A DNA stretch of 32,000 nucleotides from Thermofilum pendens Hrk 5 (GTDB lineage: Archaea; Thermoproteota; Thermoprotei; Thermofilales; Thermofilaceae). The stretch covers positions 1,320,001-1,352,000 of the forward strand of contig NC_008698.1 of assembly GCF_000015225.1 (NCBI RefSeq), written 5' to 3'. Position numbers and translations under genes: made by a program. Below are positions 1-32,000 of the stretch, piece after piece (position 1 is the first letter of the stretch; each line of letters starts with the position of its first letter). The notes beneath the pieces were generated by a model. That model was not told the DNA's origin. It saw only the letters and a list, made by a program, of their open reading frames with translations, and ran no database searches.

Positions 1-549
1 TACGAGGAAGGGGTTGGCGGACGACGTGAGCCTATCGATGGCGTTCCTGTGCTCGGCGGCAAGCCCCACGTCGGTCGGGGTAGCCCCCGCGACGGCGGCT
101 TCTTCTCCATCGTCGACGAGCACGGCGTCACCCCCCTTGAGGACGACGACCTTCAGCCTCTTCGAGAGCTCTCCTACGAGCTCCGCGCAGGGAGCCACGC
201 CGCACCCAGCGGTGTCTAGGGCCTCTGCCAGCCTCCTCGCGCCGCCCAGGGTGGCGTACAGCCTAACCTTCCTGCCGAGCCCCGCGGACTTCGACAGCGA
301 GGCGTGCACCACGCCCTGGGGTGCGAGAGGCACCAGCGGCACGAGCCTGCCCCCGTCGTGGAGAGCCGGAAGAATAGCGGAGGCCGCAACCCGCCCCTCC
401 AGCACTGCGCGTAGCAAGCCGGTATCCCCCGTCATAGACGCTACGCTCGCGAGGGCACGGAGCACGGCTGCGGCTGGGACTACGCGCTCCGGCCTGCGGT
501 ACCCGACCCTGAACCCCTTCTCAAAGTCCACCCTGAACGCTTCGAGCAT
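1..549 (-). CDS. csm4: Type III CRISPR effector subunit, Csm4/Cas5-family RAMP; N-terminal 183 codons only, gene continues past the left edge
   Basis: My own translation of the minus strand from ATG at 549 gives MLEAFRVDFEKGFRVGYRRPERVVPAAAVLRALASV...GLAAEHRNAIDRLTSSANPFLV. It is open in frame to position 1. The N-terminal pattern and the RNAIDRxT motif are typical of Csm4/Cmr3-type RAMPs. It starts 6 nt after the csm3 stop. It is absent from the ORF track because no stop lies in the window. The + strand ORF 14..625 is its antisense shadow. Confidence 0.6.
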   Translation of the reverse strand, partial: MLEAFRVDFEKGFRVGYRRPERVVPAAAVLRALASVASMTGDTGLLRAVLEGRVAASAILPALHDGGRLVPLVPLAPQGVVHASLSKSAGLGRKVRLYATLGGARRLAEALDTAGCGVAPCAELVGELSKRLKVVVLKGGDAVLVDDGEEAAVAGATPTDVGLAAEHRNAIDRLTSSANPFLV

Positions 550-554
550 GAAGT

Positions 555-1559
555 CTACCCGAAGAGCGTCTTCTCCACTTCTCCTGCTATCTCGTCCACC
601 TTGCCCAGCAGAGCTTCGACGCTAGCTAGGTCCGCTAGCTTCCTGTACTCGGGCTTCTCCGCGCCGAAGGTCTTCATTACCTCCACCGAGATGTCCTTGA
701 ACTTCACCCTGCCGTACCCCCTGCTACCGGAGGCGCCCAGGTACGTCTCCTCCACCAGCCTGAGCCCCTTGGCGACTAGCTCGAGGTTCCTCTTCACGTA
801 CCCCTTGTCGATGTCGAAAACGAGTAGCCTCAACGCTCCCTGGAACACCACCCCCGGCTTGACGCGGGCAACCTGCCTCGGGTCAGCCGCGGAGGTTATC
901 CTGTCGATCCTGTTCTCGCCTTTCTCTTCGAGGAAGTCCGAGATCGCCAGGATCCTCCTGCCGTTCTCGCTGAGCACGCCAACGTAGTCCTTGTCCGGGG
1001 TCATGTCGTCGACCAGCAGCCTCGTTAGCGCAAGGTTCAGCGCCAGGCTTCGGGCAACCTTCCCCGCCTCTTCGTAGTCGGCGTCATCGGGTTCCTCTTT
1101 GCCCTGCTTCGAAGCTAAGTCTCTGGCAAGCATTTCGACGAGCTGGTCGAAGCCCACGGCGGGAGATCCAAATACTTCGTCTACTTCGCACCTACCGCTT
1201 ATGTCCCGAATTAGCTCGTCTGTGGACATCGGATGAGCACGGGTACCCCAGAGGATTCTCGCATGGAGCCATATCCTCTCGTCCGAGGTGTAAAGGCGCT
1301 TGCCGAGCGAGAGCTCCAAGAGCCCGCGCATCCTCCCCTTCAGGCTGGAGCCGGGGACCAGCGGAACCTCCACTTCGACTTCCGCGCCGCCGAGGCTGTA
1401 CTTGCGCTTGGTCACGATCGGGTAGAGGTCTGCGCCCCCGATCCTGTATACCTGGGCGTGGACGGGCATCCTGATCAGGAGGCCCGTGACTGTCTCCATC
1501 TTCAAGCCTAGCCTGACTATGCCCCGTAGCTCCCTTTGAAGCGCGGACATGGCTATCAC
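555..1559 (-). CDS. csm3: Type III CRISPR backbone subunit Csm3 (Cas7-family RAMP)
   Basis: The motif set matches Csm3/Cmr4: PGSSLKGRMRGLLE glycine-rich loop, IGGADLYP (candidate catalytic Asp), ENRIDRITSAADPRQVARVKPG, and C-terminal GASGSRGYGRVKF. A GAGGTGA Shine-Dalgarno box lies 5 nt before ATG 1550, so the true start is probably 1550 rather than GTG 1559. Confidence 0.8.
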   Translation of the reverse strand: MIAMSALQRELRGIVRLGLKMETVTGLLIRMPVHAQVYRIGGADLYPIVTKRKYSLGGAEVEVEVPLVPGSSLKGRMRGLLELSLGKRLYTSDERIWLHARILWGTRAHPMSTDELIRDISGRCEVDEVFGSPAVGFDQLVEMLARDLASKQGKEEPDDADYEEAGKVARSLALNLALTRLLVDDMTPDKDYVGVLSENGRRILAISDFLEEKGENRIDRITSAADPRQVARVKPGVVFQGALRLLVFDIDKGYVKRNLELVAKGLRLVEETYLGASGSRGYGRVKFKDISVEVMKTFGAEKPEYRKLADLASVEALLGKVDEIAGEVEKTLFG

Positions 1560-1975
1560 CTCTCGTATTTGTAGACTAGCACGGCGAGAGCATCGAGGAT
1601 CGCGCGCCCGCGCTCTGCGACTTCGATGAGATCTCCTCTGTTGTTAAGCCTGCTAGCCACGCTGTCTAGGACTCTCATTACGACCTGGTATATCCCGTCG
1701 CTTATCTGCTTCCTGGCCCACTGGTAACTTACGATGGTCTTCGCGCGTGCCAGCTCGAGCGAGGCCCTAGCTGTACTTGGAGTGCTTCTCGTTAGGTAGT
1801 CGAGAACAGTGCCCACCACCTCGTGGATCCTCCTATAGGCAGTGGTGGTAGTTTTACCGACGAGTTCCTGCGAGGCGAGAATGGCGTCAACCGCTTCGAG
1901 AACCTTTCCGGCGTTCAGGGCGTCGGTTATCAGTTTATCGAGGTTGCGCGGGAGGTGCGAATACTTCTTCGACAC
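1556..1975 (-). CDS. csm2: Putative type III small subunit (Csm2/Cas11-like)
   Basis: 139-aa ORF that looks helical, directly upstream of csm3 and overlapping it by 4 nt. Its size, position, and the KTTTTAYRRIHE and SYQWARKQ segments resemble Csm2 small-subunit segments. The GTG start lies 27 nt downstream of a TTTATAC box, which fits a leaderless transcript. The family call is by eye only. Confidence 0.5.
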   Translation of the reverse strand: MSKKYSHLPRNLDKLITDALNAGKVLEAVDAILASQELVGKTTTTAYRRIHEVVGTVLDYLTRSTPSTARASLELARAKTIVSYQWARKQISDGIYQVVMRVLDSVASRLNNRGDLIEVAERGRAILDALAVLVYKYER

Positions 1976-2001
1976 GAAATATTTTTCATTAACATGTATA
2001 A
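1976..2001. promoter_or_regulatory. Compact AT-rich divergent promoter region shared by csm2 (minus) and the ATPase cassette (plus)
   Basis: Sequence aaatatttttcattaacatgtataaatg. On the minus strand, TTTATAC sits about 27 nt before the csm2 GTG. On the plus strand, AT boxes sit 17-25 nt before ATG 2002 and ATG 2020. Confidence 0.45.
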
Positions 2002-2988
2002 ATGCCTTTCCGGGTTTCGATGAAAAGGGGCATAAAGGTCAAGCTCTCGGGCGAGCGGCTACGCGGCGTCGAGCTTGTACTGGAGGCGGGCTCCGTGAGG
2101 GCCTTCACGGGTTTTAACGCGACGTTGAAGTCCGCGTCGGCGAGGGCGATCCTCCTGGCGCTCCTAGACCTCCAGCTCGTCACTCCGCTGAGCGAGGAAT
2201 TGCTCGGGGACAGGCTTGAAGGCGCGAGGGGGCTTGTGGCGGCTGAGGTCGAGGGCGTCGAGGGAGGGGTGCTGGGCTACGTCGTGGAGGATTACAGGCT
2301 GGTTTTAAGGGCGTACCTCCAGAGTGTGAAGGACAAGCTCGAGGAGCTGAGGGGAGAGGTTCGCAGGCTCGAACCCCCGACGGGCGGGATTGCGAGCGAG
2401 GCTTACAGGCTTATTAGAGAGGTGGAGTGGTTGCTGTCGGGCTCGCGGGACGTCTTGAAGCTCAAGGAGAGCGTGGACACGAAGCTGTTAAGCAGAGCTG
2501 AGAGGCTCGTGGAGGAGGTGCTCGGGAGGGTCGCCGAGAGGGCCGGCGTGAGGGTCGAGGACGTAGCCCCGCTCCACCTCACGGTGACGGGGGAGGGCTT
2601 CATAGTGCGCGACGAGCGCCTAGGCTCCGAGGTTCAGGTAGAGAGCGTCTCGTCCGCTGTGTCCTCCGCGCTGCTCTGGGAGCTTACGAAGCTCTTCTTC
2701 TCGGTGCCCGCGGCGGCGAGGTTTCTCGTAGTGGAGGAACCCGAGGAGGCTATGAGCCCCCTCCAGCAGGTGGCGTACGCGAGGGCCCTCGAGAGGCTCG
2801 CGAAGGAGATGCCGGGCGATAACTACGCGGTCGTCACTACCCACTCGCCGTACGTCGCCGTAGCCCTCTCCGCGGCGCCGGTGTACTTCAGGTGGGACTG
2901 GGACTCGAAGATGTACGTGGCCGAGGAGTCCACGTTGCCACCCTCCTTCACGCTCGCAGAGCTCCTCTTGCTGAAGGGTGGTGGCTAG
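2002..2988 (+). CDS. ABC/SMC/RecF-like (AAA_15/21-type) ATPase with degenerate Walker A
   Basis: The N-terminus VRAFTGFNATLKSASARAILLAL occupies the P-loop position, but reads GFNATLKS instead of GxxxxGK[ST] (Leu replaces the Gly before Lys). The C-terminus has an intact Walker B/D-loop (FLVVEEPEEAMSPLQQ) and H-loop (VVTTHSPYV). The start could instead be ATG 2020. Confidence 0.65.
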   Translation: MPFRVSMKRGIKVKLSGERLRGVELVLEAGSVRAFTGFNATLKSASARAILLALLDLQLVTPLSEELLGDRLEGARGLVAAEVEGVEGGVLGYVVEDYRLVLRAYLQSVKDKLEELRGEVRRLEPPTGGIASEAYRLIREVEWLLSGSRDVLKLKESVDTKLLSRAERLVEEVLGRVAERAGVRVEDVAPLHLTVTGEGFIVRDERLGSEVQVESVSSAVSSALLWELTKLFFSVPAAARFLVVEEPEEAMSPLQQVAYARALERLAKEMPGDNYAVVTTHSPYVAVALSAAPVYFRWDWDSKMYVAEESTLPPSFTLAELLLLKGGG

Positions 2989-3454
2989 GAGGGCCGTAGT
3001 AGACCTCCTCGCCTTCTTCGGGTGCAGGCACCCCTCTCCGGGGTGTTCGTTTAACGCCGAGCTCCTCGATTACCTCGTGAGGATCGGGGTGACCGTGCAC
3101 TTCGTCTCGAGGGTCCAGGTCGAGAAGTACAACTGGGGGTCGTGCGCCGGGGAAAAAGCCAGGCTTCTCGCCTGGTTGCGGAAGGGAAAGGAGCTGGGGC
3201 ACGGTGCGCGCGAGGAGAGGGTTGCCGGGGAGGTCGTGAGGGGAGGTGTGCACAGGGACGAGTACCTGGACCTCTGCGCGGGCGTAGCGAAGGCGTTCCA
3301 GGAATGCTCCGCGGATCTGGCGCTGCTCTGCTCCGGGAAGACGATGGACGTGGACGAGCTCCTCCTAAAGTTGAGGCGCGTAGCCGAGGTGGAGCTCGAG
3401 GCGCTCAGCTTCCCGGACGTCTACCTCCTGAGGAAGGTGGATCGGCGACGCTGA
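2978..3454 (+). CDS. Hypothetical protein (orphan B), translationally coupled to the ATPase
   Basis: The GTG start overlaps the ATPase stop by 11 nt. GC3-rich codon usage is consistent with coding. I recognise no family. The N-terminus (AVVDLLAFFG...AELLDYLVRIGVTVHFVS) looks like beta-alpha-beta by eye. Confidence 0.45.
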   Translation: MVARRAVVDLLAFFGCRHPSPGCSFNAELLDYLVRIGVTVHFVSRVQVEKYNWGSCAGEKARLLAWLRKGKELGHGAREERVAGEVVRGGVHRDEYLDLCAGVAKAFQECSADLALLCSGKTMDVDELLLKLRRVAEVELEALSFPDVYLLRKVDRRR

Positions 3455-3897
3455 GGCTATCGCTTATAGTCGAGCCTCCCGGCCGCGCTGAGCTCGCGTG
3501 CACGCTTAGAGCGCTCCTCCGCAGGGGTGGCGCCGCCGAGCTCTGGCTGTCCTGCGCCGACGCCGACGCCCTAGCCGAGTCGATGCTACGGTTGCACGAC
3601 GCCGGCTACTCCGTGCTGCGGGTGGGGTTGCTCGACGGATCCCTGTTACCGCCGACAGCCGTGCTCGACGAGCCCAGGCTAGCCGAGGCCGACCCCGCCG
3701 TCGGGGGGCGCCTGCTGGTAGAGTGCAGCGCGGCTCAGTGCTGGGAGCTGGCCTTAGCGCTCGCCGCGAGGTGCAGGAGAGTAGCGTGGAGTGCGCGCAG
3801 GCCAGACACCCTTGCCGTGGTTGCGGAGAACCTCAGGGTCTCCGAGCTGTTCGAGAGGGGGGCCAGGCTCCTCAAACCGTTCAGGTCTCCCCCATAG
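3451..3897 (+). CDS. Hypothetical protein (orphan C); start unresolved, possibly joined to orphan B by a frameshift
   Basis: Protein-like translation (LRLSLIVEPPGRAELACTLRALLRRGGAAELWLSC...) begins exactly where orphan B stops, in the -1 frame. There is no ATG/GTG/TTG in frame between 3304 and ATG 3583. The 3142..3450 part of the track ORF is an RG-rich alternate frame of orphan B. Confidence 0.4.
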   Translation: MRLSLIVEPPGRAELACTLRALLRRGGAAELWLSCADADALAESMLRLHDAGYSVLRVGLLDGSLLPPTAVLDEPRLAEADPAVGGRLLVECSAAQCWELALALAARCRRVAWSARRPDTLAVVAENLRVSELFERGARLLKPFRSPP

Positions 3898-3899
3898 CT

Positions 3900-3919
3900 G
3901 CGCGCGAAAACACGCGCGC
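3900..3919. terminator. GC-only hairpin between orphan C stop and the CRISPR trailer
   Basis: gcgcgcg-aaaaca-cgcgcgc forms a 7-bp perfect stem with a 6-nt loop. It lies 3 nt after the TAG at 3895-3897 and abuts the most distal repeat remnant. A role as a bidirectional transcription stop or insulator is inferred, not shown. Confidence 0.4.
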
Positions 3920-3987
3920 CTTTCAACGCTTAAGGCAAGAACTGTTTCGAGGATATGACCCTCTCAATGCTTTCCCACAGCCGCCCC
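3920..3987 (-). repeat. Decayed CRISPR repeat remnants at the trailer end
   Basis: From 3920, ctttcaacgct matches the first 12 nt of the repeat with 1 mismatch and then diverges. From 3961, ctctcaatgctttcccacag matches the repeat with 1 mismatch and a 2-nt insertion. The 3961 copy lies 67 nt before the first intact repeat, which is one normal unit length. Confidence 0.6.
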
Positions 3988-4027
3988 CCGTTCCGATCAA
4001 TGGTTCAGTACTGACTCGGTGCGTCTG

Positions 4028-4529
4028 CTTTTAATGCTTTCACAGTTGCTTCTAAAAAATCACGTTGGAAGAGGTGCGGACGTATGAGCTTTTTGTTTAC
4101 GTTCGGCTTTTAATGCTTTCACAGTTGCTTCGTGACCTCGGCGCCGAAGCCCGGCCTCAGCAACTTGAACCTTTCAATGCTTTCACAGTTGCTTCGGCCT
4201 ACGCCGTGACACAGCTGGTGTTCTACGTGGCAGACCTTTCAATGCTTTCACAGTTGCTTCGAGGGTAAGGTTGTCTAAGAGCGGGACCCACGGCGAGGAA
4301 TACTACCTTTCAATGCTTTCACAGTTGCTTCCCAAGTTCTCTTTCAATTGTTTTCCCGTTGAATCGGATCTTTCAATGCTTTCACAGTTGCTTCCGATCC
4401 TAGCTGGCTTGGTGAGCGGTGAGCCCACGATACTGATCTTTCAATGCTTTCACAGTTGCTTCAACTTCTTGGAGCGCGGCAGGAAGCTGGAGTCCTTCGT
4501 GCGGCTTTCAATGCTTTCACAGTTGCTTC
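4028..4529 (-). CRISPR. CRISPR array, 8 intact 25-nt repeats and 7 spacers
   Basis: The plus-strand repeat is CTTTCAATGCTTTCACAGTTGCTTC, at 4028, 4107, 4171, 4236, 4307, 4370, 4438 and 4505. The first two carry C5->T. Spacers are 54, 39, 40, 46, 38, 43 and 42 nt. The reverse complement, GAAGCAACTGTGAAAGCATTGAAAG, ends in the ATTGAAAG 8-nt crRNA handle. Decayed repeats lie on the left and an AT-rich leader on the right, so transcription is on the minus strand. Confidence 0.95.
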
Positions 4530-4774
4530 CGACCATTTTTCACGGCAGAGGATCTATAAATTCTTTTCTCAGTGAGTCGAAGCCTGCAAAACTGCCTCTT
4601 TGACAAAGTTTACCCAAGAGAGACTTCGAAAACTGTTTCGGGAAATTCCCGGCAGAAAACGGGATTTCATAGGAAGTATTTTCAAAAGAGGTTCTTCTCG
4701 TCGAGTGGGATTCGTAAACAGAAAATCGAAATCCCGACCTCTGCCGGGAATTTGCGGCGGAAGGTTTTTGCGCT
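4530..4774 (-). promoter_or_regulatory. CRISPR leader with TATA/BRE promoter
   Basis: The flank next to the best-conserved repeat is AT-richer. Plus-strand TATAAA at 4555-4560 reads TTTATA on the minus strand. It is preceded on that strand by purine-rich GAGAAAAGAA and lies 25 nt upstream of the first repeat (4529). Confidence 0.6.
4643..4753. repeat. Inverted repeat pair inside the CRISPR leader (26-nt arms, 59-nt spacer)
   Basis: The left arm is aaattcccggcagaaaacgggatttc (4643-4668). The right arm is gaaatcccgacctctgccgggaattt (4728-4753). The arms are complementary at 23 of 26 positions, with a 3-nt central mismatch. The left arm also contains the local palindrome cgggaa-a-ttcccg. Confidence 0.8.
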
Positions 4775-5320
4775 GTGCCGGGTTTTTCGCTTTGGGTGGT
4801 CTCAGTGTTGCATATAGGTGTGGCGGCTCACAGCTCTGGCTCTGACGCTGAGAGGGCTTGGAGGTTTGTCTCGGCTTTGCCGGGCGGTGTTAGGGTGTTG
4901 CTTGGGGGTTACTGGGGTGTTATGAGGGACGTGGCTGAAGCCGCTAGGAGGAGGGGTTTGACCGTGGTGTTCTTCCTGCCGGTCGACCCTCCGGCGGAGG
5001 TCCCGGACGACGAGCTCTTCGTCCGCGTGGATACGGGGCTCGACTTGAGGGGGAGGAGCGTGGCGCTCGTGAGGAGCTCTGACGCGCTGGCGGTGCTTGG
5101 GGGCGAGGTTGGCACGGTGGTGGAGGCTTTCCTCGCCTACTCCTACGGGAAGCCCGTCGCGGTGCTGAGGGGGACTGGGCTCTCGTCGGACGCGCTGGAG
5201 CGCGCCTTCCCGCGGGGCTTCGACGGCAGGGGGAGCGCCCCGGTTGTCTACGTGGATACCCCGGAGGAGCTAGCCGCTAGGGTCGTGGAGCTAGCCGCGT
5301 CGAGGCGGGGGCGCAGGTAG
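4775..5320 (+). CDS. LOG/SLOG-superfamily Rossmann protein (TIGR00725-like)
   Basis: GGYWGVMRDVAEAARRRG and LGGEVGTVVEAF (the GGxGTxxE motif) are LOG-family hallmarks. The length fits the short archaeal TIGR00725 type. The likely real start is GTG 4805 (MLHIGVAAHSSGS). Confidence 0.7.
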   Translation: MPGFSLWVVSVLHIGVAAHSSGSDAERAWRFVSALPGGVRVLLGGYWGVMRDVAEAARRRGLTVVFFLPVDPPAEVPDDELFVRVDTGLDLRGRSVALVRSSDALAVLGGEVGTVVEAFLAYSYGKPVAVLRGTGLSSDALERAFPRGFDGRGSAPVVYVDTPEELAARVVELAASRRGRR

Positions 5321-5328
5321 CGCTCGCG

Positions 5329-5850
5329 CTACTCCCGGCGGCTCCTGGCCTTCCTCAGGGCTTCCCCCGCGAAGTCTAGTAGCCACTTCACCACGGGCCT
5401 CGCCGCCGCGACGTCTTCCACCCTGTACTTGGCCTCGTGGAAGCCCCACACGTGTATCTCGTAGGCCTTGGACCACGCCAGGTGTACCCTCTCGTCCCCG
5501 AGGATCCTGGAGAGGTCTGTGGCCGCCATGCCGAGTAGCCATGTGTCCCACCTGCCTCTCTCCCTGACTTTCTCCAGCGTTGGGGCGTTGAAGCCCTCTG
5601 CCAGCGCCTTGATGCACTCCTCGGCAACTTTGTACAGCTTCTCGCTCGCCTGGACTGGGTCGCCTTTGCCCAGGTACTCGTCGGCCTCCTCCATGAACTT
5701 CGCCGCGAGCTCGAGCCTAGCCTCGGCGACAACCTCAGGGTCCAAGTCGAGCGCTTTCGACAACGCGTCTACCACGAGGCTCTCGACGCTCAACCCCCTC
5801 TTCTCGACCTCCTCTACGAGCCTCCTCGGGATAACCACTGTCTTCTCCAT
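5329..5850 (-). CDS. PaREP1-family protein (archaeal helical family)
   Basis: EARLELAAKFMEEADEYLGKGDPVQASEKLYKVAEECIKALAE...RGRWDTWLL...AWSKAYEIHVWGFHEAK matches my memory of the PaREP1 consensus. Confidence 0.65.
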   Translation of the reverse strand: MEKTVVIPRRLVEEVEKRGLSVESLVVDALSKALDLDPEVVAEARLELAAKFMEEADEYLGKGDPVQASEKLYKVAEECIKALAEGFNAPTLEKVRERGRWDTWLLGMAATDLSRILGDERVHLAWSKAYEIHVWGFHEAKYRVEDVAAARPVVKWLLDFAGEALRKARSRRE

Positions 5851-5874
5851 TCCGCCCCTAAACGCCCCAGCCGG

Positions 5875-6687
5875 CTACTTAACCTTTGCCGCGCCTCGCA
5901 GCTCCTGCGTCGAGGCGAGGTCGTAGATAGTCGTCGCGCCTAGCGCGGCGGCGCGGGGGCATAGGTAGAGGTAGCCCTTCTTCACCCCCTGCTTGATGCA
6001 CGACTCGTCGTCGACCTCCGTAGCCTTTACGCCAGCCTCTTCGAGCGCTTTCAGCAACTTCTCCTCGACGGGCTTGAGGAGGCACGGGACGTGCACTGGT
6101 CCTTCGTAGCTGATCTTAACGCCGAGCTCCGCTAGGTGGAGGGCGAAGAAGTCTACGCCGAGGGCGTGGGAGACCTCGGGCGACGCCGCTACCAGTGCCT
6201 CTGCGCCTCCCAGCCGCTTTACGAGCTTCTTCGTTGCCCCCGCGTCGAGGGGGCGCCCCTCGGAGTACCTGGCGGCTACCCCGGATACCAGGGCGAGCCC
6301 TGTCCCCAGGGCTTCCGCGAGCTTCTCGGCGTAGGGCGCGTCGAGCTCGAGGTCTGCCACCAGGACGGTTTCCCCTGGCTTGAGGGAGTGGAGGCGGGGC
6401 TTCGCGGGCTCCGGGCTGTAGGTCTCGGGTAGCTGGAAGCCGAGGGGGCACTCGAAGGAGCACCGCCAGCACTTCAGGCAGTTCTTCGCCGCCACTTCCT
6501 TGAACCTGGAGTAGCCCAGGGGGCTTAGGAGGACGTTGCCGGTGGCGGTGTAGGTTGGGCAGGACGCCAGGCATATGCCGGGGCAGTAGATGCAGGGGTT
6601 CTTGACCCTCCTGAAGGGTAGGAGCGCTAGGCGGGCGGCGAGGCCCGGCGTTACCTTCACGGCCCTGAGTGCCTTGAGGCTCACCAC
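5875..6687 (-). CDS. (Fe-S)-binding oxidoreductase subunit, GlcF/GlpC/LutA-like
   Basis: It has two ferredoxin-type cysteine motifs (CIYCPGICLASCP and CLKCWRCSFECP) followed by a Cys-containing C-terminal half. The GTG start lies 8 nt after a GGGGTGA SD that overlaps the upstream stop. Confidence 0.7.
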   Translation of the reverse strand: MVSLKALRAVKVTPGLAARLALLPFRRVKNPCIYCPGICLASCPTYTATGNVLLSPLGYSRFKEVAAKNCLKCWRCSFECPLGFQLPETYSPEPAKPRLHSLKPGETVLVADLELDAPYAEKLAEALGTGLALVSGVAARYSEGRPLDAGATKKLVKRLGGAEALVAASPEVSHALGVDFFALHLAELGVKISYEGPVHVPCLLKPVEEKLLKALEEAGVKATEVDDESCIKQGVKKGYLYLCPRAAALGATTIYDLASTQELRGAAKVK

Positions 6688-6694
6688 GAAGCGC

Positions 6695-8092
6695 TCACCC
6701 CAGCCACTTCCCGGGGTTGCTGAGGTTGCCGGGGTCCAGCGCCTTCTTGACTCTCTTCAGGTACTCTAGCGTGTCGCCCAGCTCTTCGCCCACCCACTTC
6801 GCCCTGAGCAGTCCTACGCCGTGGTGGTGGCTTATCGTCGCCCCGTTCTCGAGGAGGACCCTCACCGCCGTCTCCCACATCCTCCAGTAGACGTCCTCCC
6901 TCGCGTCGTAGGTCAGCGTGAAGTATATGCATGCGCCCGTCGTGTAGAAGTGGGATGCGTGTGCGAGGACCGCGTAGACCCCGGGCACGCTCTTAACCCT
7001 CTTCTTGAACTCGGCGTAGACCCTCGGAAGGTTGCTCCAGAGGGCGGCTGTCTCTATAGTCTCGAACCACAGGTTGAGGGGTACTACGAGCTTTTTGAGC
7101 TCGGATATCACGTCGAACCTCGTCTTCAGCCACTTCTCGACGTGCTCCTCCCCCGCGTCGACGGCGCCGTGCCTCGAGAGGATCCTCTCGATCACCCTCC
7201 TCTTCGCCTCGAGGAGCTCCTCCTCCGCCTCCTCGACGATGAGGAGCAGTATGTCCCTGGCGTCGTGGAACCTAGCCGCCGAGTCGTCCTTGTCGTACAG
7301 CCTCGCGACGGCCGGCGTCGCCCCGGAGAGCATAACTTCGCGCATAGCCTCGAGGCCCTTCTCGAAGGATGGGAACGCGTAGGCACGCATCCACGAGTGC
7401 CTGGGTAGCGGGAAGACTTTCAGCGCCACTTTCGTTATCACGCCGAGCTGCCCCTCGCTCCCTATGAGCAACCTCTTGAAGTCTGGGCCCGTCGCGGCCC
7501 TCGGGACCAAGTTCCTCCTGAACGGCGCGATCCGGCCGTCCGGCATCACCGCCTCCAAGTCGAGTACTAGCTCCTCGATCCCCCCGTACTTCGTGCTGAA
7601 CTGGCCTGTGCTCATCGTGGCGACGAGGCCTCCCAGGGCGGCCTCGGGGTAGGACTGGGGTATGTGCCTCAGCGTGAAGCCCCTCGCGTTGAGGTACTCT
7701 TCGAGCTTCCTGAGGAGCACGCCGGACTCCGCCACGGCTACGGCGTCCCTCTCGGAGAACCAGAGGACCCTGTTCATCCTCTTGACGTCTATCACCACGC
7801 ACCCCTCGCAGATCGTGCCGCCTATCACGCCGGAGCCGCCCGCGTAGGGGACGAAGGGGACTCCGTGCCTCGCCAGGACGCGTACAACCGCCGCCACCTC
7901 CTCGGCGCTCTCGGGCCAAGCGACGGCGAGGGGCCTCGGCAAAGCCTCCCCGCGGACCTCCTTGAGGAGGGCCAGGGGCCAGTAGTCCCTGCTGTACAGC
8001 CTGAGGACTTCCTCGGACGTCGAGAGCCTGTCTCCCAGTAGCCTTCCGAGCTCCTCTAGAACCTCCCGCTTAGGAACGCGTTCTCCTCCCAC
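6695..8092 (-). CDS. FAD-linked oxidase, GlcD / D-lactate dehydrogenase-like
   Basis: FAD_binding_4-type motifs are present (PFVPYAGGSGVIGG; VIDVKRMNRVL), along with an FAD-oxidase C-terminal domain ending HHHGVGLLRAKW. The track ORF (to 8617) runs in an alternate frame through the kinase gene. GTG 8092 is preceded by a GAGGTG SD and gives 465 aa. Confidence 0.8.
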   Translation of the reverse strand: MGGERVPKREVLEELGRLLGDRLSTSEEVLRLYSRDYWPLALLKEVRGEALPRPLAVAWPESAEEVAAVVRVLARHGVPFVPYAGGSGVIGGTICEGCVVIDVKRMNRVLWFSERDAVAVAESGVLLRKLEEYLNARGFTLRHIPQSYPEAALGGLVATMSTGQFSTKYGGIEELVLDLEAVMPDGRIAPFRRNLVPRAATGPDFKRLLIGSEGQLGVITKVALKVFPLPRHSWMRAYAFPSFEKGLEAMREVMLSGATPAVARLYDKDDSAARFHDARDILLLIVEEAEEELLEAKRRVIERILSRHGAVDAGEEHVEKWLKTRFDVISELKKLVVPLNLWFETIETAALWSNLPRVYAEFKKRVKSVPGVYAVLAHASHFYTTGACIYFTLTYDAREDVYWRMWETAVRVLLENGATISHHHGVGLLRAKWVGEELGDTLEYLKRVKKALDPGNLSNPGKWLG

Positions 8093-9495
8093 CTCGCAAC
8101 CACCTCGAGTAGCTCCTCCAGCTCGCCTACTAAAGTCTTCGCCTCGGAGCCCGCGCGCGGCTCGAAGTACGCGTCGACCTCGGGCGGCTCCTTGAGGTCG
8201 TCCAGCGACGCCTTGCCCTCCGAGTATAGGAGTAGCTTCAGCACGCCCCTTATGCTCGACTCGACGTCCCTGGGCCTCGCCACCTTCAGCCCCGTGGCGT
8301 CCGCCAGCGCCTGGAGAAAGGCGTTCGACCTGCTGTAGCCGCCGCCCGACCAGAGGGGTTCGCGGGGGCTCCCGCAGTACTTCGAGAGCTTCCCGAGCAG
8401 GTAGGCAACGTAGAGCGCTACCCCCCAGGCGAGCCCTGCTACTACGTCCGCCTTGGTCGTGGAGGGGTCGAGCCCGAGTATCATCCCCTTGAGGAGCGGG
8501 GCGTCCGGGGTCCTGAGCCCGCGGAAGGAGGGGACGACTATTGCCCGGGGCTTCGCCTTGGAGGCTAGGCTCTCCATCTCCTCGTAGGAGGAGAAGAAGC
8601 CGGCGCTCCTGAGCCACTCCACCACGAGCCCTGAGGCCCTCAGGAAGCCCTCGGCGCCGTAGAACCTCCTGCCGTCCAGACTAGCTATGACAACGGGCAC
8701 CAGCCCCTCCCCGGGCACGACGAGCTTCGGCGTTGACTCCTCGACGAAGCTACCGGTTCCGTGGACCCCGCTCACCCTCCCGGGCTCCAGTAGGCCGTGG
8801 TAAACGGATGCCGCCTGCTGGTCCGCTATGGAGACGGCGACGTCGGCGCCTTCGAACTCGCCGAACTCGTGCACCGAGTCGACGATCTCGGGGGCCGCCT
8901 CGGGGAGCGAGAGGATCCCGAACACGGCGCCTATGGGCTCCAGGTCCCTGGGGTGTACCAGCCCTGTGAGCGCGGAGCTCGTAGCGTCCGAGGCGTACCT
9001 GCCGGTGAGCAGGTATACAAGGTAGGAGTCGAGGGTCCAGAGGTACGCGTCGCCCCTTTCGACCTTCTCGCGGAGTCCCGGGACGTTGTCGTACAGCCAC
9101 TTCATGAGCACTGCCGGCGTGTCTGGGCGCAGTACCTTGGCGAGCGAGGGGCTTAGGGCTTCGAGGAGCTTGACCCAGACGGGTAGCCTCTCGACGACCT
9201 CGCGCCCCCGCCCGTCTATCCAGGTCACTATGTTCGTGAGGGGCTCCCCGCTCTTGCTCCACGCTACGACCGACGCCCTGTACGTCGAGAGCCCTATCCT
9301 CCTGGCCCCGAGGGACCTAGCCTTCCTGGCGAACCCCCTCACGACTCTCGACATCTCGGCGCTGCTCTGCTCGACTCTCCCGCTGCCCGCAGGCTCGTAG
9401 CCCAGCTCCACCCTCTCGTAGTGTATACTCTTCAGCTCCCCGTCGAAGACAGCAAGCTTTACGCCCGTAGTCCCCACGTCTATAACCCCGTACAC
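8056..9495 (-). CDS. FGGY-family carbohydrate kinase (glycerol kinase-like)
   Basis: N-terminal YGVIDVGTTGVKLAVFD is the ASKHA phosphate-1 motif. Also present are GVHGTGSF and the C-terminal WSGGGYSRSNAFLQALADATG typical of FGGY kinases. A GAGGTGG SD lies 6 nt before the GTG start. Confidence 0.8.
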   Translation of the reverse strand: MYGVIDVGTTGVKLAVFDGELKSIHYERVELGYEPAGSGRVEQSSAEMSRVVRGFARKARSLGARRIGLSTYRASVVAWSKSGEPLTNIVTWIDGRGREVVERLPVWVKLLEALSPSLAKVLRPDTPAVLMKWLYDNVPGLREKVERGDAYLWTLDSYLVYLLTGRYASDATSSALTGLVHPRDLEPIGAVFGILSLPEAAPEIVDSVHEFGEFEGADVAVSIADQQAASVYHGLLEPGRVSGVHGTGSFVEESTPKLVVPGEGLVPVVIASLDGRRFYGAEGFLRASGLVVEWLRSAGFFSSYEEMESLASKAKPRAIVVPSFRGLRTPDAPLLKGMILGLDPSTTKADVVAGLAWGVALYVAYLLGKLSKYCGSPREPLWSGGGYSRSNAFLQALADATGLKVARPRDVESSIRGVLKLLLYSEGKASLDDLKEPPEVDAYFEPRAGSEAKTLVGELEELLEVVARWEENAFLSGRF

Positions 9496-9496
9496 T

Positions 9497-10459
9497 TCAA
9501 GCCACCTCGACGCGCGGCTTCCCGGGCGGGAGCTCTACGACCTGGTAGGGCTCCTCCGTCGTGACGATGCGGTCGCCGAGCCTCACCCTCGCGCCCCTCC
9601 CAACCCCCAGCATGACCCTCCTGTGCTTCTCCGAGACGTAGCCGGGGAACGCCGGGACACCGCCCTCGACCCTCCTCAGCTCCCCGCCCGCCTCCAGGAG
9701 CTCCGCCAGTAGCCTCGAAGACTCTACGAGCTTTAACGGCGACTCTATAACCATGAACGCGTTGCCCGCGAGCAACCTGCCGCCGAGGGGGTTCCAGGGG
9801 GCCAGCTCCCCGAGCACCAGCGCGTCGACCCTCAGCTCGGAGGAATCCGTCTTCACGAGCTCCACCCTGTCGCGCCCCTCGACCCTCCTCACCCTCCCCC
9901 TCTCCACCTCTACCCCCAGCCTCAGAGCCTCGTCTACGCTATGGACCAGGGACGGCTCCCTGTACAGGATGACCACCTTGTCGCAGACCTTGACGAGCCT
10001 CGAGGCTAGTGACAGCGTGTAGTGGTTGAAGCCGTAGATCAGCACCCTGTCCCCCACCGAGTACCCCATGTTCGCGAAGTCCCAGGCCGCCGTAAGCGGG
10101 AAGACGCCGGCGGGCCTGCACCCGTATACGCCCAGCTCGACCGCGGTTCTCTCCCGGAAGCCCGTCGCGAGGACCACCCTGCCCTCCGCCCTGAACGCCC
10201 CCTCCTCGCCCAGGAACCACGCCCCACCCTCGTCGAGCCTGAACGCCGCCACGCCTGTGCGCACCTTCCTCCCGGCGAGGAGCCTCGACACGAGCTCCGA
10301 GCCGCGCACCCCGTCCACCGGGTAGTCGTCCCTGGCGAAGAACCCTCCGGGCTCGCGGCGCACCTCGTAGACCTCGACCTCTACGCCGCGCAGAGAGTCC
10401 GCGAGCGCCAGCCCGCTGAGGCCCGAGCCGATCACCACTACTTTTTCTTCACGAGCCAA
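9497..10459 (-). CDS. FAD/NAD(P)-binding oxidoreductase, partner subunit of the GlpA-like dehydrogenase (GlpB-like)
   Basis: KVVVIGSGLSGLALA is a dinucleotide-binding motif, and a second Rossmann-like segment is RVLIYGFNHYTLSLASRL. The track start (10654) lies in an alternate frame of the upstream gene. TTG 10459 follows a GGTGGTG SD and gives MAREEKVVVIGSG. Confidence 0.65.
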   Translation of the reverse strand: MAREEKVVVIGSGLSGLALADSLRGVEVEVYEVRREPGGFFARDDYPVDGVRGSELVSRLLAGRKVRTGVAAFRLDEGGAWFLGEEGAFRAEGRVVLATGFRERTAVELGVYGCRPAGVFPLTAAWDFANMGYSVGDRVLIYGFNHYTLSLASRLVKVCDKVVILYREPSLVHSVDEALRLGVEVERGRVRRVEGRDRVELVKTDSSELRVDALVLGELAPWNPLGGRLLAGNAFMVIESPLKLVESSRLLAELLEAGGELRRVEGGVPAFPGYVSEKHRRVMLGVGRGARVRLGDRIVTTEEPYQVVELPPGKPRVEVA

Positions 10460-11823
10460 GACCCACCACCCCTGAGGGTAAGCTCCTCCACGCCCACCCC
10501 CAGCTCCTCGGCTACTATGCGCGCTACCTCCGCTATGCACCTCGCCCCCTGGCACGTCCCCATGCAGGCCCCGGTCCTGAACATGACTCCCTGGAGCGTC
10601 CTCGAACCCCTCCTCACAGCCTCTCTCACCTCCTCCTCTGTTACCAGCGAACACGTGCAGACGACCCTACCCCTCGCCTTCTCAGGGTTGTCCCTCGCGC
10701 GGGGGAAGGGCTTCCTCGGCGCCAGCTTCTCCTTAGGCTCGAGCCTGAGCCCGGCGTCTCCGAGCATGGAGACTATCCTGTCGGCTATCGCCGGAGAGGC
10801 GGTAAAGGCGGGCGACTCGGTCCCGATGGCGTGGACAACCCTCCGGCTGCTCTTCGAGTACGTTATCCTGAAGTCGTTCTCGGGCGGTATCGGGCGTACA
10901 CCGGCGTATGCCTTCAGCGGGATCCCGGGGTCCCCCTCCAGCAGGGGTGCGAACTTCCTGTACAGCATCTCTACGTCCTCCTCGTCTACGCACACGTCGT
11001 ACTTGTCCCTGGCGGGCCTGAGGTTCGGCCCCCAGAGCCCCCTCCCGTCCACAGTGAACATCACGGCGCCGCCCTTCGTCTTGGGGTCGGGCTTCAGGTA
11101 CGCGGGGGCCACGAACCTCCTGGTGTGCCTCCTGTCGAATACGAGCAGCACGCCCTTCCCGAGCTCGAAGCTCGCCTCGTCGCCCGTAAACCTCGCCACC
11201 TCGTCCGCCCAGAGGCCGGCGGCGTTCACCAGGAAGCCTGCCTCGTAGACGTTCCCCTTGTCGGTCTCGACTTCGACGCGGTCCTCCAAAACCCTCGCGG
11301 CGACAACCCTTTCGCCGAACCTGAACTCAACGCCGTTAGCAGACGCGAACTCGTAGAGCCCGTAGAGAAGGTCGAAGTTGTCGACACACCCGTAGCCGTA
11401 GACCTCCACCGCCCCGAGAGCCTTCCTGGTAAGCCCGGGCTCCTCGCGCCTCAGGTAGCCCCTACCCCTCAGCTTGACGGGGAACTCCTTCCCCAGGTTG
11501 AGCCTCAGGTAGAGGGCTACGAGCGGCAACGCGAGTAAGTGGTGGAGCTTCGTCGCCACTACCAGCGTGCTCGTCCTCTCGAGCCTCACGCCGAGCTCCC
11601 TGGCTACCTCCCCGAGGAGCCTGTTGCCCTCCCTGGCCATCCTGCTCTTGAGGGAGCTGAAGGGGAGTTGCACCACGTGTACTATGGCGGCGTGCCCCTT
11701 CGAGACGCCCCAGCCGGGCTCTGGGTTCGAGTCGACGACTAGGACTCTGAGCTTGTAGCGGGACAGCCTGTACGCGGTCATCAACCCGACTATCCCGCTC
11801 CCAACTATTACAACGTCGTACAC
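10438..11823 (-). CDS. FAD-dependent glycerol-3-phosphate dehydrogenase-like oxidoreductase with C-terminal BFD-like [2Fe-2S] domain
   Basis: MYDVVIVGSGIVGLMTAYRL is a DAO-type FAD motif. The C-terminal CTCSLVTEEEVREAV...GACMGTCQGARC is a BFD-like cysteine pattern. This architecture is known from archaeal GlpA-type enzymes. Confidence 0.75.
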   Translation of the reverse strand: MYDVVIVGSGIVGLMTAYRLSRYKLRVLVVDSNPEPGWGVSKGHAAIVHVVQLPFSSLKSRMAREGNRLLGEVARELGVRLERTSTLVVATKLHHLLALPLVALYLRLNLGKEFPVKLRGRGYLRREEPGLTRKALGAVEVYGYGCVDNFDLLYGLYEFASANGVEFRFGERVVAARVLEDRVEVETDKGNVYEAGFLVNAAGLWADEVARFTGDEASFELGKGVLLVFDRRHTRRFVAPAYLKPDPKTKGGAVMFTVDGRGLWGPNLRPARDKYDVCVDEEDVEMLYRKFAPLLEGDPGIPLKAYAGVRPIPPENDFRITYSKSSRRVVHAIGTESPAFTASPAIADRIVSMLGDAGLRLEPKEKLAPRKPFPRARDNPEKARGRVVCTCSLVTEEEVREAVRRGSRTLQGVMFRTGACMGTCQGARCIAEVARIVAEELGVGVEELTLRGGGSWLVKKK

Positions 11824-11899
11824 ACCTTGTCAGCCTAAATAGGTCGCTGAAAAAGATATAAATTCCGGCCAGAGAAGCGCCGGCGCCGCAAAGGATTTC

Positions 11900-12724
11900 T
11901 TGGTGCCACTCGCCTTTCAAAGCGTGAAGGGCTCTGCTTGGATACTGTCCGTTGGGAACGAGTTGCTGATAGGCAGGGTTGTGAACACGAACGCCGCTTG
12001 GCTCGCGCAGAGGCTTACTCTTCTAGGCTACGCTGTTAGGAGGATAGTCGTCGTGCCGGACGTGGAGGAGGAGATCGCCGGCGCGTTTAGGGACGCGTTG
12101 GGCTCGGCGGACGTCGTCGTGTCGACGGGCGGCCTGGGCCCGACCCCGGACGATGTAACGAACTTCGCGCTCGCAAAGGCGCTGGGCAGGCCTGCCGAGG
12201 TGAACGCGGAGGCTTTGAGGATGGTCGAGGAGAAGTACGCGCGGAGGGGCTACCCGATGACGCCGGAGCGCGAGAAGATGGCGGTCATGCCTAGGGGTGC
12301 TAGGCCCCTCCCGAACCCCGTGGGGACTGCGCCCGGGATACTGGTCGAGGAGGGCTCGAAGATCGTCGTGTGCCTGCCGGGCGTCCCGTCGGAGATGGAG
12401 GCGATATTCCTGGAGCACGTGGAGCCGCTCCTGAGGAGCAGGGGTCCCCCGCACTTCTACGCCGAGAGGGTCGTCAGGGTGAAGGGGGTCCCGGAGTCCG
12501 ACGTCGCCCCGGTGGTCAAGAAGGCTTTGAAGCTCAGCGAGTTGGTGTACGTGAAGAGCCACCCGAGGGGCTTCGAGGTGGACGCCCCGGTCCTGGAGAT
12601 ACACGTCTACGGGGGTTCCGAGAAGCCCGGCGAAGCCGAGAGCGAGGTCGAGAGGGTCGCCGCGTTCGTAGCGGAGGAGATCCGGAGGAGCTTCCCGGAG
12701 AAAGCCCAGGTAGAGCTTCGGTGA
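11900..12724 (+). CDS. CinA-family / MoaB-MogA-like molybdopterin-binding domain protein
   Basis: ILSVGNELLIGRVVNTNAAWLAQRL...VVVSTGGLGPTPDDVT...PNPVGTAPG matches the CinA N-terminal (MoCF biosynthesis) domain. The start is uncertain (TTG 11900, GTG 11903 or GTG 11924). An ATATAAATT box lies at about 11856-11864. Confidence 0.75.
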   Translation: MVPLAFQSVKGSAWILSVGNELLIGRVVNTNAAWLAQRLTLLGYAVRRIVVVPDVEEEIAGAFRDALGSADVVVSTGGLGPTPDDVTNFALAKALGRPAEVNAEALRMVEEKYARRGYPMTPEREKMAVMPRGARPLPNPVGTAPGILVEEGSKIVVCLPGVPSEMEAIFLEHVEPLLRSRGPPHFYAERVVRVKGVPESDVAPVVKKALKLSELVYVKSHPRGFEVDAPVLEIHVYGGSEKPGEAESEVERVAAFVAEEIRRSFPEKAQVELR

Positions 12725-12730
12725 CCGCGC

Positions 12731-13540
12731 ATGGCTGAAAAAGGCCAGGTGAGGTCACCGGCGTCGCTCGTAGGTCTCATTGTGCTTCTTTTACTCGCAG
12801 TCGTGTTCCTTTGGAATCCACTCGTAGCTATGATCCTTCTCTTGATACTTTTCCTCTACTCTGTGTTCGTTGTTATCGTCGCAAAAGTGGCTCTTAAAGA
12901 GGAGAGAATCCTGGAGAAGCTAAAGGAAATGGACGCATCGATGCCGGAGCGTCCGGAGGCTGTCCTACTGGATCCTGACGAGGTAGTGGTTCTAAGGGGG
13001 CACGCTGGACTATGCTCGGCAGAGGGACAAGCACAGGAGTTCCCGTTGACGCTGGTGCTTCCGAAAGTCTACCTCACTGGGAAGAGGCTCATAATCGAAG
13101 GAGTCGCCGAACGCCCCTTTGAGAATCAAAGGCTGGAGGTGCACGAGTCTATACTGCTCGAACAGATCGTTGGCGTTAAGGTTCTCAAGGAGAAGTCTCC
13201 CATCCCCGAGCTCCTGGTAACGACGAAGCTACGCGGCTACTGGAGCCGGTTTAGGCTGGAAATACCGGGTGCGCAGACGTGGAGGGACGAGATAACCCGC
13301 TTGAGAGCAGAGAGGGTGAGGTCGCTGGAGAAACGAGAGAAGCCGGCGGTAGACTTCTCTTCGATTAGGGATATACTGGAGAGGGGAGGCGTCGTAGTGT
13401 ACACCGTTAAGTGCCCGGTGTGCGGGGCGCCGCTCAAGCTCCCGGAGACAGGTAGGGAGACGAAGTGTAGCTACTGCGGTGCCACGGTGTACGCTGAGGA
13501 CGTTCTCGGCAAGCTTAAGGAGCTTTTAGAGCGTCAATAG
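12731..13540 (+). CDS. Membrane-anchored protein with PH/GRAM-like middle region and C-terminal zinc ribbon
   Basis: Two hydrophobic N-terminal helices are present (LVGLIVLLLLAVVFLW, AMILLLILFLYSVFVVIVA). VYLTGKRLII resembles the bacterial PH-domain strand. The C-terminal CPVCG...CSYCG is a zinc ribbon. The gene is visibly AT-richer than its neighbours. Confidence 0.55.
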   Translation: MAEKGQVRSPASLVGLIVLLLLAVVFLWNPLVAMILLLILFLYSVFVVIVAKVALKEERILEKLKEMDASMPERPEAVLLDPDEVVVLRGHAGLCSAEGQAQEFPLTLVLPKVYLTGKRLIIEGVAERPFENQRLEVHESILLEQIVGVKVLKEKSPIPELLVTTKLRGYWSRFRLEIPGAQTWRDEITRLRAERVRSLEKREKPAVDFSSIRDILERGGVVVYTVKCPVCGAPLKLPETGRETKCSYCGATVYAEDVLGKLKELLERQ

Positions 13541-13635
13541 AGGCAGTAAATATTATGCGCGGCGTATAGGCCTGGCGGCTATGCGCGAAGATAGTGTAGC
13601 AGTTCTACAGCGGAAAAACTGAAAGACAAGGAAAA

Positions 13636-14046
13636 TCATGTATTTAAGTGTCTACTGGCTATCTCGTCGCTACTCAGTACTCTGACATACCTAGATGCCT
13701 TGTCTCTGAGCTTTCTATCGTCGGTTACCAGCGTCCGCCCGTCCCTCATCGCTAAATAGAGGTATGAGGCATCGTATACCGTCAGGTTTTCCTTTAAGGC
13801 TATTTCAAGTACGTCCCTTTCAGAACCTTTAATACTCAGGCTCTTGATACCCTCAAACACCTTAGCTAATACGTCAGCGTAGTTTGCAGCGGTCTCTCTA
13901 TCGATTCTACCCAGTAGCTTGTACTCTTTCCATACGCTGTTCAGAGATTCGTAAAGTGCTAGGTCAAGTGTTACTCCGAGTTCGAACACCTTAGCCGAGC
14001 CCTTCTTGACCAGGTTAACTATAGAGCTTGCGTCAAATACGTACAA
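13636..14046 (-). CDS. vapC: PIN-domain toxin VapC (copy 1)
   Basis: MYVFDASSIVNL (first acidic residue), LALYESLN, VYDASYLYLA and TLVTDDRKL are the PIN acidic motifs. The TTG start lies 2 nt after the antitoxin stop. Confidence 0.85.
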   Translation of the reverse strand: MYVFDASSIVNLVKKGSAKVFELGVTLDLALYESLNSVWKEYKLLGRIDRETAANYADVLAKVFEGIKSLSIKGSERDVLEIALKENLTVYDASYLYLAMRDGRTLVTDDRKLRDKASRYVRVLSSDEIASRHLNT

Positions 14047-14048
14047 TG

Positions 14049-14276
14049 CTACCTCGCCTCTCTGTCCTCCCTTATAATCCTTGCTATTTCTTCGTCGGGA
14101 ATGTGGGACACCTTCTTGCTCAGCTCTCTGGCAAGCTTCTCAGCTTCCTCTAGGATCCTCCTTCTAATCTCCCTCTCTAAGGCTTCTCTGATGACAGGGC
14201 CAGGCTTTACACCATACTTATCCATAAGTTCCTTCAGCTCACGGGGTATTTTGGCAGAGACTGTGACATATTTCAT
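14049..14276 (-). CDS. vapB: VapB-type antitoxin (copy 1)
   Basis: 75-aa ORF immediately upstream of vapC. It has a basic N-terminal DNA-binding-like segment and a helical charged C-terminus ending IIREDREAR. It shares this architecture with the 24447 antitoxin. Confidence 0.7.
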   Translation of the reverse strand: MKYVTVSAKIPRELKELMDKYGVKPGPVIREALEREIRRRILEEAEKLARELSKKVSHIPDEEIARIIREDREAR

Positions 14277-14298
14277 TCTATGTTTTCACCCAAGCAGA

Positions 14299-14326
14299 AA
14301 TGCTTAGGTCTACCGATATAAGCATT
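14299..14326. promoter_or_regulatory. Inverted repeat (candidate operator) in the vapBC-1 promoter
   Basis: aatgctta (14299-14306) and taagcatt (14319-14326) are perfect complements separated by 12 nt. The right arm overlaps the cttatatc TATA-like box (minus strand) upstream of vapB ATG 14276. Confidence 0.45.
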
Positions 14327-14459
14327 ACTTTATTCGGGTAGCCCTTAAACAGAGACGAATAGCCCCCATTTCTCCTGGAAAAGGGCGCCGAACTGGACGT
14401 ATGCTTCCCTGAGAACAGGCGCTGCTGCGCAGGATGTAAGTTGGGCATTCTCGGTGGAT

Positions 14460-15200
14460 CTAAGGCAAGTTCACGAATACGTTTCCGTCGGCGACTACCG
14501 AGGCTACGTAGACCTTCCTTAGCCCCGCCTTCTCGGCTAGCCCCATCCACTCGCCCGAGAGCGACACGGCTACGACTGCTCCTACAGGCACAGCCTTGGC
14601 CTGCTCGGCTATGCTTCGCAGGGCGGCTAGGGATTCGAAGTTCCTCGCGACGCCCTTGGCGAACAGGACCTTCGAGTCCCTCTTCAAGGCCTCCCTGGGC
14701 ACGTGGAGGTAGACTATCTCCTCCCTCTCGGACGAGCTGTAGGAAGCCGAGTACAGCTTTCCCCAGCTAGACCAGGCGTGCTCGCTTGCGACGTAGGATT
14801 CCGCCGAGAGCCACTCGGCGAGTATGGCGGCTAGGGCGGCGTTCTTCTCGCCGGCGGCTAGCACGACGTCGACGCCGTCGTCCCTGAACTTCTTCCAAGC
14901 CAGGTAGCCGACGAGGTTCAGGAAGCGCGGGTTGAAGAGGAAGCGCCACTCCTCGACGGTCTTCCTCTCCCCGATAACCATCTCCTTGAACGCCCTCTCG
15001 AGGAGCCTCTTCTCCCGTATCCCGTCCAGTATCTTCCTCGCCGTCTGCCTCTCGGGGAACTGCGTGAAAGTCGTGTAGCGCCAGAGTATCTGGGAGGAGA
15101 CCCCGAGGGCCTCCTCCAGCTCCTTGAACGTGTAGACCTCTTTCAGGCAGTTGAGAAGCTTAGCCACGATATACGAGCTTTCCTCGACCTCCCCGGCCAT
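14460..15200 (-). CDS. Putative transcription regulator: N-terminal HTH plus degenerate phosphoribosyltransferase-like domain
   Basis: The N-terminus FKELEEALGVSSQILWRYTTFTQFP resembles an HTH. The C-terminal half has a PRTase-like layout (DVVLAAGEKNAALAAILAEWL...KVLFAKGVARNFESL) but lacks the acidic PRPP loop. ATATATAG lies about 30 nt upstream of ATG 15200. The domain call is by eye. Confidence 0.45.
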   Translation of the reverse strand: MAGEVEESSYIVAKLLNCLKEVYTFKELEEALGVSSQILWRYTTFTQFPERQTARKILDGIREKRLLERAFKEMVIGERKTVEEWRFLFNPRFLNLVGYLAWKKFRDDGVDVVLAAGEKNAALAAILAEWLSAESYVASEHAWSSWGKLYSASYSSSEREEIVYLHVPREALKRDSKVLFAKGVARNFESLAALRSIAEQAKAVPVGAVVAVSLSGEWMGLAEKAGLRKVYVASVVADGNVFVNLP

Positions 15201-15250
15201 ACGTCCGCTTAACTCAGACCCTCCCGGCTATATATGTCTGCCGCACGCGC

Positions 15251-16288
15251 CTAGGCCCGCTCGTGCACGCCGCTCAGGGCCCTTCTCACGGCCTCCCTGT
15301 GGATCGGTGTTTGCCACGCGTAGAACCTCCCTATGCCGAGGGAGGGGTCCTTCTCCGGTGGCGCCTTGTCCAGCCAGCCGTAGCCCCTGTCGGGGATCTC
15401 CGCTACTAGGTTGAGCTCTACGAGGGAGTCTACGAGCCTCTCGATTGACGGCTCGCCTCTCTTCAGGTACTCGAGAAGCCTGTCCGGGTCCTCTACGGCC
15501 TCCGAGAGAGCTTCGAGTTGCAGGGGCGTTAGCCTTGAGGCGAACGCTTTAAGCCTCCTGGCGGATACCACCTCCTCTACTAGCGAGCCTGCGTCCCAGC
15601 CGTGCTCGTAGAGCATAGCGAGGTACCTGGGGTTGCCCCCCGTCAGCCTCCACGCGGAGTCGAAGTCGAGCCCCGGCCCGGGTATCTGATCGTAGAGCTC
15701 CTTGAAGCCTTCCCTCGCCATGTTCCAGAGCACCCTTATCGTAGCCCAGCTGTGCCTGGCAACCCTAGCCCTCGTGGTGCCCTCGCTTGAGCCTATAATC
15801 GCGACGAAGCTCTCGTACCTCGCGGAGGGGTACTCGATGGCGTCTAGAAGTGCTTTCACGTAGACCTCCGCCCTCTCGGGGCCGACGGCCTGGAAGACTT
15901 CGTCGAGTATAACCGCCACCCTCCTTTTAACGCTTAACAGCCTCGATACGAGCTCGAAGGCTTTCTCCGCGAGCGTAGCCGCCGCGGGCTCCAGCAGGCC
16001 GACCGTAGCTCCGACAATCTCCTTCACGTCCTCGGTCGACACGACCTTCTCGTCCTTCACACTGGCAGCGGGGTTAACGTAGACCACCCCGTAGCCATGG
16101 CTCTTGAGTATCTCCACGGCCTGCCTGAAGAGAGCAGTCTTACCGCAACCCTCCGGCCCGTAGACGACTACCGGGAACCTCGTACCCCTCTCGGCTACCC
16201 TCTCCACCTGCCTCAAGGCCTCGTCCCTATCGGCGAACCTCACGGACACTCCTCTGGCGAACTCCAGCCTTACCCTCTCCCACCCCAT
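15251..16288 (-). CDS. Archaeal ATPase family protein (Arch_ATPase, PF01637-type AAA+/STAND-like NTPase)
   Basis: FADRDEALRQVERVAERGTRFPVVVYGPEGCGKTALF contains the Walker A motif, and VAVILDEVFQ is the Walker B motif. The helical C-terminal half is as in this family. Confidence 0.8.
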   Translation of the reverse strand: MGWERVRLEFARGVSVRFADRDEALRQVERVAERGTRFPVVVYGPEGCGKTALFRQAVEILKSHGYGVVYVNPAASVKDEKVVSTEDVKEIVGATVGLLEPAAATLAEKAFELVSRLLSVKRRVAVILDEVFQAVGPERAEVYVKALLDAIEYPSARYESFVAIIGSSEGTTRARVARHSWATIRVLWNMAREGFKELYDQIPGPGLDFDSAWRLTGGNPRYLAMLYEHGWDAGSLVEEVVSARRLKAFASRLTPLQLEALSEAVEDPDRLLEYLKRGEPSIERLVDSLVELNLVAEIPDRGYGWLDKAPPEKDPSLGIGRFYAWQTPIHREAVRRALSGVHERA

Positions 16289-16330
16289 GCCTCGCGCCTC
16301 CGAGAACTCTCGGCGCCGGGGCAGATAAAG

Positions 16331-17248
16331 CTAGGGGTATAAGACGCCTATCTTCAGTAGCCCTTCGAGTAGCCTGCCCGTGAGTAGCCTGGTCTTCACG
16401 CCTCTCTCGGCGAGCCTCGCGTCCACCAGCCCGACTACGTCTTCGAGCCTGTACGCGTCGGAAGCCACGATGAAGTTCACGTTTACCCCGAAGCTTGGGA
16501 CCCAGAACCAGTACTCCGAGACGTGGGCGAAGGACTTCTTCACGCTCTCCAGGACGGACCTGTACTCCTCGGGGTAGAAGTAGCTACTCCCTGCCTGCGT
16601 AGCCACGACCCCGTCCGGCTTCAGGATCCTCTTAACCTCGGCGAAGGCCTCGGGGCTGTATAGGGGCTTCGCGATCTCGCTCGCGTAGGGGTCCGTGAGG
16701 TCCATTATCACGACGTCGAAGTAGCCGCTGGGCGCCTGCCTCACGTAGTCCTTGCCGTCCGCTATGACCACCTCCACCCTCGGGTCGTCGAAGCTACCGA
16801 GGTGCATGTGCCCGAGGCGCTTCTTCGAGAACTCCACGACGACGGGGTCTATGTCCACCATGACCGCCTTCTTCACAGTCCCGTGCTTCAAGACCTCCCT
16901 GAGGGTCGCCCCCTCGCCGCCCCCAAGTACGAGCACCCTCTCGGGGGCCGGGTGCGCCGCCATCGCTGGGTGAACCAGTAGCTCGTGGTACATGTACTCG
17001 TCCTTCTCGGTGCTCTGTATGAACTTGTCGAGGAGCAAGGCCCTCCCAAAGCCCTCTAGCTCCGCGAGCACAACCTCCTGGTACGGCGACTTTTCCAGAG
17101 CGTAGACCTTGCTCACCTTGAAGAGTAGCCTCAAATGCCTACCAGCCGGCTCAACTATGTACACACCCTCGAACCCCTCCTCCCCACCCACAGCGACCCA
17201 CCCCGCCCTGTTAACTATACCCAAAAATAAAATATAAGAGCTGTGCAT
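16331..17248 (-). CDS. speE: Spermidine synthase / polyamine aminopropyltransferase
   Basis: SPYQEVVLAELEGFGRALLLDKFIQSTEKDEYMYHELLVHP, VLVLGGGEGATLREVLKH, MVDIDPVVVE and DVVIMDLTDP are canonical SpeE motifs. The first 19 codons are AT-rich and promoter-like, so GTG 17191 is an alternative start. Confidence 0.85.
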   Translation of the reverse strand: MHSSYILFLGIVNRAGWVAVGGEEGFEGVYIVEPAGRHLRLLFKVSKVYALEKSPYQEVVLAELEGFGRALLLDKFIQSTEKDEYMYHELLVHPAMAAHPAPERVLVLGGGEGATLREVLKHGTVKKAVMVDIDPVVVEFSKKRLGHMHLGSFDDPRVEVVIADGKDYVRQAPSGYFDVVIMDLTDPYASEIAKPLYSPEAFAEVKRILKPDGVVATQAGSSYFYPEEYRSVLESVKKSFAHVSEYWFWVPSFGVNVNFIVASDAYRLEDVVGLVDARLAERGVKTRLLTGRLLEGLLKIGVLYP

Positions 17249-17307
17249 CCGCAGGGCCGAGAAAGCTAGGCGTGCGCGAAAGGGTTAAACCTCGCGTGGA
17301 GGATTGT

Positions 17308-17366
17308 ATCTCGTGATGAGCCTTCAGTGGGCTGACCGGTGAGGAGTGCCCGGTTGGCTGACTATC
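17308..17366 (+). ncRNA. C/D-box sRNA (2'-O-methylation guide)
   Basis: The layout is the textbook archaeal C/D geometry. C box GTGATGA (17313-17319), 12-nt guide, D' CTGA (17332-17335), 3-nt loop, C' GTGAGGA (17339-17345), 12-nt guide, D CTGA (17358-17361). It lies in an intergenic gap. The ends are approximate. Confidence 0.65.
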
Positions 17367-17391
17367 AGAAAAAGTGGAATTTTCCCGGATT

Positions 17392-17682
17392 TTAGCGGCG
17401 CTTTTCTTCTTCGATCCTTTCCAGTCTCTCCTTGATCTCTTTGAGCTCGTTTTCTATTCTCTCCAGGCTTACACTACTCTCTTGGTGTGGCTCGGACGCG
17501 CGCCTCGCCAGATAGTACAGGATCGCTGCGAACAGTGCAATTAGTAGCACCCAGAACAGTAGCGTTACGAGCATTGATAGGGCACCGGCGAAGCCCAAGC
17601 CAGGGTACCACGGCGCGGTCCAAGGCCAGCCCCACCAGCCGCACATCGGGCATGCATATACTTGACTCATTTCTGTCACCAC
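17392..17682 (-). CDS. Small Trp-rich membrane protein with C-terminal coiled-coil-like tail
   Basis: CPMCGWWGWPWTAPWYPG is followed by one long hydrophobic helix (LSMLVTLLFWVLLIALFAAILYYL) and a charged tail (ENELKEIKERLERIEEEKRR). The likely start is ATG 17670. Confidence 0.5.
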   Translation of the reverse strand: MVTEMSQVYACPMCGWWGWPWTAPWYPGLGFAGALSMLVTLLFWVLLIALFAAILYYLARRASEPHQESSVSLERIENELKEIKERLERIEEEKRR

Positions 17683-17846
17683 CCTGTTTACAACCTACAA
17701 TTATTTATGCATTTGTATGTATACATGAGTATATTTTTCGATTTTAAACCGCCATTCCAGTGGCAATCCTCACCGGATTGAGCGGAGAGCCGCGAGCTGG
17801 GGTGCACGCGTAATGCTCTAATACTTTCCCCGTTCTAGGCGGATAC

Positions 17847-19703
17847 ATGCCCGTCGTTCGGGTGGAGCCTTACGGGGCAAGGGTGGAGGTTGAGAGCGGG
17901 GCGACGCTTCTCGAAGCCCTGGCGAGGAGCGGGGTAAGGGTTGCCTCGGTGTGCGGGGGCCGCGGCTTCTGCGGTAAGTGCAGGGTGCTGGTAACCGGGG
18001 GCTCCTCCGCCCTCTCGCCTCCGTCGAGGTCTGAGTCCATGCTCCTGGGCGGGGACCTGGGATCCGGCTACAGGCTTGCCTGCCAGGCCAGGGTGCACGG
18101 GGACGTCGCCGTCTACGTCCCGGAGGAGAGCAGGGAGTCGCCGGGGGAGAGGGTGGCTGCGGTGGACGGCTACGCGAGGCCCGTCAGGGTGGCGCCGCCG
18201 CTCAGGAGGGTCTCGCTCTCGCTGACTCCCCCGAGTCTCTCCGACTGGAGGTCTGACGAGGAGCGGCTAGCCGAGGGGCTTGGGAGGGTTCTCGGGGGGT
18301 TCGAGCCGCCGGGGCTCGACGTTCTGAGGAGTTTGCCGCGGGTTGCCAGGGAGTCCTCCTGGTCCTTGGAGGTCGTCGCGTGGAGGGGCAGGGTGCTCTC
18401 GGTTGAGCCGGGGGGCTCGGGTAGGGGGACGTACGCGGTGGCGGTGGACCTCGGGACCTCGAAGCTCGTAGCCCACCTCGTAGACGCCTCTAGGGGCGTG
18501 GTCGTGGCGAAGGGCTTCGCCGAGAACCCCCAGCTCGCCTACGGGGAGGACATAATGACGAGGATGGACTTCGCGTCGAGGAGCCCTGGCAACCTGGACC
18601 TTCTCCGCCGCGTGCTCGTCGAGGGGGTTAACGGGCTCGTGGCGAGGCTCCGCTCCTCGCTGGGCGTACGGGCGGACGAGGTCTACGCGTTCGCGTTCGC
18701 CGGCAACACGGCTATGCAGCACTTCCTGCTGGGGCTCGACGTGTCCCAGCTCGCGAGGGCCCCCTACGTGGCCGTGACGAGGAGGGCCCTGGAGGTGAGG
18801 GCGGCGGACCTCGGCTTGGAGGCGGGGCCGGGCGCGGTTGCCCTCGTGTTCCCGGTGATAGGGGGCTTCGTGGGCGGCGACGCGGTGGCGGACGTGCTGG
18901 CGACGGGGCTCCACAGGAGGGATTACCCAGCCATGCTGGTAGACGTGGGGACGAACACCGAGGTTGTGGTTGGCTCCGGCGACCGCTTCCTCTCCGGCTC
19001 CGCGCCTTCGGGCCCCGCTTTCGAGGGCATGCAGATAACGTTCGGGATGAAGGCTGTCTCCGGCGCGATAGACAGGGTGAGGGTGGGGGAGGACGGGGAG
19101 GTCGAGTACACCACGGTGGGGGGCGCGAGGCCCAGGGGGATATGCGGATCCGCTATGATAGACCTCGTCGCCGAGCTGTACAGGGCGGGCCTCCTGGACG
19201 CCCGGGGGAGGTTCAGGAGGGACGCTTCGACGAGGAGGCTGAGGAGGGGGGAGAGGGGCATGGAGTTCGTCGTCGCGTGGGCCAAGGAGACGTCGATAGG
19301 CCGGGACATAGTCTTCACCGAGAAGGACGTCGAGCAGGTGTTGCTGGCGAAGGCCGCTGTGTCGAGCGCGGCTAGGACCCTCATGAAGATGAGGGGGTTC
19401 AAGGCGGAGGAGCTGGAGGAGGTCGTGGTGGCGGGCTCCTTCGGGTCGAGCCTCAACGTCGAGAACGCCCTGGAGATAGGCCTCCTCCCGCCCGTGCCCC
19501 CGGAGAAGGTGTGGTTCGCGGGGAACACGGCGGTGGGGGGAGCGGTGCTCGCGCTGGTATCGGAGGAGGCGCTCAGCGAGCTCGACGAGATACTCTCGAA
19601 GGTGGAGTTCGTGGAGTTCGCGGCTAGCCCAGAGTGGAAGGCGGAGTTCATGAACTCGCTCTTCATACCCTACAGGGAGCCGCCGAGCCGCCTCTCCAGG
19701 TAG
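17847..19703 (+). CDS. [2Fe-2S] ferredoxin / ASKHA-ATPase fusion, RACo-like (DUF4445-type corrinoid activation protein architecture)
   Basis: The N-terminus is plant-type ferredoxin-like (SVCGGRGFCGKCRV...YRLACQARV). The C-terminal half has ASKHA motifs AVDLGTSKLVAHLVD and MLVDVGTNTEVVVG. Length is 618 aa. Confidence 0.7.
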   Translation: MPVVRVEPYGARVEVESGATLLEALARSGVRVASVCGGRGFCGKCRVLVTGGSSALSPPSRSESMLLGGDLGSGYRLACQARVHGDVAVYVPEESRESPGERVAAVDGYARPVRVAPPLRRVSLSLTPPSLSDWRSDEERLAEGLGRVLGGFEPPGLDVLRSLPRVARESSWSLEVVAWRGRVLSVEPGGSGRGTYAVAVDLGTSKLVAHLVDASRGVVVAKGFAENPQLAYGEDIMTRMDFASRSPGNLDLLRRVLVEGVNGLVARLRSSLGVRADEVYAFAFAGNTAMQHFLLGLDVSQLARAPYVAVTRRALEVRAADLGLEAGPGAVALVFPVIGGFVGGDAVADVLATGLHRRDYPAMLVDVGTNTEVVVGSGDRFLSGSAPSGPAFEGMQITFGMKAVSGAIDRVRVGEDGEVEYTTVGGARPRGICGSAMIDLVAELYRAGLLDARGRFRRDASTRRLRRGERGMEFVVAWAKETSIGRDIVFTEKDVEQVLLAKAAVSSAARTLMKMRGFKAEELEEVVVAGSFGSSLNVENALEIGLLPPVPPEKVWFAGNTAVGGAVLALVSEEALSELDEILSKVEFVEFAASPEWKAEFMNSLFIPYREPPSRLSR

Positions 19704-20887
19704 AGGTGCGCGAGCGCGGCCACCGAGTAAGCCGCGAGCGCTACGAGCGAGAGGGCAAGGGGCCTGTTGTACGGGAGGGCGCTGGAGGCGAGCCCGGCCA
19801 GTATGCTCCCGAGCCCCATCCCGAGCCCTAGGACCACGCTGTACACGCCCATCACCCTGCCGCGGGCATCCGTGGACGCTTGGTCCCCGACCAGCGCGAG
19901 TATCGTGGGCCCTACGGCGGACGTGAGGAACATCAGGGGGGCTACGGCGGCGGCAGCCCTGAGGATGTCTACGCCGAGGGCGAGGAGGACGCTCATGGCT
20001 GAAAGCGCCGCGAGGCCCCCGGCTAGGCCGAGCCTGAATACCTTGACGCGCCCCCAGGAGTCCGAGAGCCTCCCGAAGAACACCGCGCCGGAGCCGAGGA
20101 GCACGAGGGCGCCGAGGAACAGCAGGCCTATCCCGGCCTTACCGATTGCTGGGCCGTGCACCGCGCCTAGGTGGTCGTGGATAACCCTGGGCGCGTAGAT
20201 ACCGATGCCTATTATCGTCGTGAGCGCCACCCAGACGGGTAGCAGTACGAGCGCCGACCTCGGTAGGCTGGAGAGAAGACCCCTCCTCACCAGGGGGACG
20301 GGGGGCCTCGTCTCCTCGAGGAACGCCGCGAAGACCGGGGTCGCCAGGGCCGTGAGGAGCGCCACGGCTAGGTAGGCGGGGTAGCCGGGGAGCACGCTGT
20401 AGAGAAGCGAGCCCAGGAGGTACCCGGCGCCGTAGCTCGCGAGGTTCACGAACTCGAAGCCCCCCATCCCAAGCCCCCTGTTCCCCGTCTCGGTGAGGTC
20501 GGTGGCCATCGAGAGCGAAGAGACGAGTATCAGGGCTGTTGTAAAGCCGACGACGCCGTTCAAGGCGGCCTCCAGCGCGGCGAACACAAGGCTCCCGGGG
20601 GAAGAGCTCGAAAGCGCGAATACCGCCGCCAGGGAGAGCATCCCGGCCGACCTGGCCACGTAGCCTGCTATCAGCGTGCGCTTCCTCCCCGCGAAGTCGG
20701 ACCACGAGCCGGCGAGTAGGGCGCCTATAGCCTCCATGAGCGGGTACGCCGCCATAACGAAGCCCGCCGCGACGTCCCCGCCGCTCGCGAGCATGGCTAC
20801 CAGGAACGTGTTCGCGCCGGACCCTATCCTGGCAACGAAGACGGGTACGTAGGAGACCGCGAACCTGAACCTCCTCTCCGCGCTCAT
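19670..20887 (-). CDS. MFS-type transporter
   Basis: About 12 hydrophobic segments are present, with a GRKRT-type loop (SDFAGRKRTLIAGY) after TM2 and a second repeat loop (LSDSWGRVKVFRL). The 3' end overlaps the convergent RACo-like gene by 34 nt. Confidence 0.8.
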   Translation of the reverse strand: MSAERRFRFAVSYVPVFVARIGSGANTFLVAMLASGGDVAAGFVMAAYPLMEAIGALLAGSWSDFAGRKRTLIAGYVARSAGMLSLAAVFALSSSSPGSLVFAALEAALNGVVGFTTALILVSSLSMATDLTETGNRGLGMGGFEFVNLASYGAGYLLGSLLYSVLPGYPAYLAVALLTALATPVFAAFLEETRPPVPLVRRGLLSSLPRSALVLLPVWVALTTIIGIGIYAPRVIHDHLGAVHGPAIGKAGIGLLFLGALVLLGSGAVFFGRLSDSWGRVKVFRLGLAGGLAALSAMSVLLALGVDILRAAAAVAPLMFLTSAVGPTILALVGDQASTDARGRVMGVYSVVLGLGMGLGSILAGLASSALPYNRPLALSLVALAAYSVAALAHLYLERRLGGSL

Positions 20888-20962
20888 CGCTACGGTACCG
20901 CCGCCCCGGGAATATATGCCTAGCGCCGCAAGACGTATACGGCGCCGCGCGCCTATCTAGCT

Positions 20963-21817
20963 GTGGTAGGCGCGGAGAGCCTCGGGGAAAGCCTGAGCAG
21001 GTTTTACGAAGTGTTCCCGTGGCCCGAGGACCCCCTCTCGCCCGAGGGGAGGGCTAGGTACGAGGCCGCTCTCAGCTTTTTCAGGGGCCTCCTCGAGCAC
21101 GAGTGGCTGACCGGCATCGCCGGGAAGCGCCGCCTCAGCGTGGTTGACGTGTGTAGCGGGGCGGGGTTAGGGGGAGTCGCGCTCGCGAAGGCTTTCACGG
21201 AGAGAGGCCTCGAGGTGGAGCTCGTGCTCGTCGACTTGAGGAGGGAGGCGCTGGAGCTGGCGAGGCGCTTCAGCGAGGCGGAGCTGGGCTCGCCCGCGGA
21301 GACCTACGTGCTGGACGCTCGGGAGCTACACGCGCTGGGCAGGAGGTTCGACGTGGCGCTGGTATACGGCCTTACCACGCCGCACTTCGACGCTTTCGAC
21401 GCCGCCAGGGTTTACTCCTCGATCGCGGAGAGCCTAGCCGATGACGGCGTCCTGCTAGTCGAGGAGAACGACAGGTTCTACGGCTTAATTGTGCTGGGCG
21501 GGTACAGGGAGGTGTTCTACGAGGGCGACGAGAGGCGGGGCGCGCTCAGCGTCCAGGTGGGCTACGACTCGCTACGCGGAGTGGTGAGAAGGATGCACGT
21601 CGACCTCTCCACGGGTAAGCGCGCGGTGGGCGAAACGCGGTACTGGGACCTGGCTGGCACCCTCGCTTTGGTATGGCTCTTCTTCGAGGACGTAGACTTC
21701 GCGAGGTACCCGGGGAAGCCGCGTACGGGCATCGTAATCGCGAAGAAGCCCCGCAGGAAGCTGCGCCCAGACGAGCTCGGGTTACCGACCGTTCTCAGGA
21801 AGCTACAGGCCCAGTAG
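20963..21817 (+). CDS. Class I SAM-dependent methyltransferase
   Basis: VVDVCSGAGLGGVALA is motif I (the glycine-rich SAM loop). It is followed by LVLVDLRREALE (acidic motif II) and DVALVYGL. Confidence 0.65.
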   Translation: MVGAESLGESLSRFYEVFPWPEDPLSPEGRARYEAALSFFRGLLEHEWLTGIAGKRRLSVVDVCSGAGLGGVALAKAFTERGLEVELVLVDLRREALELARRFSEAELGSPAETYVLDARELHALGRRFDVALVYGLTTPHFDAFDAARVYSSIAESLADDGVLLVEENDRFYGLIVLGGYREVFYEGDERRGALSVQVGYDSLRGVVRRMHVDLSTGKRAVGETRYWDLAGTLALVWLFFEDVDFARYPGKPRTGIVIAKKPRRKLRPDELGLPTVLRKLQAQ

Positions 21818-21822
21818 CGGGC

Positions 21823-22650
21823 TTAGCTGTGCTTGTCTAGCCACTCTGCGAGCTTTTCCAAGACTTTTTCCTTGTCCACCTCGTTGAAAATCTCGTGCTT
21901 CATACCCGGGAAGACTTCCAGCGTCTTATCGCTGGACGGCAGTACCTGGAAAAGCTTTCTGGAGGCACTTGGAGGCACGAGGCAATCCTCCTCTCCGTGC
22001 ATGAGCAGGGCCGGCACGGTAACCTTCGCGGCGGCTTTCCAAGCCTCGGAGACCCCTCTCCCGAACTCTGCCAGCAACCTGTACGTAGGGTCTTTGAACA
22101 CAAGGTTGTCGGCAACGTAGCTCTCCGCAACCGCTTTGTCCCTCGAGAGGCAGTCCACGTTTACGGGTAGCTTCGCCCTCCCGCGCGGGTTGACGGCTGA
22201 GAGGAGCCGGAGCAGGAGCCTCGTGCCGGCTCCCACGTTGACTTCTAGCGCCGCCCCGCTGGTGACGAGCCCCGACACTTCTCCCCCAAGCCTGTAGACC
22301 GTTAGCACCGCGATTACTCCGCCCATGCTGTGCCCCAGCACGAACCCCTTCTTGCCAGCGTGCCCCGAGACCACCAGCCTGTAGAAGGCTACGCTGTCCT
22401 CGACGAACTGGTCGAAGGAGTCGACGTAGCCCCTCTCCCACTTGGAGAGCCCGTGCCCCCTCAAGTCGTACATGTAGAGCGCGTAGCCGCGGCTCGACAA
22501 GAAGTCTCCGACGTGTGCATACCTGCCGGAGTGCTCCGCGAACCCGTGTATCCCGACGACCACGGCCTTCGGCTCTCCCTCGGGGAGCCATGCGCGCATA
22601 ACCGTCGAGAGACCGCTGGGAAGGTTAACCTCCCTTGTCACCGCGCTCAT
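21823..22650 (-). CDS. Alpha/beta hydrolase (lysophospholipase / monoacylglycerol lipase-like)
   Basis: VVVGIHGFAEHSGRY, the nucleophile elbow GHSMGG, and the C-terminal HGEEDCLVP...GMKHEIFNE (Asp/His) are present. The start is set at ATG 22650 (MSAVTREVNLP), which lies 27-32 nt behind an ATTAAT box. The 90 upstream codons of the track ORF are R/C/T-rich and not protein-like. Confidence 0.8.
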   Translation of the reverse strand: MSAVTREVNLPSGLSTVMRAWLPEGEPKAVVVGIHGFAEHSGRYAHVGDFLSSRGYALYMYDLRGHGLSKWERGYVDSFDQFVEDSVAFYRLVVSGHAGKKGFVLGHSMGGVIAVLTVYRLGGEVSGLVTSGAALEVNVGAGTRLLLRLLSAVNPRGRAKLPVNVDCLSRDKAVAESYVADNLVFKDPTYRLLAEFGRGVSEAWKAAAKVTVPALLMHGEEDCLVPPSASRKLFQVLPSSDKTLEVFPGMKHEIFNEVDKEKVLEKLAEWLDKHS

Positions 22651-23071
22651 ACAACTCTGTAGCGCGTCGCAGAGATTAATGTCTTTTTCCGTGCACCGGT
22701 GAACCTGGAGCTCCGAGTTACCGGAGATACGCCTCGAACGAGGTTCCCTCAAAGAGTACGGCCCTTTTACCTTGCGCGTGGTGAACGTGTCTGGGTCCTG
22801 CCTGCTGGAGAAGGTGAAGCCCGTTTCCCTACCGCGGAAGAAGCACCGGGTTAGCGGCGCGCTTAGCGTGCACCGATAAGCAGGTACCCTCCCTCTCTCT
22901 CGGCAAACCTCTGTATCCACTTAACATTCCTAGCATGGAAACGCGTGTCGAGTAAAGATTACTTAGGTTATGCACTTTCTAGATGTACGGTTAGGCCGGC
23001 TCTTTGAGCTTAGTCGACTTTACGTTTATACATATATAAAGCTTTTATACTCGAATTGGAAAGCTCCTCCA

Positions 23072-24304
23072 ATGCGGAAAGCAGTACTAGTACTACTTGT
23101 CTTAGTGCTACTAATACCGGTACTACAGGTAACCACGGCGCCGGCAACGAATAAGGTAAGGGTTGTCGTTGGATATGAGAACGAGGGTGCCCTGGCTGCG
23201 GTCGAGGGGCTACCGGGAGCCGAGAAGGTAAAGGTTCTACGCGAGATAAAAGCCGCTGTCTTCTACCTGCCACCCGAGGCTATCGAGAAGGCTAAGGGGA
23301 TTAAGGGCGTAAGGTACGTCGAGGAGGACAAGGTCGCGGTAGCCTTGGAGCTCTCGAGCTACCCGGACGTCCTCTGGGACGTGAAGATGATTAACGCCAG
23401 CAAGGTCTGGGACAAGTACTACCCGGTGTACGGCTGGAAGGCGCTCGGAAGGGGAGTGGTAGTCGCGGTTCTGGACACGGGGATAGACTACACCCACCCC
23501 GAGCTTAAAGGCAAAGTTGTGTGGTGCGCGAACACCGTCGGGGTTAAGACGTACACGGGTACGAAGCTGAGTAACTGCGCCGACAGGAACGGGCACGGGA
23601 CCCACGTCGCCGGCACCATAGCCTCCGCGATAAACGGGGTTGGAAACGCGGGCGTCGCGCCGAACGTAACGCTCTACGCGGTTAAAGTACTCAACGACGC
23701 CGGCTCCGGGACGTACTCCGACATAGCGGAGGGTATAATCATCGCCGTGAAGGGGCCGGACGGGGTCGCGGGTACTAGCGACGACGCCAAGATACTCAGC
23801 ATGTCTCTCGGCGGAAGTAGCGACAGCCAGGTCCTATACGATGCGGTTAAGTGGGCGTACAGCAACGGCGCTGTCCTCGTAGCGGCCGCGGGGAACTCGG
23901 GCGACGGAGACCCCACGACGGACAACGTCGCCTACCCGGCGAGGTACAGCGAGGTCATAGCGGTGGCAGCCGTGGATAGCAACGCCAACGTGCCCACTTG
24001 GAGTAGCGACGGACCCGAGGTAGACGTAGCGGCGCCCGGTGTAAACGTCTACTCCACGTACAAGAACGGCGGCTACGCTACTCTCTCCGGGACCAGCATG
24101 GCGACCCCGCACGTCTCCGCCACGGTTGCCCTCATACAGGCCCTCAGGCTCGCAGCCGGGAAGCAGCCCCTGACGCCGTCCCAGGTCTACGACGTCCTCA
24201 CCAAGACTGCTAAGGACATAAACTCGCCCGGCTTCGACGTCTTCACGGGCTACGGGCTCGTAGACGCGCTGGCGGCGGTAGACTACGCGCTGAGCCTACC
24301 CTAA
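23072..24304 (+). CDS. Secreted subtilisin-like serine protease (S8 family, pernisine-like) with signal peptide and propeptide
   Basis: The catalytic triad motifs are VAVLDTGID, HGTHVAGTIA and GTSMATPHV. The N-terminal MRKAVLVLLVLVLLIPVLQV is a signal peptide. The start is set at ATG 23072, downstream of TATA-rich 23024-23050. The track start at 22970 lies inside the promoter. Confidence 0.9.
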   Translation: MRKAVLVLLVLVLLIPVLQVTTAPATNKVRVVVGYENEGALAAVEGLPGAEKVKVLREIKAAVFYLPPEAIEKAKGIKGVRYVEEDKVAVALELSSYPDVLWDVKMINASKVWDKYYPVYGWKALGRGVVVAVLDTGIDYTHPELKGKVVWCANTVGVKTYTGTKLSNCADRNGHGTHVAGTIASAINGVGNAGVAPNVTLYAVKVLNDAGSGTYSDIAEGIIIAVKGPDGVAGTSDDAKILSMSLGGSSDSQVLYDAVKWAYSNGAVLVAAAGNSGDGDPTTDNVAYPARYSEVIAVAAVDSNANVPTWSSDGPEVDVAAPGVNVYSTYKNGGYATLSGTSMATPHVSATVALIQALRLAAGKQPLTPSQVYDVLTKTAKDINSPGFDVFTGYGLVDALAAVDYALSLP

Positions 24305-24307
24305 AAG

Positions 24308-24329
24308 TTTCAACTTTTTTCTTTTCTTT
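24308..24329 (+). terminator. Oligo-T terminator after the protease gene
   Basis: tttcaacttttttcttttcttt follows directly after the TAA stop. Oligo-T tracts are the established archaeal termination signal. Confidence 0.5.
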
Positions 24330-24402
24330 AACCTGCACTAGGAACCTGTTCTTCCGTCTCGGGTAGAGGTGTAGCCTTCCGGGGTACTCGGCCCCCCTGG
24401 TT

Positions 24403-24442
24403 TACCGCAATGTTTATTAAATGGTATACCTTGCGGTATACC
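24403..24442. promoter_or_regulatory. vapBC-2 promoter with nested palindromes (candidate operator)
   Basis: taccgcaa (24403-24410) and ttgcggta (24431-24438) are inverted repeats flanking the TTTATTAAA box. The palindrome GGTATACC occurs twice (24423-24430 and 24435-24442), just upstream of ATG 24447. Confidence 0.5.
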
Positions 24443-24446
24443 GCGT

Positions 24447-24680
24447 ATGAGCGCGACTGTTAGCTTCAAGGTGAGGAGGGAGGTCAAGGAGAAGATGCTG
24501 AGGTACAGGGACAGGGTCGACTGGCCCGAGGAGCTCAGGAGGTTCGTCGAGGAGAAGATAAGGGAGATAGAGGCCCGCGAGAACATAGAGAGAGTTGTCA
24601 GCGAGCTGGAGAGCATCCCGGCCGGCGTCCCGCGGGGCTTCGCGGCGGCCTCCGTGAGGGAGGATCGTGACAGTGGTTGA
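24447..24680 (+). CDS. vapB: VapB-type antitoxin (copy 2)
   Basis: 77-aa ORF that overlaps the downstream PIN gene by 14 nt. It has the same layout as copy 1 (TVSFKVRREVKEKM... ending SVREDRDSG, compared with IIREDREAR). Confidence 0.65.
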   Translation: MSATVSFKVRREVKEKMLRYRDRVDWPEELRRFVEEKIREIEARENIERVVSELESIPAGVPRGFAAASVREDRDSG

Positions 24681-25074
24681 CGCCTCGGCCCTAGCGGCCT
24701 TCGTCTTGAAGGAGCCCGGCTGGAAGAGCCTGGCGGAGTACCTCGTGGGCGCCGTGTCCGTAGACATGGTCGTGAAGGAAGTGGCGAACGCTGTCTGGAA
24801 GGCGTGCAGGGTTAGGGGCTACGTGGGCGTGGAGGAGGCGCGCAGGCTTCTACGCGTCCTTAAGTCGATGATCGGTGTCAACATAGAGCTTAGGCCGGAG
24901 GCCGACTACCTGGACGCGGCCTTCGAGATAGCGGTGGAGCACGGGGTTACCGTGTACGACGCCCTCTACTTGGCGCTGGCGGTCGAGGAGGGCGAGCCGT
25001 TGCTGACTCTCGACGAGAGGCAGCTGAGAGTGGCGGGGAAGCTGGGGGTCAGGGTCGTCGAGGTTCGGCTCTAG
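24667..25074 (+). CDS. vapC: PIN-domain toxin VapC (copy 2)
   Basis: MTVVDASALAAFVL, VKEVANAVWK, VYDALYLALA and LLTLDERQ are the PIN acidic motifs. Confidence 0.85.
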   Translation: MTVVDASALAAFVLKEPGWKSLAEYLVGAVSVDMVVKEVANAVWKACRVRGYVGVEEARRLLRVLKSMIGVNIELRPEADYLDAAFEIAVEHGVTVYDALYLALAVEEGEPLLTLDERQLRVAGKLGVRVVEVRL

Positions 25075-25077
25075 CGC

Positions 25078-25965
25078 CTACTCTCGCGGCTCGGCTTTCC
25101 CGGGGAGCGCGAGCCTGTAGCCGGAGTGTATCCTGTGGGCGCGCCCGCCGAAAGCCTTGAGTAGCGCGGCCTCGCCGCGTAGCCCCGTGCAGTGCCCGGC
25201 GTGTATCTCCTCTACGCCCAGCGAGGATAGCTCCGAGACTACCCTCTCGACTTCCTCCGCTGTGGCGCCCGCCAGGTGGAGCCCGCCGATAACGGTTACC
25301 GTGCGCGCACCGGTGACTAGCAACGCTTTGCGCACCAGGTTGGAGATCCCCGAGTGGCTACAGCCAGCCACGAGTAGAGCCTTATCCCCGACTCTCACCG
25401 CGAGCCCCGTGTCGTCTAGTAGCTTGTCCTCCACGACCTCCCCGCCGCTCAGCGTGTAGAACCCTTTAACCGCGTACGAGTTGTCGTAGATCCTCTCGAC
25501 CTCCCCGAGGAACCACGCCCCCGGCGCGAGCTCTAGGGGTGCCCTCGTCAGTACGAGCTCCGAGCCCCCGGCCACCTCCTCCCACGCCTTCGCCGGGAGG
25601 GCGACGGAGAACCTCTTGAAGCCCCCGGAGTCCGCGTAGCTAGGCTTCACGACGTCCGGGTGGGCTACCACGGGCTTGAAGCCTGCCTTCTCGAGCAGGG
25701 CAGGCAACCCGCCCGCGTGGTCGTAGTGCCTGTGCGACAAGACCACCGCGTCCACTTCTTCGAGGCTTAAGCGGAGAGAGGAGGCGTTCTCGAGGAGGAC
25801 CCTACCGCTCCGGCCAGTGTCGAATAGAACCCTGTACTTCGACCCGTCGTCGTAGCTTAGCGAGAGGTATACGCTGAACCCGTGCTCGGCGAGGAGCCTC
25901 GAGAAGCCCGCGTAGTCGTCCACGAGGACCGTTACCTCCACTCCTATGAGTGATGGTCTCGGCAT
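25078..25965 (-). CDS. MBL-fold metallo-hydrolase
   Basis: VEVTVLVDDYAG...AEHGFS...LFDTG...VVLSHRHYDHAGGLPAL contains the HxHxDH motif, and GHCTG occurs later. The start is set at ATG 25965 (MPRPSLIGVEV). The 31 upstream codons of the track ORF are basic and low-complexity. Confidence 0.8.
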   Translation of the reverse strand: MPRPSLIGVEVTVLVDDYAGFSRLLAEHGFSVYLSLSYDDGSKYRVLFDTGRSGRVLLENASSLRLSLEEVDAVVLSHRHYDHAGGLPALLEKAGFKPVVAHPDVVKPSYADSGGFKRFSVALPAKAWEEVAGGSELVLTRAPLELAPGAWFLGEVERIYDNSYAVKGFYTLSGGEVVEDKLLDDTGLAVRVGDKALLVAGCSHSGISNLVRKALLVTGARTVTVIGGLHLAGATAEEVERVVSELSSLGVEEIHAGHCTGLRGEAALLKAFGGRAHRIHSGYRLALPGKAEPRE

Positions 25966-26143
25966 TTCTACCGCGGTTAAAGGCGGGGCGCGCCTAGATA
26001 ACCTTGCCGCTTGTTTCACGGGGCTACGGCTGTCTATCCGTACTCCTTTCACCCTCACACCTATAAGGGCCTGGAGGATTTTTCGGTCTTGAAACCGAAA
26101 CTTTTATAAATGATGTGCCAAAGGGTTAGAAAACCGATAAGCC

Positions 26144-26545
26144 ATGGAGGCTGGGGCTAGCGGCTCCCAGCAACCCCAGCAGGGCCGTAAAAGACCCCTA
26201 GGAGTAACGATCCTTGCGTACCTCTACCTGTTCTCAGGGATATTCGTCCTCGGAATGGTCCAGGCCATGATGGCAGAAAACCTCCCCGCCGAAACCTTCC
26301 TTGCCTGGCTCCTCTATGGAGTAGCCCTGATGGCTACGGGTGTCGGATTCATGTACGGCATGAAGTGGGCTTGGTGGCTCGCCGTAGTAAACCAGTCGCT
26401 ATCAGCCCTCATAATGCTCGTCCTAACGGTCATAAATGACCCGATATGGCTCTTTGGGCTATTCATCTCCTTGGTAGTTCTGTACTACGTGCTTAGGCCC
26501 CACGTGAAGGAATTCTTCGGAGTCGAGGCGGGACCCTCTAAGTGA
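26144..26545 (+). CDS. Small integral membrane protein (about 4 TM), function unknown
   Basis: Four hydrophobic stretches are present. A TTTTATAAA box lies about 35 nt upstream. The gene is AT-richer than its neighbours. Confidence 0.55.
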   Translation: MEAGASGSQQPQQGRKRPLGVTILAYLYLFSGIFVLGMVQAMMAENLPAETFLAWLLYGVALMATGVGFMYGMKWAWWLAVVNQSLSALIMLVLTVINDPIWLFGLFISLVVLYYVLRPHVKEFFGVEAGPSK

Positions 26546-26652
26546 AGACCCCCTGAAGCGAGATTTCTTTACCGCGCGCCAACTCCGTTGTACTTTCACC
26601 CTAGACTGCGTGATAGCTTTTTATCCTCGGAGACCGTTAACGCCTGGTAGCG

Positions 26653-27837
26653 ATGGAGGGCGCGGCTCTGAGAGTTTCGGAGGAGATTCTCGCCTCCGTG
26701 GAGAGGAGGGTCGAGGAGCTCGCTGAGAAGATCGAGGGCTCGCCCTTTAAGAGCGCGGGCTTCGTCGACGGGAGCAACGTGGTCGACGAGCGCAGGGGGG
26801 CTTACGTCGCCGTGTTCTCGGTGGCTTCGATAGTGCTCGACTCCGGTAGGCTTAGGCCCGTCTCCCACGGCTCGAGGCACCCGCTCGTGGCGCGCATCGT
26901 GCCGAAGGGTTTCGGGGAGCAGAGGGCGAACCTCTACATGTCGATACTCGAGCTCCTCTCGGCGGCCAGGCTGGTGAGGTCCGGCGTCGAGGCGGTCTTC
27001 CTCGACGGTAGCTACGTCTCGGAGATGATGGTCGTCTTCGGCTACCCTAGGGACGTCTACGAGGAGGCGCAGGGGCTCGTCGACAGGGAGGCGGCCGAGA
27101 GCTACGCCGGGGAGGCGGCGGGGCTCGTGGAGGAGGCGCTCGGCTCGGAGGGCGTTAAAGGCGCGGCGAAGCTCTTCGAGGGAGTCTCGGGCCTAGCGTG
27201 GAGGCTTTACACGAGGCTCGGCGGGGGCGTGGGTGGCGTCGAGAAGAGGGTCCTCCTGGACTACTCGTACGTCTTCGCCGAGGTAGCCGTGTACCTCGAA
27301 GCCCTGCGAAGCCTCCTGACGGCGGGGCGGGAGTCCGGGGTCCCCCTCTTCTGGGTAGCCAAGGACGCCGACACAGACCAGCTGGCCGAGAAGGAGGGGG
27401 TCGGCGGCTGGCTCAACGACGTGACTCTCCTCGACTACGCGTGGCGGCGCCTGGAGGGTGTCTACACGGTGCTCGAAGGCAGGGAGTTCGGGAGGCCGAA
27501 GCCCTGCGCCGCTCCGGGAAAGCTCGTGGAGGAGCTCTTCGCCAAGTGGAGGCGGTACAGGGTCGCCTACTTCAAGCTCAGGCTCCACGGCCCGGTGCTC
27601 CAGATGACGTTCCCCGGCTACGTGGGGGAGGACGAGGCCAGGGAAGCCCTCGCGACGCTCAGCTCGCTGGCCGAGAGCCGCGGGTACCCGAAGCCCCTCA
27701 GCTACGTGCACAACATGGCCGTGCTGAACCCGGAGCTAGCCAGGCTCGTCGGAGACGAGCTTTATAAGCGGGCGGAGAGCCCTGTACTCAAGGCTATGCT
27801 CGCGCCCTCCGGGAGGGTGCAGGCAGGGCTGAGGTGA
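26653..27837 (+). CDS. nurA: NurA-family 5'-3' nuclease
   Basis: GFVDGSNVVDERRGAYVAVFSVA (first catalytic Asp), ILELLS, VFLDGSYVSE (second Asp) and the C-terminal PLSYVHNMAVL (His) follow the NurA motif order. It sits immediately upstream of herA. Confidence 0.7.
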   Translation: MEGAALRVSEEILASVERRVEELAEKIEGSPFKSAGFVDGSNVVDERRGAYVAVFSVASIVLDSGRLRPVSHGSRHPLVARIVPKGFGEQRANLYMSILELLSAARLVRSGVEAVFLDGSYVSEMMVVFGYPRDVYEEAQGLVDREAAESYAGEAAGLVEEALGSEGVKGAAKLFEGVSGLAWRLYTRLGGGVGGVEKRVLLDYSYVFAEVAVYLEALRSLLTAGRESGVPLFWVAKDADTDQLAEKEGVGGWLNDVTLLDYAWRRLEGVYTVLEGREFGRPKPCAAPGKLVEELFAKWRRYRVAYFKLRLHGPVLQMTFPGYVGEDEAREALATLSSLAESRGYPKPLSYVHNMAVLNPELARLVGDELYKRAESPVLKAMLAPSGRVQAGLR

Positions 27838-27844
27838 GCCTGGG

Positions 27845-29524
27845 GTGGAGGTTGGAAGGGTAGTTACGGTGTACGGGCAGAGCCTCCTGAGGTTCGCGGT
27901 CCACGAGGACAAGCTGGGCTACCTGGCGAGGCCGGGCGCGTACGTGAAGGTGGAGGCCTCCGGCGGCTGGTCCTACGCGATGGTCGTCAGCTTCAACCTT
28001 CTCGACGAGCTGTACAGGAAGAGCAGGATAGTGGAGGAGCTCGAGGGCTACCCGGAGATAAGGCCGTCCCGGAACGAGCTCGTAGCGATGCTCGTCGGCT
28101 ACTACGACGGCAAGGGCTTCGTGAGGGGTGTCCCGGAGCTACCGAGGCCCGGGCAGAAGGTCTACCTAGCGGACGGGGAGGAGCTGGCGAGGTTCGTCGG
28201 CTCCGGGGACATAGCGATAGGCAGGCTCTCGCAGAACCCCGAGGTCAGGTACACCCTCTCGCTCGACATGCTCTGCTCGCGCCACTTCGCCGTCCTAGCG
28301 ATGACGGGCGCCGGGAAGTCCAACGCAGTCGCGGTGATACTCGGCGAGATACTCGAGAAGTTCCCCTACTCCAGGGTCGTAGTTGTGGATACGCACAACG
28401 AGTACGTCCCGCTGGCCGAGAAGTTCGATAGGGTGAGGGTCCTGAGCCCCGCCGGCAGGATAGCGAGGCTCGTGGAGGCTAGGTACGGCGTGAAGCCGTC
28501 CCCGCTCGAGGTCCCGATATGGACCCTCGGGCTCGAGGAGATCGCGGGGCTACTCCGATTGGACCCCACGAGGGCGACGAAGCAGGTCATGTACCTGCGC
28601 GGCGCCCTCCAGGAGGTCCGGAGGGCTAGGTACAAGTACGCGGGGGCCGACGACCCCATATACTTCAGGGCGGAGGAGCTCCTCGGCTACCTGGAGGGGT
28701 TGCAGAAGTCGTCGAGGCAGAGGTACGACCGCTCCCTCGACGACCTCGTCTTGAAGCTCGAGATGCTCCTCGAGAACAGCGAGCTACGCTACGTGACTAG
28801 GCCGAGGAACAGCGACAGGCTCTACGAGGGGTTAGGCGGCGAGGAGCCCCGGAGGAGCGTCGAGGCGTACATGAGGGTCTACGGGGCCCTGCTGGAGCCT
28901 GGCGTCACGCTGATAGCGCTGGGAGGGCTCGCTAGCGACGCCCAGGTATCGACCGCCGCGACCATACTCAAGTCGCTCTGGAGGATAATAACGGCCAGCG
29001 TCCTCGCAGGCAAGCCCCAGCCAACGCTCCTGGTAGTCGAGGAGGCCCACAACTACGCCCCGCAGGGGAGGTGGAGCCCCGCACGCGAGATACTGGAGAA
29101 GATAGCGAAGGAGGGTAGGAAGTTCGGCATAGGGCTCGGGGTCGTGAGCCAGAGGCCCAGGGAGCTCTCGCAGACGCTCCTAGCCCAGTGCGGGACGCTG
29201 ATAGCGCTTAGAACGGCGAACCCGAGGGACCAGGAGTACATACTCGGGAGCATGGAGGACGTGATGCGCGAGATGGTTGAAGGGCTCTCGGGGCTCGTGA
29301 CCGGCGAGGCTCTCATCTCGGGCTCCGCCGCCCCCCTGCCCGGCATAGTCAGGATAGACAGCTTCCCCGAGAGGTACGGCGTCAACCTGGGAGGCAAGGA
29401 CATAGACTGGAGGGCGGCGTGGAGCACGCCCCAGCCGAAAGCAGACCTAGCGGAGTACGTGCTCGGAGAGCCGGAGGAGGAAGAGGAGGAGAGGAAGACC
29501 TCCACCATAGACAAGTTCCTCTAG
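27845..29524 (+). CDS. herA: HerA-family (FtsK/HerA superfamily) hexameric ATPase/helicase
   Basis: The N-terminus is HAS-barrel-like (GRVVTVYGQSLLRFAV...YVKVE). Walker A is AMTGAGKSNAV and Walker B is LLVVEEAHNYAP. GIGLGVVSQRPRELSQTLLAQCGTLIALRTANPRDQEYI is also present. The GTG start lies 7 nt after the nurA stop and is preceded by a GAGGTGA SD. Confidence 0.85.
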   Translation: MEVGRVVTVYGQSLLRFAVHEDKLGYLARPGAYVKVEASGGWSYAMVVSFNLLDELYRKSRIVEELEGYPEIRPSRNELVAMLVGYYDGKGFVRGVPELPRPGQKVYLADGEELARFVGSGDIAIGRLSQNPEVRYTLSLDMLCSRHFAVLAMTGAGKSNAVAVILGEILEKFPYSRVVVVDTHNEYVPLAEKFDRVRVLSPAGRIARLVEARYGVKPSPLEVPIWTLGLEEIAGLLRLDPTRATKQVMYLRGALQEVRRARYKYAGADDPIYFRAEELLGYLEGLQKSSRQRYDRSLDDLVLKLEMLLENSELRYVTRPRNSDRLYEGLGGEEPRRSVEAYMRVYGALLEPGVTLIALGGLASDAQVSTAATILKSLWRIITASVLAGKPQPTLLVVEEAHNYAPQGRWSPAREILEKIAKEGRKFGIGLGVVSQRPRELSQTLLAQCGTLIALRTANPRDQEYILGSMEDVMREMVEGLSGLVTGEALISGSAAPLPGIVRIDSFPERYGVNLGGKDIDWRAAWSTPQPKADLAEYVLGEPEEEEEERKTSTIDKFL

Positions 29525-30424
29525 GTGGCCGCCGTGGACCTGCGCAGGATCGGGGAGCTCGTCGGGAAGACTCCGGTGCTAGAGCTGGACGTGCCGCCCG
29601 GCAAGGTCTACGTGAAGCTCGAGTACACGAACCCTACGGGTAGCCACAAGGACCGCATAGCCGTCTACATGCTGAGGAGCGCCGTGGAGGAGGGGGTTCT
29701 GAGGCCCGGGGGAAGCTTCGTCGAGGCTTCGAGCGGCAACACGGCTGTAAGCCTCGCGTGGGCCGGGGTACTGGCGGGCTTCAAGCCCATCATATTCGCG
29801 GAGGACACAATCTCCAAGGGGAAGCTCGGGCTACTGCTAGGCATGGGGGCGGAGGTCCACCTGGTTCCGAGGAAGCCCTGGGGCGACCCGGACCACTACG
29901 TGAATGCTGCGAAGAGGTTCGCGGAGGAGAACGGCCTGCCCTTCCTCAACCAGTACGGGAACGAGGCGAACTGGCGGGCCCACTACGAGACGACGGGGCC
30001 GGAGCTGTTGAGCCAGACAGGCGGCGTAGACGCGTTCGTAATGGGGATAGGCACCGGGGGAACGGTGATAGGCATCGGGAAGTACCTGAAGGAGAGGGTC
30101 CCCGAAGCCCGGGTGGTCGGCGTCGTGCCCAAGGGCTCCCCCATCGCCGGCGGCAGGCTCGGAGACAACATAGAGGGGTTAGCGTCGACGTTCGTCCCGG
30201 AGCTCTACGAGAGGCATGGGCGCGTGGTGGACTCCGTGGAGGAAGTCTCCCTCGCGGACGCCCTCTCCTCGCTGAAGGACCTCCTGCGCGCGGGAGTCCT
30301 CGCGGGGCCCTCCACGGGCGCGAGCTTCCACGTGGCGAGGAGGCTCGCCTCCAGGGGCCTCAGGGTCGCGATAATCGCGGCGGACTCGGTGCTGAGGTAC
30401 CCCGACCTTCTATCCACGCAATAA
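29525..30424 (+). CDS. PLP-dependent cysteine synthase / CBS-family (tryptophan-synthase-beta fold) enzyme
   Basis: YTNPTGSHKDRIA contains the PLP lysine. ASSGNTAVSLA, GIGTGGTVIGIGKYLKE and AGPSTGASF are also present. The GTG start is the nucleotide immediately after the herA TAG. Confidence 0.85.
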   Translation: MAAVDLRRIGELVGKTPVLELDVPPGKVYVKLEYTNPTGSHKDRIAVYMLRSAVEEGVLRPGGSFVEASSGNTAVSLAWAGVLAGFKPIIFAEDTISKGKLGLLLGMGAEVHLVPRKPWGDPDHYVNAAKRFAEENGLPFLNQYGNEANWRAHYETTGPELLSQTGGVDAFVMGIGTGGTVIGIGKYLKERVPEARVVGVVPKGSPIAGGRLGDNIEGLASTFVPELYERHGRVVDSVEEVSLADALSSLKDLLRAGVLAGPSTGASFHVARRLASRGLRVAIIAADSVLRYPDLLSTQ

Positions 30425-30463
30425 AGTTTATCTTTACTGGAACCTTTTGATATATCGAGGCAT

Positions 30464-30628
30464 ATGAAGTGCTCCATATGCGGTAGGGAAGTCGACTCGC
30501 TACTATACGCGGACCACAAGGAGCTGGGAGGAGTCTGGGTCTGCAGGGAGTGCTGGGAGAAGCTGTACGAAAAGAACCTCATCCGGAGCGGCACCGGCGA
30601 ATCCTCGGGGTGCGCCTGCGGAGGTTAG
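30464..30628 (+). CDS. 54-aa zinc-ribbon protein with Cys-rich Gly-Gly C-terminus (not in the ORF track)
   Basis: My own translation is MKCSICGREVDSLLYADHKELGGVWVCRECWEKLYEKNLIRSGTGESSGCACGG*. It has two CxxC pairs 20 residues apart. Codon usage matches neighbouring genes. An AT box (aaagtttatcttta) lies about 30 nt upstream. Confidence 0.45.
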   Translation: MKCSICGREVDSLLYADHKELGGVWVCRECWEKLYEKNLIRSGTGESSGCACGG

Positions 30629-30648
30629 CCCCCGAGTCGGCGAGCGCG

Positions 30649-31101
30649 CTAAGCCTCCCCGCCCGCGCCCCGCGAAAGCCTCGCAGCTTCTTCGTAAAGC
30701 TGCCTGACGAGCTCCAAGGTTATCTTTGCGTCTCTGAGGGCTTTCTCGGCGTCCATCCTCGTATACAGCTCCTCCGGGGGTAAGCCGCTCTCCTCGTCCC
30801 CGTACATGGCCGCTTCCCTCTCCTTCCTAAGGCTCCTCGAGATCGACGCGAGCTCGTCTACCCTCTCCTGGAACCACGCCGGGAACCTTGCCCTCTCCCT
30901 TCTAAGCACGGGGCCGACGTCGTGCCATTTAGGCGGCTCGATGCCCACGATTCTAAGCGCCGCCTTGAGTAGTAGCTCTACGGTCTCCTGGCACTGCCTA
31001 ACAACGTAGGGGTAGTTGCCGCCTTCCAGAGCCTCGGTCGCTTGCCTCACGATTTCCAGGGCCTGGTTTATGTGGGACCTAGCGAGCTCCAGGTTATTCA
31101 A
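30649..31101 (-). CDS. HEPN-domain protein (partner of the upstream nucleotidyltransferase)
   Basis: It has a four-helix HEPN-like layout (ARSHINQALEIVRQATEAL...VVRQCQETVELLLKAAL...REAAMYGD). It overlaps the MNT gene by 8 nt. I see no clear Rx4-6H motif. Confidence 0.75.
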   Translation of the reverse strand: MNNLELARSHINQALEIVRQATEALEGGNYPYVVRQCQETVELLLKAALRIVGIEPPKWHDVGPVLRRERARFPAWFQERVDELASISRSLRKEREAAMYGDEESGLPPEELYTRMDAEKALRDAKITLELVRQLYEEAARLSRGAGGEA

Positions 31102-31609
31102 GCTCTACCACCTCGCCGAACCTGTACTCGCCCTTCAACACCCAGTACCACGCCCTACCGCTCACCCACACCCTCCTAGCTCCGAGCCTCCTCAGCCTCT
31201 CCGACAGCGCCCTCAGCACGCCCTCGAAGAAGCCGCCCTTGTCGTATACTATCACCGCGTCCTCGACCATGTCCAGGTATAGCGGCGAGAACCTCCCAGC
31301 CTCCTCCCTAGTCTTGATGACCGGGGACAAGGACACGTAGTACCCCTTCTCCATCAGCTCGTCGAGCAACGGCTGTACCTCGTCCTCAGCCCTCTCGAAC
31401 AGCCTAACCCTCTCCACCCTCGACTTCGGCAAATCCTCGAAGACTACGAGCAAGTCCAGGTCGCTGTCCCTCCTCGGGCTCCCCCTAGCCACGCTACCGT
31501 AGACGACCAGGGAAACCAGGGAGCCCCCGTAGAGCCTTAGCAGGGACTCTAGTAGCCCGACAACCAACGCCCTGTAAGGCTCCGGGATATGCTCAACGCC
31601 AAACTTCAT
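31094..31609 (-). CDS. Minimal nucleotidyltransferase (MNT, NTP_transf_2/PF01909-type)
   Basis: VVYGSVARGSPRRDSDLDLLVVF is the GSxxRG...DxD polymerase-beta-type motif. It lies upstream of and overlaps the HEPN gene. Confidence 0.85.
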   Translation of the reverse strand: MKFGVEHIPEPYRALVVGLLESLLRLYGGSLVSLVVYGSVARGSPRRDSDLDLLVVFEDLPKSRVERVRLFERAEDEVQPLLDELMEKGYYVSLSPVIKTREEAGRFSPLYLDMVEDAVIVYDKGGFFEGVLRALSERLRRLGARRVWVSGRAWYWVLKGEYRFGEVVELE

Positions 31610-31622
31610 TTCGCGATTCTAG

Positions 31623-31644
31623 TCCCTGTCTCAGGGATTTATTT
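31623..31644 (-). promoter_or_regulatory. Hairpin plus TATA box upstream of the MNT-HEPN operon
   Basis: tccctg-tct-caggga (31623-31637) is a 6-bp stem. It abuts atttattt (31637-31644), which reads AAATAAAT on the minus strand and lies 28-35 nt before ATG 31609. Confidence 0.4.
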
Positions 31645-31675
31645 CTACCGCGTCAAGCTTCCTCTCGGTACCAGA

Positions 31676-32000
31676 CTAGTAGGCTCCGAGTAGCCCCTTT
31701 CTCTTCAAGTTCTTCTCCACGAGAGCCAAGGACGCGAAACCGGCTACTAGGTAAGCCGCGGTTTCCGCTAGAAAGACTATCCACTCCAGCCCTACGGGTA
31801 GCAGGGTCTCCGTCCCCGCCGCGTGGTGCCTCAGCAAGTCGCCGGTATACGTGAAGGGCAACAGGTAGGCAGGTATCCTCAGGGGTTCCGGCAGCGCGGT
31901 GACGGGGAAGAAGACGCCGCAGAGCCCCAGGAAGACGAACTGCAGTATGCTGGTTAGAGGGCCAACGTTCTTGAACCTGAAGACTGCCGCTCCGTAGAGC
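31676..32000 (-). CDS. ABC-2-type transporter permease, C-terminal part (gene starts beyond the right edge)
   Basis: The frame stays open from 31999 down to the stop at 31676. My own translation is ...FKNVGPLTSILQFVFLGLCGVFFPVTALPEPLRIPAYLLPFTYTGDLLRHH...VAGFASLALVEKNLKRKGLLGAY. The FFP...LP...P.TY...LR pattern is typical of ABC-2 permease C-termini. Confidence 0.55.
   Translation of the reverse strand, partial: LYGAAVFRFKNVGPLTSILQFVFLGLCGVFFPVTALPEPLRIPAYLLPFTYTGDLLRHHAAGTETLLPVGLEWIVFLAETAAYLVAGFASLALVEKNLKRKGLLGAY

Follow-up and report, generated by a model that had tools for sequence, protein, structure and literature searches.

A three-gene cassette beside the csm operon of Thermofilum pendens Hrk 5, probably a copy of the Cas_RecF/RFas accessory module of crenarchaeal type III-A CRISPR systems

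Between the type III-A effector operon of Thermofilum pendens Hrk 5 and the CRISPR array next to it lie three open reading frames (ORFs), A, B, and C, which raise the question of what such a cassette is and whether it belongs to the CRISPR system that surrounds it. Of the accessory genes that flank type III CRISPR systems, roughly half have no CARF domain and are of unknown function (PMC6546367). We analyzed a window of 32,000 nucleotides (contig NC_008698.1, positions 1,320,001 to 1,352,000); coordinates below refer to this window and its features are collected in Table 1. An earlier note on this DNA took the cassette to be an orphan, undescribed accessory module associated with type III systems. 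The association stands, but the cassette is no orphan, with about 38 cluster-level relatives of A alone, and it is probably not undescribed either, because its architecture matches that of the published Cas_RecF and RFas genes (PMC3973734, PMC6546367). We estimate at roughly 75% the probability that A-B-C represents, in T. pendens, an accessory module conserved within a single crenarchaeal type III-A (Csm) lineage and catalogued as Cas_RecF plus RFas.

Table 1. Features of the cassette and its surroundings (window positions)
Feature	Position	Strand	Basis
csm4, 3' part; gene runs off the window start	1..549	-	jackhmmer with L001 Csm4; PADLOC Csm4 for L001 and L032 orthologues
csm3 (Cas7 RAMP)	555..1559	-	NCBIfam TIGR02582, E 1.2e-31, above cut-off; PADLOC Csm3, E 1e-38
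csm2 (Cas11 small subunit), first gene of effector operon	1556..1975	-	PADLOC Csm2, E 4.6e-8; position conserved in 18 loci
Divergent intergenic region, TATA-like hexamers on both strands	1976..2019	.	sequence, composition
Gene A, Cas_RecF-like SMC/Rad50-type ABC ATPase, 322 aa	2020..2988	+	Pfam, PADLOC, AF2 plus Foldseek, relatives
Gene B, small RFas-like partner, 157-158 aa	2978..3454	+	leave-out profile, position after A
Gene C, second small partner, about 147 aa	3454..3897	+	leave-out profile, alignment, codon changes; start non-canonical
Decayed trailer end of CRISPR array	3920..3985	-	repeat remnant 3920-3931; degenerate repeat 3961-3985
CRISPR array, 8 intact 25-nt repeats	4028..4529	-	minus-strand repeat GAAGCAACTGTGAAAGCATTGAAAG
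Putative leader, AT-rich (46-47% GC)	4530..4770	-	composition, inverted repeat, fold

In all 19 of the related loci that have at least 1 kb of sequence upstream of A, gene A and a csm2-csm3(-csm4-csm5-cas10) operon point away from each other; PADLOC identified Csm2, Csm3, Csm4, Csm5, and Cas10 in the adjoining operon, and CRISPR arrays usually follow the cassette. A, B, and C travel with csm2-csm3-csm4-csm5-cas10 and co-diverge with the operon: pairwise identities of A correlate with those of Csm3 (rho = 0.48) and of B (rho = 0.69). Synonymous and non-synonymous changes relative to a 97% relative (L001) number 11:9 in A and 10:8 in B. No relationship of B or C to Csm2 through Csm5 was detected with hhalign. 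CARF and SAVED domains were absent from A, B, and C, and no CARF gene was found in the window, while CARF proteins sit beside the module in three other loci (L032, L033, and L043), one of which has the gene order A-B-C-Csx1 (L032). A SLOG gene is absent from the other loci, and we rejected it as a member of the module for that reason.

The AT-rich spacer between csm2 and A that had been described earlier as a shared divergent promoter is indeed 26 bp long (1976 to 2001; 15% GC) when measured to ATG 2002, from which the A frame is open to 2988; it extends to 44 bp (32% GC) if A starts at ATG 2020. The latter start, used by relatives and by NCBI, is more likely, and an exact database look-up of A taken from ATG 2002 found no match, since the entries there begin at 2020. 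We regard the 1976-2019 region as a putative divergent promoter on the basis of its sequence.

Taken together, motifs and modeling place A among ABC ATPase heads of the SMC/Rad50/RecN/PtuA type, predicted to carry a short helical arm. Its AlphaFold2 model is of good quality (pLDDT 84, pTM 0.84), and the top Foldseek matches to this model are the heads of RecN, Rad50, SMC, and PtuA proteins (E about 1e-7). Sequence profiles match only the C-terminal half of A: Pfam AAA_21 scored 21 bits against a gathering cut-off of 27 (profile positions 186 to 302 only) and AAA_15 scored 12.6 bits against a cut-off of 32.1, and the PADLOC models for AriA, GajA, and PtuA matched the same half. Relatives of A at E ≤ 1e-10 comprise 38 cluster representatives, mostly of 320 to 390 aa with several shorter fragments, below which the ranking passes to generic AAA_15/21 proteins of 400 to 500 aa; the names attached to 30 of the family's clusters are hypothetical protein, predicted ATPase, and OLD family. 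Word-indexed searches, a method that is weak for all three families, yielded two matches with A, none with a B-C fusion, and three with a concatenated B+C profile. A scan of GTDB genomes returned only generic bacterial AAA_21 Walker B matches and did not recover the source genome itself.

As the earlier note reported, A contains the P-loop GFNATLKS, the Walker B/D-loop FLVVEEPEEAMSP, and the H-loop TTHSP. Its P-loop departs from the canonical Walker A form GxxxxGK[ST], for which it had been called degenerate; the departure, however, is shared by the family. Across 39 sequences the Walker A variant GxN[AS]TxKS is conserved, with L, F, or M in most members in place of the Gly before the Lys (Gly in only 2 of 39) and with Lys-Ser retained in 38. 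Walker B reads EEPEE in every one of the 39, Asp being replaced by Glu; the VS[ST] signature is kept and TTHSPY is invariant. The catalytic Glu, the signature Ser, the H-loop His, and the Lys-Ser pair are all retained in A. Because about 39 relatives share the odd P-loop and EEPEE, we consider both a family hallmark and reject an inactive P-loop degenerating in this lineage.

Gene B is tightly coupled to A: it follows directly 3' of A in every locus with sequence downstream of A. The overlap of the two frames is 11 nt, as noted before, or 8 nt with the NCBI-annotated start (GTG 2981). The B family has near-invariant residues D9, C16, Q47, H92, E95, and Y96, and the C family is marked by the motifs ExWxxC, LDG, and a C-terminal RLLKPxRxPP. 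When matched to profiles built without them, the B and C of the window scored E = 1.9e-16 and 3.6e-15, respectively, and these ORFs are therefore not chance frames. Neither protein matched anything in Pfam, PDB, PADLOC, or PHROGs; profile searches with both turned up nothing above noise in PDB or Pfam, and a structure model of B, built from 3 sequences, was too poor for use (pLDDT 41). The earlier reading of the B and C N-termini as Rossmann-like beta-alpha-beta units, and with it the idea of a nucleotide-binding partner, drew no support from these searches.

The decayed trailer end of the CRISPR array lies close to C: a repeat remnant, in which 11 of the first 12 repeat bases match, starts 23 nt after the C stop, in agreement with the earlier reading, and the 10 such repeat-start matches in the window all fall within the array. 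The first full-length degenerate repeat is that at 3961 to 3985, and the minus-strand repeat ends in a ATTGAAAG handle. The putative leader, to which we assign that role because it adjoins the intact repeats, contains a 26-nt inverted repeat (4643-4668/4728-4753), and the fold z-score obtained for the leader is −4.7; an Rfam search of the window found no match. Arrays lie 0.5 to 3 kb downstream in 12 loci, and in a thirteenth (L001) the first repeats appear at the contig end. Since the orientation of the array relative to the cassette varies between loci, its proximity says little about mechanism, and we rejected the idea that the cassette holds a constant position relative to the leader or the trailer of the array.

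As had been pointed out, C lies in the −1 frame relative to B and lacks a canonical start: its frame holds no ATG, GTG, or TTG from 3304 to 3583. The match to the C family starts at or before nucleotide 3493, and the alignment runs from the B stop. The earlier note offered two explanations, a frameshifted gene of about 305 aa or an unusual start, and the second is the better of the two. A single B-C gene, whether broken by a frameshift or read across by programmed −1 frameshifting, would account for the onset of C homology at the B stop and for the missing start codon, and the junction is identical in L001. However, homologous loci always encode B and C separately, each with its own start, that of C either in a TAATG overlap or at an ATG that precedes the B stop by 19 nt; in two loci of one clade (L040 and L044) C is found on the far side of cas10, away from B; and we found no X-XXY-YYZ slippery heptamer near 3430 to 3454. 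B and C are therefore, as judged from these sequences, two separate gene families, and we reject the fusion as highly improbable. It is also unlikely, if less so, that C, lacking a start, is a pseudogene undergoing decay in the T. pendens lineage, where only A and B would then be functional. The lack of a canonical start is shared by the 97% relative, and NCBI annotates just a 104-aa remnant from ATG 3583 to 3897, both of which would fit decay; moreover, at a GC content of 69% long open frames do arise by chance. On the other hand, the frame has no internal stop or indel, all 12 columns that are invariant in the family alignment are retained, and in the C frame 6 of the changes relative to L001 are synonymous and 3 non-synonymous, as opposed to 2:7 and 1:8 in the other frames. 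The retained residues and the 6:3 ratio make an unusual start, or reinitiation after B, likely. Near-cognate codons occur around the expected start (ACG 3448, CTG 3451, AGG 3454, and ATA 3466), and an SD-like AAGGTGGATC precedes the first two of these, which lie at the B stop, by 7 to 8 nt. Having lost its ATG in the T. pendens lineage, C would most likely continue to be produced through reinitiation at a near-cognate codon, namely CTG 3451, at the B stop within cgCTGAgg and downstream of AAGGTGGATC; we put the chances of this at about even.

The published Cas_RecF (cluster 17) and cas_RFas (clusters 83/84) genes were named by Vestergaard et al. in 2014 (PMC3973734) and Shah et al. in 2019 (PMC6546367). 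Cas_RecF is described as an SMC-like ATPase of ∼330 aa, of the SMC/Rad50/RecF ABC type, always adjacent to a ∼160-aa protein and accompanied by a second of similar size (PMC3973734 Table 5, PMC6546367); it occurs in type III-A systems of Thermoproteales and Sulfolobales, often with Csx1, and the small proteins have no database matches (PMC3973734, PMC6546367). Cluster 83 had the top Cas association score among all accessory clusters of that survey (PMC6546367). Size, order, host orders, subtype, accompanying Csx1, and lack of database matches all fit A-B-C: A has 322 aa and stands beside crenarchaeal type III interference cassettes, a small protein always follows it, and B (158 aa) and C (about 147 aa) have no profile matches, with B immediately next to the ATPase. 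One trait departs: clusters 83 and 84 tentatively "appear to show" weak mutual similarity (PMC6546367), whereas hhalign found none between B and C (probability, 0.1%). The T. pendens copy also differs in the missing canonical start of C and in the absence of a CARF gene from the window. We matched A-B-C to the clusters by architecture and description rather than by sequence alignment to the published exemplars (VMUT_1481 and P186_0874 for Cas_RecF; VMUT_1493 and TTX_1229 for RFas), and their identity is thus a probable one.

That the link is one of description would also suit a type III accessory module that is something other than Cas_RecF/RFas, and hence undescribed, as would the dissimilarity of B and C and the lack of any Cas_RecF or RFas model among the PADLOC matches of A, B, and C; PADLOC includes some Shah-derived models (C3a181). 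Vestergaard et al. listed a similar pair as well, Cas ABC ATPase plus sRRM (YN1551_2137/2138), likewise an ATPase with a ∼150-aa protein in the vicinity of type III or type I systems of crenarchaea, but that is a pair with a recognizable RRM, while A-B-C is a triplet with no domain found in B or C, a comparison made by description only. Since the Cas_RecF/RFas description fits on every descriptive point, we think a distinct module quite unlikely. A Septu-, PARIS-, or Gabija-like ATPase defense that is autonomous and merely shares a defense island with CRISPR appears more improbable still. Its appeal comes from the best PADLOC matches of A (AriA, GajA, and PtuA), of which PtuA is also a structural neighbor. 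Septu PtuA-PtuB, including retron-associated PtuAB (PDB 8ee4, 8sux, 8eea, and 9n6b), similarly combines an ABC head and helical arm with a small partner encoded just downstream; however, the Walker A of PtuA is canonical, its partner PtuB is an HNH nuclease, and Septu is not tied to cas genes. A shares with AriA and GajA (OLD/AAA_15/AAA_21), its best sequence-profile matches, the TTHSP H-loop and a DEPE-type Walker B with Pro-x-x-Gln after it, but it reads EEPE rather than DEPE, and a TOPRIM or DUF4435 partner is absent. All of these profile matches are weak and, as described above, confined to the C-terminal half; B lacks an HNH or TOPRIM match, A adjoins csm2 in divergent orientation in all 19 loci with sufficient flank, C can sit within the csm side of the locus, and no true relatives were found in PHROGs, plasmids, phages, or viral contigs. 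RecN, Rad50, and SMC heads (PDB 4aby, 5dny, 3qku, and 5h68) are, like A, bipartite ABC heads split by a helical insertion, but the arm of A spans only about 80 residues, identities are 9 to 16% with TM-scores of 0.37 to 0.50, a partner of the Mre11 or kleisin type is absent, and the genes around it belong to CRISPR rather than to repair.

If A-B-C is the Cas_RecF/RFas module, what might it do? We found no experimental study of the module in the literature. The arrangement may resemble PtuA-PtuB or AriA-AriB, in which an ATPase scaffold controls a small effector; because B and C have no recognizable fold or catalytic domain, an effector role of B would be an analogy. Tentatively, we infer that A could dimerize on ATP as ABC heads do and act as an ATP-gated scaffold or clamp carrying B and probably C, the three together supporting the interference stage of the Csm complex. 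More doubtful is a stronger version, in which A-B-C would be an ATP-gated effector arm physically coupled to Csm and provide a cOA-independent output of type III-A: the SMC-like ATPase with its remodeled P-loop would sense or clamp nucleic acid at the target and release or activate B and C, and C would contribute a docking peptide in the form of its invariant C-terminal RLLKPxRxPP tail.

As a genome-scan finding, A-B-C probably rediscovers a catalogued module. What our analysis adds is its complete association with one type of csm operon (19 of 19 loci), the family-wide Walker A and Walker B variants, motif sets for both small partners, and the ability of C to move to the csm side; jointly they offer concrete targets for mutational and pull-down experiments. 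If A-B-C turns out to serve Csm as a helper or effector driven by ATP, type III signaling would gain a second, non-cOA branch.

The A family is completely associated with the csm operon. Searching 1.84 billion cluster representatives with a profile built from A and its two first matches, we recovered 38 relatives at E ≤ 1e-10 (mostly 320 to 390 aa, with several shorter fragments), below which scores drop to generic AAA_15/21 proteins of 400 to 500 aa; a metagenome scan found 19 loci with 25 to 37% identity to A. A is divergent from csm2-csm3(-csm4-csm5-cas10) in 19 of 19 loci having at least 1 kb upstream, B immediately follows A wherever there is downstream sequence, and a CRISPR array lies 0.5 to 3 kb downstream in 12 loci; in a 13th (L001, the 97% relative), the first repeats stand at the contig end. 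Plasmid, phage, and viral-contig collections contained no relatives. This absence and the csm synteny together dispose decisively of the objection that A homologs might not be enriched near CRISPR-cas, and bear out the earlier note's proposal of a type III-associated accessory module. Pairwise identities of A correlated with those of B (rho 0.69) and of Csm3 (rho 0.48), with A (∼30%) and B (∼24%) diverging faster than Csm3 (∼50%).

The module is, however, probably not undescribed, as had been supposed: A-B-C very likely belongs to a known but uncharacterized module whose description fits Cas_RecF (cluster 17) plus RFas (clusters 83/84). Vestergaard et al. 2014 (PMC3973734, Table 5) have two relevant entries, one of which is RFas, small proteins of ∼170 aa. 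In Shah et al. 2019 (PMC6546367), cluster 17 is an SMC-type ATPase of 330 aa; cluster 83 (∼160 aa, no profile matches) is invariably adjacent to it and adjoins type III-A in Sulfolobales and Thermoproteales, with the top association score; cluster 84 is of similar size; and a Csx1 accompanies these clusters. One of our loci (L032) has the order A-B-C-Csx1. The repeats of three others (L036 to L038) are presumably of Sulfolobus type. All descriptive features fit, and PADLOC gave no Cas_RecF/RFas match for A, B, or C, though it includes some Shah-derived models (C3a181); we therefore put the identity of A-B-C with the published module, matched by description, at about 0.85. We found no functional study of the Cas_RecF module in the literature searched, where only three papers name Cas_RecF, and it is absent from recent surveys of type III systems.

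Sequence profiles cover only the C-terminal half of A, under the Pfam threshold (AAA_21, 21 bits; PADLOC AriA, GajA, and PtuA). AlphaFold2, given an alignment of 30 family sequences, produced a confident model (pLDDT 84, pTM 0.84), a bipartite ABC head with an ∼80-residue helical insertion. Among PDB structures it is closest to the RecN head, Rad50, SMC heads, and the PtuA of Septu or retrons (E about 1e-7, TM-scores 0.37 to 0.50). The motifs quoted before (GFNATLKS, FLVVEEPEEAMSP, and TTHSP) are all present. The P-loop had been called degenerate, and the Gly before the Lys is indeed lost, but not through decay: the Walker A motif, G-[LFYM]-N-[AS]-T-[LFM]-K-S, is conserved across 39 family members, only 2 of which have that Gly, so the "lost glycine" is a family hallmark. 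Walker B ([IV]-E-E-P-E-E, 39/39), P-x-Q-Q, and T-T-H-S-P-Y are invariant. Every residue needed for catalysis is kept in A: Lys-Ser, the second Glu, the signature Ser, and the H-loop His. A probably still binds nucleotide. The gene is split or fragmented in three metagenome loci (L044 10040-11056, L047 1572-2653, and L050 8962-9445), which reflects either pseudogenization in some populations or assembly error; the L044 P-loop reads GMDATLKP.

Coordinates of features in and around the cassette (window positions)
Feature	Position	Strand	Basis	Remark
csm3	555-1559	-		
csm2	1556-1975	-		
ORF A	open from ATG 2002 to TAG 2986-2988	+	reading frame	
ORF B	GTG 2978 to TGA 3452-3454	+	reading frame	
ORF C frame	open until 3897	+	reading frame	-1 relative to B
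putative AT-rich leader	about 4530-4770		composition	array read on minus strand
SLOG/LOG-like protein	4775-5320	+	Pfam LDcluster4, E 3e-17; TIGR00725 under cut-off	directly adjoins leader
PaREP1-family protein	5329-5850	-	Pfam, E 3e-39	adjoins CRISPR region

A most likely starts at ATG 2020, as it does in the 97% relative, in a 30% relative, and in the NCBI annotation. The csm2-A spacer would then be 44 bp; the 26-bp AT-rich spacer reported before (15% GC) holds only to ATG 2002. The 11-nt A/B overlap was found as reported.

We rejected a B-C fusion, the frameshifted gene suggested earlier, because B and C are separate in all relatives: in three loci the stop of B and the start of C overlap by a single base (TAATG), in four C starts at an ATG 19 nt ahead of the B stop, and in L040 and L044 it lies beyond cas10. 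Neither family had a match in Pfam, PDB sequences, PADLOC, or PHROGs, and none was found between B or C and Csm2-5 or between B and C. Window B matches a profile built without window sequences (E 1.9e-16); D9, C16, Q47, H92, E95, Y96, and Y149 are near-invariant in its family, and its predicted structure (pLDDT 41, 3-sequence alignment) is unusable. The SD-like context of the window B start (GTG 2978 or 2981) is weak. At 2999-3001, 6 nt past a perfect AGGAGG (2987-2992), the window has GTA and L001 has GTG (7279-7281), giving the relative a textbook B start that the window lacks. The B proteins of one clade (L034 7927-8496, L036 10980-11549, L037 6063-6635, and L038 10599-11168) have an additional Cys-rich tail at the C terminus, CINCINTSCGDSAICCSSP, suggesting that they have gained a metal-binding or Fe-S element.

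As had been observed, the C frame lacks a canonical start (no ATG, GTG, or TTG at 3304-3583), yet the family residues are kept. Its match to a profile built without window sequences (E 3.6e-15) begins by nt 3493, 90 nt before the ATG at which NCBI starts the gene (3583); the 104-aa protein annotated there would miss four invariant residues. The family invariants, namely C16, E29, W31, C34, L60, G62, E90, R138, K141, P142, P146, and P147, with the C-terminal RLLKPxRxPP tail, are all present in window C. Against the 97% relative, synonymous to nonsynonymous codon changes are 6:3 in the C frame; the other frames give 2:7 and 1:8, and the upstream extension of the C frame over B gives 1:7. C looks functional because of these retained residues and this synonymous bias, which count against the main rival, a pseudogene formed by recent start loss. 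That reading has the missing start on its side: where an ATG overlapping the B stop by one base would stand, the window has AGG (cgcTGAGGcta), and the 97% relative has the identical sequence. We prefer translation of C by reinitiation at a near-cognate codon by the B stop; candidates cluster at the junction (ACG 3448, CTG 3451, AGG 3454, and ATA 3466) just downstream of an SD-like AAGGTGGATC (3434-3443).

The array reads along the minus strand, on which its repeat ends in ATTGAAAG, and its decayed repeats are on the cassette side; the cassette thus abuts the trailer end. The first remnant starts at 3920, 23 nt from the C stop as claimed, and agrees with the repeat at 11 of its 12 leading bases (all 10 such matches in the window fall inside the array). 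Array orientation relative to the cassette differs among loci, which makes it unlikely that the function depends on the leader or trailer end. One "spacer" (4332-4369) holds a whole 25-nt repeat of another family, GATTCAACGGGAAAACAATTGAAAG (core 4341-4365, minus strand), ending in the same ATTGAAAG handle and flanked by just 9 and 4 nt. The window has a single copy, where chance predicts 0; it could have been acquired from another array as a spacer, or it could be a scar of recombination. Inside the putative leader is a 26-nt inverted repeat (4643-4668/4728-4753; 88% complementary, 59 nt apart), whose minus-strand RNA folds at -46.6 kcal/mol (z-score -4.7). The SLOG/LOG-like gene is probably not part of the module, since no homolog was found in 21 other module-bearing loci. 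Genes beyond the PaREP1 gene have Pfam domains of metabolic enzymes (FAD-linked oxidase, FGGY kinase, and pyridine-nucleotide oxidoreductases).

The locus beyond the window was taken from T. pendens record CM138769.1 (GCA_054696865.1; L051), whose 13.5-kb overlap is identical to the window. The full order is PDDEXK_10/C3a181 protein, cas6, cas10, csm5, csm4, csm3, and csm2; divergently A, B, and C; and the array. The first gene (L051 261-989, minus strand), a PDDEXK_10/DUF3782 protein, is recognized by PADLOC model C3a181 (E 9e-98), which stands for a further type III accessory family in the Shah et al. catalogue (PMC6546367). Cas10 (L051 2719-5478, 920 aa, just outside the window) lacks an HD dipeptide within the N-terminal 150 residues, the region in which related loci have LLHDIGKP, and its cyclase motif is AGDD, not GGDD. 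GGDD is kept in all other module-bearing loci checked, and the HD motif in all except L002.

ABC heads dimerize around two ATP molecules, and PtuA and AriA, relatives from defense systems, are scaffolds that control a small effector. We tentatively propose that an A dimer could be an ATP-gated scaffold or clamp carrying B and C and assisting Csm interference, with the conserved C tail as a candidate docking peptide. Alternatively, the module might act in RNP loading or turnover, or tether DNA at the transcription bubble. In the proposal of Shah et al. (PMC6546367), the ATPase is an energy source for more efficient target cleavage. The module, made up of an SMC-like ATPase, the small protein tightly coupled to it, and another small protein, is inherited with one type of Csm operon.

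Follow-up and report, generated by a model that had tools for sequence, protein, structure and literature searches.

Can a nurA-herA pair without mre11 or rad50 beside it be a DNA-repair machine, or does it serve another role, such as defence, and does the gene packed directly behind it take part? This question is raised by three head-to-tail open reading frames of the hot-spring archaeon Thermofilum pendens Hrk5, namely nurA, herA, and a gene for a cysteine-synthase-family PLP enzyme (ABL78790-78792), which lie within the 32,000-nucleotide stretch of DNA analysed here (the window, from whose first letter positions are counted). An open reading frame check bore out the earlier note's coordinates for all three. 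nurA (394 aa, ABL78790/A1S010) occupies 26653..27837 on the plus strand and encodes the RNase-H-like nuclease subunit, as judged by Pfam, AF2, and Foldseek. herA (559 aa, ABL78791/A1S011; 27845..29524, plus strand) encodes a predicted hexameric dsDNA translocase of the FtsK-HerA superfamily, as judged by DUF87, AF2, and Foldseek. The reported 7-nt spacing corresponds to 27838-27844, between the nurA TGA (27835-27837) and the herA GTG (27845). The reported GAGGTGA box (27831..27837, plus strand) is also present 7 nt 5' of this GTG; it overlaps the end of nurA, whose TGA lies inside it, and may act as a Shine-Dalgarno sequence. No Mre11 or Rad50 homologue was present across the 32 kb. With the families, the catalytic and Walker residues, the spacing, and the window all checked, the stand-alone pair proved genuine.

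The NurA domain (PF09376) was detected by Pfam at 1.6e-16 (61 bits; cut-off 21). When the AF2 model (mean pLDDT 92) was searched with Foldseek, the top 10 matches were all NurA structures, placing the protein in the RNase-H-like fold. The best matches were the NurAs of T. kodakarensis, P. furiosus, and S. solfataricus (E 1e-13 to 1e-12, TM 0.6-0.7), and the model was far from D. radiodurans NurA (E 7.5e-4, TM 0.35) and TdpB. On this predicted structure, NurA is of the archaeal mre11-rad50-operon type, being structurally closest to those NurAs. D39, E100, D118, D238, H353, and D368 were invariant in 26 sequences, so that the motifs picked out earlier, FVDGS (D39), FLDGSY (D118), and YVHN (H353), are intact, and D39 aligns with the catalytic D58 of S. 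solfataricus NurA (2YGK). A single-sequence query gave no sequence-level PDB match, and the protein scored 20.7 against the curated NCBIfam equivalog cut-off of 400; NCBI names it "DNA double-strand break repair nuclease NurA".

HerA carries the central DUF87 domain (Pfam 6.4e-33, above the cut-off), and its Walker A and B motifs are intact, as the earlier note had read them: G155, G157, K158, and S159, together with E399 and E400, were invariant in 49 homologues. The AF2 model (pLDDT 85) shows strands at residues 2-52 and 77-108, forming a predicted N-terminal beta-barrel, followed by an alpha/beta RecA-like core; the Pfam HAS-barrel model gave no match in this protein. Foldseek placed the model in the HerA fold (E 2e-34 to 1e-31 to 8WOD, 4D2I, and 9X1M; TM 0.6-0.75), and structures from every kind of HerA matched at an E of about 1e-34. 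Among PDB sequences, T. kodakarensis HerA matched best (169 bits). When the repair equivalogs were scored (NCBIfam NF040819, NF040937, NF041033, and NF041032), the HerA and NurA of P. horikoshii, used as a positive control, both passed (997 against 970 and 684 against 650, respectively). In contrast, T. pendens HerA fell short of both curated repair-type HerA cut-offs (205 against 970 and 155 against 800 bits), and also of the antiphage HerA equivalog cut-offs (157 against 850 and 134 against 800 bits). Because it is equidistant from the antiphage (157 bits) and repair-type (155-205 bits) HerAs and reaches no equivalog cut-off, it is assigned to a distinct clade. By these profile scores, it is orthologous to neither of the two curated repair-type HerA families.

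The gene order was conserved among relatives, with nurA and herA adjacent in about 35 loci from Thermofilaceae, a few other Thermoproteota, and Njord/Asgard MAGs; members of the clade were also found in Pyrodictiaceae and Desulfurococcales MAGs. The identities of NurA and HerA to their T. pendens counterparts rise and fall together (r = 0.99). That of HerA is 70-75% within Thermofilum, approximately 50% to Infirmifilum, and approximately 40% to the Njord/Asgard MAGs, a grading that follows taxonomy; bacterial HerAs are 27-33% identical. No Mre11 was found within 8-10 kb in the roughly 35 loci, while the positive control (L061) was detected, and the sole SMC-like neighbour (L037/L088) is part of a crenactin/arcadin cluster. 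Flanking genes vary between loci and are mainly housekeeping genes, as in Infirmifilum uzonense, where genes for the proteasome, tRNA-splicing endonuclease, MoaC, and PRPP synthetase flank the pair. Among the 80 best GTDB matches there were no Pyrobaculum or Thermoproteaceae loci, indicating that the clade is not one of the Pyrobaculum groups. The T. pendens nurA-herA is a genuine operon of a distinct, vertically inherited, stand-alone NurA-HerA clade.

Whether T. pendens possesses another such set was approached through gene numbering. A HerA homologue of T. pendens has been cited under the tag Tpen_1571, and Tpen_1359 is an accessory gene adjacent to type III genes; the type III cassette of the window corresponds to about ABL78754-78762, and ABL77933 and ABL78969 are SMC-domain proteins of T. 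pendens. The offset between the two locus tags (1571 - 1359 = 212 tags) matches that between the cassette and the second SMC-domain protein (78969 - 78754..78762 = 207-215 CDS), which would place Tpen_1571 next to ABL78969, approximately 176 CDS from herA (ABL78791). Such indirect accession and locus-tag arithmetic suggests that another HerA homologue lies beside an SMC/Rad50-like gene; if it is present, the pair described here is a paralogue. The genome probably has a cluster of the herA-(mre11)-rad50 type at a different place, with the pair as a second HerA-NurA set. Of the earlier proposal of a paralogous machine with a defence or other non-canonical role, the paralogue probably stands, by this arithmetic; the defence role does not, for the reasons given below.

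The pair could instead be the sole HerA-NurA of T. pendens, an ordinary recombination-repair machine that is fast-evolving and unlinked from mre11-rad50. This would agree with its universal presence in Thermofilaceae loci, the structural closeness of NurA to the mre11-rad50-operon NurAs, the T. kodakarensis protein being the one that HerA matches best among PDB sequences, and the NCBI name of the nuclease; moreover, the case for a second herA or nurA comes from arithmetic and not from sequence. However, the arithmetic puts a different HerA homologue beside an SMC-domain protein, and HerAs of the clade score only 155-205 bits against the two repair HerA families, which score 283 bits against each other. 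The orders of Pyrodictiaceae and Desulfurococcales carry the canonical herA-mre11-rad50-nurA operon, and the clade occurs in their MAGs as well; in Pyrobaculum, at least 3 nurA-herA pairs are present. We consider a sole copy unlikely.

The third gene (ABL78792; 29525..30424, plus strand, annotated start 29534) encodes a PALP-domain protein of the cysteine-synthase/CBS family. The earlier note had its GTG directly after the herA TAG; the TAG indeed ends at 29524 and a GTG stands at 29525, but the deposited protein, of 296 aa, begins with the GTG that follows in the same frame, at 29534, so that the gap to herA is 0 nt with the first GTG and 9 nt with the second. Pfam identified PALP at 2.1e-66 (224 bits), assigning the protein to fold-type II. 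The best NCBIfam match was the cysKM subfamily (217 bits, below the cut-off of 344), and about 170 bits were obtained to many cysteine synthase (OASS) and CBS structures. No TATA-like sequence was detected within 150 nt upstream of this gene; together with the 0-9 nt spacing, this makes co-transcription with herA likely in T. pendens, as read from the sequence. Downstream of the PLP stop, a T-rich spacer (AGTTTATCTTTAC...CCTTTTGATATAT; 30425..30463, plus strand) likely holds the transcript end and the promoter of the next small gene.

This tight packing is what speaks for a functional three-gene system, in which the PLP enzyme would act with or on the nuclease complex. However, the PLP gene was found 3' of herA in none of the approximately 35 related loci, not even in relatives whose HerA is 70-75% identical. 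The protein is an ordinary fold-type II enzyme resembling many cysteine synthases and CBS, and in Thermus nurA-hepA is also tightly packed, within 4-13 bp, against unrelated metabolic genes. We give the three-gene system hardly any credence; it is effectively refuted by non-conservation. Of the two possibilities raised earlier, a functional partner or a chance neighbour, the first is refuted by the test of adjacency that the earlier note itself had set, and the second agrees with the gene following herA in T. pendens only. The PLP gene is thus a species-specific, ordinary metabolic passenger with no functional link to nurA-herA.

The region upstream of nurA gave an indication of how the pair may be regulated. 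A TATA-like box, CTTTTTATCC (26617..26626, plus strand), is centred approximately 31 nt before the nurA ATG, and TTTAA or TTTAT, which are TATA-like, occur at the equivalent position in orthologous nurA promoters; this distance would give a leaderless or near-leaderless transcript. About 20 nt further upstream, 61 nt before the ATG, lies ACTTTCA (26592..26598, plus strand), an instance of A[CG]TTTC[AG]. The element was found upstream of the TATA box in 12 of 20 nurA promoters compared with 1 of 131 other promoter-like regions (Fisher 8e-12, a p-value that overstates independence because the nurA promoters share ancestry). When 9 nurA promoters that have otherwise diverged were aligned, it was the only invariant block, and in 7 loci of the Thermofilum group it stands at -55 to -63 relative to the start codon; in 8 of the 20 loci, including that of I. 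uzonense (ACTTTTAG), it is absent or degenerate.

In Sulfolobus, the DNA-damage-responsive element DDRE (5'-ANTTTC-3' or AGTTTCRG) is bound by Orc1-2 and required for NQO induction, and in S. islandicus DNA damage up-regulates nurA, rad50, mre11, and herA (PMC6061795). ACTTTCA fits 5'-ANTTTC-3' upstream of a TATA box, and A[CG]TTTC[AG] fits the core AGTTTCRG of the 20-bp consensus of the Sulfolobales Orc1-2/DDRE regulon (Sun et al. 2018; Le et al. 2017). Both elements stand just upstream of the TATA box, the distance from the ATG being -55 to -63 in the nurA promoters studied here and -23 to -55 for the Sulfolobales DDRE. The function of the DDRE has been demonstrated in Sulfolobales only. The finding that is new here is this nurA-promoter motif matching the Sulfolobus Orc1-2 DNA-damage element, and it suggests that the nurA-herA pair is probably switched on by DNA damage. 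Given this resemblance, the machine would serve DNA-damage-linked end processing.

The same pair could also be an antiviral or anti-plasmid module, with HerA as sensor and motor and NurA as the effector shredding foreign linear dsDNA, comparable to SIR2-HerA and DUF4297-HerA. The fold of HerA is equally close to these two and to repair HerAs, and its NCBIfam HerA_antiphage_2 score (157-190 bits) is comparable to those of the repair models; nevertheless, it stays below all antiphage equivalog cut-offs. Its match to PADLOC PDLC04105 spans the full length (257 bits, compared with 180 for canonical Pyrococcus HerA), but the canonical Pyrococcus control also matches all PADLOC HerA models, so these matches are not discriminating; PADLOC gave no match for NurA, the partner of HerA. 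The vapBC (24447-25074) and HEPN-MNT (30649-31609) neighbours were found as the earlier note had described them, and the window has a type III CRISPR module some 25 kb off, its nearest cas genes ending at approximately window position 1975. However, vapBC- and HEPN-MNT-type modules occur about once per 4 kb throughout the clade genomes, and these neighbours therefore carry no weight as a hint of defence. Defence genes are usually patchy in distribution. In contrast, the clade has one copy per genome, with family-wide vertical inheritance and taxonomy-graded divergence, its contexts are variable and mostly housekeeping in I. uzonense and further genomes, and no clade member was found on viral contigs. 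NurA is of the mre11-rad50-operon type, and the promoter motif points to a damage response. A 2026 study of T. kodakarensis argued that both strands are destroyed even by a HerA-NurA of the operon type, for which it proposed a possible antiviral role (PMC12977600). Taken together, we regard a defence role for the T. pendens pair as improbable.

We lean, with some reserve, towards a damage-responsive DNA-end-processing machine, probably a second HerA-NurA set, to which the PLP gene is a passenger. In this machine, nurA-herA would be transcribed from its own near-leaderless promoter. By homology to the archaeal complexes of solved structure, the HerA hexamer, using ATP, would thread a dsDNA end through its central channel and feed the DNA into the NurA dimer, whose RNase-H-like active sites would cut the strands. 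Its putative role is recombinational repair or disposal of broken DNA. The PLP gene has come to sit at the operon end in T. pendens alone, where it is likely co-transcribed.

The closest comparison is with the archaeal herA-mre11-rad50-nurA operons (T. kodakarensis 9X1L-9X1P; P. furiosus NurA 3TAI; S. solfataricus HerA 4D2I and NurA 2YGK), which encode the same two proteins with the same folds. The HerA6-NurA2 architecture of T. kodakarensis and its ATP-driven dsDNA feeding have been solved (PMC12977600), and a like mechanism would be expected for the T. pendens pair. However, neither this pair nor any clade locus has adjacent mre11 or rad50, the order is nurA then herA, and the scores fall far short of the canonical repair equivalog cut-offs. 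The bacterial pairs (NurA-HepA of Thermus thermophilus; DR0836/DR0837 of Deinococcus radiodurans, 7F6D) likewise have nurA before herA without sbcCD or mre11-rad50, and their HerAs are of similar length (approximately 560-580 aa). Nevertheless, the NurA of D. radiodurans is a weak structural match, and its HerA is absent from the PDB sequence matches of T. pendens HerA. Several vertically inherited nurA-herA pairs per crenarchaeal genome were described by Bernick et al. 2012, those of Thermoproteales comprising one recombination type and others of unknown role (PMC3396285). In the CRISPR-associated nurA-csm6-herA of Thermoproteales, csm6 lies between the two genes, whereas the T. pendens genes are separated by only 7 nt and adjoin no CRISPR array or cas cassette. 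Finally, the antiphage SIR2-HerA/Nezha (8J4U, 8WIV) and DUF4297-HerA (9C1M, 8XAU, 8ZIQ) systems have an equally similar HerA fold and ATPase core (E 1e-34 to 1e-29, 109-149 bits) and share the two-gene layout of motor plus effector. Their effector is SIR2 or DUF4297 instead of NurA, and they are bacterial and patchy, whereas the T. pendens-type pair is family-wide in archaea.

The window nurA-herA pair is a real, intact operon of a distinct, family-wide, stand-alone clade. As the earlier note had described, nurA (26653-27837, plus strand; product ABL78790/A1S010; Pfam NurA, 1.6e-16), herA (27845-29524, plus strand; ABL78791/A1S011; Pfam HerA central domain, 6.4e-33), and a PLP-enzyme gene (from 29525, plus strand; ABL78792/A1S012; Pfam PALP, 2.1e-66) were found as three closely packed open reading frames. 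The nurA stop codon is contained in GAGGTGA, and the GTG start of herA lies 7 nt downstream; a second GTG directly abuts the herA TAG, with the deposited PLP protein beginning 9 nt further on, at 29534. The products match entries of T. pendens Hrk5 exactly, and the accessions of adjoining window genes run consecutively. According to Pfam, the pair is flanked by vapBC, an MBL-fold gene, a small membrane ORF, a zinc-ribbon ORF, and a HEPN-MNT module. No Mre11- or Rad50-like gene was detected across the 32 kb window, which agrees with the earlier description of the pair as lacking both. The zinc-ribbon ORF (54 aa, four cysteines; 30464-30628) directly follows the PLP gene, has its own TATA-like sequence, GATATAT, and showed weak DUF4428 and ClpX-zinc-finger matches; gene calling on the Logan contig missed it. 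Elsewhere in the window, 4775-5850 and 15251-16288 encode an SLOG-cluster4 (LDcluster4) protein, a PaREP1-family protein, and an archaeal ATPase_2/nSTAND-like ATPase, gene kinds that are frequent in neighbourhoods concerned with conflict or signalling. The left edge of the window falls inside a type III CRISPR-Cas module (window 1-1975 and 1-9956 of the examined locus L091), which comprises a 139-aa gene, a RAMP gene (555-1559, minus strand), two further subunits, Cas10 (919 aa), Cas6, a PDDEXK_10/DUF3782 protein, and Csa3; about 25 kb separate the module from nurA, to which it is unlinked in other genomes.

NurA had no PDB match at the sequence level; a 26-sequence profile reached S. solfataricus NurA, with D39 aligned to the catalytic D58, and D39, E100, D118, D238, H353, and D368 were invariant among these sequences. 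The ten best PDB structure matches of its AlphaFold model (pLDDT 92) were all archaeal NurA proteins (including T. kodakarensis 9X1M, P. furiosus 3TAI, and S. solfataricus 2YGK), and D. radiodurans NurA and TdpB were much weaker matches. The Walker A and B motifs of HerA are invariant, and its model (pLDDT 85) shows an N-terminal barrel and a RecA-like core. Residues 53-75 form the sole low-confidence loop of that barrel (pLDDT 33-58); within it, D54, E55, and Y57 show no variation among 49 homologues and L56 hardly any, and the loop may be a clade-specific element contacting a partner or DNA.

The window HerA scored 205 against NF040819, the repair HerA model (cut-off 970), 155 against NF040937, the Thermoprotei repair model (cut-off 800), and 157 and 134 against the antiphage HerA models. 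The control, P. horikoshii HerA, scored 997, 283, and about 121, respectively. Given 205 and 155 for the window protein versus 997 and 283 for the control, the clade lies farther from both repair families than these do from each other; it is also about equally distant from the antiphage HerAs. Among PDB sequences, T. kodakarensis HerA matched best (169 bits), followed by DUF4297-HerA (149), SIR2-HerA (146), and S. solfataricus HerA (116). Structure searching was set aside as a discriminator because the model was about equally close to every solved HerA, whether repair-type, SIR2-HerA, or DUF4297-HerA.

The identity of HerA homologues was 70-75% in Thermofilum, about 50% in Infirmifilum, and about 40% in Njordarchaeia and others, followed by a gap down to about 32%. 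Gene tables placed nurA directly 5' of herA in I. uzonense, several Thermofilaceae MAGs, and one further MAG; in a Njordarchaeia MAG the order was reversed. A GTDB-wide scan added MAGs of Thermofilaceae, Desulfurococcales, Pyrodictiaceae, Njordarchaeota, Nitrososphaerota, and Asgard archaea. By tblastn, a NurA partner adjoined HerA in essentially all clade loci, and the identities of the two proteins co-varied (r = 0.99). Searches with Mre11 and Rad50 of the canonical P. horikoshii operon detected the Nezhaarchaeales herA-mre11-rad50 locus used as a positive control, and Mre11 was absent from every clade locus. One Thermofilaceae MAG, S1_Bin_Bin_224_sub_1 (loci L015 and L039), contained a complete clade herA as well as a partial copy at the edge of a different contig (residues 75-280, 69% identity), which could reflect strain heterogeneity, a binning artefact, or duplication.

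An 817-aa SMC/Rad50-like ATPase with a Walker A motif, extended coiled-coil regions, and a CPVC hook at the centre was encoded in three loci of one Thermofilaceae-related lineage (L037, 3542-8951; L088, 10001-15389; L089, 10001-12430). In L037 and L088 its gene shares 4 nt with the start of nurA, in an apparent operon with nurA-herA. It follows crenactin as a member of a crenactin/Arcadin_1 cluster, and in L089 this cluster, with an ATPase of the same type, occurs without nurA-herA. Few relatives were retrieved by homology searching, none of them from T. pendens. The protein was therefore rejected as evidence of a Rad50 link; it is possibly arcadin-4-like.

Whether archaeal HerA-NurA resects DNA ends or instead serves wholesale dsDNA destruction or defence is disputed (PMC12977600), and the earlier note had suggested that the window pair might be a paralogous machine with a defence or other non-canonical role. 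PADLOC HerA models did match the window HerA (best, 257 bits). Because the canonical control HerA matched the same models, they are non-discriminating, and these matches were rejected as defence evidence. The vapBC and HEPN-MNT modules recur every few kb throughout the clade loci, the neighbours vary by locus and are mostly housekeeping genes, and no clade member was found on viral contigs. A defence role is unlikely and has no specific support; DNA-damage-linked end processing is the likely use of the pair. As in the homologous T. kodakarensis complex, whose structure is solved (PMC12977600), a HerA hexamer would feed dsDNA ends into a NurA dimer.

The PLP gene had been proposed as a possible functional partner, the more exotic part of the earlier finding, and this link is refuted. 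It encodes an ordinary cysteine-synthase/CBS-family enzyme, and tblastn of the clade loci found it downstream of herA in T. pendens only. With adjacency conservation of zero, it is a passenger. Since no TATA-like sequence was seen upstream of it and a T-rich stretch lies 3' of it, the gene is probably transcribed in T. pendens by read-through from herA. The Thermus nurA-hepA genes are similarly packed, among malic-enzyme and glycine-cleavage genes.

Several nurA-herA pairs per genome have already been described in Pyrobaculum (PMC3396285). T. pendens very probably has a second, Rad50-linked HerA, as judged from locus-tag and accession distances. Tpen_1571 is named as a T. pendens HerA homologue in a Thermus paper, and Tpen_1359 is listed as a type III-adjacent accessory gene in a CRISPR survey; the type III cassette at the left edge of the window (Cas10, RAMPs, Cas6, Csa3) corresponds to about ABL78754-78762. 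A 3C study named two T. pendens SMC-domain proteins, ABL77933 and ABL78969. The former lies 8 CDS from an Alba gene, in agreement with the crenactin/arcadin cluster layout of L088 and L089, which leaves ABL78969 as the Rad50 candidate. No diadenylate cyclase (Tpen_1359), which would have been an exact anchor, was recognisable by Pfam in the window or the 10 kb to its left, so that only a range of tag/accession offsets was obtained. The tag distance (1571 - 1359 = 212) matches the difference in accession number between the cassette and ABL78969 (207-215), and Tpen_1571 would therefore adjoin ABL78969, about 176 CDS from the window herA, whatever the offset. The window nurA-herA is thus probably a second set beside the Rad50-linked one. 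A family-wide NurA-HerA that is never linked to Mre11-Rad50 and probably stands beside an operon-type set offers a natural case of separation of function.

One regulatory lead is new here, a DDRE-like element in the nurA promoter. Aligned nurA upstream regions shared a single invariant block, A[CG]TTTC with a purine as the next base. A TATA-like box lies about 20 nt downstream of the block, which in seven Thermofilum-group loci is at -55 to -63 relative to the start codon; the window copy is ACTTTCA (26592-26598). The motif occurred in 12 of 20 nurA promoters, which share ancestry, versus 1 of 131 other promoter-like regions at the same loci, and was degenerate or absent in the remaining 8 nurA loci. 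The single exception belongs to the divergent MBL-fold gene 500 bp upstream of nurA in the window, the first candidate for a wider putative regulon. This second DDRE-like element, AAAAGTTTCGGTTTCAAG (minus strand, about 26096-26102), lies within the inverted repeat TTTCGGTCTTGAAACCGAAA beside TTTTATAAA (26081-26109), between the MBL-fold gene (25078-26058, minus strand) and a 133-aa membrane ORF (26144-26545, plus strand). A sense-strand AGTTTCA (24306-24312) directly follows the stop of a subtilisin-like gene, about 140 nt upstream of vapB (24447). A sigma-70 promoter and terminator scan of the window was set aside as uninformative for an archaeon.

The nurA motif matches the Sulfolobus DNA-damage-responsive element (DDRE), 5'-ANTTTC-3' (core AGTTTCRG). 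In Sulfolobus, Orc1-2 binds the DDRE, damage induction needs the DDRE, and DNA damage induces nurA, rad50, mre11, and herA (PMC6061795). In the literature searched, the motif was reported for Sulfolobales only, and the authors of the Orc1-2 work leave open whether homologues outside this order act likewise; the element in the nurA promoter is a testable handle on whether the regulon works there. We regard it as possible, if rather unlikely, that Thermofilales possess a second, dedicated NurA-HerA machine under the control of an Orc1-2/DDRE-type DNA-damage circuit. In that case, the clade would be the nuclease arm of the regulon, serving, for example, Mre11-Rad50-free resection or the clearing of broken or imported DNA, and the Orc1-2/DDRE regulon, known only from Sulfolobales, would extend across Thermoproteota.
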